Below, one piece after another: positions 1 through 64,000 of a DNA stretch of 64,000 nucleotides. The stretch is taken from positions 1 to 64,000 of the forward strand of contig WELA01001243.1 of NCBI GenBank assembly GCA_009602735.1, in the 5' to 3' direction. This DNA comes from Mesotaenium endlicherianum. Its lineage: Eukaryota. The translations under genes were made by a program, and so were the position numbers. The notes beneath the pieces are model-generated. The model was not told the origin of the DNA. It did no database searches and saw only the letters and a program-made list of their open reading frames with translations. How positions within the stretch are numbered: the stretch's first letter is position 1; every line of letters starts with the position of its first letter.

Positions 1-906
1 TTCTCCTGCTGGTTGATGACATCAAACTTCTCATGCAACTTCTCGACAAACTCTACCCACGTAGGGTCACCGAGTTCTCGGGCCTTACGCTCTTATACAC
101 CAGTCTGCGGCACTGCCTTTCAGTAGCGCACCGGTGTGCCTGACCTTCTCGTAATCTTGCAGTTCTGGGTAGTTCTCCAGCCACTGCTCAACATCCGCGA
201 GAAACTTGATCAGGTAATATTTTCTGTTTCCCTCAGGATCATGTTCCTGGGGAGGTTTCGGCTTGGGCTTACTAGGCCCTCGGCCACCACCACTAGTGGT
301 TTGAGACCCCAGTTGGTCTCTGTCCCGGAGTAGGGACATTATGATTCTTTTGTCCTCCTGCTGGGACTGATACATGGTCGCCATTTGCGACTGCATCTGA
401 ACGAACAATGCTCCCAAGTCTACATTTTGGGGTGGTAGATTAGCAAATGCAGCAGCAGCATTGGCATCTACTCGCTGAGTAGTGTCCTCAACAATCCCTC
501 TCGCTCCTGCAGCAGCAATTCCTGCCGCATTCAGCCGGTCACGTATTTGACCTAGGGGTACATTGAGTTGTACGGCAGGAGGTGGGTTCAGAACATTGGC
601 CCTTGATGCCATAAGTTCTTCAACAGTGCGCTCATCAGCTGGCTGTCCTTCTCTCCTTTCGGTATCTTCAGCGGCCTTTGCTACTTGTTCAGCTTCTAAT
701 CTGGCTCTCTCCTCCTCAGCTTGCTGTGCTGCGACTACGGCAATAGCAGCTGCCTCATCTGCAGCCTCTCTAGGTGCAGTATTTGCTACTGCTTCAGAAT
801 AGGTACGGGTTTCCGCTACATGGCTTTCCGCCTGGTTTTCGACATTCTCGTTATCCTGGTTCTCCATGTCTCGGGAGTTGCTAGTTTGAGACCTTGTCCT
901 TACCAT
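1..906 (-). pseudogene. gag: gag of a second, tandem family-A chromovirus copy (frameshifted; runs off the window edge)
   Basis: Near-identical to gag at 7507-8985. GCTTTACTGGAAGG is replaced by TAT near 95-97 (net -11 nt), giving a stop at 85. Gag-homologous sequence continues to base 1. Confidence 0.9.
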
Positions 907-940
907 ACAAAGAAGACTGTGATAACTACTCCGATACGTG

Positions 941-1664
941 TGAAATGAATCGACTTACCAAATAGGCGAGTAACAATTAATAAAGATCTTTATATGAGCA
1001 AGTAATCTTTATGGTATTTTCCGTTAACTGGTTAAACGGCAAAGGACAACACACTAGCAGTGAATAATACTCATAAGTCAGATGCGAGTAAACTAGCATC
1101 AATAATGCAAATCAGTAAACTCATACATAAGCAAGGTTAGAAGACAGTGCGTATGAAACAATGGCTTCTCGCCTTGGATTCAGATCTCTCTCAGTAAGCT
1201 GTACAAGAGAGTTGGCCTCGTTTCCGAATGCCGAACTCGAGAGCAATGCCTAGCATATGTACATGGAATGAGTTTACTGTTCAACGGTCAGTGCGATGGC
1301 ACCGCCTACCCGGGAGTTAACCACGTTGGTAGGACCTCGGTTAACCAAATCCACCGCCATCTCCCATCATCCCGAATAGCCATCCATCATGGGGATGTCA
1401 TCTGGCCATTCATCTAGCATGTCGTACTTAGATGCATATCAAGGCAGTTCGCTGCTACCGAGTACGGAAGTCAGCTGGCTGTCAAAGAATGTGTCAGCAA
1501 GCTGACTTAAGTTGACTTCAGCCTGCTGCTTTTGGCCGAGTCATTAAACTGATAATTATGTAAAGTCCAGCAGACTGACTATTAACTAAAGTTCAGCAGG
1601 CTGAACTTAATTAACTATTATATTTAAATGAATATTATATCCACTAATATACTGATTCATTACA
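941..1664 (-). repeat. Family A LTR (3' LTR of the intact copy, also 5' LTR of the tandem copy)
   Basis: Minus strand TGTAATGAA...TTCATTTCA, preceded by the PPT and followed by a degenerate PBS and another gag. Confidence 0.95.
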
Positions 1665-1676
1665 ATCCCTCCAACT
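1665..1676 (-). promoter_or_regulatory. Polypurine tract (plus-strand primer) of family A
   Basis: AGTTGGAGGGAT directly before the TG of the 3' LTR; same motif at 61188-61199. Confidence 0.8.
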
Positions 1677-1777
1677 TAACTTGTTGTCGCCTCGACAACA
1701 TTAAACTGCAGAAATTTTAAATAAGGGAACTGAACCTGACCAGCCTCCCTTACTGACTGCCTCTTCAGCGTGTCACC

Positions 1778-3454
1778 TTAAGGGGTTGTTCCTGGGGCTT
1801 CAGGGTCAGGAGACGGAGATCTGGACCTAGATCTGGACAGCCCTCTAGGTCTGTCAGCTGGCCTTCTAAAGAACCCTGTTTGCTCTAAAGTTGGCCCTCG
1901 GGGAGAACGGAGGATGGTGGCCTGCTCTTCAACTATTTGGGTGTTGATTCCCACATAGACAGGCATTCCAGTAGGATGCTGAAATACATTGGCTAGAGGT
2001 ACATGCCCCTGAGCGGAGGGGGAGGCTGGCATACCTCTGGCCCACCCGCGTGTCCCTCTTCTGGCACCCCTGTCCTCTGGGGATTTCTGTCTGTGTCTGC
2101 TGCCCAGTACCGTCAGATCAGCTTCTTCCCCTGCTTGGGCAGGTGGGCTGGGGGAGCGAGCGCGGGGTCCAGTTGTCGCCATAACGGGGATCACATTCCA
2201 CACACCTGATCGTGGTTCTTTAGGAAGTGCCACTGCCTGTCCCTGGGTATCCTGAGTACCTGCTGCTGATGCTTCTCCTCTGCCTTGTTCTTCTTCCTCA
2301 TCCTCCTCATCCTCCTCCTCGGAGAGAGTAGGGGTCTCGTCCACTAAGTCGTCCTGCTCCCTAGTAGACATGGAGTAGTCTACCGACCTCCCTTTCTTAG
2401 GGCGCGCTGGAGGTTGCTTGGCCTTCAGCCTACTGATATCTATCCGGCCTGCATTCTTTGCCCATTTGACAAAGGCATGCTTTCCCTTAGAGAAGTACTC
2501 TCTTCCCCTCCTCCTATGTTCCTTGGTCTCTGCATTCATATTGCTCAGGCATCCATTCAGCCTGGGGTCCCAAGGGGCAATGTGAGGTGGTAGGATGAGA
2601 TAGCCGTCTAGGCCATAGTGGAAGTCATCCGGTTGGGCTCGGTCACACTCCTGCTTCTTATTTGTGACGGTCATCCACCTCCAGTCTGTTGGCTGCTGGT
2701 AGTACTGGGGTCCGTGCTCAGCCTTCCTCAGTTTACACGGGAACCAGTGGGGAGAGAACATCTGCTGTCCTGCTTCCCTGGCCAAGTACTCCCAGCTCCT
2801 TCTCTCAACTTCATTGTAAGCTGGCAGGAGTGTGAGGTAGAATACCGTATCCTTAAAGCTATCGGGCCGCATGCTCACCATCCGGATGAGTCTCTGATCT
2901 CCCACTATTCCCGGTATGGGGACCGGCTTGTCCTCTGAATCATCTGCGAGATACCGGGCCTGCTCTGCTGTATAGCCCACCATCTTAGCATAATCTTCGT
3001 AAAGGACCACGCCGGTGTGTGTCTCGATGTACCTGTCCAGTGCTGTAGCTCCTTCCTTCTGTAGCAGTGTTGTCTGTTCCAGCCTGTTGATCTCCTGGGC
3101 TGCCAGCAATGCTTCCTTCAGGTTATCGAAGTTTTGGCCACCCACCACAGTATACCTGTAAGTGGCCAAGCTCTTCTGTCTGTCCGCTTCAATCTTTTTT
3201 CTTTTCTCCTCTTCTGCCGCTGCCGCTTCTTCTTGCTGTTTCTTCTGTCTCTCCTCCTCAGCCTTCCTGAGGTTTTCCGCTTCCTGATCCTTCTTCCTCT
3301 GTGCCTCTTCTGCCGCCTCTTGTTGCTTGCGGACCCTTTCTTGTTCTCTCCTGGTGAGGGACGTCGCCGCCAGCTCCTTCTGGTATTGCTCCATTGTCCT
3401 CCTGGCTTCTTCTGCCTTGCGCTTTCTGTCCTCCTTTTGTGTGGTGGGCGCCAT
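1778..3454 (-). CDS. Extra ORF (ORF3) of family A, unknown function: N-terminal E/K/Q/R coiled coil, central W/Y/P-rich segment, acidic tract, RS/SP-rich tail
   Basis: Open frame 1778-3478, likely start ATG GCG at 3454 (MAPTTQKE). Also intact in the second copy at 59386-61086. Confidence 0.8.
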   Translation of the reverse strand: MAPTTQKEDRKRKAEEARRTMEQYQKELAATSLTRREQERVRKQQEAAEEAQRKKDQEAENLRKAEEERQKKQQEEAAAAEEEKRKKIEADRQKSLATYRYTVVGGQNFDNLKEALLAAQEINRLEQTTLLQKEGATALDRYIETHTGVVLYEDYAKMVGYTAEQARYLADDSEDKPVPIPGIVGDQRLIRMVSMRPDSFKDTVFYLTLLPAYNEVERRSWEYLAREAGQQMFSPHWFPCKLRKAEHGPQYYQQPTDWRWMTVTNKKQECDRAQPDDFHYGLDGYLILPPHIAPWDPRLNGCLSNMNAETKEHRRRGREYFSKGKHAFVKWAKNAGRIDISRLKAKQPPARPKKGRSVDYSMSTREQDDLVDETPTLSEEEDEEDEEEEQGRGEASAAGTQDTQGQAVALPKEPRSGVWNVIPVMATTGPRARSPSPPAQAGEEADLTVLGSRHRQKSPEDRGARRGTRGWARGMPASPSAQGHVPLANVFQHPTGMPVYVGINTQIVEEQATILRSPRGPTLEQTGFFRRPADRPRGLSRSRSRSPSPDPEAPGTTP

Positions 3455-3721
3455 CCTGCACATGTAACCAGGGCACAAGTTAGTAGGATATGGACCTTTG
3501 TCATAGGGATTGCAGGAAGTATGTTAGTATTTAGTATAGTGGCTTCGCTGCTGTTTACCTTACAGGATGATTGCTAAAAGTTGACGTAGTTGCGATGCGC
3601 TACACATAAACGTATGAGTGTGTTTTTATCGCTCTCGCTCACTAACTGTCATATATTTTCCCCTCCAACTTAAATGGAGACAGGACCGCCTGTCACCTTC
3701 CCGTGTCAACTGAAATGACAG

Positions 3722-6700
3722 TTATGGAGGGACTCCAGCGGCCCGAAGGTGGAACCGTGTCAACGCCCCTTTGGCATTGGTCAAGTGGTCCTTAAACTCC
3801 CAAGTGTCCCCAGAGGCATCGTAACCCTTCCATCGAATGAGGTATTTCATGACATATTTAGACGATCGACGGACCGAGCGAGCGTCTAAAATCTCATCGA
3901 CCTCATATTCCTCAGGGTCGCCGTCCCGGACAGCGGGGACCGGTCCCGGTTGGACAGGGAACCGACCTGTGAACAGTGTATCACCTTTGATGTACGGTTC
4001 CAGGAAGGAGACATTAAAGACCGGGTGCCCCTTGTATTCAGCTGACATGTTCAGTTTGTAAGCATTCTGACCGACACGACGGACCACCGAATATGGACCG
4101 ACCCAGACAGGGCCAAGCTTTTTCTTGACCACACCAGGGAGGTACAGGTGCTGAGAATGCAGTTTGACTAAATCCCCCTTGGAAAATGTCAGTTCCCGAC
4201 GGTGTTGATTAGCGTATTTTTGTTGGTTTTCTTGGGCCGTGTGCAAGTTTCGTTGGACTTCTGACAGGGTGTCAGCAAACTCCTGAGTTAACTGGAGGGA
4301 GACCGGGTTGTCAATCCCTTCAGGGTGAGTTAAAGATTCCCCTAGCACATCTAGAGGAGACTTAGGGACTCTACCCAGGCTGAGTTCAAAAGGAGTTTTG
4401 CCCGTTGACGCGTGCACCGCACTGTTGACCGCAAACTGAATTTGAGGCAACAGGTCATCCCAATTATCTTGTTTTTGGTTAATATATGCTCTCAGCACCT
4501 CCTGCAGAACTCGGTTAGTTCTTTCAGTCTGCCCATCAGTCTGAGGGTGGTTTGCTGTGCTGAGCAGCTGTTTGACTCCCATTAACCCCATTAAAGCTCT
4601 CCAGAACTTAGAGGTGAATTTTGAGTCTCTGTCTGAGATGATATTAGAAGGGAGCCCATGTTGGCATACTACATGGTTGTAAAACTGTCTCGCTGTTTCG
4701 AGTGCAGTCACTTTGACAGTTGTGGGGATAAAAATGACCATTTTTGTCAGTTTATCCACGACTACCAGTATTGAATCATGCCCGTTGGCAGTTCTTGGTA
4801 GTGAGACCACCCAGTCCATGGATATAGTTTCCCAGCGTCCCGCTGGGATGGGTAGCGGTTGCAAGAGACCTCCGGGTGGTGTGTGCCGAGACTTATTTCT
4901 CTGACACTGGTCACAGGACTTGACATATTTCAAGACCTCCCGGGGTAACCCCTCCCAATGATAATGTTTTGCCAGTTTGCCAACAGTTTTGGCCTGCCCC
5001 AAATGTCCACCCAGGAGACTGTCATGAGCTTGACTCAGTAAGAGAGACCTTATTTCCAAGTTATTAGGAATGACCAGCTTCAGCCTGCCTGAAGTGGTTT
5101 CAGTCACCCAGACCCCTCCCTTAAGCTTATACCCGAGTGCAGTAGCACGACACACACCAGTAGTGGGGCTGGGCTCAAATGTTGGGTCAGAAAGGTAGGC
5201 TTTCCTAAGTTGTTCAAGGAAGGACTTTTTCACCTTTAGTGAAGTGAGTGCACACAGGACTTTATCTACAGCATGCTGACTAAAGTTCCTTTCTTGCAAG
5301 TCAGGTCTTCTAGAGAGTGCATCAGCAGGATTCAACTTCCCTGGTTTGTAGTCGATCTGGACTTGGAACTGCTCCAGCATCTGGCTCCAGCGGTTCTCCC
5401 TCCTCGACAGCTTGGACTTCTTCTGAAAGTGGGTCAGAGCTAGATGATCTGTAATCACCTTAAAAGCTTTACCATGTAAGTATGCTCTCCACTGTTTGAG
5501 TACATGAATGATAGCTAGCAGCTCTTTATCATGCACTGAGTAATTAATCTCCGCTGGATTAAATTTCATAGACTCATACAACACAGGATGCCACTCCTGC
5601 CGTACCTTACCATCCTTTGTGGTTTTGTCAGCAGGCTGCAACAAAATAGCACCCATGGCAAAATCAGAGGCATCAGTAACCACCTGCACCGGTTTGCTGG
5701 GGTCATACACGGCTAGCACTGGGGCAGAACAAAGGGCATCTTTAAGGGTCTGGAAGGCAGCCTGCTGCTCTTCCCCCCACACATACCCGATGTCTTTCTT
5801 AGTAAGGTCAGTCAGTTTACTGGCCTTTGTGGAATAATTCTCAATAAATCTCCTATAGTAGTTAGCCAACCCGAGGAAGGATCTAACTTCAGAGACAGAC
5901 TGTGGTACTGGCCAGTCCCTTATGGTCTGGACTTTCTTAGGATCCACACTGATGCCCTCTTTACTGACAACGTGGCCTAAGAATTCAATACTTTCCTTAA
6001 AGAAATCACACTTGCTCATTTTAGCATACAAGTGATTTTTCCGCAGAGTGTCCAGCACTTTCTTTAAGTGTTCAGTGTGCTGAGCTTCATCTTTAGAGAA
6101 AATTAAAATATCATCCAGGAAAACTTGCACAAACTTATCCAAATAAGGTCTGAAAATGTCATTCATAGCACCCATAAAGGTAGCAGGAGCATTAGTCAGT
6201 CCAAATGGCATCACGTTGAACTCATAGTGTCCATAACGTGTGCGGAAAGCAGTCTTGTGTTCATCCCCCTCAGCAATTCTGATTTGATGATAACCACTCT
6301 TGAGATCTATCTTACTGAACACCTTAGCGCCAGACAGGGTATCAAGCAAGTCCTCGATTCTGGGTAAAGCATACTTGTTCTTTACTGTAATTCTGTTCAG
6401 GGCTCTGTAATCCACACACATCCGCATACTGCCATCCTTTTTCTTAACAAATAGGATAGGTGCGCCGTACGGTGATTTACTGGGAGAAATGTAACCATTT
6501 TCCTCCAGCTCTGCAATCTGTGTTTTCAACTCCTCGCTCTCCAAATAAGACAAGCCATAAGTGCGTTGCCAGGGTGGCTGGCTACCAGGTAATAGATCAA
6601 TCCTATGATCTACTTCCCTTTTAGGGGGTAGTCCTGGAGGCATGTTAAACACATCAGTGTACTGAGCAACAATTTTTGCAGCAGTAGGGTGCTCCGGAGG

Positions 6701-7552
6701 GCTTACCTTTTTCTCAACCACTTCTTCAGGTTGAGGAGGTACCTCTCTTAGCAGCAGACAGAACATTCTGTCTTCCTTCTGGTTCCAGCTTTTGACGAAC
6801 TCCATTGCATTCAGCAACTTGCATCCTTCTGGAAGCCTCTTCTTTTCCTTCATTTGCCATCCACACAGGACAAGAGGAAGAGCACTGGTGGGTGCCAAGT
6901 CAGTCTGCCCATCACTGGCTCCTCTCACTTTAACTGTACCTCTGCTCCAACACACTTCAGCTTGATGTCTATTAAGCCAGGACCTGCCTAGCACGAGATC
7001 ATAAAAGCCAGTGTTGAGTACCTCAAATGTAAGCGTTTCAGTTAGAACTGCAATGCCAGAACCTAACTGGACCTCAATAGGCTTGGTTATAACTCCTCCC
7101 GGGATACTTGAGGCATCTCCAAGGAATATTTTTCTATTCCCTTGGGTGACAGTAGGCAGCCTTAGCCGCTTAACTAAGTCCTTGTGAATAAAAGTATGTG
7201 ACGCCCCTCCGTCAACAAATGCCCTCACCTTCCTACCTGCAATCATGCAATGCAGTAGGATAGGGGGGACTGTCTTTTCCTGACTTTCGCATTGTTCTCC
7301 TGACGTAGCAAAGAAATGTTGGACATCAGGTGGAACAAGAGCATCCAGAGTGTGCACTCTCTGGACGTCTATATTACTGATGGTCTCCTTTATCTGTTTG
7401 TCAGGCATGCATAGTGAATCCAGTTCAGCAGGACCCATAATACCTGCTACGAGGGCAGCTAGTGACGACTCACTATCTCTAGCATCCTCACAGTCAGTAG
7501 ACTGGATTACTGACTGTTGCTGTCTTTTAAAGGCTGGTCTTTTCTCTCGACC
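3722..7552 (-). CDS. pol: Pol polyprotein: aspartic protease, RT, RNase H, integrase with GPY/F and chromodomain
   Basis: FVDGGASH (PR); [24 protein letters not shown] (RT); TDASD (RH); H..GH..C..C plus DDE (IN); [27 protein letters not shown] (chromodomain). The frame is open upstream of the ATG at 7438 and overlaps the gag end in the -1 frame. Confidence 0.97.
7490..7531 (-). promoter_or_regulatory. -1 programmed ribosomal frameshift signal (gag-pol)
   Basis: T TTA AAA heptamer in gag frame, 7-nt spacer, perfect 10-bp stem ACAGTCAGTA / TACTGACTGT with an 8-nt loop. Confidence 0.8.
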
Positions 7553-8985
7553 TTAGGCAGGTGCTTGACCGGACACTGTTCTCTGTAGTGGCCTTTCTGC
7601 TGACAATGGTAGCAAGTAGATTTTGCTGAGGCTGGTCTCGGCTTAGTCCTACCACCACCCCTTCCATAGCCACCTCGAGAGGGACCACCTCTACCTCTAG
7701 ACTGAATAGCATTGTACTCATACTCATATTCATCACCCTGATTATCCTCAGCCTGGTCTCCTTCAACTGCATTGTAGGAACCGTGGGGCTTTTTGACAAT
7801 CTTAGACACCAAAGCGTTACTCTGGCGCTTGTGATTGAACTGCTGCTGATCCCAGGCGTCAGCATCCTGGATCAAGTCAGCCAGTTTCTCATACTTTTTC
7901 TCAGCAAAATGACCAGAGACCTCGGATTTCAAGCCATACCTGAAGTATGCTATCCTATACCGTTCTGGCAAATCAGGCTGCTTCATCATGTTCTCTTGGA
8001 ACTTTTGAGCAAACTCAGCAACTGAAGTGGTCTGCTTCAGTGTCAGGGAGATCATCGCATAGATAGCTTTCTCCTGCTGGTTGATGACATCAAACTTCTC
8101 ATGCAACTTCTCGACAAACTCTACCCACGTAGGGTCACCGAGTTGCCGAGCCTTACGCTCTTCCTTCCAGTAAAGCCACCAGTCTGCGGCACTGCCTTTC
8201 AGTAGCGCACCGGTGTGCCTGACCTTCTCGTAATCTTGCAGTTCTGGGTAGTTCTCCAGCCACTGCTCAACATCCGCGAGAAACTTGATCAGGTAATATT
8301 TTCTGTTTCCCTCAGGATCATAGTCCTGGGGAGGTTTCGGCTTGGGCTTACTAGGCCCTCGGCCACCACCACTAGTGGTGTGAGACCCCAGTTGGTCTCT
8401 GTCCCGGAGTAGGGACATTATGATTCTTTTGTCCTCCTGCTGGGACTGATACATGGTCGCCATTTGCGACTGCATCTGAACGAACAATGCTCCCAAGTCT
8501 ACATTTTGGGGTGGTAGATTAGCAAATGCAGCAGCAGCATTGGCATCTACTCGCTGAGTAGTGTCCTCAACAATCCCTCTTGCTCCTGCAGCAGCAATTC
8601 CTGCCGCATTCAGCCGGTCACGTATTTGACCTAGGGGTACATTGAGTTGTACGGCAGGAGGTGGGTTCAGAACATTGGCCCTTGATGCCATAAGTTCTTC
8701 AACAGTGCGCTCGTCAGCTGGCTGTCCTTCCCTCCTTTGTATATCTTCAGCGGCCTTTGCTACTTGTTCAGCTTCTAGTCTGGCTATCTCCTCCTCAGCT
8801 TGCTGAGCTGCGACTGAGGCAATAGCAGCTGCCTCATCTGCAGCCTCCCTAGCTGCAGTATCCGCTACTGCTTCCGAATAGGTACGGTTTCCCGCTACAT
8901 GGCTTTCCGCCTGGTTTTCGACATTCTCGTTATCCTGGTTCTCCATGTCTCGGGAGTTGCTAGTTTGAGACCTTGTCCTTACCAT
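7507..8985 (-). CDS. gag: Gag with retrotransposon capsid region, RGG tract and CCHC zinc knuckle
   Basis: 492 aa; [46 protein letters not shown]. Confidence 0.95.
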
Positions 8986-9006
8986 ACAAAGAAGACTGTG
9001 ATAACT

Positions 9007-9018
9007 GCTCCGATACCA
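9007..9018 (-). promoter_or_regulatory. Primer binding site, initiator tRNA-Met-like
   Basis: TGGTATCGGAGC 1 nt after the LTR's CA; plant canonical is TGGTATCAGAGC. Confidence 0.8.
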
Positions 9019-9019
9019 C

Positions 9020-9738
9020 TGAAATGAATCGACTTACCAAATAGGCGATTAACAATTAATAAAGATCTTTATATCAGCAAGTAATCTTTATGGTATTTCC
9101 GTTAACTAGTTAAACGGCAAAGGACAATACACTAGCAGTGAATAATACTCGTAAGTCAAATGCGAGTAAACTAGCATCAATAATGCAAATCAGTAAACTC
9201 ATACATAAGCAAGGTTAGAAGACAGTGCGTATCAATGGCTTCTCGCCTTGGATTCAGATCGCTCTCAGTAAGCTGTACGAGAGAGTTGGCCTTGTTTCCA
9301 AATGCCGAACTCGAGAGCAATGCCTAGCATATGTACATGGAATGAGTTTACTGTTCAACGGTCAGTGCGATGGCACCGCCTACCCGGGAGTTAACCACGT
9401 TGGTAGGACCTCGGTTAACCAAATCCACCGCCATCTCCCATCATCCCGAATCGCCATCCATCATAGGGATGTCATTTGGCGATTCATCTAGCATACTACA
9501 CTTAGATGCATCTCGAGGCAGTTCGCTGCTACCTAGTACGGAAGTCAGCTGGCTGTCAAAGAATGGGTCAGCAAGCTGACTTATATGGACTTCAGCCTGT
9601 TGCTTCCGGCTGAGTCATTAAACTAATAATTATGTAAAGTCCAGCAGACTGACTATTAACTAAAGTTCAGCAGGCTGAACTTATTTAACTATTATATTTG
9701 AATGAATATTATATTTAATAATATACTGATTCATGACA
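9020..9738 (-). repeat. Family A 5' LTR
   Basis: Minus strand TGTCATGAA...TTCATTTCA, homologous to 941-1664. Confidence 0.95.
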
Positions 9739-11744
9739 ATTGCATGCCGCGAACATTCGAATACTTAGTACTTTTGTTTTTAACATAGCACGCCATAATT
9801 AAGTTAGAAGAAACACATAGTTCTCTCTTGTGCACAGTTTGTCGCACCTTCCTCTTGAATTAAAGTGTAGTATTCAACATAGGAGGTAGTCTTTTGAGGC
9901 TACCTAGAATGTAACGTCTGGTTATGGCCGATTTCTCTCAGTGTCCCCGCAGAAACTGGCGCTATTCATTATTATACTGCAAGCTGCTTGTGAGTACAGC
10001 AAGCACATGGGGTTCTTAACTCTTCTAATGCACATAATGTTGTATAAGTGTCTGCGGAGATTGTAGTAGCTGATTGAGTGCTTGGGGGTACGTTCAATCT
10101 TTAGTGAACAGGAGGATGACGAAGGTACTAGAGGCATCTTCAGAACTGTTCTTATTGCTTTGAGGGGTCATAATATCTTCACATTTTATTGAGATTAATT
10201 TTTTTCACATGTGGAATGTTATGAAGAGGGTCATGTATAACCTCACTAGATTTCAAAGCTATTACACAAGTTGTACACTCTGGGGGTTGCCTGCCATGAC
10301 TGGTTAAATGACACCTAGAATGGTACTTTTGCGCTTTATCAACATATTTCAAGTGTTACTAAGAACTTGAGTAACTCAACCGATACCGAACCAAAAGGTG
10401 TCAAATTTGGACAGTAGATTCATTGGACCATAATACAACATATAAACCAGATCCCTTGCAATTTCAACAAAATTTGCGCGTTTTGCGGAGGCAACAGCTT
10501 CAAGTGTGCGAAAGTGGACACGTGTCAAACTTTGAGAGGCCATAACTTACATTTCTTTTACAATAACAACTAAATTTTTGCTGATTCAGGTTTATTAGTG
10601 TTACCTGAAATCATATAAAATTTCAGGTCATTTGAAGCAGTCTTGAGCATGGAGTGGTGAGCACAATGACCCTTGTGGAGGGCACTAAATATAGAAATTC
10701 TCCAATGTACACAAATTTGTCAATTTTCATTGAGTTTGCAACTGCTGTAAGAATAATGTATATTTCAATCTGAAACTTTGCCATAGTGTGACAAACACAT
10801 TCATCTTACCATTGAAAAAAACTTGGAGCAATTCCGTTTAAACTGCCAGGTTTTACGCTAAAAAGTACCTATGTGTTCAAAAAAGGGCATATTGGGGTGC
10901 ATGTGTAATTCCACTTATTGACCCATGCATGTTATAATGAGGTGTTCATTCATATAACAACATTTTTCTGCAGGCAAGCATGATAGTTTGGTGACATGAA
11001 GAAAAGGCATTGCGATGGTAGCTATATAGCAAAAAAAAACATAGATAGGTGTCAACATTAGTCTACAGATACAATTTGTCTTCTCATTTAGTATTTGACT
11101 TGAAAACATGTACAGCATACATGATGCACGTGCTTGTCAAGTGTACCCACAAGAAAAAGAGGATATTTAAGATGTGCCACACCAAAATCACCAAAGGAGT
11201 TAGAATTGAGGATCTCTCACATCGACACTAATCAATTGAATGGCCAGGGTTGATAGTATAAGCATTATGGAATTTGAATACATTGATTGAGAATTCTACC
11301 AACCACAAGAAAAATGGTGGTCATAAACTTGACAGAAGAATCTTATAAGCCACACTCTGAATTCCTTTAGGACCCTACAAAGTAAGTGCTTCTAAATAAT
11401 TCTTATCTTATGTCTAGGAAAGTTTGGAAGTATCTAGTGACATCACCAGAAGCAAGCCGAAGACTTCATCAAATAGTGAGTCTCTTTGAACCAATGTTAT
11501 GTGCCATTTAAGTATGTTCCTACCTCTTGCAAAAACATCACACCAAACTGCCTGCCATACATGGTACATATACCCTTAAAGTGGAGCTACAATTGTACGT
11601 GCTCCTTTCAGAATCCAACACATATTTTTATACACATACAAACCACATTATACACAGCTACATAAATACAGAAGATGGAACACAATGACACATTGACATC
11701 CCGGCAAGAGTAGACCAACCCTCTTACAGTCGAGCCGTTGCACT

Positions 11745-14674
11745 CTAGGAAGCCTCTTGAGCCTCCAAAGGCATTGTGTTGCGGTCGTAGTTATATATGA
11801 AGTCATTAAGCGTCTCCCTGGTGTGGTGAGCCTGGTTATTCCCCTTAGTATAAGTAGCTGTAGCTGCCATTTGGTTGCCAACCACAATGGTAGCCGCTCG
11901 CGGCTTCCGCAGCGCCACAAACTCGGCCAGTGCCTCCCTGCCGCCCACATCCCCCATCACCAACGCCCCCAACACCGCCCGCAACAGGACGTCTCAAACC
12001 AGCGTGAGAGGTTGGACCACCCAACGCTGGCGACAGTCTCTCCTGTATAAAAAGAAACAAAGAAGGCTGGACGGCTGAATTCCAAGCGCACAGACAAGCA
12101 AAGCGCAAGCACAGCAGCCAAGCCACGCCAGGCTGGGCCAGGCCAAGCCACCCTGCGAGAATGTCATGGCAGGGGTGCGGGGGGAGAGGGGGGGGGGCTG
12201 CTCAGCACGCACTCGACGACCGCATGCTGGGACAGCTGGCGAGCGAGCTCCAACGCGTCCTCAAACGTCATGTTGGCGCCCTGCCCGATGGTGGGCGTCA
12301 CCGCATGTGCCGCGTCTGCCCCCCCCATTCAGCCGCATTCACAGGGGCACAGCAACATCCAGCCAAGAGTGACGGTATCAGGAGGTGCCCTCTCGGCTTC
12401 CGCCTCTGCAGCTGCAGCCCGCTAGCTTGGCAGGCCAAACCTCAGTCGACGCTTCGAGACACCCCTTGCACAGGACTGCATGACCAACTCGGAGCAACAG
12501 CAAATGACGTCTGTGATTGACGTGGACTGGTGGGTAACAGACAGTCGCTGAATGCCTGGTCCTGCGGAGGGTTTCCCCTCTCCCACAGATAATATAGCAC
12601 ACATAATATAGCATTGTACGAGCATGAGAAGATGGTCTCACACGGTCACGGGCAAGCGAGAGGACCTCGGACACTGTGCACACGAGAGAGTACAGGTGTG
12701 CCTTGGACGGAGAAGTCACCAGACCGAAAGCTGGCGACGAGGACCAAGAGCATGAGAGGGTGATGCTGAGTGGAGGAACTGATAGAGGCCAAAGAAGAGG
12801 ATATGTGTATCTGAGAGAGGGAGAAGGAGGAGATGAGAGGGAGAGCAAGGAAGGGGGAGCAGGGATGGGAGAGCGAGAGGAAGAGCTGGAGAGGGAGAGG
12901 GATTGCGGGAGAGGAAAAGGGAGAGATTGGAGGGGGGGCGGGGGGCGGGGGGGGAGAGGCGGAGAGGGGGGGAGAGTGACAAGGCCAACCTCCTATGAGC
13001 ACCATGCGGCCCTTGCGCCAGGCAGGCAGCTCGGGGAGGTCCGTCACCCGCCTCTCCAGGATATGCTCGGGATTCATCTCCTGCACCAGCTCTTCCCACA
13101 ACAAGTGCACATGATTCACTCGACTCGCACAGGGCAGCATACTGGCGGGTAATCTGGTGCCCCCACTGCCACGTCACCCTCTCCCCCACCCCCACCCCCA
13201 CCCCCACCCCGACCCCGACCCCGACTGCGACCCTGACCCCCAGTTCCACTCGCATCTGTCGCGCACAATCAGTCAAGCAAGACGGGCAGGAGGACACGCA
13301 CAAGCTCAAATGAACAAGGGAGAGCATGCAGCCCTGCCAGCTGGAGTGCGCGTGCGTTCACAAGTGCGGACGAGAAAACGCGCAGCAGCTTGCCTGCTGG
13401 CTGAAGCTGCATGGGGGGAGTCGGCCAACCGTTGACTGCCCAGAGCGTGACCCAGCAGCTGTCAAATAGCGAGGGAGAGAACGAGCAGCAACTGAAACCT
13501 GTGGCCAAGGCCACGACAAGGGGGTATGAGCACGCGCGCGGCGACAGACCTCGATGACGCGCGCGAAGACGGGCCAGTCCTTGTAGAACTCCAGCAGGCG
13601 CTCCTTCGTCTCCACGCCGTTTGCGGAGCGCTCCTTGGTGGCGCCCTGGGAGGCCTCGTCCGTGACGACGAAGCACGTGTACATGTTGCCCTCGCCGGGG
13701 TCGCTGCTGAGCACCACTTGTCCCTCTCCAAACGAAACTATGCTCGAAAGCGGCGGAAACTCCTGCAAGCAAAGGGGGGGGATATCTCAACAGTCAACAG
13801 AAGCAGACACCACAGCCATCGACTCGGACAGGGAGGCATGACAGAGAGCCCGATGAATTTCAAGGCAGGTGAAATCGCAGGAGGAAGAGGACGGGAGGGG
13901 GAGGGGGANNNNNNNNNNNNNNNNNNNNNNNNGGGCAGGGGGGGGGCGGGGGCGGGGGTGGGGAGGGAGAGGCGAAGGGCGAGGGTTGGGTTTTGGCCAG
14001 CACCTCGACTCCTGGAAGCCCCGGAGTCCTAGCCTCCACAACAAGAAGAGGTGGAAGTGCACACTCCCTAGCAGGCATCCCGAGAGCTCATCAGTCAGGG
14101 TCTGCGCGGGGGATTGCATGGTCATGAGCACGAGGGGGTCACGGCGTCAGACTTTCCTAATCAGGTGTCGCAAGCATGCTGCATGGCCGTCGTGACGGGC
14201 GCCTTGCCACTTCACTGACGGCCCATTGACCGCATGACACGGGATGCGTGGACTCGCGGGCAAACTCCCTCCCAGTTTCTCATCACACCCCACCCACACC
14301 ATTCCAGCAGAGCCCAGCCCAGCCCAGCCCAGCCCAGCCCAGCCCAGCCCAGCCCAGCCAACTCCACCCCTTCCATAGCCAAGGCAGCTCCTGCAAGACG
14401 CAATGCGGAGCTGAACAGGAGAAGAAAGGAATGGAGAGCGTGGTTGGTTGCATAGGCGGGGTGCGGAGGATGAACTCAAGAGAGGAGGTGGCAGCGAGGG
14501 GAGGAGAGGGGAGGGGGGAAGGCGCGGAGTGAGTGTGTACGTCAGCGTGGATGCGTGGCATGACGTTGAGCCACATGGTGCGCCCGTTGTCGCGCGGGTC
14601 CACGTTGTCGGCGCCCAAAATGACCCCGCGCAGCTTGGAGCGCACCCCGTCGGCGCCAATCACCACGCGGCCCT

Positions 14675-14707
<33 letters not shown>

Positions 14708-17216
14708 CGCACACCCACATGATGCGTTCAGCCTCATGCGAGCGTCATCTCCAGAGTGTTGTGTATGCTCGTGGGATTGTCCTTCACCCTGCCCCCTCTT
14801 GGTACAAACTCTTTGCCTATGGGTCACTTGGCCGGCCTGCCTGCCTGCCTGCCTGCCTGCATACGAGTGCGCATTTGTAGTGCCCGCGTGTGCGTCCAAG
14901 TGCCTGGACGACGCGTACAACGACGGGTGCACGTACTCACACGTGCAGCTCACTTTTGGAGTCAGAGTTGCCCCTGTAGTACAAGCGGCTGGAAAATGAG
15001 CAGCCGGCTACCTCACAGCTAGCGCCGCGCCCGTCGCCAGAGGTGCAGGGAGCCAACCCCCCATGGGAGGAGCGGCGCGGGCGAGCAAGCAAGTGCGCGG
15101 CTATTGATTCCGTATGACAACCTGACCCGGCAGTACCATGACGCTGACAAGGACCCCAAGGGGCTCTCTCCCTCGCTCCCTCCCTGCCTCCCTCTGCCGG
15201 GAGGCACTGGTGGCCACGCAAGTCTTCGGCAGTCCACTACCATTCATCTCTTCTTGGCAGGGCGCGTGTGAGTCAGGGCGCTGAGCAGCAGGGCTTGAGG
15301 CAGAGCTGATTGGGGATAAAGGTGGAGGGGGGGAGGGAGTGAATGCTGCAGGTTGACTTGATGCATGAGGTGCGTTTGGCACCGCTGAGCCAGCGGGGGG
15401 GCGGGCGGGCGGAAGAACGGGCAGGAGAACGCTCCCTCTCACCTTGACAGGAGTCTCCGCGCCGTCGGGGCCCTCAAGGAACACCCTCACACCGTCCTCC
15501 TCCTGTGCACAGCAGAGTGGAGGACGTGGTAACTTTAGAGGGCGGGGATTCAGAGAGTGCAGATAGTCACAGCATTTTTCACGGCACAGGTGAAACTCAA
15601 GGCGCGAATGGCGAGTGGCAGGAGAGATGCTTCCTGTCTCTGCAAAAGATACAAACAGCCCCCCCCCCCCNNNNNNNNNNNNNNNNNNNNNNNNNNNNNN
15701 NNNNNNNNNNNNNNNNNNNNNNNNNNNNNNNNNNNNNNNNNNNNNNNNNNNNNNNNNNNNNNNNNNNNNNNNNNNNNNNNNNNNNNNNNNNNNNNNNNNN
15801 NNNNNNNCCCCCCCCCCCTTCTCCCTGCAAGCCTCCATCAGAAGACGAAGGAAGAACACCCTCCTGTTCCCTCCCTTGCCCCCATGTCCGTAAAAAGGCC
15901 AACAGCGGAGGTACGGTGACGCCGCACACATGCTTCAACAGCCACAACTTCTTGATACTGACCAGTAGCCTCTTTGCACCATGGATCTAAGCAGCTGAAA
16001 GTCCAGTAATAGAACCACAACAAATCTCGCACTCCCTTTCGCAGGAAAATCAAGACGAGTATGCGATATACAAAGTCTCCTTTCAGCAGGCACAATGTTT
16101 GGAGGGAGGCAGCGTGAGTCAGCTCTGCATCTGCACCTCCTCCACTTTGCCGCCGAAAGTGTACCCAGTGTGAACGCAGTCGTCCGGCAGCAGCTCTCGG
16201 AACGTGTCGAGGATCCGCGACCACCGCACGCACACCATGGGCTCGCCGTACTGCTCCGCAAAGTCGACATGCGTCGCCTTGAGGACTTTTCCCTCCCTGT
16301 CGACGACGTTCGTGGTGGTGCACTTGGCACCCAGCTTGTAAAGCTGCCCACCAAGAAGTTGACACGTGGCATGCATGGTGCTTCTTTTAGGCGGAAGGAG
16401 GAGGGGAGAGAACCACCCTCCTCTAGAAGGAAGAAGTATCTCTGAGCTCGCCGGTAGAGATTCATGAATGCAGTTAATATGACAAAATGGTGATTCTGAT
16501 TGTTCATAACCCTCTGCTAACCTGGCCCTGCAAGCAACATCCTCTCAAAAGCTTGCTCCTCTTCAAAAGTTGTGCAAGGTAATGGATGTGTGATCGATAA
16601 AAAGGCAAGCTCCTATGATCCGAAGATGCTGACGTCTCTAAACCCTTCAACATATACGGTCCTTTTTTGAAGCCTAATTTTCAAGTTAGTTCGTTCCTCT
16701 TAAAGACCTTCTAGGGAATAATTGTCCAGATCACATACAAGGGCACATTGATCGACGGGGAACTTACTTTGTCAACTATGACAGGATTGATAGTCTTCAG
16801 GGATTTGATGCCATTGGGGAAAATTGAAATCAAGGTGCCCAAAGAGTCTCCCCTCGAAGTTTGCTTCTCATAAACCTGTGACGCAGACGTGGAACACCCG
16901 GCAAATGCTTTAGCTTCCCAAAGCACCTCCACGGATAGTTGCAACCCTCAAGGAAATGAAGAAAAATTGCCCCAACTATTTGCAAATCAAAATAGTGGAG
17001 ACAACTCAGCAAAGGTTTGTTAAATATGTAATGAGATTACGTCGTTACTCCGACCGACCAAAGTGCTTCTCTTGTACTCCGTCTTTATTAAGGCTACCCG
17101 TAGCTGTTGACGAGGTGTACCTGAGCATCAATTCCAACTTTTCGAAGGGCAATAGCAGATAGTAAACCGCCTAGACCACCTCCGAGGATAATCGCAGGAA
17201 GTTCAGCTTCACCCAT
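11745..17216 (-). CDS. FAD-dependent monooxygenase (UbiH/zeaxanthin epoxidase/salicylate hydroxylase superfamily), about 9 exons
   Basis: Exon 1 (17121-17216) MGEAELPAIILGGGLGGLL (GxGxxG); VYEK..ISIFPNG (16768-16875); VIGADGVRSKLR (~14.6 kb); WRKGRMVLIG|DAAHAVTPTIGQGANMTFEDALEL (~13.0/12.3 kb); last exon ends at 11745. GT-AG boundaries seen. Confidence 0.88.
14313..14358. repeat. (CCCAG)n pentanucleotide microsatellite in an intron
   Basis: About 9 direct CCCAG units. Confidence 0.9.
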
Positions 17217-18349
17217 CGTACAGTGCTTCGTTACACACAAAATATTTGTTTTGAGGAAAATACCGGAAAGAGCTGTCAGATATATACAGCAGAATGCAAT
17301 GGTGCAACGAGAATGAAGCCGAGCATAAAAGCCTCTTTACACCATCCATGCAGTTCGTGCTTCTCGGAGCACATATAGACGCAGCATTGACTTCATTCGA
17401 CCACACTCGATATCAAGTACCATCGTGTTCCAGCTTCGTCATCCATGCGTGTTGCAACTTGGCACGCATATAAGGAAGCCACTCTGTCACAGTGGATCCC
17501 ACTCGTTCCCAACTTTGCTGAGCAGCTTTCATCGACAGAAGCAAATGTCATTGATCAGTTAAAGCCAGTTAAAGCCCCCCTTCTCGCCTTTGGCCTTGCG
17601 GGCAGAAGTGCCCCAGAATCCAATCAACCGACAAAAAACGCACATATTTGCACACAATTGCACATATAGAATTTAGGGCACCAATTTGCATTAAGCGACA
17701 GTCGAGTACTTCATTTTCAAGAATGTGACTCAGACGGACTTCGTTGCTTATATGCTCCTTCGTATGCTACACCTTAAAAACAGAGAGCGAATCCGACAGG
17801 CAGCACTGAGGGCTTGAAAATGCTCCAAGTGGCTGTTTCTCATTATCTCGACCTTCATCGATGACTTTACGCACGTAATGCATATCAGTTGCCATTCGCC
17901 AATCATGAGCTGTGTACCTCATGGACTGTTGTGGACTATCGTGGACTCTAAACACCGCAAAGTAGATCCACTTTTGGCCAGTCATTCTTGCTCACATATG
18001 TTGAGAATTTCTTGTCGTTCAAACTCAAGTTCTTGGCCTTAAATTGTGACCTCGTGCATGGTGGAAATGCTTCTGAATTTTGTGCCTACGCTCACGTGCA
18101 AATCCGGCTGCTGAGTGAGCAAATTATAGTTGTTTCTCTTTAGAAAGTTGAATTGGCGTAAGGTGGCGCTTATCGTTACACTTTGCATGGTGACTTACAA
18201 GAATTTCGGTCTTCTTAAGTCGTAATCTTCGCTAGGAGCTATTCTTACAGTGTCTTTTAGTGTCTCACTGTAGGTCGAACAGGACTTGACTAAGATGCAA
18301 TAACCTCCTCAGATCATTTCTTGAGAAGGACAAACATAGAGCAGAGAAT

Positions 18350-20971
18350 ATGGCCATACCAAACTCGGGAGAATCTGCACCGATGAGGCTTTTCCATATG
18401 CTGAAGAACTTTCTCCAGTCCCTGTTTATCTACCTATACGGTCGCTATTACAATGACTACATGTCTGATCGAGCACCGGTGAGTATTTAGCTAGGGCGGT
18501 TAGTTACATTCTATAAGGGCCGTGCAATGCATCTTTCCTTTGAGTCAGGAATGGCCTGCTCTGGTACAGTCTCGAACGCAAGCCTTAGTGAGATGTTGTC
18601 GAGCAAGCAGCGGTGTAAGGCTGCTGTACAGAATTACTCAAAACCTGGCTGTGGAAGTACGTTGTGGACTTCTAGGAACCTGTTTTGTGACTGCAGACAG
18701 CCCATCCTGGGGATTGCATTATCATACAAAGTGGGTGGCGTTGGTGAGATTTAGACCGCATGGCTAGGTATTGAATGCCAGTCTTCTGTCACATGGCGTC
18801 CTTGTAGGTCCTGAAGCCCATCAAGGAGAGGCCAGGTGTGAACGAGGCCCTGTTGGTCATTCTTCCTGGGGCCTTCACAAAGCCAGAGGCCTATCTGGCA
18901 CTGGCCCACACGATACAGGAGGCTAGCAAGCTCAGGCTCTGGGTTTGCATCATCAACTTCACTCGTGACATACCAAATTCGTTGGAAATTAGACAGCGTT
19001 ACGACAAATTGCTGGGGAGGGTCAAGAAGATGGGATTCGGAGCTGGTGGTCCTGATTCCACCAAAGTGTACTTCGCTGGCCACAGGTGAACTCCTTCTCT
19101 GATGTCTCTGGCCTTCATACGTTGCTGGGGAAACACTGCACTTGTGTCATTAACTTCCCCTGCAGAAAGCTAATGGCAGTGAGTGGAAGAGCAATGGCAT
19201 ACTCGTGCAGCTCTATGAAGCGTCAGTTTCTGTCAAACCTGTATAGGTAGTGGTGGGGTGATTGCAAGTCTCGGTGGGCAAGGTGTGCCACCGCGCAAGT
19301 GCAAGCTGCTGAATGTGACTCAATGGATGTGTGTCTTGTGATGAGGGATGAGCAGCCTCGGAGTGCTGCAGGGGCGCAGCCCAGCCCTCCATCTGGCAGA
19401 TGGCTTTATCCAGATGGCAGGCTTCTTCGACCAAAAGTACGACAACCTGGCCCAGTACCCCAAGCCCGTGCTCACCCTGGGGGGGGAGCTGGACGGGCAG
19501 ATCCCCCCGACAGTCATGGCGAGGCACGCTGGCGAGGTCTTTGCGGTGGAGGCCCAGCTAGGGCGGGCCAACACAGTTGCGCAGAAGCCGGTGGTGGTCG
19601 TCGAGGGCATGAACCACTGCCAGTTCTCCCACGGGGTACCCAACAGGAAGCGCGGCGACTTCGACCCCGAGGTGCCCATCGAGCAGGCCCGAAGGGAAGT
19701 CGCGGAGGTGGTGGCGGCGTTCCTGGAGCTGCAGGTGGCCGGCAGGGAGGCGGGGCCAGAGGGGCGGCAGGCGTGGGCGGCGCTGGAGGCGACCGTGAGC
19801 AAGACGGAGCGCGACTACCGCGCCTTCTGGGAGGCGTGCCTGCAGGAGACCCACGGGTGCTCCCACTACCAGGTGCCGTGCCCCGCCGTTCTCCTCCCCC
19901 TCTCTCCCGCCGCCCTGCGTTGGGCGTATCCCGCTGTTAGATTGACTGGCGCGATGCCCTGTTCATCTTTGGGAGCCTCCTTAGTGCACGTCTCAAGACT
20001 TGTTGAGTATATTTCCATTCTTAAGGTGCTTTTTGCATGCAAGTCTGTCGCATGGCCACGTTCGTCTCGGACAAACAAGCCCCCCTCATATCCAGCTGTT
20101 GCGGTCCGATTGGGCTGCACTCCCTCCCCAGCATCTTGATGTCCATGTTATTTCGCTCCTCTCTATACAAGCACCTCGCCACAACTCCCTTGTGCTCTGG
20201 ACAAGCCCCAGCCTTTTTCACCGACGGCTCGTCTCCTGTCTCTCGCAGGTGGAACTGCTGGAGGCTGCCGGGGTAGCGCTTAAGAAGGAGGTGAACGTGG
20301 AGGCTGTCTGGCACGACTTCCACGATAACTTTGTCTTCTCCAAGCCGGCGATCACGAGAGAGGAGGGGAAGAAGATCTACATGCAGGTCCACAGGAAGCG
20401 GCAGGGGAAGTACCAGCTGACTAGCACCCTGTGGATCAAGATGAAGAGCGCTGAGGCTGTGGCGGCTGCGGGCTTGGGCGACGTGTCTGAGAGGAAGACT
20501 GAGAACAAGCCACGCCCCTCTGAAGCGGAAGTGGCGAGCACGTACGGTGCATCTTATGAGCGTGCTGCTGCTGCAGCATCGTCTGGGCATAGCTCCGGAC
20601 CTGTCAAGGAGTCCGCTCCTCGGAGTGCCTTCAGGCACTTGTTTAACAACGTAACATTGGGCCTAGGCGCGCAGTGGAACGAGGCAAATTTCAAGCAGGC
20701 GTTGTCGCTGGTTCCTGAGACGGCGAGGAGACGGTTTGAAAGGCGCGGCAAGAAGCCGAGGTTTGGCATGGACAAGCCGCACTTTAAGCCGCCTGAGTGG
20801 GTGGCGTCTGAAGTACAGTTTGATGACAAGGGAGGAGGAGTTGTGGAGATTGTGTCTCCAATTTTGATCACACCAGTAGACTTCAAGCCAAGGTTTGCTG
20901 GCATGCATTATGTGAAGATCTGGAGTGTCGCCAGAGCCATGGAGTGGATCATGGTAGACAGTCTCACATAG
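18350..20971 (+). CDS. Alpha/beta hydrolase-fold protein (Abhydrolase_5-like), about 4 exons
   Basis: Exons ~18350-18478, 18808-19085, ~19355-19872, ~20249-20971. VILPGA oxyanion region, GHS|LG nucleophile elbow formed across the splice, LGGELDG, GMNHCQF. The first exon is less certain. Confidence 0.72.
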
Positions 20972-21608
20972 AGTCAAGTATGTCCCTATGACAGGTAGGG
21001 AGCTGTTATGGGTGATCAGCCAGGTAGTGGGAGATGTTGCCTGATAGGAGATTGTGCAAAGTGTGCTCTAGGCTTATTTGATTTGCACAGTTTTATGATG
21101 GCCATATAACGCCCAAGTGCTGTTTTGAACTGCTCCACTTCCCATTTCAGGTCCTAGCTTCGACATGAAGATTTGGAGCGATTTTCTGTTATCCTAGGTA
21201 TGTTAGCAGATTCTGAAGTGTAGATAGTGGTATGTTGATATGGGGATGTAGTAAGAAACATTCTCATCTGGACTGCTCCATGTTAATTCAATATTGGTGT
21301 TTGATTTCTTCTATTTTGATGGCGAGTTAAATCAATCAAGAAGGTATACGCAAAAAATGCATGCATGAATTAGCCAGAAAGTAGAGACAGGTCCTGTGAA
21401 GTACATACACATTAGGTGGACAGTGCACAAACCGAAATGTTAAAGAGGGTGGTTGCAAGCTTTACATACAACCAGGAGGGCAAGCCCAGCCTTCCTCTGC
21501 AAAAAGTCGCTTTGTAAGCACTTGCTTTCACAGTGCCTGTCTCGACGGGCTCTGCAATACATCCATAATATACATCCATACAAACATATTGAAATAGCTT
21601 TGCATGAA

Positions 21609-25057
<3,449 letters not shown>

Positions 25058-26643
25058 TTCTAGAAATGATCTGCCCAGTTTGAAATACAAGATACTCTTC
25101 CAGACCAGTCGCCACTTAAGACAAAGACATCAGATAAAGGAGAGGTCACGCAAAAAGGGACGACATTACAAGGAGAGGCTTATCTCGAAGATTGATGCCA
25201 GAGCAATCTATCGCCTGACTGAGCACTTAATAGTTTCAGAAGAGACTTGGCATCGTGGTACAGATACGAGCACCCTAACCTTTCTCAATAGCTTGGCATT
25301 TCTAAGTATCTATATCTTCGACGAGCACATAGTGCAAGGCAAGTTATCAGTGGTTCAATTGTCCTTGCTTGGAACACATGGTCTTTACGAACACCAATTC
25401 GTCCTCTTGCATCTCTGGGTGCATACATTGGCCCCTTGCATGCACTTGCATGTGCTTGCAGGGAACCCTTGCCTTGTATCCGCCTACGACCTTCGTCCAC
25501 TTGGCAAGGTTTTTATTAATATTACCGCTGACTTTTCTTGACAAGGACGTTGAACGTCGTGCTCACTTCAGTTGTATTGCGCCCAATTGCGCCCAATTGC
25601 GCCTCTCTGCGCCTCTCTGTTGCTCGCCGTCGTCAATATCCGTCCTCACAAGTCATAGCTGGTCATCAGCAGCTGACCACCCTGCCACCACCCGCCATCT
25701 CCCGCTTTTAGGAGTTGATTCATCGTTACTCCCAGTTACTCCAAGTAAACATCTCGAGGAGGTGCGAGGACTGGCGAGGAATGGCGAAGATAAAAGTCAG
25801 GAGGTTCTAAAGGTCAAAGCCAGTCTAAGCGTAATCGACTGCACCGGTCTACCCCGGTCAATCTCGCTGGAGCCTGGCACTACACATGAATGACACGTTG
25901 TGTCGCGTCGTAGTGCTTCGGGTTTGTTCGTGGTGTTTGTACACCCCTCTCTCCGCACCGGTTATATCGAAAGCAACTTGCAGGATTATGCCAAACAAGC
26001 ATATGAATATGCTTCCTGGCTGAAGAAACGAAGTGGATGGAAGTTATATAGCCATCCTTGAGTGATGAAGTGAAGGGCCCTCAATGTTCGATGATACTCT
26101 GGCACCAGTTAGATCTTCTACGTTGGAACACGTATCAAATCGTGAAAAGGTTGTCTCGTTCACCTGGCATCGTAACAGTTTACGCTCAAATCAAGTTTGC
26201 TGTAAACAATGCTGCAGCGCACAAAGTAAGATTGAGGCATTACCGTATACGCAGCTTATCCATTATCGCTAATGGGAGTTGCAAAACTATGTAGTGCTAT
26301 ATTCCTGCTACAAAAGACAGATTCGCTCCACAGCATTAATTTTCAGTAAGTGCAGTCTGACCCCTGGCAAGAAAGGTTTCCTTTCTCCTGAGAATAGTGT
26401 CAAGCTTCGGACAATTTAGTGGAAATGCTTGGCCCGGAATTTCACTGGCTACTGTGTGATAATAGGTGTATACTGAGTGATGCACGAATAGAATTCGCTA
26501 CCAGGTTACCACATGTAGTAGTAACCCATTCAGGTTCAAGCTTGAGGCTACTCAACGTCAGAAGTCTGCTGCCCCTTTCAAGCTTTACTCTTTATGCAAT
26601 ACTGAGGTAGCCCTTCTCTGGAAGGAGGTGTTGTTTCTACAGT

Positions 26644-29600
26644 ATGAAGTCTGTGCTTACTTTAGTAATCTTGTCCCTGGTCACACAGTCCAGCAATGCA
26701 GAGTGTAGAGAACCTACAGACTGGTCGGATCGAACAATTTACCAGCTTCTTGTAGACCGCTTTTCAACAGACAGCGGTACTAATGGCTCCTGTCCTTTGA
26801 CTGGGCCCCTTAACAACAAATATTGTGGAGGTACATTTAAGGGGATTATTGACCACTTGGACTACGTTGCTGACATGGGCTTTGATGCAATTTGGATCTC
26901 ACCTGTAACAGAAAATGTGGAGGGTGGCTATCACGGGTATTGGCCAAAGGACCTGTACCGAGTAAATCAACATTACAGTTCTGATGGAAGTGCAGACACA
27001 GCAGCGAACAACCTTAAGGAGTTGGTGGCGGCTGCACATGCGAGGTATTTATACATCCCTTGCCATTACAAAATGTGCTTATGTAACAATCTATGTACCA
27101 TATGAGTTCGTCTGGTTCAATATTTATGAGCAACTTTTGAGCTGAAGGAGCAACTGAATTGATTGCAACACAGAGTTAGCTGTCAACTTCTGTCCACTTC
27201 ATGCATTGAGAATTACAAGCTTCAGTTATGACAAGTATGCATCTTTCAAACACAGATCATATCCTGACCAAAGTTACATTTATATTTCCAGAAATATATG
27301 GATCATGCTGGACGTGGTACCCAATCATATGGGAGGCCCTTCTGTGACGTACATTGATAATTACACGTTATTCAGACCATTTGACAAGAAGGAGCATTAT
27401 CATGATTACGTATGTGGAACAGATCTCTGCATTCAGGAGTCTGGTGACTATTTTTGCACCATTCCAAAGGATGCTTACATCATTGACGAAGCCAACTGTC
27501 AGGTGAGGGTGGGGTAAGGCTAAAGGTGCTAGTTTGTTTGGAGGACGATCTGGCAGGTTCTCTACAGAGATCTAGTGCCACGATTGCAGCTGTTGTATTG
27601 ATCCTTCTATCATGAAAACAAGCTGTCTTTACCCTTCATAGCATCATCAGCACTCCACTGCTGGGTGTCTTTAATGCGCTCTTGCAGACATCAGATAAAG
27701 ACTTCAAATAAGTCACCACCCTATACTTCAAACTCGTGCAACATGTGTATCATATAACTCATGTTACATGTGGTTGCCAGCATTGATTGATGTCCTACAT
27801 TGCCTCTCTGAACCAAAATAGATGAAGAAGAGGGTTAATCCACAGTCCTGTACATCCTGCTACCAATGATGATGGTATCATCATTGGTACTATGGATGTA
27901 AGAAAATTTGAAATAATCTCAGCCCCCTTGTCTTTATTTTCCAGGCGTCTTCACAAGATGCTGTGGAGCTGTGCCGAGAAGCACCTGGACTATTTGATCT
28001 TGATCAGTCCAACCAGTTTGTTCGTGAGAACCTCACCTACTGGGTAGACTGGGTCACAAAAGTAAGCTTTTTATAAAGTATTTCCTTGACTTTGATGCAC
28101 TTACGTACTGCAAGTTGCAATCCATCCAAGACATATGTCTTGTACAATTTCGTAAATAGTTAGTGACACAATATCAATATCTGTACTGCTACTGCTCCTT
28201 CTTTTCTACTGACTACTACAACCGGTAAGCACAATGTGGTCTTCGTACCACCTGAACTTGCGTAAATTGTAAATTCTTGAGCAGGAGTTCCAAATCGACG
28301 GCATCAGAGCAGACTCTATGAAACACATTAACCTTGACTTCTGGCAAGAATTTAGGGCAGCAACAAACTGCTATCTCATTGGCGAGGTCCTTGCGGATCA
28401 TTTTCCTTGCTATGTGGCTAACTACCAAGAACAGGTATGCCTTAAGAGCCACTGGCATTTTTCGTGAGTTTGATGCTTGAAAGTCTTTGCAGGTACTGGC
28501 AATGCATCTGACAGAGATGTACAAATGAAATGCCTAGACATATTCATAAAAGGTCAAGCTTGAACCTTACAAAATGAGTGTTAGTCACTGGTGTACAATT
28601 GTTGAATGGTCTACATACAAGTGGGGATTGGATATTCAAAGTCTCAGGATACTTAGTGCTCCAATGCCTAGCTAGAGCGAATGTCAGCAATGTTCATATC
28701 ATCATTCTGGGAGGGAAGTGATATTAAGCTGTTTAGACATGAGACACATGTACGCTATTGAAGGAAGTGTGCTTGGTATTAGTGGTTGTTCCAAGAGAAG
28801 AGAAGTGCCAGCTCCTTCCAAAGTAGTTTGTCAAGAAGAAAGAAGTGCTTGACTCAGTATCTATTTTGGTTTGCAGGTTTCATTCCTATGGTCAAAGAAC
28901 GGTTCTACTTTTCCTGTTCTATATTATGAATCTCACATCACAAACATAGTCGATGGCAGTCAAGCAGGTTTTCTTACAGAACATGAGGCAGTTTTTGAGT
29001 TGGAGTGCAGTAACCAGGTTGTTGCAATGTACTGCAAATAAGAGCCATACATCGAGCTAGGACGTGGGAAGAGTGTGGACCTTAACTTCTCCTTTTTCAA
29101 GGTTGAGGCCTTCTCTAAAATATCTCTTCTTATTATTGGTTCCTCTCACCACATTTTGCAGGGGGCAGCAGATGGGCTACTTTCTTACCCTCTGGCAAAC
29201 ACTCTCCGATCCGTGTTTGGAGGTAGTGAAGACATGCGCCAGCTGTCAGATATGGTGCAAGACTACAAGGACAATTTTGCTGACTTGAGCGTACTTGGGA
29301 CGTTCTTGGACAACCATGACCTCAGCCGATTTGGAAGTTTGAATGGAGACTTGAAGGCAGCTGAAAGTGCACTTTTGTATGTGCTCTTTAGCATTGGCAT
29401 CCCCATCGTGTACTATGGGACCGAGCAGAGCTACTCTGGAACGTAAGAACTCCCTGCCCACGTAGCTTTCGGCTCCTGGAGGCATTTGTCCCCCTCCTGC
29501 TTTAAGTGGTACAATAAGTGCAGATTGTTGTACTCGCAGTTTTTCATGCAGAAATAGCGACCCTCTCCTGATTTTGCGTGGTTATTTACTTCCTCATTGG

Positions 29601-30515
29601 ATAACGTGCTGAGATGAAACAACGACATAACCTCCAAGTAAGCTGATGACGCTGTGCATCAACCACTTGTTTGCTGGCTATGACCGTATAACCAACATGC
29701 TCCCTGGTGCTGATGAAGCAGAAATGGTCCAGTTTCTTTGTGCTGCAGGTACGAGTATGACTGGAATAGGGCTCCCTTGTGGTGGAGTGGCTTTCAAACA
29801 GACACGCCCATGTACTTATTCCTGAAGAACATCATCAGCTTGAGGAAGCTATACAAGGTAAAACATTGTACGATGTCAAAGCCAGTACGAGGATGCAGGC
29901 AAATCAAAGTGACCGCCATTCAGCAACACATTTGACTTTGCCTGGTGCTAGTGGTGCTTTTTGCTAGTTAGGTAGGTACATATTTAGCTATGAAAACAAT
30001 GTGAGAGCAATATCGCAGATAGGGGGGAAAGGGGGGGGGAGGGTCCTTGTTCTCTACAGTGTTTTAAATTCATGCTCGGATACCCAGTCAGGTCTTTTTA
30101 TGCACTTTCTCCAATCTTCCCCGACTGCGGAGCATAATCACTCCCTGGCTTTGTGGTGGCTTTAAGTTTCCAGGAGTAGCTTGCTAAAGAGGTAAGCAAC
30201 TTCACTGCTGCTCTGATGCAGGTGTGGAGGTATGAGCAAGTTGAATCTTTCAGTTCGGTGGACATGTACGCCTTCTATAGGGGTCCTGCTCTTGTGGCTA
30301 TTACGAACCAGAAGTACAGGATAAGCTACACCTTGCCCCAGTCAGCACATCCATTTCCGCCAAAAGTGACTATTTGTAATCTGCTTATAGCCGGCTACGA
30401 TTGCCAGGTTGTAAAGCCCGACGGATCGCTGGATATCATATTGGAAGCAGGGGAGCAAAAGATATGGGTTCCTTACAGTAGAGCTCAAAATGATGTGTTG
30501 GCGATTGCTGATTGA
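26644..30515 (+). CDS. Secreted alpha-amylase, GH13 fungal/Taka-amylase type, copy 1 (7 exons)
   Basis: Signal peptide; [86 protein letters not shown]. Confidence 0.92.
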
Positions 30516-32668
30516 TATACTCCGCTGGACTTTCCCATGTGTGCCATATGTAAGTTGTAGCTTATAGACTGTATGTAACATGATAGTTTGTACTATGAAT
30601 TGCAAATGTAAGCTTGAAGTATTGACATTGTGTACCATGAAGATGGTTTTACTTGTAAGCATAGACTTGTAGTGCTACCATTTAAGGTGACGAAGTGTAC
30701 CTTGTGATCACCAGCATTTCTTTTACCATGTATATAGAATAGCAGGTACGAACTATTAGTCTAAAATCTTGTGTCAAGAAGGTACAGAGCATACATGTAC
30801 ACTACTTCAAAACCAAATGTCTTTAAAGGAGGAATTTTTTGCTCAAGTACAAAAACTAGTACCTAATATTGTTGTCTTAGAGACTGTCTTGTACAGCTGG
30901 ATAAAGTCATAAATGTCTGTGACTTTATCTTGAATTTTCAACCCTCAAGACCTATGTGATACTTGTCTGATTGTACAAACCAAGAAAGGATGGGAGCAAG
31001 TGTACCACAGACAGAAGCGTACATGGTTTTAATCAGAAGAGGAGGTTGTTCACAGATGAGAATAGACAAGATAGAGATAGCGACGCACTCTTGTACTAGC
31101 GTCATCATATCGAGTAGTTTAGAAGATGTTCTCTAATGGAGGATAGCTGAAACAGATGCCACTGATAATCTATAACTTTTATGCCCCCCTTAGGTATGTG
31201 ATCTGGTTTGTTGAATGGTTCAACATGAGGCATTAAGTTAAATATACTGACACCAGCTGGCAGCCACTACCCCAGCTTTATGAAATGATAGTATATATTC
31301 AGATGAATCAGCTCCCCTGCATCGTACGAAGTTCGCGTGCAAGAAGTAAAGTCGTTGTTACCTTCAAGGGGCAGGCTTGCTACTTCCATTACTACACAAC
31401 ACGTTGTAATAATTAGTGCATTGATTAACCAAGGTTTGCTAGTTGCTTCCAAGAGGTGCAGTAGTGCAGAGCAGAACTCGCACTCTACCCTTATGATATA
31501 AGCTAATACTAAGCAATCTCGTATCTCCAACTGGTAAGTTGCGACATGAAAGCCGTCCAATGGCTAGTATATTTTAAGCGAGGCGCTGTCAGTTATCTCA
31601 CACTTTCTGTGTAGGGAGACCTGAAAATGACACTAATAAATTTGGAAGAAGTTTTGGAGATGCATTTGCTCAGTTGCTGGCAAACAGTTGGCCCTCTGCT
31701 TCGCAAATGTGCATGAAACTTGGCCTCCCATTATGGTACTCGAGCCCTTTATTAGAAATACACCGACTGCGTTTGGGTACTTCAGTGTCCTCATACCTTG
31801 CAAGCTCACGAAGACCTGCAAGTGGCCTCGAGCGCCCAAACCTGACTTCAGAAGCCAGCTAGATTTGCAGATTGACCAAGTATTACCAACACAGAGTCAA
31901 GTTGCAGACGAACCTACCCTCACGAAGAAAATAAGCGCAGGGACGTAGCATGCCAGTGCTTCCCTATGCTGGACGACGATGTGCATTACATTAAATGCAA
32001 CTCTGTGTAGGACGGTCTAGGAATGGACTATGATAGGTGATGGTAGAAGGTCCAAAATGCTTTGCCGGCAATATTGTGCCCCATTACGTGAGGATCTGTA
32101 AGCTTCGACAATCCCAAGAGCAATATCGAGTGTAGGTTATGAAGGTCCTCTTGTACGTCCACAATCGGCTTGGAAGCAACGTCTGCCAATTATACCACTT
32201 CTATTGCAGACTCAGTGTTTCGTGTATCAGTGGTGAGACAAACTAATTGCGTAAGGAGTTCTTCGCAACGCATCAATTTGCATCGCAGAGATGATTGCTA
32301 TGAAGAAGTTGCAGCTTCGGGATTGTTTGTTGCAACAGGGGCCTGCTGTTTATAGTCGAGTATCGCTGCAAAGCAGACTTCCGGCTCGAGGCTGCTTATA
32401 TTATTCCTGGTATTGGCCTTTTCACCATACAACATGGCTGCTATTGACAAGCGGTGATGCTGTGTGAAATTCGAAGTGTTATGCATGTGGAGGCTAACAA
32501 ACTGCTGAAGCATAATCCTAACCTTGTTACTACAATCTTTACGAACTATATGAATGTGGTCGAAACCTGATGCCGCTGACACATATAATTTGCAGGTTGA
32601 AACATCCCAGTAGCCCATGTTGAACTCTGGCTCCCACTTTTTCTGGATCCCAGTTTTAATTGCCGAAC

Positions 32669-33368
32669 ATGAAGGCTGCATTTCTTACTGCTCTTCTGGC
32701 TCTACAGGTGCACTCCTTCAATGCAGCTTGCAGAGGGCCTAAAGATTGGTCAACCCGTACAATATATCAGCTGCTTGTAGATCGCTTTTCGACGGATGAC
32801 GGCTACAATGGAACATGTTCTTCAGCAGGGTCCCTGGACAGCGTCTACTGTGGAGGAACGTTCAAGGGTATAGAGAACAACCTGGAATACATTGCAGACA
32901 TGGGCTTTGACGCAATCTGGATAACACCTGTGACAGAAAATGTAGAGGGAGGTTATCACGGATACTGGCCGATGGCCTTGTACACAGTAAATCATTACCT
33001 GAGCTCGGAAGGCACTGTAGAGGCAGCTACTAAAGACCTTAAACAGTTTGTGACAGCTGCTCATGCAAGGTATGCCATGTTATCTACAATGATCTGCCTG
33101 CATGCATCTAGCTGCGCTTCTTGAAGCGCTTCTTTTTGCGGCCATGGTGATCAAATTGTTGCTGTATAAGCCAGCAAAGTGCAAGAAACTCAAGGTGTCC
33201 TTGTTAATTTTGCGGCGGAGGGCATCCACATCTTTAAACACAGAGAATGACTACAAAAGTGGTCACTTTTTTTTGTGCACATTGAGTGCCACCCGTCGTC
33301 ATCAGCTGATTATTAGCTGGCACTTTTGTTCCAGCAGAGCACGAAATACGAAATCCTAACAAAGATGA

Positions 33369-33429
<61 letters not shown>

Positions 33430-33466
33430 CGCGCGCGCGTGTCTGTGCACGTGTGCGCACGAGCAA

Positions 33467-33498
<32 letters not shown>

Positions 33499-36400
33499 TG
33501 GGTGTGGGTGTGGGAATGTGCATATGTGTTTGTGTGCGTGCACGCATGGAGGCGAAGGGGGCGCCGATGAAGACACACCAGCACAGGTGTTGTAGAGCTA
33601 CCAGCGCCACTCTGGAGTCAAATGTGGAGGAGGAAGGGGAGAGGCTGAGAAGAGGGAGATTTTGCTGCTACTTAGCCAACTTGGTTTGCACTCACAGGGA
33701 GCCCCCAGGCCCTGGGCACAGCCTTGCAGGAAGTTGAGGCANCGTGTTGTTAGAGACATTTGGGTCATGATAGATGTGGTACCCAACCACATGGGAGGTG
33801 CCTCGGTGACATACTTGGACGACTACGAAATATTCTCTCCGTTTGACAAGAAGGAGCACTACCATGACTACGTGTGTGGGTCTAGTCTGTGTAACCAAGA
33901 CCCTGGGGATCACTTCTGCACCATTCCTTCCAAGGCATACAGCGTGGATGGTGTTTCTTGTAAGGTAAGAGCTGCGACTTGTACTTGTCATGTCGGCAGT
34001 GGGCTAGACACTAGTCTAGACTGCGGGTCATTCAATCTCTGACATATTGAATCTTGAGTGGAGATCATACTGGAGCAGTCAGAGGGGCTGTGCCAGCTTC
34101 TTCATACTAGGAAGCGTGCATGACATTTCATCGTCAAATTTCTTATTCGTCGACTCTTCACTCATCTTCAGTCGTGGTATACATGCAAGTTTGCAGCCAG
34201 AGGCCTCCAAATGCAAGACTCTTGCTAATTGCATGAGGGCTTCACATGTGAGTTGAAATCACATGGATTCTCACGCAGTATTGCTTGAAGTATTTCTCTG
34301 TCTGTTGACTTCCGACAAGTGTGCCTTTGCTTCATTTCTACAGGAACCATTGATGGAAGCCGTGGACCTGTGCCGAGAAGCTCCTGGTTTGTTTGACCTT
34401 GACCAGTCAAACCCCTTTGTGCGCGACAACCTCACTTACTGGCTGAATTGGATCACGGCAGTAAGTTCAAAGACATGCCTGCGACCTCGCATGAGAAGCA
34501 GACCTCTTGACAGAATGCACGCATCCTGCCAGACCTGCAGTCTTCCTGCATGTCACCTGTGAAAAACAAAGTCCAGCCTTCAACGCCAGACTCACATCAC
34601 CTGGCATTCTACTTCAGGTGCAAGTATTGTGCAGTTATCCTCAAACCTGTCCGGTCTTTGTTCGAGGAGATGTGTGCGACGAGTCACCAATACACTAGGT
34701 GGTAGGGTGATGGAGCAGGAGTTCCAGTTCGATGGCATCCGAGTAGACTCGATGAAGCACGCCTCCCTGGACTTCTGGCAAGAGTTCAAGGCTGCGACGG
34801 ACTGCTACCTCATTGGCGAGGTCAGCGAGGCCAACTACTCGTGCTTCCTCGCCAACTACCAGAAGGAGGTGAGGACTCCAATGCAGGTCCCACTAGCCTC
34901 GTTGAGTCTTGACTTGCCTGAAGACCAAGCATGCATCAAGGAAGAGCTGCAGACGCCATCTGAGGGTTGGGTACTAGAGGTTCCTCATGACTGTCTGCCT
35001 TCTGTCCCACCTCCGAATCTGTTGTGGCTTGTTAGTCTGTTGTGGCAAGCCTAGAAGAGCCCAAGAGAGCCTAAGTGGGCCTTCCAGAGCGTCTTGTGTG
35101 TCCACTTGGAGATAGCCAACACGCTGACGAGGTAGGTGGTTGGGAAGGAAGTTGGGCAATTGCAGATACTAGCGACTGTGCGTCCAGATTATTGTGTTAT
35201 CAGGCAGCATGCCAGTTAGAACATGTCAACCTGGCGTGCGTGGGTATATAAAAGTTCCTTAGCTTTGGAAGGAGATCTGCCAGCTGCTCATGTTGGGTGC
35301 ATGGAGAAACTGACATGCATCTTTTTTGTGCCCCCCTTCATACACAAACTTTCTCATGAACATGTTCCTGTTTCACTCCATGCAGGGAGCAGCAGACGGA
35401 TTGCTCTCATACCCCCAGGCTTACGTTCTGAGGGACGTCTTTGGAGGCCTTGAGGACATGCGCCAGATATCTTCCATTCACCGGGACATGAAAAATACGT
35501 TTGCTGTCTTGAGTGTTCTCGGAACGTTCTTGGACAATCACGATCTTGATCGATTCGGGAGTCTGAACGGAGACCTGAAGGCCGCGGAGAATGCGCTGCT
35601 TTATGTTCTCTTCAGCGTCGGCATCCCCATTGTGTACTATGGGACGGAACAAGGCTACTACGGAATGTAAGAAAATCAGGAAGACTGCTCCTTGCTCTTG
35701 GCCCCTCATTACTCTGCACTCATCGCAATCACTCGTAGGCTGGCACATACTATACTGGAACCCAACTGCAGGGCTTGTTGACTAACAATTTGCGCACGGA
35801 AGCTGGCAGGGAATAGGGTTCTGATGTTGTGTAACTCAACGTCCTCCTTGACTTCCTGTTATGACTTCGTGTACTGCTCTGCCCCTGCTTGGCAGGAGGG
35901 AAGAGGACGGGAACAGAGAGCCCTTGTGGTGGAGTGGCTTCAAGACTGATTCTCCTCTCTACGTGTACCTCAAGAATGTGATCCGCCTGAGGAAGGTGTA
36001 CGAGGTATGCTGCCGACAACATCAGCAGAGCATGTTGGGGACATCCATTGCATGTGGGAATTGACTTAGTAATACATACACATTCAGTTTTGACTTGCCT
36101 CACCCTCCTTTTTATCGTCCTCTTTCAGAGCCTGCTAGTCGATTGGTATGTTTCGAGTTCTTGTTGTCAGACAACCAATTATTAGCATGAGGTGTACATG
36201 CTCCCCATAGCTGAAGCAAAATTATATGCGCTTTCGTCGATGTTTGCTATCTTTTGCAGGTTTGGAAGTATGAGCAAATAGAATGTTACAGTGCGATCGA
36301 CATGTACGTCTTCTCGAGGGGTCCTGTTCTTGTCACTCTCACCAACCAGAAGTACAGGATAAGCTACACCTTGCCCTCGACGGCCCATCCTTACTCACCA

Positions 36401-36550
36401 GGAATTATGATATGCAACATTCTTGTAACTCAATTTGACTGCCAGAATGTGCAACCTGATGGCTCATTGCCACTGACTTTATTGGGAGGAGAGCAAAAAA
36501 TATGGGTAGCTTCTAGTTCCCCTGCAGGTGTAACAGGCAAAGCCGATTGA
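32669..36550 (+). CDS. Secreted alpha-amylase, GH13 fungal/Taka-amylase type, copy 2 (tandem paralog, 7 exons)
   Basis: [12 protein letters not shown] signal peptide; same motifs and same intron positions as copy 1 ([20 protein letters not shown]). Confidence 0.92.
33370..33513. repeat. (GT)n compound microsatellite in amylase 2 intron 1
   Basis: Long GT runs with GC and GTGGGT interruptions. Confidence 0.92.
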
Positions 36551-37366
36551 ATCAAGGCCAGTACTTCTACTATCTAAGAAACTACCTCATGACATGCTGA
36601 TTGGTGCACAAGATGTACAAGACAGGTCTCTCTTTCCATAACTTCTGCTGTGTCTTAATGAGGTCAGCTTACATGCTGAGCAAATTTTAGTACCTGTCAT
36701 ACCACCACACAAAATGAGAGATGAGAGAATCAGCACAAAGATTCCAATGAGAGCATGAGAAAGGACTCCCCAACATGTGCAATGTTAAGCAGATCGCATG
36801 CTGCACTATGAAGGCATCGCCACTAGAGGCGAATGCATCGCACTAAGCTAGTTACGTTGATGTGGGCCACCTGCCCTCTTTCAACACATGCCAACAAACA
36901 CCAACAAGAATTACCAGCGACATTCTCTCATAGCTCTCATCTTGGACGACACATCATGCAGCAGATTAAATGCAAAAGCAGCTACAGGGGCCCGGGCCAG
37001 ATGCAGCTCCTCCTCTGCCCAGTTGAGAAAGTGCACAAAAGCTTCCAATCTTGAACCAAGCAACCGGCTGGGTGAAGAGCACGGCCTTGCCTGCAAAATT
37101 GTGGCCCATGCAGAGCATGCCGCTGCTGCAAGGCAGCGGTGGGCATGTGGGGCTGACTCCCTACTGATGTTGTTGAAAGCGGCGCCGAAAGCGGGCTGTG
37201 GCTTCTCCACCCACAGGCTTTCAGAACATTTGCACTCCAACCTGCTCACACCTCTCCTCCTGGTTGCGCGCCCGCTACCTGTCCAACGCTTCCTGGCTGA
37301 GCACAGGTAAGCAGCAGGAGGCTAAAGCGCCACGTGCTTGACTGACGCATCTTCTGCAGAGAGGCA

Positions 37367-40300
37367 TCAGTTTTTCAACTCCTTCCCGCCAACGGGCGCG
37401 AGGAGCTCAGGAGCAGGGGGGGAGGGAAATTCCTCTGCGGGGGAGCCAAACTGGCGCCAGAGGAGAGCGAGACCGCTGCCCATGATGTTCATGAGCACGG
37501 CCGAGAGCGCTGCGGGGATGGGCGCCAGCGGGGAGGCGAAGTGCTGCGTGGCCAGCACCACCCCCAGCGACGAGTTTTGCATCCCCACCTGTGCACCACA
37601 AGTGCCACCAGCTTGCAGACTGCTGAGAGCCTTTCGCCTGCGTTCCAGGGGGGGCTGGTAGGCACATTCGCGGCGGTCATCATGGACATGCGCATGGCGC
37701 ATGCAGACGTGTGCCAACATACGTAGGTCTATACGTAGGCGAGAGAGAGAGAGAGAGAGAGAGAGCACATATGCATACCTCGATGGAGACGGCTCTGCGC
37801 TGGGGCTCGCTGAAGCCCACTAGCCATGCTGCTAAGTACCTGAACATGAGAACAACCCGTCCACTACCCTTGCCAGTCAGAGGTAGCCAGAGGTAGGCGG
37901 CTTGACAACCGCTGGCCTCTGCACAGCCCAACAGCCTGTGTCTGACATCGGCAAAAGATTACATTGTCTCCTTTTTGCTTCACCACATGGATGCGGCTGA
38001 GATGGTCAGTAGAAACCGTATGCCTCCTGCCTCCTTTGAAAGGCTTAGAAAGTTCTGCAGTGAGGTTGTCCCACGGCTCACAGGCACGTGGATGTCAAAC
38101 GAGCAGAAGAGGAAGGGTCAGCTTTTGCTGTAAGGTCTCCTCCCTGCCCATCAATGCTACATCTGCTCTGCTGGCCAGCCTCTGGCCCTTCGCAATCAAT
38201 GCAAGAGTGACGTACTCCGAGGTAGACAAAGTTTGTGTTACAGCAGCCGAAAAGACGACCTGGCAGCAAATGGAAGGGTTCTCATGCCTTTGCCAGCAAG
38301 TGAATAGGCGTGCACTCGGGCACATCAGAAAGCACTGTCAACACACGGAGCACAGGGCAGCGCCTGCTGTCGTCAAGGCAGCGGAAGAAATACCCGATGA
38401 AGAATCCAGTGCTGTGGACGAACAGCACGCCCGCCACCAAAGCTCCCAGCTGGCTCCCAGAGGGGCCGCCAGCAAGCCCCCCGGAAGCTTCTAGGAGGAG
38501 CGGAATGTTGGCTGAGAAGACACTGCACGCCCCACGCGCCCGCCGGGGTCCACACTTCAGTGCCAATAAACACGCCTAGACATGTACCCTATGTGTGACG
38601 CAGCGTGGGCGCCATGAAGACTGCAGGAAATAGAGCCCAGGCAGCGCACGAGAGAGCTGCACACATCCTGACAATATGCATGATGATTGTGCTAGAGGCG
38701 ATCAGCGGCAGTCCGCCAATATGCCTGCTCTGCCCCGTGGTGGAGGCTGCTCACACTTCCACCCTTCCTGCCCGAGGCCTGTCCATCTACAACCCCCAGC
38801 TCAACTGGGCAGGCAAGCAAGCGGGCAGGCAGGCCGACTATCCAAATCGGCACCAACTCCATCACCACAGACACCTAGCAGTGTCAGCAGGTCTCCTCCT
38901 CTTACACACTCATGCGCCGGTCCTTCCCACCAGACGCCTTCCCGCCTGCTCACTCCCCGCCCCCCCTACCCAACCGCAGGCATCGTTAGGTCAGCACCGT
39001 TAGAAGCTCTGTGGGTGACACGAGAGAGACGCAGTGGTTACCTGCAGGCCAGCACGGACGAGATGAGCACGGCCACCAGGGGCGAGAAGCGCGAGACGCG
39101 CGCCACAGCCTGCGGCTGCGCGCTCTGCAGCCACGTGCCCAGCAGCACGGGCACCACCACCACCTGGCACACATACACACACACATGCGCGCGCGCGCGC
39201 CATGCAGGCCACCCAAATAAAAACAGATGTATGTGTGTTTTGAGCTTAAGAATGTGCATATGTGTGTGCGCGCGCGCGCGTGTGTGTGCTTGTGTGTGTG
39301 TGTGCACATATGTGTGTGTGGCACGTGTGCATGTGTGTGTTGGGGGGGGGGGGGGGGGGGGGCGTGCGGGCGTGTGCGCGCGTGNGGGGGGGGGGGGGGA
39401 GGGGTGCGTGCGCGCACGCGGGCGCGTCCATGTGCGAGGCGGTTGTTTGTCCCCGTGACTGCCGAGGAGAGAGATATCCGACGCTCTTCATTGAGGGCGA
39501 GATGATGCTCAGACCTCAAGCTGATGGATGTGAGAAAGGACCAGCAAAGGAAGAGCTGAAAGGTGAGACGCAGAGGAGGAGGAGGAGGAGGAGGAAAAGA
39601 TGCTGGCCCAGCAGCACGCCTGACTCCGCGATAGCTACGCGGGCGGTCCCCACAACTCTTCCAGGTTTTATCTGAAATCAAACCTGGAGTAATGCCTCCT
39701 GCCTTTGCGGCAGCATGGGTAGCTGAACAGAACACATCCTTCCTGCCTGAGAAGCTTTTCTGCTCAATATGCTGCCTCAGCAAACCCGCGACATTGTGCT
39801 GCTCGTACGCCAGCTGGCACAGCATGGCCCCCCCGCTCCCTCACTTCACACTACTCTCTGGCGCACGCCCCAAAACCTGGATCATATTAACACTAAGAAA
39901 TGCCCTATAGACTCCTCTAACACCCAGGCAACTTCCCCAGAACGGGACAGGGCGGGACGTGGAAGGGAGTTAGGGTCAGAACCCGGGCCAGCACCAGCCC
40001 AGCACCAGCATCCCCGCCTCCCCTTACCCCCGCTCCCCCCTCCNNNNNNNNNNNNNNNNNNNNNNNNNNNNNNNNNNNNNNNNNNNNNNNNNNNNNNNNN
40101 NNNNNNNNNNNNNNNNNNNNNNNNNNNNNNNNNNNNNNNNNNNNNNNNNNNNNNNNNNNNNNNNNNNNNNNGGGGGGGGCGGCGTCGTGCGATCAGAATT
40201 TCTTTGGATCGCAGGAAGGGGCCTGTTGGGGGCATTACATGCAGGTGCCAGGTGCAACCCAGACGTGGAGGAGAGCAGGGTCATGTAGTCCGTCAAAATG

Positions 40301-42169
40301 TGTTTGGATCCTGTGCAGGGGCTGTTCAGCAGGTGCCATCTGTGTGGTAAGATAGAAGACTTATTAAGGTCCTCATCTCCAGTGCTACAAATTGGAGCTG
40401 GAGCGCGAGCTGGAGCCGGAAGCAGAGCCGGAGCCGGAGCCGATCCTGACCTGCGCCAGCACTGTGCACTCCGACAGGACGAGGAAGCAGAGGCCTGGCT
40501 GGGTCCCATCTGCAGCGTGTGATTCAGCTAGGCCGAGCTGCGGTGCTATGCCCTGAGCACGGGCAGGCAGCCTCCCTCACTGCCTGAGTGGCAGTAGCAG
40601 CTACGACAAAAGCAGCTGCCAGGGGTTAACAGGCAGGGCTTAAGAGTACGGATGAAGTGTGAGCTGGACGGGGCTCCACGATGCATCCGTTCTTCTTCCT
40701 CGGACGTATGAGCTCCTCTGCATCAGCTGCCACACAGGCCGCAGGCGGCTGGCATTTGCAGGCGCGTCACGTCGGGTGTTGAGAGGGAGAGAGGGAGAGA
40801 CGTCGGGGAAGAGAGAAGCAGAGTCGGGAGGTGACACTGGTGTGCATCTTCTTGTATGTGGCGCTGAAGGCGGCAAGCATGGTGCAGCCATTCTCTCGGA
40901 TTCCTGGACATGTACCGTGTGAAGGCACGATGTACTTCTAAGAGTGCTTTCCGAGAGGAGAGAGAAGCTCCTGAGGTGAAAAGGCGTATGTTTGGCCGTA
41001 CGTTTGGGTGTATTTTTGGAAAGTGGACGGCTGTGGGTGTGATGCGTACCACGTTGGAGGCCGTGCCGCCTGGGCAGCAGGAGACAAGAATGAGGCCCGC
41101 CGAGAGCTCGGGGGAGAGCCAGAACAGGTGGCTGGCAAGCAGCCCCATGGCCGGCATGATGGCGTACTGGGCGGCGAAGCCGAAGATGACCTGCCACACA
41201 AGTGACGTGACACACGTCAACTACTTGTGTGCGTTTGACGCAGACGAGGACCAACGGGTGAATTCGGACTTCTGACATTCCGACTTTGACAGCAAGTGCA
41301 GCCGGAAAGACTTGCCGCTCGACACATGAGCAAAGGGAGATGAGAGAAGTACAGCAGCTCCGGCTTCCTGCGTTCCTTCCTTACATAAGAACGTGCGAGT
41401 GCTCCTCTGGGAGGGCGGACAAGCGGACAATCGGACAAGAAGGCAAGTTAGGCAGGTTGGAGGCTTTCCAAAAAAGAGTTGGTCCAGCATTACCGGAAAA
41501 AAAGTTGGTCCAGCATTGGGCTCTGTAAACCTACCAAGCATGCTACTACCATGCCTGATAACCCCTATCGAGGGGCTAATGGAGTATCCAAGTAACTGCT
41601 CGAGAAAGACACACGTTACGTACTGCTTTGGGGCGGTGTAAGATGACGCCCGTCAAATCCTCCACCCTCAGAGTGAGGCCCATCACGAGCATTATTGCCC
41701 CCAGGGCCATGCTGTAGGAGCCAGGGCCCCTGCTAACGAACCAAGCAAATGTCTCGGGCTTTTTCAAGGCCAGGAAGCCCCCAAGGATGACATAGACAGG
41801 GTACAGGCGCGTCAGGACTTCCAGGACTCTGTCCAAAATAAAGGGCTCTTTGTTCCTAGCATTCGTGTCAATCTCTTTCCCTGGGCTTGCAGCAGCTCTA
41901 AGCTTCTCGCGACGTGCTCGGAGTGGGTCTTCATGCGAGAAGACGAATGCGCCCTGACGTCTTAGAACCACTGCGTTGGCTAATTTCCTCGCCATGAACG
42001 TTGACCGATCCCTCGGAGAGATTTTGGAGCAGCATGCTCTGCAACCTTTAGCATGCCTCATGTGTACACTTCGGGACGTGGCCGTCTGTGCTTGAGTTGG
42101 AATAGGAGGACAGCTCTGCCATATAAAATGCGGCCTGACAGAAAGCAATGGAGGGGCCACTGTCACCAT
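37367..42169 (-). CDS. Bile acid:sodium symporter family transporter (plastid BASS-type), about 6 exons
   Basis: Transit-peptide-like N-terminus; MLVMGLTL; AQYAIMPAMG..AGLILVSCCPGGTASNV; VVVPVLLG; HSTGFFIGY; RAVSIE|VGMQNSSLGVVLATQHF..PAALSAVLMNIMGS. Confidence 0.9.
37740..37765. repeat. (GA)n microsatellite
   Basis: About 12 GA units in a BASS intron. Confidence 0.85.
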
Positions 42170-43177
42170 AGTTGATCAAATAATAAGCCCAAGTCTAAGT
42201 CATTTCGTCGCTGAACCTATGTTCTTAGCTGCTCTGCACGTCTGGCTTTACCATGAAGAACGATTACATTTGGACTCTGAATATGTATAGGGTTTCCGTA
42301 CGCATGCACTCTCTGACCAGGATTTCTCGTGGGAAATCTGTAGTACTCGATTATCACTACTCGACTATTACTGATTCTCACAGTTATACGAGATCACTTA
42401 GGACTGACATAGGAAGTCTCTACGGTTAAGCTTGAGTGTATGCATCACCGAGTACGATGATGCTGATCCATGCTCATCCGTGCTAATCCGCATCGCCGTA
42501 GTGTACTGTCTCCGCCTGTCTCCGTCCCGCCAGTGACCAATGACCATAGTTCATCTGTGTTCCCCATATATGCGTAACAACGTGAAAAACAAGCACTTTC
42601 CAGCATGCACTTTCAGGGCCAGTTCACAGTGCACAGATATACCAACCCATGCTCCCAGTTCGAACAGGAATTGTTGAGGAAAAAACGCGTAGAGTGCATT
42701 TTGGGTCTTGCACGTTTTTACTCGAAAATAATCTGGCCCACAATCCGTCTTCGGCATTTTTCGCCCAAAACTTCTCGATACGATCTGTGACTAAACTTAT
42801 CGGGCGCCCCATATGGCCAAGTGCTTGGTACCGATCACTCGTCGATATGTCAGGCGTCAAGCGTGCGGACTCAGAATGATCTCGTCACATCATCGTTAAA
42901 AGCGACCGAACATGGCACCAGGGGTTTCCCGGATACAAACAGCGTGTGCACGCCCAGCGCTAGCCAGCTCAGTTTACCCCACGCATTATAACCGCTTGAT
43001 ATACATTAAGAAGGCACAAACTACAAGGTTGGCGCTTTCGAGCGTGCGCTGGTCGTCGAGGCGTGTTAAATAAATACGCGCGTGCAACCATGGATGCAAC
43101 AAGTAGTAATAGTTTATAATTGAATCTTAAGGATAAATTGAGAATATCATGCTAATTTGGAGAATGGTGTGTGTTTA

Positions 43178-43934
43178 AACATGTGCATATGTGGTGGGGA
43201 ACAAGCATGTGCCAATTTGCGCTTTTGTGTTGCTTGCATGGGTGCACGCGTGCATGCAAGCATTTACACATGGTATATCCATAATAAGGTGTCAAGGACG
43301 TGTAAAAGCATAGAAAGATAATGAAAGTGTACGCTCAACCACATGCTTGGGTCTGTGGATGCATGCGTGTATGCGAACAAGCATTTGTATTACGCATGCA
43401 TGTGCAATTTTAGCGTACGGCATGTGGACGCGTATAGTATGTATGAAAGGGCAAAGGCGGCCAAGAAATGATGTTTGCACGCGAATGCACAGCAATTACG
43501 CCAAGAAGCTGGTTTTGACTCGCGCAACGCATTTAAATCAACCTACATGAAGAAAGTAGCCAGTTTGCACGTATCGGTACCTTGTATTCATAACCACGCA
43601 TGCAGTATGATGCCCGCAAGCATGATGCACTCAAGCATGAATTAAGGCAAGGCAAGTATTATTTAAATTTTCTGCTAAGTCTTAGGATGAGCAGATGGTG
43701 AGAGCTGGGTGAAGGAGAACATTGCTCTGAGTGTTGGTCATGGTTGCATGGTGCAAGTTCAGGAGCCCGGGGATGGGTAAACCTTGGTAAGGATTGTCAC
43801 CGACACACGTGCAAAGGTCGATCGACCATGTTTGCCCACACGTGAGGAGGGCCACCGACACATCGACCAGGTCGAAGGCACACATGCTGGAAGGCTATGC
43901 ACGTGCCAAGGGACCGACACTGTTAGGCACGACA
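43178..43934 (+). repeat. Left terminal-repeat blocks of family B (block A 43178-43638, block B 43639-43934)
   Basis: Block B matches 63424-63718; block A (43178-43460) matches 63718-64000. Confidence 0.85.
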
Positions 43935-44441
43935 GCTGTCGCGGCTACTATCCGTTTGACGGTGCCGCACGCGCAGCGCAAGCTACGGCCACCCAGGTTC
44001 GGAAAGTCAACGTTGACTCACCGACCACTTGACTGATTACGTCGCAGTCAGCGGTTATGTCGGCGTCAAGACCACTGGCAAGGGGTCAATGTCAATGTGC
44101 CCCACACCCGGGGATGGGGGAGGTTTTGACAACATAGACAGCCGCGAGGCTAGAAGCTGGGGATCAGTGATGAGCCGCCCAGCAGGTACCAAGTCAGGTA
44201 CTATGTGACTGGCAGATTAAGCCAGGTCATGGCCGCAATGCCAAGATAGGTTACGGCCGCCCGGTTGGGAATCTTGAGCAAGTGGCATTTGCTTGTACAC
44301 GCCGCTCAGGAGTTCTTAGCCATGAGCCAATTAGGCGTGACTGCCAGCTGAGAAGCTAAGCAGCCACGCGCGGCAGTCACGAGGTGTGCATGCATGCCAA
44401 GTGACTACGAGTTTGAGTTGGGCATGGCTAGGCAGAAGCGA

Positions 44442-45160
44442 TGTAATGAATCAGTATATTGGTTGATATAATATTCATTTAAATATAACAGTTAAATAAG
44501 TTCAGCCTGCTGAACTCTAGTTAAGAATCAGTCTGCTGGACTTTATATTTAATATCAGTTTAATGACTCAGCCGAAAGCAGCAGGCTGAAGTCAGCTTAA
44601 GCCAGCTTGCTGACACATTCTTTGACAGCCAGCTGACTTCCGTACTCGGTAGCAGCGAACTGCCTCGATATGCATCTAAGTGTGGTATGCTAGATGAATG
44701 GCCACATGACATCCCTATGATGGATGGCGATTTGGGATGATGGGAGATGGCGGTGGATTTGGTTAACCGAGGTCCTACCAACGTGGTTAACTCTCGGGTA
44801 GGCGGTGCCATCGCACTGGCCGTTGAACAGTAAACTCATTCCATGTACATATGCTAGGCATTGCTCTCGAGTTCGGCATTTGGAAACGAGGCCAACTCTC
44901 TTGTACAGCTAACTGAGAGAGAACTGAATCCAAGGCGAGAAGCCATTGATACGCACTGTCTTCTAACCTTGCTTATGTATGAGTTTACCGATTGCATTAT
45001 TGATGCTAGTTTACTCGCATTTGATTTACGAGTATTGTTCACTGCTAGTGTGTTGTCCTTTGCCGTTTAATCAGTTAACGGAAATACCATAAAGATTACT
45101 TGCTGATATAAAGATCTTTATTAATTGTAAATCGTCTATTTGGTAAGTCGATTCATTTCA
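44442..45160 (+). mobile_element. Solo LTR of family A
   Basis: TGTAATGAA...TTCATTTCA flanked by the 5-bp TSD AGCGA (44437-44441, 45161-45165). Confidence 0.96.
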
Positions 45161-46035
45161 AGCGACATGCAGCTAAGCTTTGTGACTAAGCACGGCATTC
45201 TCGAAAGATGACGTTGCGTGGTGCCTGCGGAAGGCACGAATCTTGCCTGAGACATGTCATTCACTCTCACGCACTTTTGCCAAGAAGCAGAAGGAGCAGA
45301 AGGAGAAGAAGGAAGGAGAAGAAGGGCGCGAAGAAGAAGAAGGAGTTCCCAAGGTCATTGGAGAGCCGAGGCCCCACGCTTCTGCCGACGCTGAAGATTC
45401 TTCTCAGTGTATCATAGATAAGTCAGGATTGTAGGAGTTCCCAAGAGGGAATCTCACTGTTGAAAGCAGGAGAACTGCAGAATAGAATCTGCTAAAAGAT
45501 TAGCACAGATTCGGCCGAACGCCACAAGTGTGTGAAGTAGCCTTAAAATGGTGAGTTGTGTGTTAGTTTCCAAGTTCTCAAAAGTCGCATTCGCATCTCG
45601 AAGACAGAAGAGTAGTATTGGCAGATAAAGCCCTTGGTGAAGAACTGAGTGAGCCTAGCCTGGCAGTGAAGAGCTGTTAAGGCGCGGTGTTAAGTGAAGA
45701 GCTTGACCCAAGCCAGCATAGACGTGTAGTTTCAGAGCTTTGTAAGCTGTGACTGTGAAAGTTAAGCGAAAGCTTGAAGGGCAATTTTCTCTGAATCAGA
45801 CGTTGTATGTCAAGCTGCTTAGAGTGTGATTTCTGCAAACTACAATTTGCTCGCCTGTGAACCCAAAAACCTTTGGGCATAAAACTTATGTGGAAGTAAC
45901 AGACTTCCGTCCTACTCCTGAGAACTTAGGTTCTGTGGTTCAAGTGAATAGAAATTCAAAGCAAATTGGGGATTGAGGCTTGTGAGGGCTGCCGGTGCTC
46001 AACCTGGAAGGGGACTCGGAGAAATTTAACTGTAC

Positions 46036-48560
46036 ATGCAGTTGAGGAGTGGAAGACTCTACTACCCTGTGGAGCCTATGGAAGGTTCTGATTCAAGCCA
46101 GAGTCCACGAGGAAGTGAGACATTTCAGCGCACGGATAACCTGTGGAGTGAGCAACCGTCGGAAGACGAGTCTCGCCATACTGCCACGAACGGTGAGAAT
46201 ACGTATAATGCGCAAGCTTTTGTACCCAATTTGGGCAGAGAGCACGACGTGTGGGGTAAAGTCAGTGAGTCTTGGTCGCCATTCGAAATGACTGGTGTTG
46301 ATAAAGATGAAAATCCTAAGTTCAAGCTGTCTACAAAGTGTTTTAGTGGACGAACCGGTGGAAATAGTCTCACTTTCGAAAAGTTTGATGAGATCTATTG
46401 GGCTGATTTCTTTGAGAGAATCCAAAAGGATTCTTCTTACACTCAATCAGTTGCTTTTATCAGCTTGGTTCAGTATTTGGACAAGGATGCCTTGTTGCTT
46501 TTTCGCCAATTCCGGAAGGATGAGAACTTTACCCAGGAATGGGCGTTTGACGAGCAAAAGAAGGCAGGGGATTTAAAAATCCAGAAAGAGGCTGCGAAAG
46601 CCCGCCTGTCCGCTTTGTCATCAGGAAGAGCGATACCTGCGGCACCTGTTGAGAGTGTAGACTTAGCTGCACTAACACAAGAATTAACCGATGCCATGAG
46701 GCAACTCACCGAGGGTCAGCAGCGAGCGGCTACTCGAGATGATGAATCTGGATCTGTCGCAGAATTGCGTAAAGTGTGTGCAGAATTGTCTGAAAAGATT
46801 GCTAATGCTCAGGAACGAGTAACGTGCAGGGCTGCACCTTTACAGGCCAGCATGGTGATAGTGCCACCACGGAAGCAAGCCATGCGCAAGCGTTGGCTAG
46901 TTGCCGTAGGGATATGGAGGCTGGGGATGACCAGTTAGACTCTGAGCACTGTCTGCGTCGTTTCTTTAAGTTGCTTGAAGCAAAATTCCTAGAGGATCGC
47001 AGTCTTAAGGAGCATCGTTATGTGCATTTTATCCGTCAGAAGAACGAGACAGTGATGGAGGTCAAATCCAGATTGGTAGACCTTGCCAAGAAGGCAAGAA
47101 TCTATGAGCCTAGGATTGTGGCTGACAAATTCTTATTGTGCCTGGGTAAAGACACAGATCGGGAGGTCAGGCCGCACCTATCTGCGAAACGCGGAATCGA
47201 CTGGAACATCGACGAGGCTCCTGAAAAAGCACGCAATGTCGAGGAAGGTAAAGTCTGGTACAAGGAGGCGTCCACGACGCTTATGGCTCCTGAGAGAAGG
47301 GAGGAATCCTTTCAACCTAAGGCCAATAGCTCTAATTTTCAATTTAAAAGGAAGAGCGGATCTTTCAATAGGTTTGCTAAGCAAGCCAACACTGCTGAGA
47401 CAGCAGAGGGCTGTTGGAATTGCGGGAAATCGGGACATCAGAAGAGAGATTGTCCGTACCCGGATGCTAAGCAATTGTCTGCTAGCAAGGCGCAGGTATG
47501 CGCATATTGCAGCAAGAAGGGACATTCAGAAGATGAGCGTTGGTCTAAGAACCCAAATCTGAAGCCACCATGGGCTAATGTTGCCACGAAAGAGGCAGAT
47601 AAGGGTAAGAGAAAGGAGAAAGATAACTCTGGTAACCGAAAGGGTAACCAGAAGTATGATGCTATGAGTGCAGAGATTGCAGAGTTGAAAGCTCAAATTG
47701 CAAGACTAAATGTGCTTAATGTCTATTATGATGCAGATGTGGCCGAAAAGACCGTCTGCAAAGGCGAGAAGCTGACGCTTGAGAAGGCCGTGGCTGCAAC
47801 GGCTGCGGAGCGCGTAGATCATGACCGTCTGGTTCCAAGGAATGCTGGGAAGCTTCCTCAGACCTTTCAGATCACTCTCGATGAGAACGAGATTGCGCAG
47901 CTACGACAAGCCAAGCCTGGGCCACGCAAGACATTTAGTTTTTCGCTGGAGAAGCTGAAGGCTCTGGTGGAACACCGGATTCAGCACATTCCTTGCCTTT
48001 CACTCGTTGATCTGCATCTTACGTATCCTTTCACGGTTGAAGAAGCCGGACAGCAGCTGGACATAGCTGAGAAAGGCGCAAACAGCGCTTCGTTGCCTAC
48101 TAATTTCAACACTGTGAGAGTGCAGAACAAGGATAGAGTCTTGACGTTCAACGACTGGGCCGCTCCCAATATCCTATTGGACACTGGCGCACAGCCAATA
48201 ATCTTGGGAAAGCAAGCTGTGAAAGCTCTGGGATTGACGGCAAGGGACCTGAAAGAAAGTCCTTTTCAGTTGAGGACTGCATCTGGGCAGTTTTAAAAGT
48301 CTTGTGGAATTACCCGCAAGCCTGTGAAAATCACAGTAAACTTGGAGATACCTGAGGAGGCGTCCCTGCTCATAGAATGCACGGTGACAGAGGCAGAGAA
48401 CTATGATGTTCTCTTGGTGACAGAAGCTCTGATTCCCCTGGGTATGGTCATCGACCTGCGGAAGCAGAGTGTGACTTACCAGTCAACAGATCGGCAGCCG
48501 ACAGGAGAAATTCCTGTAAAAATGGTTTGCTCGGGAGAGGCGAACTACGGACTGCTAGAC
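46036..48560 (+). pseudogene. gag: Family B gag-protease region (one frameshift near 46.8-46.9 kb, in-frame stop at 48294-48296)
   Basis: MQLRSGR start; QKNETV; zinc knuckles CWNCGKSGHQKRDC and CAYCSKKGHSEDER; protease ILLDTGAQ..YDVLL. ORFs 46824 and 48324 share a frame across one TAA. Confidence 0.85.
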
Positions 48561-48827
48561 TGTTGTGTGAATGACCGGTATCAAGACCATTATGACCTCA
48601 TCATGCAACGCGAAGAGGAGGGCTACACCAGCGTCAACATGCCGACTCCCTTGGTTTGGCAACCTCGAATTATAGAGCAATTGGAAGCTGTGAGTAACAG
48701 GGACCGTGGCCCGCAAGAGCTGCTGCCAGTTCCTTATCCAGTTAAGACTGCTGCCAATTTGATGCCTGGAGTAGACCCGCTGCCGCAAGGCATTGTGAGG
48801 ATGGAAGATCCTTTTCGCAGGAGAGAA

Positions 48828-49790
48828 GTAGTAGTGCTGGAATTGTTTGCCGGACTTGGTTCTGGAACCATCGCACTGATTCAGCGAGGTATCCGGGTAT
48901 CCAAAGTGCTGTATGTGGACAATGATGAAAGTGCGTTCACAGCATTTAAGGAGGTCATGAGTCAGATGCGGCAAATGCATCATTTCAAGGCGCCGGTGCC
49001 TACTGACTCTAGTTTGGTGCGTCTTGCTGGAGGAAACATTCTCGATGTGAACTCTGAGGACCTGTATGGTTACAGGATTGACTGGATCTTTGCGGGATTC
49101 CCTTGTCAACCTTTCTCGCAAGCTGGGAACAGGAGGGGATTCAATGACCCGCGAGCACAACACTGGAGATGGATGGTGAAAATCATCAGCATGCTGCGGG
49201 AACGCCAGCATCTCTACCCACCAGTGTTTGTGATTGAGAATGTACATCCAAGTATGGATTACAACCAAATGAAGCCAGGAGATCCATGGCTGGTCTTTGA
49301 CTCCACCCTTGGACATCATGTATTGATCAACGATGCCAGGCACGGAGGACTCTCACACCGGGCCAGACTATCTGGACCAACGGGATGTCCATTGAAATCC
49401 TGAGGGAGATGGAGGAGATCACGCGGTGCTCACCAACAGCAGTATCTGTGGGAGAAGCACTGAAAGTGGACACCAAGCCAGTGATTAGGAGGGATTCCTA
49501 CACACAGTACGTCGTCAACGAGCCAGGCCGGCCAAGGGTGGTGCTGCCCACCTTCACGGCATACCCAAGATCACGCGCATTCATAAATGGAGGACCAAGA
49601 ATGGTTAAGAATGCGCACGACAGAGAAGCTCAGTGGAGAGAGCCGACAACTGAAGAGAAGGGAAGGTGCTTGGGGGTACCCAACTCCATTGCACAAGAAA
49701 TTGGTGCGATGGTGGGACAGGACGACGCTGGGAAGATATTCGGCAATATGATTGGGCATCACTCCATGACGTGGTTGGTGGAGACAATTA
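48828..49790 (+). pseudogene. C5 DNA cytosine methyltransferase domain (DNMT3/DRM-like motifs) within the family B polyprotein; 1-nt frameshift at ~49371
   Basis: Motif I VLELFAGLG; II YVDND; III GNILDV; IV FAGFPCQPFSQAG; V GFNDPR; VI FVIENV; VIII DARHGGLSHRARLxWTN; IX EPTTEEKGRCLGVP; X IFGN. Confidence 0.92.
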
Positions 49791-49839
49791 TAACTTGGCA
49801 GCAGATGACATTCTCTGACAAGCCTATGCCCAGGCCGAG

Positions 49840-50342
49840 TGTAGTGAAACAGATAGATAAAGTACTTAGTAAAACAGAATACTTTATCTATTCAAGACAA
49901 GGATCTTTGAACACAAGTGGTAGCTTCTTGAAAGAGAGATGGCTTCTTGAAAGTTAATATATTTCTGGATTTTGGCAAGTACAAGAGTGATTCTGGAATG
50001 TCTTTCTATGTTCTAGCTCTTGTTTATATACTTGCTACATAAGTAATTTCTAGGAAGGTGTATGTTGATGTGTTGGCACCCAACACATCCCAAAACTTGC
50101 CACCTCTTTCTAGAATAATGTACACATGTCCTTTTGACCTAAAAATGGCACATCTGACTTTTGCCACATGGAGTTCTTCTAGGTCTTTCCTCTAACTTCG
50201 AAAATGCCTTGGAAGGTACAAAGGACATGAACCAAGTTACTAGAATACCTATTCACACTTGACTCCACACAATACCACTCCAAATATATTTGAAAACATT
50301 AAAATATATGCATACTAATATATAATAACTCAAATCACTACA
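49840..50342. mobile_element. 503-bp solo LTR of a third family
   Basis: AT-rich block with terminal inverted repeats TGTAGTGA / TCACTACA and 5-bp TSD CCGAG (49835-49839, 50343-50347). Excision restores the host reading frame. Confidence 0.88.
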
Positions 50343-50347
50343 CCGAG

Positions 50348-52130
50348 ACCAGTTACGATTGGAGTCCATGTAGTGCCAATCTCCGATCGGAGAGCTATCA
50401 GGGAAGCGCATCAGCGACAAGAAGAATATGGTGTTGAAAGGGACGTAGCTGAGGCTGACCAAGGTGAAGCACTCAGAGAAACCAGAGTTGCGGAGCTGAC
50501 CAGGTGTCAAGACCTACTGGCGCGAATTGACAATCGGATGGCGGCTCTACACGACCCTCTGGAAAGAGAGCTGCGAAGGCAGCGAGAAGACGTAGCCATG
50601 GAAGACCAGGCAACTAGTGAAGCAAACCCTTTGGCGAGCGCTGCAGCAAGCAAATCACAGGAGGTCCCATTATCTGCAGAACGCGCCAGCCAAATATTTG
50701 TAAGGATGCCGAAATGGGAGGAAGAGACCACTTCTGAGTTACGGAACATGGCCCAAGACCAGGTCTTCGGAGGCTCATCCCCACACGCGGCAACGTCAAG
50801 GTATGAAGGACGCCAGTGCAATATTGGCAAATGGGCTGAAGAATGCAGTCAGAATTCAGGAAATTCTGGAGAGTCTGGAAAGACCATTTGCCTGAAGGTG
50901 ATCTTTGAAGAACGCAGGAAGGAGACGGTTGAGATTGCCCGCCACACCTGTTCTGATGAGCCCAGAGCTAGAGGCCAAAGGGCAACCACAAGACACAGTT
51001 GGCAGCACAGCTGAGTCAATCACCAGGCAAATCATGGAGCAGTTGCTGGAAGCAGACGCCCCTCGACTCAAGGAAGAGAAAGTGGCAAAAGCAGCTCGCG
51101 CTCTACTGTCAGCCATCATCAACATGGCGAGGCTCAACACAGGTTGGGATGAAGAATCGCCGCCTCTTATAACAGAGAAGCCGGAGGAGGGAGAGGATGC
51201 AAAGATGCAAGGCCTCTCAGAGTTTGAGTTGCCATCACTCAATAATGGAGGGGACTTTAGGGAAGAAATTCCACGTTTTCCCACGCCAGCGTTGGATCTG
51301 CTTGACTTGCAGGAGCTGAGGACAGACGACTGGGTAGCTGACCACCTGATGGGGCCAAGCCCGGCAGACCCTTATGAAGAACTAAGGTCACCAACATCCA
51401 GTACCCCTACTGCCAGTCTTTCAGTGGCAGAGCCCAAGTCAATCGCACGACCGCCGAATCGGCAGGAGGTGACTGCCTGCAGTGCTAAAGTGGAGACGGC
51501 GCAAGGTAAGCCCAAGGGTCGCGCAAGCAGACCAAGGAAGGTGGCCCGTGAGGGTAACGCATCTTTTAGGAGGATGCTAAAGCGACATTTCAAGCATAAG
51601 GGGAAGGCTCAGAGAGAGGGCCTTCCGCGAGGAACCACAGCCCCACCTCCTCCGCCTCTGCGGGATATTTTGCAGAGAGAGGGAGAGGACGGCTTGATTC
51701 GCAGGGCAATGGCATTGGGCATTAGTGTGCCGCCAGGCATTAACATGCCCTTGTTGCAACTATCAAATCTTAGGATGCAAAGGCTGGAGGCACCTGCTCC
51801 CATGATACATGCAATTCCAGAATGGAAACTGGTGGATCTGGGAAACACCATCAGCCGCTTGACCGCAGCAGATGATGCTTTCCTCGCACAACTAGCGGCA
51901 CCTCAAAGGCCGCAAACGTTGGCACAGGCATGGATGGTCACACCACCCGCGAGGGAGGAGTATAGTACGACCGTCGCCCGCATGGCTATTATTGAGCAAA
52001 AGTGGGGCTGGGTAATCAGCCCTAGGACAGATCATGCAGGTTGGCCAGTGGCAAACCAGCCACGGCCACGTGACGAAGAAGGAACCGGGACCAATTGGAC
52101 GGCAGTCGACGAGGAAATGTTCTTGAGGCA
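50348..52130 (+). pseudogene. Unknown ~590-aa segment of the family B polyprotein between MTase and RT (one frameshift near 50.9-51.0 kb)
   Basis: In frame with the MTase C-terminus once the solo LTR is removed; ORFs 50373-51014 and 50905-52155; no motif recognised. Confidence 0.6.
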
Positions 52131-52910
52131 ACCCAGTCTGACTTGGGCCGCATAAGCTCAGTCAGACAGAGTGGGAGTGTGTGGAGAAAACTTGCGAAGA
52201 GCTGCATAAGCTCCGCACGATTGAAAAATCTACCTCAGTGAAAACAGAAGATCGAGGTAAGACAGCCTTCTGGGCTCAAAGGGAACATTGGCAATGAACA
52301 GTAATGCCATTTGGGCTGAAAAATGCCCCAGCCATATTTTAGAGGACTATGGATAAAGTGCTGGAGGGGCTGGATTTTGCTAAGCCATACATTGACGATG
52401 TGGTAGTATTCAGCAAGTCCATAGAGGAGCACCTCGAGCACTTGGAACAAGTGTTCCAGCGTTTGGAGAAATTCCACATGAAGCTGCATCCTGGGAAGTG
52501 CAGATTCTTTGAGGCACACGTGCCTTACCTAGGACATGAGATTGGGAATAATGCTATGTCCCCTCAGGCTGTGAAGACTGAGGCTATTTACAAGATACCT
52601 GCACCTGCAAATATGTCTAAGCTGAAAGCTCTGTTAGGCCTAAGCGGATACTATCGTAAGTTTGTAAAGGATTATAGCAGAATTGCTAAACCCCTGACGG
52701 AAGTCCTTAAAAAGGATGTGCTTTTTGTGTGGACAGAAGCTCAGGAGAAAGCCATGAACGAGCTTAAGGAGCGGCTGGTAACAGCCCTAGTCTTGCAAAC
52801 GTTTGACTACTCCAAGCCGTTCAATCTGCACACCGACTGGAGTCGTGTGGGAATTGGCGCAGTACTCACTCAGGCCGCAAGCCCTAGAGAGGAGTATGTC
52901 ATTGCCTATG
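52130..52910 (+). pseudogene. pol: Family B reverse transcriptase / RNase H N-part, with stops and an internal deletion
   Basis: PHKLSQTE..IEKSTS|VKTEDRGKTAFW..MPFGLKNAP..YIDD..GLSGYYRKF..HTDWS..EYVIAY. Confidence 0.9.
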
Positions 52911-53622
52911 TGTAATGAATCAGTATATTAGTGGATATAATATTCATTTAAATATAATAGTTAATTAAGTTCAGCCTGCTAAACTTCAGTCAATAGTCAG
53001 TCTGCTGGACTTTACCTAATTATCAGTTTAATGACTCAGCCAGAAGCAGCAGGCTGAAGTCCATATAAGTCAGCTTGCTGACCCATTCTTTGACAGCCAG
53101 CTGACTTCCGTACTCGGTAGCAGCAAACTGCCTTGACATACACCTAAGCACGATATGCTAGATGAATGGCCAGATGACATCCCTATGATGGATGGCGATT
53201 CGGGATGATGGGAGATGGCGGTGGATTTGGTTAACCGAGGTCCTACCAACGTGGTTAACTCCCGGGTAGGCAGTGCCATCGCACTGACCGTTGAACAGTA
53301 AACTCATTCCATGTACATATGCTAGGCATTGCTCTCGAGTTCGGCATTCGGAAACGAGGCCAACTCTCTTGTACAGCTTACTGAGAGAGATCTGAATCCA
53401 AGGCGAGAAGCCATTGATACGCACTGTCTTCTAACATTGCTTATGTATGAGTTTACTGATTTGCATCATTGATGCTAGTTTACTCTCATTTGACTTACGA
53501 GTATTATTCCCTGCTAGTGTATTGTCCTTTGCCGTTTAACCAGTTATACCATAAAGATTACTTGCTGATATAAAGATATTTTTTAATTGTTAATCGCCTA
53601 TTTGGTAAGTCGATTCATTTCA
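52911..53622 (+). repeat. Family A 5' LTR
   Basis: TGTAATGAA...TTCATTTCA followed by the PBS. Confidence 0.95.
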
Positions 53623-53656
53623 GTGGTATCGAAGCAGTTTTCACAGTCTTCTTTGC

Positions 53657-55135
53657 ATGGTAAGAACAAGGTCTCAAACTAGCAACTCCCGAGACATGGA
53701 GAACCAGGATAACGAGAATGTCAAAAACCAGGCGGAAAGCCATGTAGCGGGAACCCGTACCTATTCTGAAGCAGTAGCCGATACTGCAGCTAGGGAGGCT
53801 GCAGATGAGGCAGCGGCTATTACCGCAGTCGCAGCTCAGCAAGCTGAGGAGGAGATAGCCAGACTAGAAGCTGAACAAGTAGCAAAGGCCGCTGAATATA
53901 TACAAAGGAGGGAAGGACAGCCAGCTGACGAGCGCACTGTTGAAGAACTTATGGCATCAAGGGCCAATGTTCTGAACCCACCTCCTGCCGTACAACTCAA
54001 TGTACCCCTAGGTCAAATACGTGACCGGCTGAATGCGGCAGGAATTGCTGCTGCAGGAGCAAGAGGGATTGTTGAGGACACTACTCAGCGAGTAGATGCC
54101 AATGCTGCTGCTGCATTTGCTAATCTACCACCCCAAAATGTAGACTTGGGAGCATTGTTCGTTCAGATGCAGTCGCAAATGGCGACCATGTATCAGTCCC
54201 AGCAGGAGGACAAAAGAATCATAATGTCCCTACTCCGGGACAGAGACCAACTGGGGTCTCACACCACTAGTGGTGGTGGCCGAGGGCCTAGTAAGCCCAA
54301 GCCGAAACCTCCCCAGGACTATGATCCTGAGGGAAACAGAAAATATTACCTGATCAAGTTTCTCGCGGATGTTGAGCAGTGGCTGGAGAACTACCCAGAA
54401 CTGCAAGATTACGAGAAGGTCAGGCACACCGGTGCGCTACTGAAAGGCAGTGCCGCAGACTGGTGGCTTTACTGGAGGGAAGAGCGTAAGGCTCGGGAAC
54501 TCGGTGACCCTACGTGGGTAGAGTTTGTCGAGAAGTTGCATGAGAAGTTTGATGTCATCAACCAGCAGGAGAAAGCTATCTATGCGATGATCTCCCTGAC
54601 ACTGAAGCAGACCACTTCAGTTGCTGAGTTTGCTCAAAAGTTCCAAGAGAACATGATGAAGCAGCCTGATTTGCCAGAACGGTATAGGATAGCATACTTC
54701 AGGTATGGCTTGAAATCCGAGGTCTCTGGTCATTTTGCTGAGAAAAAGTATGAGAAACTGGCTGACTTGATCCAGGATGCTGACGCCTGGGATCAGCAGC
54801 AGTTCAATCACAAGCGCCAGAGTAACGCTTTGGTGTCTAAGATTGTCAAAAAGCCCCACGGTTCCTACAATGCAGTTGAAGGAGACCAGGCTGAGGATAA
54901 TCAGGGTGATGAATATGAGTATGAGTACAATGCTATTCAGTCTAGAGGTAGAGGTGGTCCCTCTCGAGGTGGCTATGGAAGGGGTGGTGGTAGGACTAAG
55001 CCGAGACCAGCCTCAGCAAAATCTACTTGCTACCATTGTCAGCAGAAAGGCCACTACAGAGAACAGTGTCCGGTCAAGCACCTGCCTAAGGTCGAGAGAA
55101 AAGACCAGCCTTTAAAAGACAGCAACAGTCAGTAA
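53657..55135 (+). CDS. gag: Gag (intact, 492 aa)
   Basis: Near-identical to 7507-8985; CCHC knuckle. Confidence 0.93.
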
Positions 55136-58100
55136 TCCAGTCTACTGACTGTGAGGATGCTAGAGATAGTGAGTCGTCACTAGCTGCCCTCGTAGCAGGT
55201 ATTATGGGTCCTGCTGAACTGGATTCACTATGCATGCCTGACAAACAGATAAAGGAGACCATCAGTAATATAGACGTCCAGAGAGTGCACACTCTGGATG
55301 CTCTTGTTCCACCTGATGTCCAACATTTCTTTGCTACGTCAGGAGAACAATGCGAAAGTCAGGAAAAGACAGTCCCCCCTATCCTACTGCATTGCATGAT
55401 TGCAGGTAGGAAGGTGAGGGCATTTGTTGACGGAGGGGCGTCACATACTTTTATCCACAAGGACTTAGTTAAGCGGCTAAGGCTGCCTACTGTCACCCAA
55501 GGGAATAGAAAAATATTCCTTGGAGATGCCTCAAGTATCCCGGGAGGAGTTATAACCAAGCCTATTGAGGTCCAGTTAGGTTCTGGCATTGCAGTTCTAA
55601 CTGAAACGCTTACATTTGAGGTACTCAACACTGGCTTTTATGATCTCGTGCTAGGCAGGTCCTGGCTTAATAGACATCAAGCTGAAGTGTGTTGGAGCAG
55701 AGGTACAGTTAAAGTGAGAGGAGCCAGTGATGGGCAAACTGACTTGGCACCCACCAGTGCTCTTCCTCTTGTCCTGTGTGGATGGCAAATGAAGGAGAAG
55801 AAGAGGCTTCCAGAAGGATGCAAGTTGCTGACTGCAATGGAGTTCGTCAAAAGCTGGAACCAGAAGGAAGACAGAATGTTCTGTCTGCTGCTAAGAGAGG
55901 TACCTCCACAACCTGGAGAAGTGGTTGAGAAAAAGGTACACCCTCCGGAGCACCCTACTGCTGCAAACATTGTTGCTCAGTACACGGATGTGTTTAATAT
56001 GCCTCCAGGACTACCCCCTAAGCGGGAAGTAGATCATAGGATTGATCTATTACCTGGTAGCCAGCCACCCTGGCAACGCACGTATGGCTTGTCTTATTTG
56101 GAGAGTGAGGAGTTGAAAACACAGATTGCAGAGCTGGAGGAAAATGGTTACATTTCTCCCAGTAAATCACCGTACGGCGCACCTATCCTATTTGTTAAGA
56201 AAAAGGATGGCAGTATGCGGATGTGTGTGGATTACAGAGCCCTGAACAGAATTACAGTAAAGAACAAGTATGCTTTACCCAGAATCGAGGACTTGCTTGA
56301 CACCCTGTCTGGCGCTTAAGTGTTCAGTAAGATAGATCTCAAGAGTGGTTATCATCAAATCAGAATTGCTGAGGGGGATGAAAACAAGACTGCTTTCCGC
56401 ACACGTTATGGACACTATGAGTTCATGCCATTTGGACTGACTAATGCTCCTGCTACCTTCATGGGTGCTATGAATGACATTTTTAGACCTTATTTGGATA
56501 AGTTTGTGCAAGTTTTCCTGGATAATATTTTAATTTTCTCTAAAGATGAAGCTCAGCACACTGAACACTTAAAAACAGTCCTGGACACTCTGCGTAAAAA
56601 TCACTTATATACTAAAATGAGCAAGTGTGATTACTTTAAGGAAAGTATTGAATTCTTAGGCCACGTTGTCAGTAAGGAGGGCATCAGTGTGGATCCTAAG
56701 AAAGTCCAGATCATAAGGGACTGGCCAGTACCACAGTCTGTCTCTGAAGTTAGATCCTTCCTCGGGTTGGCTAACTACTATAGGAGATTTATTGAGAATT
56801 ATTCCACAAAGGCCAGTAAACTGACTGACCTTACTAAGAAAGACATCGGGTATGTGTGGGGGGAAGAGCAGCAGGCTGCCTTCCAGACCCTTAAAGATGC
56901 CCTTTGTTCTGCCCCAGTGCTAGCCGTGTATGACTCCAGCAAACCGGTGCAGGTGGTTACTGATGCCTCTGACTTTGCCATGGGTGCTATTTTGTTGCAG
57001 CCTGCTGACAAAACCACAAAGGATGGTAAGGTACGGCAGGAGTGGCATCCTGTGNNNNNNNNNNNNCTGTATGAGTCTATGAAATTTAANCTAGCGGAGA
57101 TTAATACTCAGTGCATGATAAAGAGCTGCTAGCTATCATTCATGTACTCAAACAGTGGAGAGCATACTTACATGGTAAAGCTTTTAAGGTGATTACAGAT
57201 CATCTAGCTCTGACCCACTTTCAGAAGAAGTCCAAGCTGTCGAGGAGGGAGAACCGCTGGAGCCAGATGCTGGAGCAGTTCCAAGTCCAGATCGACTACA
57301 AACCAGGGAAGTTGAATCCTGCTGATGCACTCTCTAGAAGACCTGACTTGCAAGAAAGGAACTTTAGTCAGCATGCTGTAGATAAAGTCCTGTGTGCACT
57401 CACTTCACTAAAGGTGAAAAAGTCCTTCCTTGAACAACTTAGGAAAGCCTACCTTTCTGACCCAACATTTGAGCCCAGCCCCACTACTGGTGTGTGTCGT
57501 GCTACTGCACTCGGGTATAAGCTTAAGGGAGGGGTCTGGGTGACTGAAACCACTTCAGGCAGGCTGAAGCTGGTCATTCCTAATAACTTGGAAATAAGGT
57601 CTCTCTTACTGAGTCAAGCTCATGCCAGTCTCCTGGGTGGACATTTGGGGCAGGCCAAAACTGTTGGCAAACTGGCAAAACATTATCATTGGGAGGGGTT
57701 ACCCCGGGAGGTCTTGAAATATGTCAAGTCCTGTGACCAGTGTCAGAGAAATAAGTCTCGGCACACACCACCTGGAGGTCTCTTGCAACCGCTGCCCATC
57801 CCAGCTGGACGCTGGGAAACTATATCCATGGACTGGGTGGTCTCACCACCAAGAACTGCCAACGGGCATGATTCCAAACTGGTAGTCATGGATAAACTGA
57901 CAAAAATGGTCATTTTTATCCCCACAACTGTCAAAGTGACTGCACTCGAAACAGCGAGACAGTTTTACAACCATGTAGTATGCCAACATGGGCTCCCTTC
58001 TAATATCATCTCAGACAGAGACTCAAAATTCACCTCTAAGTTCTGGAGAGCTTTAATGGGGTTAATGGGAGTCAAACAGCTGCTCAGCACAGCAAACCAC

Positions 58101-58925
58101 CCTCAGACTGATGGGCAGACTGAAAGAACTAACCGAGTTCTGCAAGAGGTGCTGAGAGCATATATTAACCAAAAACAAGATAATTGGGATGACCTGTTGC
58201 CTCAAATTCAGTTTGCGGTCAACAGTGCGGTGCACGCGTCAACGGGCAAAACTCCTTTTGAACTCAGCCTGGGTAGAGTCCCTAAGTCTCCTCTAGATGT
58301 GCTAGGGGAATCTTTAACTCACCCTGAAGGGATTGACAACCCGGTCTCCCTCCAGTTAACTCAGGAGTTTGCCGACACCATGTCAGAAGTCCAACGCAAC
58401 TTGCAAACGGCCCAACAAAACCAACAAAAATACGCTACTCAACACCGTCGGGAACTGACATTTTCCAAGGGGGATTTAGTCAAACTGCATTCTCAGCACC
58501 TGTACCTCCCTGGTGTGGTCAAGAAAAAGCTTGGCCCTGTCTGGGTCGGTCCGTATTCGGTGGTCCGTCGTGTCGGTCAGAATGCTTACAAACTGAACAT
58601 GTCAGCTGAATACAAGGGGCACCCGGTCTTTAATGTCTCCTTCCTGGAACCGTACATCAAAGGTGATACACTGTTCACAGGTCGGTTCCCTGTCCAACCG
58701 GGACCTGTCCCCGCTGTCCGGGACGGCGACCCTGAGGAATATGAGGTCGATGAGATTTTAGACGCTCGCTCGGTCCGTCGATCGTCTAAATATGTCATGA
58801 AATACCTCATTCGATGGAAGGGTTACGATGCCTCTGGGGACACTTGGGAGTTTAAGGACCACTTGACCAATGCCAAAGGGGCGTTGACACGGTTCCACCT
58901 TCGGGCCGCTGGAGTCCCTCCATAA
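55090..58925 (+). pseudogene. pol: Pol of the nested family A copy, disrupted
   Basis: Stop at 56317-56319, FLDD changed to FLDN, 6-nt deletion in RT, and a frameshift near 57105 (next to Ns, so possibly an assembly error). Chromodomain intact. Confidence 0.88.
55111..55152 (+). promoter_or_regulatory. -1 frameshift signal (second copy)
   Basis: TTTAAAA at 55111-55117; stem 55125-55134 / 55143-55152. Confidence 0.8.
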
Positions 58926-59409
58926 CTGTCATTTCAGTTGACACGGGAAGGTGACAGGCGGTCCTGTCTCCATTTAAGTTGGAGGGGAAAATATATGACA
59001 GTTAGTGAGCGAGAGCGATAAAAGAACAGTTACGTGAACCCTAAGTGTCAGCATAGTGACAGAGGGGACAGCCTGGCCCACATAAAGCACCTTGAGCTGA
59101 AGGAAAAAGGGCCTCGCATAACACTACATCACTTAACTCACCCTAAAACACACTCATACGTTTATGTGTAGCGCATCCCAACTACGTCAACTTTTAGCAA
59201 TCATCCTGGAAGGTAAACAGCAGCGAAGCCACTATACTAATACTAACATACTTCCTGCAATCCCTATGACAAAGTTCCGTATCCTACTAACTTGTGCCCT
59301 GGTTACATGTGCAGGATGGCGCCCACCACACAAAAGGTAACATACTTCCTGCAATCCCTATGACAAAGTTCCATATCCTACTAACTTGTGCCCTGGTTAC
59401 ATGTGCTGG

Positions 59410-61086
59410 ATGGCGCCCACCACACAAAAGGAGGACAGAAAGCGCAAGGCAGAAGAAGCCAGGAGGACTATGGAACAATACCAGAAGGAGCTGGCGGCGA
59501 CGTCCCTCACCAGGAGAGAACAAGAAAGGGTCCGCAAACAACAAGAGGCGGCAGAAGAGGCACAGAGGAAGAAGGATCAGGAAGCGAAAAACCTCAGGAA
59601 AGTTGAGGAGGAGAGACAGAAGAAACAGCAAGAAGAAGCGGCAGCGGCAGAAGAGGAGAAAAGGAAAAAGCTTGAAGCGGACAGACAGAAGAGCTTGGCC
59701 ACTTACAGGTATACTGTGGTGGGTGGCCAGAACTTTGATAACCTGAAGGAAGCATTGCTGGCAGCCCAGGAGATCAACAGGCTGGAACAGACAACACTGC
59801 TACAGAAGGAAGGAGCTACAGCACTGGACAGGTACATCGAGACACACACCGGCGTGGTCCTTTACGAAGATTATGCTAAGATGGTGGGCTATACAGCAGA
59901 GCAGGCCCGGTATCTCGCAGATGATTCAGAGGACAAGCCGGTCCCCATACCGGGAATAGTGGGAGATCAGAGACTCATCCGGATGGTGAGCATGCGGCCC
60001 GATAGCTTTAAGGATACGGTATTCTACCTCACACTCCTGCCAGCTTACAATGAAGTTGAGAGAAGGAGCTGGGAGTACTTGGCCAGGGAAGCAGGACAGC
60101 AGATGTTCTCTCCCCACTGGTTCCCGTGTAAACTGAGGAAGGCTGAGCACGGACCCCAGTACTACCAGCAGCCAACAGACTGGAGGTGGATGACCGTCAC
60201 AAATAAGAAGCAGGAGTGTGACCGAGCCCAACCGGATGACTTCCACTATGGCCTAGACGGCTATCTCATCCTACCACCTCACATTGCCCCTTGGGACCCC
60301 AGGCTGAATGGATGCCTGAGCAATATGAATGCAGAGACCAAGGAACATAGGAGGAGGGGAAGAGAGTACTTCTCTAAGGGAAAGCATGCCTTTGTCAAAT
60401 GGGCAAAGAATGCAGGCCGGATAGATATCAGTAGGCTGAAGGCCAAGCAACCTCCAGCGCGCCCTAAGAAAGGGAGGTCGGTAGACTACTCCATGTCTAC
60501 TAGGGAGCAGGACGACTTAGTGGACGAGACCCCTACTCTCTCCGAGGAGGAGGATGAGGAGGATGAGGAAGAAGAACAAGGCAGAGGAGAAGCATCAGCA
60601 GCAGGTACTCAGGATACCCAGGGACAGGCAGTGGCACTTCCTAAAGAACCACGATCAGGTGTGTGGAATGTGATCCCCGTTATGGCGACAACTGGACCCC
60701 GCGCTCGCTCCCCCAGCCCACCTGCCCAAGCAGGGGAAGAAGCTGATCTGACTGTACTGGGCAGCAGACACAGACAGAAATCCCCAGAGGACAGGGGTGC
60801 CAGAAGAGGGACACGCGGGTGGGCCAGAGGTATGCCAGCCTCCCCCTCCGCTCAGGGGCATGTACCTCTAGCCAATGTATTTCAGCATCCTACTGGAATG
60901 CCTGTCTATGTGGGAATCAACACCCAAGTGGTTGAAGAGCAGGCCACCATCCACCGTTCTCCTCGAGGGCCAACTTTAGAGCAAACAGGGTCCTTTAGAA
61001 GGCCAGCTGACAGACCTAGAGGGCTGTCCAGATCTAGGTCCAGATCTCCGTCTCCTGACCCTGAAGCCCCAGGAACAACCCCTTAA
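59410..61086 (+). CDS. Extra ORF (ORF3) of family A, second copy, intact
   Basis: Same length as 1778-3478 with only a handful of amino-acid changes. Confidence 0.78.
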   Translation: MAPTTQKEDRKRKAEEARRTMEQYQKELAATSLTRREQERVRKQQEAAEEAQRKKDQEAKNLRKVEEERQKKQQEEAAAAEEEKRKKLEADRQKSLATYRYTVVGGQNFDNLKEALLAAQEINRLEQTTLLQKEGATALDRYIETHTGVVLYEDYAKMVGYTAEQARYLADDSEDKPVPIPGIVGDQRLIRMVSMRPDSFKDTVFYLTLLPAYNEVERRSWEYLAREAGQQMFSPHWFPCKLRKAEHGPQYYQQPTDWRWMTVTNKKQECDRAQPDDFHYGLDGYLILPPHIAPWDPRLNGCLSNMNAETKEHRRRGREYFSKGKHAFVKWAKNAGRIDISRLKAKQPPARPKKGRSVDYSMSTREQDDLVDETPTLSEEEDEEDEEEEQGRGEASAAGTQDTQGQAVALPKEPRSGVWNVIPVMATTGPRARSPSPPAQAGEEADLTVLGSRHRQKSPEDRGARRGTRGWARGMPASPSAQGHVPLANVFQHPTGMPVYVGINTQVVEEQATIHRSPRGPTLEQTGSFRRPADRPRGLSRSRSRSPSPDPEAPGTTP

Positions 61087-61199
61087 GGTGACACGCTGAA
61101 GAGGCAGTCAGTAAGGGAGGCTGGTCAGGTTCAGTTCCCTTATTTAAAATTTCTGCAGTTTAATGTTGTCGAGGCGACAACAAGTTAAGTTGGAGGGAT

Positions 61200-61919
61200 T
61201 GTAATGAATCAGTATATTAGTGGATATAATATTCATTTAAATATAATAGTTAATTACGTTCAGCCTGCTGAACTTCAGTCAATAGTCAATCTGCTGGACT
61301 TTACATAATTATCAGTTTATTGACTCAGCCGAAAGCAGCAGGCTGAAGTCCATATAAGTCAGCTTGCTGACCCATTCTTTGACAGCCAGCTGACTTCCAT
61401 AATCGGTAGCAGCAAACTGCCTTGACATACACCTAAGCACGATATGCTAGATTGAATGGCAAGATGACATCCCTATGATGGATGGCGATTCGGGATGATG
61501 GGAGATGGCGGTGGATTTGGTTAACCGAGGTCCTACCAACGTGGTTAACTCCCGGGTAGGCGGTGCCATCGCACTGACCGTTGAACAGTAAACTCATTCC
61601 ATGTACATATGCTAGGCATTGCTCTTGAGTTCGGCATTCGGAAACGAGGCCAACTCTCTTGTACAGCTTACTGAGAGAGATCTGAATCCAAGGCGAGAAG
61701 CCATTGATACGCACTGTCTTCTAACCTTGCTTATGTATGAGTTTACTGATTTGCATCATTGATGCTAGTTTACTCGCATTTGACTTACGAGTATTATTCC
61801 CTGCTAGTGTATTGTCCTTTGCCGTTTAACCAGTTAACGGAAATACCATAAAGATTACTTGCTGATATAAAGATCTTTATTACTTGTTAATTGCCTATTT
61901 GGTAAGTCGATTCATTTCA
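61200..61919 (+). repeat. Family A 3' LTR
   Basis: After the PPT; TG...CA; followed by TSD CTATG. Confidence 0.95.
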
Positions 61920-63368
61920 CTATGCCTCACGTTCTAACAATCGAGCGGAGAGCAACTACTCGTCCTACGAAGGAGAGCTGCTGGCAGTGGTTTGGGCTGT
62001 CACACACTTCAAGGAGTATCTGTGGGGAAGACCCTTCACGCTGATCACGGATCACTCACCATTACTATGGCTGATGAAAAATGGAGACCTCACTGGTAAG
62101 TTGGCTCGCTGGGCTCTTAAGCTGCAGGAGTACCAAATGACGGTGGTGCACAGAGCAGGAGTGCTCAACAACGACGCCAATGGACTCAGCAGGAACCCAG
62201 ACCCATCTTCAGACGACAGAACAGGAGCTCGAGAGGACGAAGACCCGAGCAGCCCAGCAGAGTTGGTGGCCTGCCTAGCCGAAATGGCTGGAATGGTAGC
62301 ATCAGGCGAAGCTGAGCCACGACCCCTGTTCACTCCAGAGATCTGGAAAGATCAAGCTACTATGCACTGGCTGAAGACGGTAACTCACTTGGAAGGGCTA
62401 TCAGTGAAGGAGAAGAACCAGGTTAGCCATCGAGCTAAAAGGTTCTGCTGGAAACGCAACAACCTCTTCAATATTAAAGAAACTGGTAAGGAGAAGTTAG
62501 TGCCAGAATCCATCAGGAGACGAGTTCTTGTGCAGGAAATGCACGAGAACACTGGACACTATGGTGTCAAGATGACGTATGGTCTTTTGGAGCTGTCTTA
62601 CTGGTGGAGGGGCATGAAGGAGCAGTATGAAGATGTGATCAAGGCCTGCCAAAGCTGTGATAGCGTCAAGGCTGGTTTTACGCAGCAACATCCACACTTG
62701 CAATATTTGCCAATCATGGGCCTAGACTACTGCTGGAGCTGCGATCTCGCAGATTTAGCAAGCAGGCTGCCTTGGCGAATTACTCGCCAAATCAAATAAT
62801 GTTTGGCAGAAGTCCAATAGTGCCCAGCAGTATCAAGCAAGAGATTGAACAGGTGAAAGACCTGGACAGCCCTGATGAACTGCTAAAGGTGATGGAACGC
62901 CGTAAGGCGTTATTTGAGCGCATAATGCCGGTTGCGCTGGACAATCTGAAAATCGTGCAGAAAAGAGATACGCATCGTCACACCAGGACGCGAGACGGGA
63001 GCTACCGCCTGTAGTTGACGCAGATTCAAGAAGGAGACTTCGTCTACCGCAAGCGCCAATGGTTCAACAATGGTGTGTTAAAGCAGGAAGGTTTTGATGG
63101 TAAAACCATGAGAGACCACGTGCAGAATTGCTCGCTATGCCATTTGCCGAATATTGATCCTACGCTTAGGGTTGTGCCCGAGAAATTGGTGCCAGCCACG
63201 CCTTGTGCCAGCTGCAAAGTGCTGAATGATCAAGAAGCAATAATAACTTGCGATAAGTGTGGTGCCCGTTGGCACACTTTCTGCATTGGCGAGGAAGAGA
63301 TTATGGCAGGACATTGGGAATGTCCTGACTACCTTTCTAAACCCCCTAGCCGCAGGGCTGGAAAATAA
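61920..63368 (+). pseudogene. pol: Family B RNase H C-part, integrase (catalytic core largely deleted) and C-terminal PHD finger
   Basis: ELLAVVWAVTHF..FTLITDH..LARWALKLQEY; HENTGHYG..YWWRGM..CQSC; WSCDLA|..YSPNQIMFGRSP; CASC..ITCDKCGARWHTFCI..WECPDY. Confidence 0.88.
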
Positions 63369-63415
63369 TAGCTTTTTGCAAAAAAGGCAGGGACGCCTCA
63401 GCTGAAAGGGAGGGG

Positions 63416-64000
63416 TGTAAGAGGAATTAAGGCAAGGCAAGTATTATTTAAATTTTCTGCTAAGTCTTAGAATGAGCAGATGGTGAGAGCTGGGTGAAGG
63501 AGAACATTGCTATGAGTGTTGGTCATGGTTGCATGGTGCAAGTTCAGGAGCCCAGGGATGGGTTAACCTTGGTAAGGCTTGTCATCGACACACGTGCAAA
63601 GGTCAATCGACCATGTTTGCCCACACGTGAGGAGGGCCACCGACACATCGACCAGGTCGAAGGCACACGTGCTGGAAGGCTACGCACGTGCTAAGGGACC
63701 GACACTTTAGGCACGACAACATGTGCATATGTGGTGGGGAACAAGCTTGTGCCAATTTGCGCTTTTGTGTTGCTTGCATGGGTGCACGCGTGCATGCAAG
63801 CATTTACACATGGTATATCCATAATAAGGTGTCAAGGACGTGTAAGAGCATAGAAAGATAATGAAAGTGTACGCTCAACCACATGCTTGGGTCTGTGGGT
63901 GCATGCGTGAATGCGAGCAAGCATTTGTGTTATGCATGCATGTGCAATTTTAGCGTGCGGCATGTGGGCGCGTATCGTATGTATGAAAGTGCAAAGGTGG
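63416..64000 (+). repeat. Start of the family B 3' LTR (block B then block A), truncated by the window
   Basis: TGTAAGAG directly after the PPT, then matches to 43639-43934 and 43178-43460. Confidence 0.82.

Follow-up and report, generated by a model that had tools for sequence, protein, structure and literature searches.

The origin and function of the thousands of extra ORFs catalogued in plant LTR retrotransposons are an open question. A third, antisense ORF is said to be carried by the Chlamydomonas element REM1. In the REXdb survey extra ORFs of at least 250 codons were recorded in 3372 Ty3/gypsy elements and fell into 314 unrelated groups (PMC6317226, in part). Frames of at least 250 codons that lie outside the polyprotein, on the same strand and between pol and the 3' LTR, and that hold no tandem repeat, were termed eORF-3'F (PMC6317226, in part). 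Sense ORFs at this 3' position were reported in 18% of 782 Tekay chromoviruses, while none was given for Chlamyvir (44 elements), Tcn1, Galadriel, Reina or CRM (PMC6317226 supplement 3); they also occur in SIRE (74%), TatII and Retand (PMC6317226 and PMC7264820, both in part). Drawings of fungal chromoviruses published in 2010 include an "add. ORF" without a known function (PMC2864245, in part). A review covers env-like ORFs that are spliced and antisense ORFs that are nuclear and have a promoter of their own, and describes gene 23 of maize Grande as nuclear with its own promoter (PMC7264820, in part). Sunflower Tekay elements carry 5' ORFs with nuclear signals and long helices (PMC11728184, in part). 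In foamy viruses an internal promoter drives production of Tas, a protein that activates the LTR (PMC6669543, in part), and the VANC proteins of VANDAL DNA transposons are anti-silencing proteins (PMC13547354, in part). The accessible parts of PMC2774666 and PMC6673714 held nothing on extra ORFs of chromoviruses. No description of the element reported below was found in the literature covered on Mesotaenium elements and chromovirus accessory genes, which excluded subscription papers such as Steinbauerova 2011.

The window (the whole 64-kb stretch of Mesotaenium DNA that was analyzed) contains two copies of one LTR element of 8.8–9.0 kb, copy 1 at 940-9740 on the minus strand and copy 2 on the plus strand, together with a solo LTR of the same family and the gag of a third, tandem unit (Table 1). 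The LTRs begin with TG and end with CA, and 5-nt target duplications flank copy 2 and the solo LTR. The pol product has the order protease, RT, RNase H, integrase, followed by SH3 and a chromodomain at the integrase C-terminus (PF00385, E 2e-8, residues 1178-1230) in which aromatic residues occupy three positions that we take to be those of the cage. This set of domains makes the element a Ty3/gypsy chromovirus. Its nearest full-length pol relatives were about 51% identical. The pol frame is open for 38 codons upstream of the pol ATG and overlaps gag in the -1 frame. The primer-binding site of copy 1 resembles one for tRNA-Met. The gag/pol overlap fits Tcn1, but the tRNA-type primer site does not (PMC6317226 supplement 3). 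In copy 2, codon 372 of pol is a stop (56317), and the gene also has indels, part of which lie at or near N runs at 57055-57090. Copy 1 belongs to a tandem array with a common LTR (1-1664, minus strand), and three bases are altered in the primer-binding site of the next unit. The two LTRs of a copy differ by 5.2% in copy 1 and 2.5% in copy 2. Observed/expected CpG in the element was 0.4–0.5, which would fit a history of methylation.

Table 1. Positions of the features of the element family in the window.
Feature	Position	Strand	Remarks
Copy 1 5' LTR	9020..9740	-	721 nt, TG...CA
Primer-binding site	9007..9018	-	starts TGG, one base after the LTR
gag (Ty3 capsid, CCHC knuckle), 492 aa	7507..8985	-	
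Candidate -1 frameshift site TTTAAAA in gag/pol overlap	7525..7531	-	10-pair stem downstream; putative function
pol, protease to chromodomain, 1238 aa from ATG	3722..7438	-	
Internal polypurine tract, 13-nt word	3661..3673	-	about 50 nt after the pol stop; identical to the word before the 3' LTR
Spacer and upstream exon; candidate internal promoter	3559..3660	-	copy 2 spacer 124 nt longer
GT-AG intron, 103 nt	3456..3558	-	predicted, then skipped in one X8 contig
ORF3, 558 aa	1778..3454	-	start ATG 3454
3' polypurine tract	1667..1679	-	
Copy 1 3' LTR, common to the next tandem unit	940..1664	-	
gag of the next tandem unit	1..906	-	cut by the window end
Copy 2, whole element, pol broken	52911..61919	+	LTRs 52911-53622 and 61200-61919; target duplication CTATG
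Copy 2 counterpart of the ORF3 leader intron, 102 nt	59213..59314	+	
Copy 2 candidate new intron, 94 nt	59337..59430	+	from tandem duplication over the ORF3 start; sequence only
Copy 2 ORF3	59410..61086	+	552 of 558 residues identical to copy 1
Solo LTR, same family	44442..45160	+	target duplication AGCGA

The original prediction described a sense ORF of about 560 aa in the env position, intact in two copies. Both frames were recovered without interruption (1778-3478, minus strand; 59386-61086, plus strand; 567 codons including the stop), and all of the quoted motifs were present. From stop to stop the frame, here called ORF3, spans 581 codons; three null models, run with 1000 shuffles each, never gave a length of 561 (maxima 311–358). 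With 558 codons ORF3 falls within the eORF-3'F definition. That such a gene is atypical for chromoviruses, as had been stated, holds for Chlamyvir, Tcn1, Galadriel, Reina and CRM but not for Tekay, with its 18% of 782 elements (PMC6317226), nor for the fungal elements drawn with an additional ORF (PMC2864245, in part). The start had been placed at TTG 3478; since both this codon and the first ATG (3463) lie inside the 3456-3558 intron, the start moves to ATG 3454, which is the likely initiation codon of a 558-aa product.

The spacer upstream of ORF3 contains a donor, two TACTAAC branch words (3479-3485 and 3523-3529) and an acceptor one base before ATG 3454. TACTAAC occurs five times in the 64 kb, every time in an ORF3 leader. 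One X8 contig (depth 9.3) skips exactly 3456-3558, with CT..AC on the plus strand, at a donor and an acceptor that had been predicted beforehand. This single contig has a shorter side of 27 nt, a likeness of 80 and a joint type flagged for caution, and whether X8 is RNA or DNA is unrecorded; if real, the joint implies splicing in vivo, be it from RNA or from an intron-less DNA copy. Because the intron carries an out-of-frame ATG (3504) opening a 128-codon frame that overlaps the ORF3 start, in addition to the in-frame ATG 3463, its removal would act as an on-switch for ORF3. At least about 24 nt of the upstream exon match in the spliced contig, and no LTR-to-ORF3 joint was present among the 10 joints listed (X1, X4, X5 and X9; X8 covered the ORF3 region and not the LTR), so that a transcription start in the spacer would be the simplest reading. 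No such start was seen in the aligned runs, although the leader intron, the one splice observed and a local one, lends an internal promoter indirect support; nor was a full-length ORF3 transcript seen in any RNA run examined. Depth was zero over 1670-3559 in X9 (6 in 100 of the run read) and 0–3 over ORF3 in X15. Coverage of ORF3 in X12 came mainly from a variant covering 2032-2400 and continuing into other sequence at 2032.

Eighteen X12 RNA reads carry this ORF3 variant, and the point of departure at 2032 is no more than 3 nt from a donor-like AG/GT. The variant may be a piece of ORF3 that was exonised or domesticated at another place in the genome. The polyA reads of X9 lie mostly in one orientation over the integrase end (3660-4900) and in opposite orientations over the two halves of the LTR (9020-9740), a pattern that suggests host transcripts running into element fragments and solo LTRs.

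The leader of copy 2 is altered by a 94-nt tandem duplication across the ORF3 start (59244-59431, plus strand), the junction of which makes a new donor. The second unit has 2 differences in 94 nt, one of which removes the acceptor AG, and the next AG after the branch word sits exactly 94 nt from the new donor. Loss of the acceptor would have shifted the ORF3 frame. Removal of the 94-nt segment leaves a 558-codon frame without stops; unremoved, the first ATG stops after 15 codons. The segment fits a candidate newborn intron arising by duplication, a mode of intron gain described in PMC2891723 (in part). The second ATG, at 59410, would offer another route to ORF3 in this copy.

The predicted protein is laid out as a charged helix (residues 7-92), an aromatic-rich core (about 96-350), a basic motif, an acidic tract (about 375-395) and a Pro/Ser/Arg tail that ends in RS and SP repeats, with three RS pairs and 10 SP/TP sites. 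The N-terminal part had been described as a charged coiled coil, and this description was abandoned: hydrophobic residues (Ala included) occupied the a/d positions at a frequency of at most 0.35 in every heptad register, and residues 7-92 contain 7 bulky hydrophobic residues in 86. The score for opposite charges at i+3/i+4 was 40, which was reached in 0 of 10000 shuffles, and the segment is better read as a putative single charged alpha-helix. The claim of a probably folded core likewise gained no support, the single-sequence structure models attaining only pLDDT 34.5 and 36.0. A PWWP-like reading of the PHWFPC motif was tried and found no support in Pfam. Basic motifs were located at 84 (KRKK) and 353 (KKGR), with two bipartite-type patterns, and make a nuclear role a plausible and fairly probable one. 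As had been proposed, no membrane stretch was detected (highest 19-residue Kyte-Doolittle mean, 0.73) and no signal peptide, the latter judged from the charged N-terminus.

Selection on ORF3, which the original prediction had set as its own test, was found to be purifying. Between copies 1 and 2, pS was 0.024 and pN 0.006, values that rest on 9 and 8 changes (10 and 7 when a doubly changed codon was split) and gave p of 0.001–0.013. The corresponding pS/pN values for pol were 0.044/0.006 and 0.023/0.006, and the pN of ORF3 was the same as that of gag and pol. Sequencing runs were also aligned over 1765-3700, where 40 of 121 variant places were listed. Two of the 40 lay outside ORF3 and were dropped, and four seen only in X12 (two synonymous, two not) were set aside. 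The remaining 34 X5/X8 variants in ORF3 were distributed 7/4/23 over the three codon positions, and 21 were synonymous (p 1e-6 to 1.3e-4 for a transition bias of 1–8; ratio about 0.18–0.27); this test and the between-copy comparison are not independent, several X5/X8 variants being copy 2 alleles. It had also been argued that ORF3 remained open even though pol of copy 2 was broken. The disruption of pol was confirmed, but because the copies are about 98% identical the open frame beside it is weak evidence by itself, and the synonymous excess is the real evidence.

An ORF3 variant about 83% identical aligns as far as 1784-1787, in the last codons, and then leaves the window sequence. One contig (record 15) lacks 2 nt at 3425 and 1 nt at 3289, 45 codons apart, and the downstream frame is restored. 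This compensated frameshift swaps residues 10-55, half of the helix, in a common X5/X8 variant; both other frames are open there, and the X5 depth was unequal at the two deletions (13.4 vs 22.8). A diverged X8 contig (record 9) is 10 nt longer over 2181-2808 and is thus either out of frame or misaligned at its end. Some copies are probably dead. Taken as a whole, ORF3 is very probably a real, selected, non-envelope accessory gene.

Searches for relatives of ORF3 were negative throughout. A word search yielded none among 1829 candidates (lengths 308-982 only; the collection includes Mesen1 proteins), and an exhaustive profile search none among 1.84 billion representatives. None of 78 candidate stretches in metagenome contigs and none of 5 in viral contigs held ORF3. 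No Pfam family scored above the cut-off, the best match to the core being Obc1_C (E 0.002, below the cut-off), and there was no Pfam match to the known eORF domains (plant mobile domain, Transposase_28, Athila ORF1). The best PDB match had an E of 0.98; NCBIfam gave none, PHROGs gave E of 0.19 or worse, all Atlas scores were under 0.9, and an Rfam search gave nothing. An integrase-anchored synteny search returned three short, distant loci, none with similarity to ORF3, and the leader-intron pattern found no match in viral contigs. The orphan status is partly a sampling effect, since the nearest full-length pol is only about 51% identical and the neighbours are poorly sampled.

The 13-nt polypurine word of the 3' tract has one further occurrence in each copy, about 50 nt downstream of the pol stop, and none elsewhere; a short hairpin precedes it each time. 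In five of the seven runs aligned (X1, X5, X8, X12 and X15) contigs or reads leave the window sequence at 3660, directly behind this internal tract; what follows on the element strand is two bases and then TG, as expected of an LTR. Diverged, longer spacers were also present, with a departure at 3626 resembling copy 2. The sequences departing at 3660 may represent sister elements without ORF3. The internal tract is likely the ancestral end of the internal region, with the cassette added downstream of it.

At a probability of roughly 0.4 we favor the reading, by analogy with known accessory factors, that ORF3 encodes a nuclear factor, made from a spliced message of its own, which acts in trans to activate or de-silence the element. 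The observed basis is the open frame, purifying selection, the missing membrane stretch and the absence of a detectable homologue. The cassette would have been inserted downstream of the ancestral polypurine tract, in the start of the former 3' LTR, and the second tract would now define the LTR. Because the third cistron would not be readable from genomic RNA, a promoter in the spacer behind the internal tract would be the simplest source of the message. Removal of the leader intron at GT-AG, seen once, would delete the out-of-frame ATG and leave ATG 3454 as the start. The basic signals would direct the protein to the nucleus, where the core might recognize element DNA or chromatin, and the acidic tract and rigid helix might engage histones or co-factors, so that host silencing would be countered or the LTR activated in trans. 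The database searches returned no DNA- or chromatin-binding homologue, domain or fold for ORF3, and no evidence separates anti-silencing from trans-activation or from a role in splicing or export, all of which had been suggested in the original prediction.

RS/SP repeats and single charged helices are common in splicing factors, and ORF3 combines an Arg-rich tail of this composition with such a putative helix. It is possible, though only about half as probable as the favored reading, that ORF3 works at the RNA level in the manner of Rev or an SR protein, restraining splicing or aiding export and packaging of the intron-keeping genomic RNA; a consensus intron must stay in packaged RNA to be inherited, and both copies in the window have kept it. 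Against such a role stand the low number of RS pairs and the lack of any RNA-binding domain found; loss of the leader intron would moreover be harmless to gag and pol, which leaves little need for a Rev-like switch, and the intron-less X8 contig may be a DNA copy. A slightly smaller weight is given to the capture of a host gene, or of part of another mobile element, by read-through from the old 3' end, with selection for a role that helps the host or is unrelated to replication. An intron and a position behind an intact-looking earlier polypurine tract would be expected after 3' transduction or template switch, the departures at 3660 fall just after that tract, and GC at third codon positions is higher in ORF3 (0.57) than in gag (0.50) and pol (0.48). 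No host-type homologue, however, appeared in the 1.84 billion representatives or in the collection with Mesen1 proteins, CpG depletion in ORF3 equals that of pol (0.4), which indicates long residence in the element, and the selection extends over many copies of the element.

ORF3 could also be an adaptor that provides the pre-integration complex with nuclear import or target tethering beside the chromodomain, a role to which its basic nuclear signals and its long, rigid helix would be suited and which has been proposed for plant extra ORFs (PMC7264820, in part); we regard this as unlikely, given that integrase already has a chromodomain, that ORF3 is separate from Pol and that the interaction is hypothetical. 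An envelope-like or cell-to-cell movement protein would agree with the env position and orientation, with an acceptor immediately upstream of the start, the arrangement of spliced env messages, and with a donor-like word in the LTR at 9032. This alternative is very improbable and is largely refuted by the predicted protein, as the original prediction had anticipated: besides the low hydropathy maximum there is no N-glycosylation sequon and only 1% Cys in the core, the joints listed include none from the LTR, and the host is a walled unicell. Least probable of all, and refuted as far as the two selection tests reach, is a neutral frame carried along by a young element. The near identity of the window copies, the poor RNA coverage and the frameshifts in some variants of other runs would be compatible with it, but the synonymous excess appears in both comparisons, the length exceeds that in all 3000 shuffles, and the diverged variant is similar only as far as the stop codon.

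A more specific form of the trans-activator reading is a long shot. The word TGACAG occurs four times in the first 260 nt of the copy 2 spacer (58922-59181, plus strand; 0.21 expected), and 0 of 120 real tiles have three; the word was chosen after the fact, and some hexamer occurs four times in 115 of 2000 shuffles. A 30-nt stretch of the X1 variant has three, but the matching X5/X8 variant has only one. The spacing of the copy 2 words differs from that of ZYRE in Chlamydomonas (PMC4889651). Conceivably, a promoter derived from the old LTR start, with this KNOX/BELL-type cluster, would fire in the zygote, and the spliced message would yield an activator of a new family that turns the element on in the only diploid cell of the life cycle. 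If true, an algal retrotransposon would have independently built a control unit like that of complex retroviruses.

Several other features were observed in the window. A decayed gypsy element (46036-52910 and 61920 to about 63700, plus strand) is interrupted in its RNase H region by copy 2 and has, between protease and RT, a C5 cytosine methyltransferase (PF00145, E 1.6e-18, 48444-49403). A 399-codon frame before its RT (50956-52155, plus strand) had no Pfam match. Repeats at 43178-43934 and 63424-64000 flank this element in swapped order. It resembles KnitGypsy-Dnmt3 of Klebsormidium, which was described with DIRS-like repeats (PMC5890265), and would extend that type to the Zygnematophyceae. 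The region 26644-36465 (plus strand) contains two tandem intron-rich genes, about 73% identical. In their motifs, the first exons resemble secreted alpha-amylases. The window also contains a host exon (41618-41995) that matches a protein labelled jgi/Mesen1 at 100% identity.

ORF3 leaves the kind of element unchanged and is not an envelope; it probably sits in a part of the chromovirus tree for which the REXdb survey gives none. It is a young, intact and selected example of an extra ORF, and its host alga can be cultured, has been sequenced and belongs to the sister group of land plants. The trace of ORF3 acquisition behind the old polypurine tract and the likely on-switch, removal of the leader intron, make origin and expression directly testable. 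Among known systems, plant eORF-3'F (aORF-3S) genes have in common with ORF3 the position, the orientation, a length above 250 codons, the lack of a shared domain and an unknown function; ORF3 differs in its zygnematophyte host, its own leader intron, the second polypurine tract upstream and the absence of any sequence similarity found. The env-like plant extra ORFs have a membrane stretch, whereas ORF3 has none. The fungal chromodomain Gypsy elements with an "add. ORF" likewise join a chromovirus to an extra gene, in another host kingdom and as likened by a figure legend (PMC2864245, in part). Grande gene 23 and the sunflower Tekay 5' aORF, as far as the source excerpts describe them, resemble ORF3 in nuclear signals, long helices and disordered parts, but the former is antisense in a non-chromovirus and the latter lies 5' of gag, whereas ORF3 is sense and 3' of pol. 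Judged from the accessible parts of the sources, foamy virus Tas/Bet offers a model of how a 3' accessory gene may work, although it belongs to a vertebrate retrovirus with env and has no sequence link, and the promoter and activation are only proposed for ORF3. On the same partial basis VANC provides a model of a nuclear transposon factor acting against silencing, but in a DNA transposon and with a MAIN-related fold, whereas ORF3 has no such Pfam match. What is new here is the leader intron, skipped in one contig, the cassette behind a second polypurine tract, the putative single charged helix and the missing membrane stretch.

Follow-up and report, generated by a model that had tools for sequence, protein, structure and literature searches.

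A cytosine methyltransferase of the DNMT3 type has been described in the Gypsy retrotransposon KnitGypsy-Dnmt3 of Klebsormidium nitens, where the domain lies in the Pol frame of an element with DIRS-like repeats (de Mendoza et al. 2018, PMC5890265). According to the available part of that paper, the methyltransferase (DNMT) is under purifying selection across the genome copies (Ka/Ks under 0.2), and the K. nitens domain produced no methylation in yeast, a result which its authors call inconclusive. The same source reports de novo CG methylation in yeast for retrotransposon DNMT3s of Symbiodinium, and self-methylation of the cDNA is a hypothesis also of its authors. DNMT3 in retrotransposons of streptophytes and dinoflagellates is mentioned in the accessible sections of PMC12344493, and the accessible sections of a preprint on the EpiLTRs (bioRxiv 10.64898/2026.05.21.726589) describe these elements as distinct from 'streptophytes (Gypsy-DNMT3)'. 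For Chlamydomonas elements, integration guided by a PHD finger via histone tails has been proposed (PMC9940879, available portion). A term search in the accessible text of a plant LTR survey (PMC6317226) returned neither 'methyltransferase' nor 'PHD', and in the mostly non-subscription literature covered we found no report of a DNMT-Gypsy in Mesotaenium, Sphagnum or chlorophytes.

The DNA analysed here, referred to as the window, is the whole stretch of 64,000 nucleotides. It contains what we read, at a rough probability of 0.7, as a decayed copy of a multicopy Mesotaenium Ty3/Gypsy family, in which a DNMT3-type enzyme is placed between protease (PR) and reverse transcriptase (RT) and likely methylates the family's own new cDNA. 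The features of the element and of the insertions within it are, in order of position:

43178..43943, + strand: left-hand repeats, ending in a terminus-to-terminus junction at 43928-43943 (self-BLAST)
44442..45160, + strand: solo LTR of the chromodomain family, in the 5' part of the element (5-bp duplication; 92% alike to 52911-53622)
46030..48140, + strand: Gag region with two zinc knuckles (zf-CCHC, E 8.3e-6; frame change at about 46840-46940)
48141..48500, + strand: aspartic protease, DTG at 48180, split by the TAA at 48294-48296
48810..49372, + strand: C5-cytosine methyltransferase, motifs I-VIII (PF00145, family profile and predicted fold)
49373..49816, + strand: target-recognition region and motifs IX-X of the same methyltransferase domain, put out of frame with motifs I-VIII by a one-base frameshift near 49370
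49840..50342, no strand assigned: 503-bp solo LTR of another family, 3' of the methyltransferase (TG...CA ends, 5-bp target duplication)
50348..52125, + strand: linker of about 625 codons between methyltransferase and RT (frameshift near 50930; covered by family contigs)
52126..52909, + strand: RT and start of RNase H (RVT_1, E 7.8e-12; RT_RNaseH_2, E 5e-17)
52911..61919, + strand: nested full-length chromodomain Gypsy element, no DNMT (5-bp duplication; LTRs 97.5% alike; Pfam domains)
61921..63180, + strand: remaining RNase H and integrase (RT_RNaseH, E 3.4e-25; Integrase_H2C2, E 6.8e-14; tblastn with P0209, P0221 and P0212)
63204..63326, + strand: PHD finger, C-terminus of the polyprotein (PF00628, E 6.4e-5; 23.3 bits, just below the cut-off of 24)
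63404..64000, + strand: purine tract (63404-63415) and right-hand repeats, which run past the end of the window

The element is composed, in this order, of Gag, zinc knuckles, protease, DNMT, a linker of about 625 codons, RT, RNase H (RH), integrase (IN), PHD finger, purine tract and repeats. Pfam and the alignment of relatives recover the Ty3/Gypsy order PR, RT, RH, IN with Gag upstream, and the DNMT is intronless within the Pol frame. An intact relative, P0209 (PR-DNMT-RT-RH-IN-PHD), is colinear with the window from 46953 to 63323, i.e. from Gag through the PHD finger: its Gag aligns at 46953-47564, its residues 662-767 align across the TAA in the protease (E 2e-10), where the Pfam matches are under the cut-off, and its residues 2131-2341 align through the PHD finger region. 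The second zinc knuckle was taken from the translation. The RT of the window is 48% identical to that of P0209 and carries a deletion near 52240 and stops from 52153 onward; contigs of the family show loose ends at 52130 and 52240, within this part. In the integrase core, about 128 codons are missing at 62751. The linker (50348-52125) has no match in Pfam or among the collected relatives, in which the corresponding segment measures 113-214 aa, so that it is three to five times longer here. Three insertions are nested in the element, every one flanked by a 5-bp target duplication; the largest, the chromodomain Gypsy element, interrupts the RNase H.

An earlier note, made from the letters of the window, had placed the methyltransferase inside the Gag-Pol of a Gypsy element, and the open frame common to the protease half and motifs I-VIII bears this out. 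The 503-bp insertion that it described 3' of the domain is now located at 49840-50342, including its target duplication, and its view of the copy as a pseudogene agrees with the frameshifts near 49370 and 50930, the TAA at 48294-48296, the stops from 52153 and the deletions near 52240 and at 62751. Its account of the domain content is right in naming a Gag-Pol with DNMT, but overlooked the PHD finger at the integrase end. Continuity of the frame toward RT after removal of the insertion, as stated there, holds for about 220 codons, followed by the frameshift near 50930, the stop at 52153 and the RT deletion near 52240.

Elsewhere in the window, an exon at 41621-41848 (- strand) encodes 76 aa identical to a sodium/metabolite cotransporter model labelled jgi/Mesen1, a label that stands for Mesotaenium endlicherianum (Zygnematophyceae), and a tandem pair of intron-rich alpha-amylase genes occupies 26611-36465 (PF00128, E 8e-17 for one exon; exons 72-83% alike). 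A search for tRNA genes in the window found none. In the chromodomain Gypsy family, Pol is followed by an additional open frame of 581 aa, which is intact in both copies, at 59341-61083 (+ strand) and 1781-3523 (- strand), and for which Pfam gave no credible match.

The methyltransferase starts in an open frame without stop (48297-49403), which runs from the C-terminal protease half through a linker to motifs I-VIII. PF00145 matches motifs I-VIII with 67.1 bits (curated cut-off 22; E 2.4e-18), the outcome of a Pfam search proposed in the earlier note. The catalytic Cys codon is at 49104-49106, the Glu of the ENV motif at 49236, and HRAR closes the motif VIII part. A family profile built from 71 relatives, with the window sequence excluded, aligns with its positions 4-191 to 48810-49376 (117.8 bits) and with its positions 192-335 to 49361-49816 (69.0 bits). 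On the family alignment, motifs I, IV (PC), VI (ENV), VIII (RxR), IX and X follow in order, IX and X past the frameshift, and the order is linear (profile positions 4-335 consecutive), without a rearrangement of the DRM type. The C-terminal half (IX-X) by itself has no match in Pfam or the PDB; it is 25% identical over 139 aa to the K. nitens protein P0221 (E 7e-8). The domain retains the catalytic Cys and Glu, both Arg, the SAM-binding FxGxG and Asp, WTN and the LPT motif, and deviates at four near-invariant non-catalytic positions, which are known from the window copy alone. Judged from its letters, the domain is complete in extent though frameshifted near 49370, and the window copy yields no enzyme. 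Thus the canonical order of motifs I-VI, VIII, IX and X given in the earlier note stands; their single frame does not, as the target-recognition region and motifs IX-X lie in the next one. The run HRARLxWTN, presented there as continuous, spans the one-base frameshift, which had gone unmentioned. A single TAA does separate the methyltransferase frame from that of the zinc knuckles and the DTG protease (46806-48293), at 48294-48296 as described.

The class of the enzyme was assigned by profile and predicted fold. With the window DNMT sequence alone, a PDB search (15 sequences at E 0.01) retrieved M.HaeIII, M.HhaI and DNMT2 and no DNMT3. With a profile of 31 rows, made up of 29 relatives plus the two pieces of the window, DNMT3A ranked first (E 1e-24), then DNMT3B (2e-22), DNMT3C, DRM (2.5e-13), M.HhaI (1e-11) and DNMT2 (3e-7). 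The model of the relative P0027 (pLDDT 94) superimposes best on DNMT3B (Z 28.1, rmsd 2.7, 269 aligned) and DNMT3A (26.6), before M.MpeI (24.1) and M.HhaI (21.8); for the window motifs I-VIII, modelled with the help of the family alignment (pLDDT 88.8), the order is DNMT3B (Z 14.9, rmsd 2.4, 156 aligned), DNMT3A (14.7) and M.MpeI (12.4). By profile and predicted fold the domain is nearer to DNMT3A/B than to DRM, DNMT1/CMT, DNMT2 or bacterial enzymes, and the earlier description of it as DNMT3-like is upheld by the family profile and the two predicted folds; the window sequence on its own does not place DNMT3A/B first. Motif IV of the window DNMT resembles that of bacterial enzymes, and single-sequence searches bring up bacterial and phage methyltransferases. 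A word-based search of the DNMT alone against longer proteins gave seven bacterial-type matches (28-42% identity) and no relatives, an Atlas search returned generic PF00145 clusters only, and among metagenome contigs searched with the window DNMT, 292 pattern matches contained no confirmed close relative. The DNMT trees comprise retrotransposon DNMTs and short C5 enzymes, without cellular DNMT3. Two Prorocentrum DNMTs were tried as a DNMT3 outgroup and were unusable as such, because the tree places them among the short C5 enzymes.

Contigs from 4 of 24 listed sequencing runs (X1, X5, X7 and X11) were aligned to 45161-52910. Run X1 alone yielded 12,443 fitting contigs; 30 of 30 bins were covered in X1, X5 and X11, and 28 of 30 in X7. 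Summed depth in X1, which is depth and not copy number, was 25,673-35,388 in the DNMT bins vs 39,184-63,935 in Gag. At position 48295, within the TAA, a summed depth of 21,534 out of 21,715 differs from the window in X1, and in X5, X7 and X11 the entire depth does. The 503-bp insertion is skipped, together with its duplication over 508 bases, by contigs from X7, X11 and X1 (211, 93 and 24 bases, respectively, on the short side), and the inserted LTR itself reaches a depth of more than 1,000,000 in X1, vs about 28,000 alongside. An extra base at the frameshift near 49370 is present in the sole X7 contig that crosses the site and in one X1 contig (251 of 10,645 depth); the frameshift is therefore probably private to the window copy, on thinner evidence than the stop or the insertion. 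Contig pieces across the DNMT differ from the window by 4-5% of bases, and overlapping contigs of other copies continue from protease through DNMT into the linker. As these copies carry the domain without the TAA or the 503-bp insertion, the DNMT is a trait of the family, in keeping with the earlier note, and not a one-off capture. Near-identical copies were also seen under five organism labels (runs X1-X19), which may reflect one alga under several labels or mixed samples and is not evidence of transfer. We have very little doubt about what the domain is, where it sits in the polyprotein, that other copies carry it, that it is akin to DNMT3 and that its catalytic residues are intact.

The ends of the element are made up of split repeats. 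On the right, 63424-63718 is about 96% identical to 43639-43934, and 63718-64000 is about 96% identical to 43178-43460. Five relatives (L022, L031, L039, L040 and L066) have the arrangement A-coding-B-A-B, with TG...CA ends and target duplications of about 4 bp, which are perfect in L040 and L031 and have a single mismatch or are ambiguous in the remaining three. In the window the repeats are split and the junction is present, but a portion of B precedes A, and the right end is cut by the window edge. In the five relatives and at 43928-43943 of the window, the inner B-A junction unites both termini with a 2-base spacer. A pattern for this junction, composed after these sequences had been seen, occurs once in the window, in 0 of 100 shuffles, and in 14 of 60 relatives with at least 600 bases past the PHD finger. 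We infer from the shape of this junction that the integrase may cut a circular intermediate at the inner site.

Relatives were collected from the best 150 matches of a search of 1.84 billion representatives (732 matches at E 0.001, 22 at 1e-10); 37 of these 150 were scanned with Pfam, and a profile search contributed 41 further long proteins. With redundant rows included, the DNMT lies before RT in 14 of 75 proteins containing both domains and after it in 61. The former include K. nitens P0221 and P0036 and Closterium P0013, P0022 and P0061; a DNMT after RNase H is found in Scenedesmus sp. (P0198), Chlamydomonas eustigma (P0219) and Cymbomonas (P0223), and Mesostigma contributes the relative P0023. 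In addition, 80 metagenome loci, several of them duplicates, were chosen with two integrase patterns taken from an alignment of DNMT-carrying elements. The DNMT precedes RT in 28 of these and follows RNase H in 9; it is absent from 2 in which both slots can be seen, and in 41 the first slot is uncovered. Flanking genes connect 3 of the 5 loci that were looked up (L019:22740-23816, L066:19265-19654 and L039:26228-27052) to proteins of Sphagnum magellanicum or S. fallax, identical to them or clustering with them, so the DNMT-Gypsy family extends to a land plant; the element copies at these loci are decayed. A PHD finger accompanies the DNMT in most full-length relatives. In 50 of 89 related DNMTs, the Sphagnum type included, Glu replaces Pro before the catalytic Cys (GWECQ), vs the usual PC motif. 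A related DNMT also occurs in the very long proteins of the P0052 cluster (P0187, P0189 and P0191); P0052 has a PHD finger and a PCIF1-type domain and no RT match, and the cluster may represent another element type sharing the same DNMT.

The RT-RH tree was computed from 54 rows and 360 columns, with two chromoviruses as outgroup. It groups the window with the Sphagnum copies, L003, L033 and L074 (UFBoot 100), inside a clade of elements with the DNMT before RT that includes K. nitens P0221 (UFBoot 98; FastTree 0.88). The clade with the DNMT after RNase H has UFBoot 100, and both are joined at 79; P0124 and P0224 fall outside both. The trees omit the redundant P0160-P0171 (representatives kept), P0174, P0177, P0180, P0187, P0189, P0191 and partial or frame-broken domains, and the RT-RH tree also omits P0118. 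A single origin of the DNMT-carrying clade is suggested by this topology, and is unproven because the outgroup consists of two chromoviruses. L064 and L058 are sister elements within the after-RNase H clade, with a PHD finger and an empty DNMT slot, which suggests that the DNMT was lost in their lineage; L064 has an open frame of 2082 aa without DNMT. The existence of such close relatives shows the DNMT to be dispensable in some branches.

Across 89 relatives, the catalytic Cys and the Glu of ENV are present in all 89, and each of the motif VIII arginines in 87. Between families, synonymous sites are saturated or nearly so, and DNMT and RT are similarly conserved (35-55% and 39-65% identity); invariance of the catalytic residues at this distance indicates long-term constraint on catalysis. 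Eleven Sphagnum-type copies show near-neutral substitution in DNMT, RT, integrase and protease alike (synonymous share 0.28-0.40 vs 0.31 expected under their transition bias), which makes that test uninformative on the DNMT. Median dN/dS values of 0.40 (DNMT) and 0.35 (RT) from 78 pairs of 13 low-GC loci were rejected as evidence of selection, because the locus set mixed two subfamilies and the main one is near neutral. The CpG observed/expected ratio is 0.47-0.72 in the element vs 0.42-0.43 in the adjoining DNMT-less chromovirus, i.e. there is no stronger depletion in the element, and ranges without pattern from 0.35 to 0.80 in 11 relatives with DNMT, compared with 0.49 and 0.71 in two without; these comparisons give no sign of self-methylation.

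Ty3/Gypsy polyproteins are packaged with their RNA and cleaved by their own protease. In active copies of the Mesotaenium family, the protease would free the DNMT within the particle, beside RT and integrase, where the cDNA is made, a co-packaging that the earlier note had also proposed. The enzyme would use SAM for de novo cytosine methylation, most likely in CG context, a preference proposed because DNMT3 and the Symbiodinium retrotransposon DNMT3s act so. The PHD finger linked to the integrase could read histone tails and pick the integration site, as proposed for the Chlamydomonas elements, and the new copy would land already methylated, resembling host DNA or being damped from the start. 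By analogy with these systems, we give even odds to the cis role proper, i.e. that the element's DNMT methylates its own new copy; inactivity of the K. nitens domain in yeast, the lack of extra CpG loss and the relatives without DNMT speak against it.

The strongest alternative is that the Mesotaenium DNMT is relaxed or re-purposed, for DNA or SAM binding or for a new sequence preference, and has lost cDNA methylation. The window DNMT is 21-27% identical to 22 relatives, vs 38-56% for the RT part and the same relatives; dN between window and relatives is 0.90-1.18 for DNMT and 0.40-0.64 for RT, compared with 0.54-0.74 and 0.27-0.63 between L003 and the same loci. This is about twice the amino-acid change of the relatives at equal RT distance, but the RT comparison spans just about 102 codons of the window. 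The window also has a long branch in the DNMT tree (1.35), and as other copies are only 4-5% different from it here, decay of the window copy cannot explain the divergence of its DNMT. The unusually long linker 3' of the domain fits the same explanation, while the retention of the full catalytic and SAM-binding set and the confident model (pLDDT 88.8) argue against it, and we consider loss of cDNA methylation unlikely.

Somewhat less probable again is an activity mainly at or after integration, with the DNMT tethered by a PHD-integrase complex and methylating the target site, its flanks or other copies in trans. It would account for the PHD finger accompanying the DNMT in most full-length relatives and for the chlorophyte-type elements, which place the DNMT directly before the integrase (the 61 of 75 proteins counted above, redundant rows included). 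In the window element, however, the DNMT lies between protease and RT, distant from the integrase, and a PHD finger is also present in the DNMT-less L064 and L058 and, according to the accessible part of PMC9940879, in Chlamydomonas Gypsy-7a.

We regard as improbable a separate acquisition of the DNMT by the Mesotaenium family, or an exchange with another element, in place of inheritance together with RT. The two trees differ in a way that would fit such an event: RT-RH unites the window with the Sphagnum copies and L003 (UFBoot 100), whereas the DNMT branches basal to the family and apart from the DNMTs of those relatives. The basal placement is weakly supported (75), however, for a long branch, which tends to be attracted to the outgroup, and the DNMT occupies the same PR-RT slot as in every clade member and has family-specific motifs in both halves. 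Finally, a bacterial or host methyltransferase landed once in a dead copy, or an assembly artefact, for which the bacterial-like motif IV and the bacterial and phage matches of single-sequence searches might be cited, is refuted by the contigs of other copies that cross from protease through DNMT to linker, by the colinear P0209 and the same domain order in relatives from other species, and by the lack of a target duplication around the domain.

Methylation of the family's own new cDNA thus stays our preferred reading of the DNMT. For the wider group, we lean by a narrow measure towards KnitGypsy-Dnmt3 belonging, as a single branch, to an ancient Gypsy clade of the green lineage (Mesostigma, Klebsormidium, Zygnematophyceae, Sphagnum and chlorophytes), with a DNMT3 writer, an integrase-linked PHD reader and split terminal repeats, in which the DNMT moved once from before RT to after RNase H and was occasionally lost; within it, the Mesotaenium DNMT would be fast-evolving and may have changed its target. 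If this wider clade is real, a de novo DNMT and a histone reader have persisted in a retrotransposon lineage from roughly the time at which chlorophytes and streptophytes diverged, and where several DNMT3 copies are counted in a green genome, they should be interpreted as transposon cargo. What is new here is the wider range of the design and a test system: the host, an alga in culture whose lineage is sister to the land plants, has many copies at different stages of decay, and the open question of the 2018 paper, namely what a transposon gains from its own methyltransferase, may be addressed in it.

The earlier note had called retrotransposon DNMTs rare. This is not sustained, as the same design is published for K. 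nitens (PMC5890265) and relatives are common in green algae and Sphagnum; the Mesotaenium element is a divergent addition to the published KnitGypsy-Dnmt3 design. As far as the accessible text of PMC5890265 describes it, the K. nitens element likewise comes from a streptophyte alga and is a Gypsy whose Pol frame contains a DNMT3-type domain, both intronless and unrearranged. P0221, which by species and content we take to be one of the K. nitens copies of that paper, has the order PR-DNMT-RT-RH-IN and belongs to the same RT clade (UFBoot 98), the key catalytic residues are retained in the Mesotaenium DNMT, and the split A-coding-B-A-B repeats described there are those seen in the five relatives. 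The Mesotaenium element differs in its zygnematophyte host, in a DNMT that shares just 27-28% identity with the K. nitens proteins, in a linker of about 625 aa vs 189, and in repeats that start with part of B before A. Counted by contigs (12,443), its copies greatly outnumber the 33 DNMT genes listed for Klebsormidium in the accessible part of the peer-review file of PMC5890265. Its C-terminal PHD finger is unnamed for KnitGypsy-Dnmt3 in the available main text; P0221 is partial, and the two may not differ in this respect.

More distant are SymbioDIRS-Dnmt3 and SymbioLINE-Dnmt, which, in the available description (PMC5890265), also carry a cytosine methyltransferase in a retrotransposon frame, DNMT3-derived in the DIRS type, but belong to dinoflagellates and are DIRS elements with a tyrosine recombinase or LINEs, as opposed to Gypsy elements with a DDE integrase, and represent separate captures. 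The EpiLTRs of Euglena gracilis and Cymbomonas tetramitiformis share the combination of LTR element, DNMT and chromatin reader; by the accessible preprint text they differ in an adenine methyltransferase, a chromodomain and a DNMT sister to DNMT4, and a Pfam search of the frames of the Mesotaenium element found neither DAM nor chromodomain. Chlamydomonas Gypsy-7a_cRei resembles it in a Gypsy Gag-Pol with PHD finger and in LTRs made of sub-parts, but no methyltransferase is among the domains in the figure legend of PMC9940879. Cellular DNMT3 of Physcomitrium (PMC6453930), likened here by its description in the available part of the source, has the same unrearranged DNMT3-type catalytic domain, in a host gene outside any polyprotein.

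What the first reader, a model, noticed from the sequence alone, without database searches (positions are those of the whole stretch)
63204..63332. PHD finger at the integrase C-terminus of the same element: chromatin reader plus methylation writer
Seen: CASC-x11-CDKC-x4-H-x2-C..WECPDY, a C4HC3 PHD pattern with the last Cys read as Tyr (TAC), just before the PPT where chromoviruses carry a chromodomain. Established: PHD fingers read the H3 N-terminal tail (H3K4 state), host DNMT3 is guided by a PHD-like ADD domain, and PHD-bearing gypsy elements occur in green algae. Inference: family B combined histone-guided integration with DNA methylation in one polyprotein, a self-contained epigenetic module.
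Basis: partly seen in the sequence, partly recalled or inferred. Interest (0 to 1): 0.7.

Follow-up and report, generated by a model that had tools for sequence, protein, structure and literature searches.

The report
Algal retrotransposon with histone reader, methylase
A broken copy of an algal jumping gene ends its integrase in a PHD finger, a domain predicted to grip unmodified histone tails, and also carries a DNA methyltransferase; intact relatives with both domains occur in several green algae, so these elements likely choose where to insert and likely mark DNA, though neither activity has been tested.

Summary
The PHD finger at 63204-63332 is real (PF00628 E 6e-5; PHD fold; 0 of 100 shuffles). 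It ends the integrase of a decayed Ty3/gypsy copy that also holds a DNMT3-like cytosine methyltransferase between protease and RT. A nested chromovirus splits the RNase H, with a 5-bp target duplication. Other copies read Cys where this one has Tyr (45 contigs, 99% of depth). Of 36 RT-bearing relatives found with the window's own integrase tail, 31 carry a DNMT: 29 between RNase H and integrase, 2 before RT as here. Named hosts include chlorophytes, whereas the papers read place gypsy-DNMT3 in streptophytes only. The PHD resembles readers of the unmodified H3 tail and lacks the H3K4me3 cage. In this family PHD and DNMT lie over 1,300 residues apart and are likely cut into separate proteins, so an ADD-like coupled module is not supported. 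Targeting and methylation are untested. PHD-bearing retrotransposons, gypsy-DNMT3 and chromodomain-plus-methylase 'EpiLTRs' are published; the PHD-plus-DNMT3 clade was not found in 10 searches, and one key figure could not be seen. New variant of a known kind; interest 0.5.

The parts
43639..45913 (+). 5' terminal repeat region of element B; its first 296 nt match the 3' LTR; a solo LTR of family A sits inside it
   Evidence: 96.3% identity to 63424-63718; the right end is set only by a loose end at 45913 in one contig
44442..45160 (+). nested solo LTR of family A, AGCGA target duplication
46030..48167 (+). gag-like region with CCHC knuckle (47409-47456); frameshift near 46838 in this copy
   Evidence: PF00098 E 8e-6; other copies carry one more base there
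48168..48500 (+). aspartic protease, with an in-frame stop at 48294 in this copy; right boundary approximate
   Evidence: PF13975 E 6e-4
48825..49834 (+). DNMT3-like C5 cytosine methyltransferase; catalytic Cys, Glu and both Arg present; frameshift at about 49370 in this copy
   Evidence: PF00145 E 2.4e-18; profile with relatives hits DNMT3A/3B/3C first; motifs
49835..50342 (.). 508-bp very high-copy short insertion with a 5-nt duplication; absent from other copies, whose flanks join in frame
   Evidence: joint 49834-50343 in 3 DNA runs; depth about 50-fold the flanks; frame check
50343..52135 (+). about 600-codon spacer between DNMT and RT, no Pfam family
52136..52910 (+). reverse transcriptase (N-terminal part largely deleted here) and first half of RNase H
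   Evidence: PF00078 E 8e-12, PF17919 E 5e-17; loose ends at 52135 and 52238
52911..61919 (+). nested family-A chromovirus-type Ty3/gypsy element (two 720-nt LTRs, chromodomain), not part of element B
   Evidence: CTATG at 52906-52910 and 61920-61924; LTRs 96.4% identical; PF00385
61920..62752 (+). second half of RNase H, integrase H2C2 zinc finger (62515-62670), start of the core; about 376 nt of the core missing after 62752
   Evidence: PF17917 E 3e-25, PF17921 E 7e-14; records 8 and 16
62753..63203 (+). integrase C-terminal region with SH3-like strands and the family's C-H-L-P motif; stop at 63012 and about 54 nt missing near 63060 in this copy
   Evidence: SH3/Tudor-like fold for the matching part of a relative
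63204..63332 (+). PHD finger; seven of eight zinc ligands here, the eighth Cys in other copies; ORF ends at 63368
63404..63415 (+). polypurine tract
   Evidence: sequence, directly before the TG start of the LTR
63416..63718 (+). start of the 3' LTR, cut off at about 63718 by a different repeat
   Evidence: 27 contigs continue as in the 5' copy

Best explanation
The stretch is a PHD finger that ends the integrase of a broken Ty3/gypsy retrotransposon copy which also encodes a DNMT3-like cytosine methyltransferase before its reverse transcriptase; in intact copies the PHD is predicted to bind the unmodified N-terminus of histone H3 and so likely steers integrase away from H3K4-methylated active promoters, while the methyltransferase likely acts as a separate cleavage product on the element's own DNA. 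Shown: the domains, their order, their place in one element, the private decay of this copy, and one-ORF versions in many relatives. Inferred: one polyprotein in this family, protease cleavage, histone binding, targeting and methylation. The PHD would do the job that the chromodomain does in chromoviruses. The two domains travel together but are probably two functions, not one guided enzyme, at least in this family.
For: PHD: PF00628, fold matches, no chance hits. Other copies read G at 63331 (Cys codon) in 26,778 of 26,982 summed depth over 45 contigs of run X1 and in one contig of X7, and no stop at 63012 (13,240 of 13,313). Last ligand is Cys in 125 of 128 relatives with the pattern, among 150 hits. 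Fusion: rve, H2C2 and PHD in one protein in 21 of 21 long relatives scanned. Nearest solved PHDs are KDM5B PHD1, WSTF, MLL3, KDM5A PHD1, ATXR5, BAZ2B, BHC80. KDM5B residues needed for unmodified-H3 binding (PMC4225485, passages) are kept in relatives: D328 as Asp in 120 of 128, L325 as Leu/Ile/Val in 122 of 128, P347 in 126, G349 in 99, W351 in 128 (the last fixed by the search pattern). The cage Trp position two before His is Gly in 111 of 128 and Trp in none of the listed residues. DNMT: 31 of 36 RT-bearing relatives from the window-seeded search; all four catalytic residues in 97 of 113 DNMT domains; best PDB hits DNMT3A. Of the breaks in this copy, those at 46838, 49370, 49835, 50930, 52135, 62752, 63012 and 63058 are absent from contigs of other copies.
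Against: No binding, insertion-site or methylation data. This copy has Met at the P347 position; whether that is private was not visible in the listed rows. No contig spans the element, and the stop at 48294 was not among the rows shown (342 hidden), so one ORF in this family is inferred. The isolated KnitGypsy-Dnmt3 domain did not methylate yeast DNA (PMC5890265). 14 of 127 RT-bearing relatives lack a DNMT and 16 of 113 have a damaged one, including Tetrabaena, Pleodorina and Astrephomene proteins, so the PHD persists without it. Two poly(A) RNA runs with the same species label (6% and 12% read) gave no reads on the RNase H-integrase-PHD stretch (X22) or on the protease-DNMT and RT stretches (X23).
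Confidence: 0.6

Rival explanations
1. Coupled module: the PHD guides the DNMT, as ADD guides DNMT3, so that the element methylates chromatin at or around its insertion site.
For: Both domains are in one ORF in relatives. In the large clade the DNMT ends a median 132 residues before the integrase zinc finger (n=100), so a DNMT-integrase-PHD product is possible there. The DNMT is DNMT3-like.
Against: In this family the two lie over 1,300 residues apart, with RT and RNase H between them. The DNMT occupies two different places and is lost or damaged in several PHD-bearing lineages. Cleavage sites were not determined.
Confidence: 0.15
2. The PHD has no part in choosing insertion sites; it is a structural or protein-binding appendage, or acts after integration, for example on silencing machinery.
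For: No insertion data here. The K4-reading acid is poorly kept. PMC6673714 raises the same alternative for a retrotransposon MBD (passages).
Against: The H3 A1/R2 contact residues are strongly conserved across relatives about 30-40% identical to the query, and the position matches that of the targeting chromodomain.
Confidence: 0.18
3. The PHD reads H3K4me3 and aims the element at active promoters.
For: Met three before the third Cys (106 of 128) is also a cage residue in ING-type readers (alignment position recalled); K4me3 readers appear lower in the fold lists.
Against: The cage Trp is replaced by Gly in 111 of 128 relatives and Arg here; sequence neighbours are unmodified-tail readers.
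Confidence: 0.04
4. The PHD and the DNMT belong to different nested elements, or the PHD is a chance pattern.
For: The region is heavily nested, and 2.4 kb without Pfam hits lie between DNMT and RT.
Against: Target duplications delimit the three insertions; matching repeats bracket the whole; other copies join DNMT to the spacer in frame; three relatives have the same order in one ORF; 0 of 100 shuffles.
Confidence: 0.03

Closest known systems
KnitGypsy-Dnmt3 of Klebsormidium nitens (PMC5890265; abstract, passages, part 3 of 7 of the text and a supplement search seen)
   Same: Ty3/gypsy with a Dnmt3-related DNMT inside the Pol ORF, in a streptophyte alga; possibly the same clade.
   Different: Main text and the three supplementary files held as text contain 'PHD' 0 times, but its architecture figure (Fig. 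4c) could not be seen and may show one. No K. nitens protein came up, so kinship is untested. It is described with DIRS-like split repeats; here that is unresolved.
EpiLTRs of Cymbomonas and Euglena (bioRxiv 10.64898/2026.05.21.726589; passages and section 8 seen)
   Same: LTR retrotransposons that combine a histone reader with DNA methyltransferases.
   Different: Chromodomain rather than PHD; DNMT sister to DNMT4 rather than DNMT3-like; they also carry an adenine methylase, which this element lacks. The preprint assigns Gypsy-DNMT3 to streptophytes; its only 'PHD' is a fellowship.
REM1 and other PHD-bearing retrotransposons of Chlamydomonas (paper not held; seen only as cited in PMC6673714 and PMC8557442)
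   Same: Green-algal LTR element with a PHD finger proposed to influence integration.
   Different: Recalled, not checked: REM1 has PHD and chromodomain in a separate antisense ORF. Here the PHD is in frame with integrase, and no DNMT is mentioned in the citing passages.
Chromoviruses (for example MAGGY; the nested family-A element of this window)
   Same: A histone reader at the integrase C-terminus just before the PPT.
   Different: No chromodomain in element B; its RT-RNase H is far from the nested chromovirus (long branch).
KDM5 PHD1, BHC80, ATXR5, BAZ2 and UHRF1 PHD fingers
   Same: Best sequence and fold neighbours; H3 A1/R2 contact residues shared.
   Different: The K4-contacting acid is not conserved at the KDM5B position.

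Membership tests
PHD finger (PF00628) | C4-H-C3 zinc ligands with Trp two before the seventh | tested here: met
   Seven of eight in this copy; eighth is Cys in other copies and in 125 of 128 relatives
PHD finger (PF00628) | Pfam score above the curated cut-off | tested here: inconclusive
   23.3 bits against 24 for this damaged copy; 27-50 bits in 21 of 21 relatives
PHD finger (PF00628) | PHD fold | tested here: met
   Model ma059e154b546; nearly all top rows are PHD-containing chains, Z up to 6.5, rmsd 2.2 over 48 residues
Unmodified-H3-tail PHD readers (KDM5 PHD1 type) | Asp after third Cys and hydrophobic A1 pocket | tested here: met
   the pocket Pro is Met in this copy
Unmodified-H3-tail PHD readers (KDM5 PHD1 type) | Acidic residue contacting K4 (D308) | tested here: not met
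   Asp in 13 of 128 at that position; acid one position later in 69 of 128; none in this copy
Unmodified-H3-tail PHD readers (KDM5 PHD1 type) | Measured binding to H3 | not testable with these tools
   No histone sequence was available to the complex tool
H3K4me3-reading PHD (ING2/BPTF type) | Aromatic cage with conserved Trp two before His | tested here: not met
   Gly 111, Ala 13, Pro 3, Tyr 1 of 128; Arg here; cage described in PMC4225485 and PMC3214078 (passages), its position recalled
Ty3/gypsy LTR retrotransposon | gag-PR-RT-RH-IN order | tested here: met
Ty3/gypsy LTR retrotransposon | PPT, paired terminal repeats and target duplication | tested here: inconclusive
   PPT and 296 nt of paired repeat found; the 3' LTR is cut off, so no target duplication could be sought
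Chromovirus | Chromodomain at the integrase C-terminus | tested here: not met
   No PF00385 in 63015-63365; present in the nested element
KnitGypsy-Dnmt3 | Unpermuted Dnmt3-related DNMT within Pol | tested here: met
   no tree with host DNMT families was built
KnitGypsy-Dnmt3 | DIRS-like split direct repeats | tested here: inconclusive
   Contigs of two runs join the end of the 5' repeat directly to the LTR start; this fits split repeats or tandem LTRs
KnitGypsy-Dnmt3 | RT clusters with the K. nitens elements | not tested
   No K. nitens protein among the named hits
EpiLTR | DAM plus DNMT plus chromodomain | tested here: not met
   No chromodomain and no second methyltransferase-like tail in this element

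The most novel reading that the evidence does not exclude
An undescribed Ty3/gypsy clade spanning chlorophytes and streptophyte algae uses a PHD finger in place of the chromodomain and has carried an active DNMT3-like enzyme since before the two lineages split. In its largest branch the mature integrase is a DNMT-integrase-PHD-Tudor-methyltransferase protein that reads the unmodified H3 tail and methylates DNA at the moment of insertion: a mobile counterpart of DNMT3 with its ADD domain.
Probability: 0.15. Interest if true: 0.85.

Novelty: new variant of a known kind. Interest (0 to 1): 0.5.

Why it matters
What retrotransposon DNMTs do is open: the one gypsy enzyme tested gave no signal. This work points to about a hundred intact, catalytically complete DNMT3-like domains in PHD-bearing gypsy proteins, including culturable chlorophytes (Scenedesmus, Haematococcus). 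It also offers natural contrasts: DNMT before RT, DNMT next to integrase, and DNMT lost. That makes self-methylation and PHD-guided insertion directly testable, and it widens gypsy-DNMT3 beyond streptophytes. Pfam lists PF00145 for only 29 of 120 such proteins (counted by hand), which may be why the clade is easy to miss. This particular copy is dead.

Tried and rejected
No whole genome is held for the window, so intact copies and insertion sites could not be read. A word-based search with the PHD ORF for longer proteins found nothing; one with the DNMT ORF gave 3 proteins, one relevant (P0001, protease then DNMT). The metagenome scan with P0045 returned 21 loci, none close to P0045 itself (best segments 38-55%), so it did not show whether the window's nearest relatives (P0045, P0155, which begin at RT) have an upstream DNMT. 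The careful RT tree did not finish; the quick tree is quoted. The DNMT tree puts the before-RT domains on long branches and cannot order events. A regular expression missed some PHDs that Pfam lists, and my PHD profile includes upstream residues, so Pfam counts are preferred. The run search listed no indexed RNA holder. The Atlas gave no hit for the relatives' tail; Foldseek did not rank a methyltransferase for it. Three look-ups of earlier findings were empty. The REM1 paper is not held. No complex was predicted: no histone sequence was available. Rejected: chance pattern, chimera of two elements, H3K4me3 reader, chromovirus membership.

Full report
Observation. It is the only PHD-like pattern in the window and none arose in 100 shuffles. 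Pfam PF00628 gives E 6.4e-5 and 23.3 bits, against a cut-off of 24. An AlphaFold model built on 58 sequences (pLDDT 81) matches PHD fingers at the top of both structure searches, with modest scores typical of a 45-residue domain (Foldseek best E 0.017; VIA Z 6.5). A stop follows at 63366, then a purine tract and the TG start of an LTR at 63416.

The element. From left to right: a terminal repeat region from 43639, gag with a CCHC knuckle, protease, a C5 methyltransferase (PF00145 E 2.4e-18), a spacer, RT, RNase H, integrase and PHD. Three insertions break it. A solo LTR lies at 44442-45160 and a complete chromodomain-bearing element at 52911-61919, each with a 5-bp target duplication; RNase H reads on across the second. 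A 508-bp high-copy repeat lies at 49835-50342, and other copies join its flanks in frame. So DNMT and PHD belong to one element. The host is likely a zygnematophyte alga: the closest hit, 77% over about 56 residues, is labelled jgi/Mesen1, which I recall as Mesotaenium endlicherianum.

This copy is decayed; the family was not. Contigs from public DNA runs laid at 80% likeness show many other copies. At 63331 they read G, giving Cys, in 26,778 of 26,982 summed depth (45 contigs, run X1; also one contig in X7; X5 does not cover the site). At 63012 they have no stop. They hold about 376 nt of integrase core and about 54 nt of the C-terminal region that this copy lacks, and restore conserved Asp and Met in the PHD. 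Frameshifts at 46838, 49370 and 50930 are likewise absent elsewhere. Where most copies differ from this one, the window more often has A or T for their G or C (139 against 60 places in X1), as expected from decay of methylated cytosines (inference). No contig spans the element and many rows were hidden, so a single ORF of roughly 2,900 codons is inferred from 2,588 codons present plus the deletions. Poly(A) RNA reads from two runs with the same species label did not cover the enzyme-coding parts laid; they may be another strain.

Relatives. A full HMMER search with the integrase tail plus PHD gave 634 proteins at E up to 0.001; I examined the best 150. PHD presence is built into that query; DNMT presence is not. 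Of the 36 that include RT, 31 hit a DNMT profile (built from 31 of the 150, so partly circular): 29 between RNase H and integrase, 2 before RT as in the window. Four of the five without start within 330 residues of the RT match, too close to show an upstream DNMT. A second search seeded on one tether-type protein, and so biased to it, listed 120 of 139 hits, 119 with PF00628. Pooled, and dropping cluster members except P0155, 127 RT-bearing proteins split into 110 tether, 3 before RT and 14 none. All four catalytic residues are present in 97 of 113 DNMT domains and in the window. A six-row profile that includes the window's two halves hits DNMT3A, 3C and 3B first (E 6e-14), then DRM and HhaI; the window's N-terminal half alone hits bacterial enzymes first and weakly. 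Named hosts are Scenedesmus sp. PABB004, Haematococcus lacustris, Tetrabaena socialis, Pleodorina starrii, Volvox africanus, Astrephomene gubernaculifera and Chrzof1 (recalled as Chromochloris). The DNMT motif is damaged in the Tetrabaena, Pleodorina and Astrephomene proteins. Seven metagenome loci show the order RT-RH-DNMT-IN-PHD-tail unbroken in ORFs of 1,790-2,041 codons, among 21 loci. In a quick RT-RNase H tree of 121 rows (8 of the 127 dropped for short RT), the window falls outside a 112-row clade (support 99) holding all tether-type DNMTs in the tree, and groups with P0045 and P0155 (94), which also end right after the PHD.

What the PHD likely reads. Its nearest solved relatives are KDM5B and KDM5A PHD1, WSTF, MLL3, ATXR5, BAZ2B, BHC80, AIRE and UHRF1; several are solved with unmodified H3 (titles). 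Mapping the KDM5B contacts (PMC4225485, passages) on 128 relatives, the R2-binding Asp and the A1 pocket are kept, the K4me3 cage Trp is replaced by Gly, and the K4-binding Asp is poorly kept. I therefore predict binding to the unmodified H3 N-terminus, with uncertain sensitivity to K4 methylation. By analogy with chromodomain targeting (cited in PMC6673714, passages), this would bias insertion away from active promoters. That step is inference.

Is it one module? Not in this family. The DNMT ends 1,297 codons before the PHD in this copy, more in intact ones, and Ty3/gypsy Pol is cut by its own protease (established knowledge). The PHD stays with integrase; the DNMT is likely released or stays with a neighbour. 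In the tether clade the DNMT ends a median 132 residues before the integrase zinc finger, so a joined DNMT-integrase-PHD is possible there, but no cleavage site was tested. Loss or damage of the DNMT in several PHD-bearing lineages argues for independent functions. Self-methylation of the element's DNA is the proposal of PMC5890265, whose test of the gypsy enzyme was negative and called inconclusive.

Comparison with print. Gypsy with Dnmt3 in Pol is known from Klebsormidium (PMC5890265). PHD fingers are called common in algal transposons (PMC8557442, PMC6673714, passages) and PHD-transposon fusions were surveyed (10.1101/2021.11.30.470311, passages). A 2026 preprint describes chromodomain-plus-DAM-plus-DNMT elements and places Gypsy-DNMT3 in streptophytes (10.64898/2026.05.21.726589). 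Nine of my ten searches concerned these elements (one search was on PHD binding) and found no description of PHD plus DNMT3 in one gypsy Pol, nor of gypsy DNMT3 in chlorophytes. Two hits were seen as listings only or not at all in detail (PMC9998398 listing; PMC11244446 and PMC4738411 passages, nothing relevant). Limits: figures are not held, so Fig. 4c of the Klebsormidium paper may already show the PHD; bioRxiv supplements are closed; REM1, Repbase and subscription reviews were not seen.

Verdict. Observation confirmed; interpretation partly supported. Interest 0.5.

Noticed in passing
relatives such as P0103 residues 371-494, P0013, P0025; L002, L003, L005, L006, L011, L014, L015; absent from the window: 104 of 214 relatives continue 280 or more residues past the PHD: a Tudor-like stretch (PF21743 weak, E 0.007 in one) and a class I SAM-methyltransferase fold (VIA Z 8.4-8.6, rmsd 2.8-3.6 over 108-125 residues, with METTL5 and ErmC' among the tied rows). 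Some keep DPW-x-G and SP(P/W) motifs that recall amino-methyltransferases. A possible third epigenetic domain; substrate and activity unknown.
   Followed up: partly
P0037, P0153, P0025 (Pfam scans); P0197, P0271 (precomputed): A G-patch lies just before the integrase zinc finger in some relatives.
   Followed up: no
window 45884-45913 and 63416: Contigs of two runs join the end of the 5' repeat region directly to the TG start of the LTR, which fits DIRS-like split repeats as reported for KnitGypsy-Dnmt3, or tandem LTRs.
   Followed up: partly
window 43178-43638 and 63718-64000: A separate repeat (96% identical over 283 nt) abuts the 5' repeat and cuts off the 3' LTR; its nature was not determined.
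   Followed up: no
window 49835-50342: Very high-copy 508-bp insertion with a 5-nt duplication, well covered by poly(A) RNA reads; SINE- or MITE-like, not classified.
   Followed up: partly
window 59341-61086 (+) and 1778-3523 (-): The nested chromovirus carries an extra 581-codon ORF between pol and the 3' LTR, open in both copies, with no convincing Pfam hit.
   Followed up: no
window 941-9738 (-): A second family-A element, about 98% identical to the nested one, with a 1,276-codon pol ORF, and part of a third at the window start.
   Followed up: no
window 63141-63152: A C-H-L-P motif just upstream of the PHD is nearly invariant (Cys 128, His 116 of 128 relatives), often with a further His and Cys before it; possibly an extra zinc site.
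   Followed up: no
window 26686-30427 and 32711-36465: Two regions about 6 kb apart share several 72-79% identical blocks, like a tandem gene duplication.
   Followed up: no
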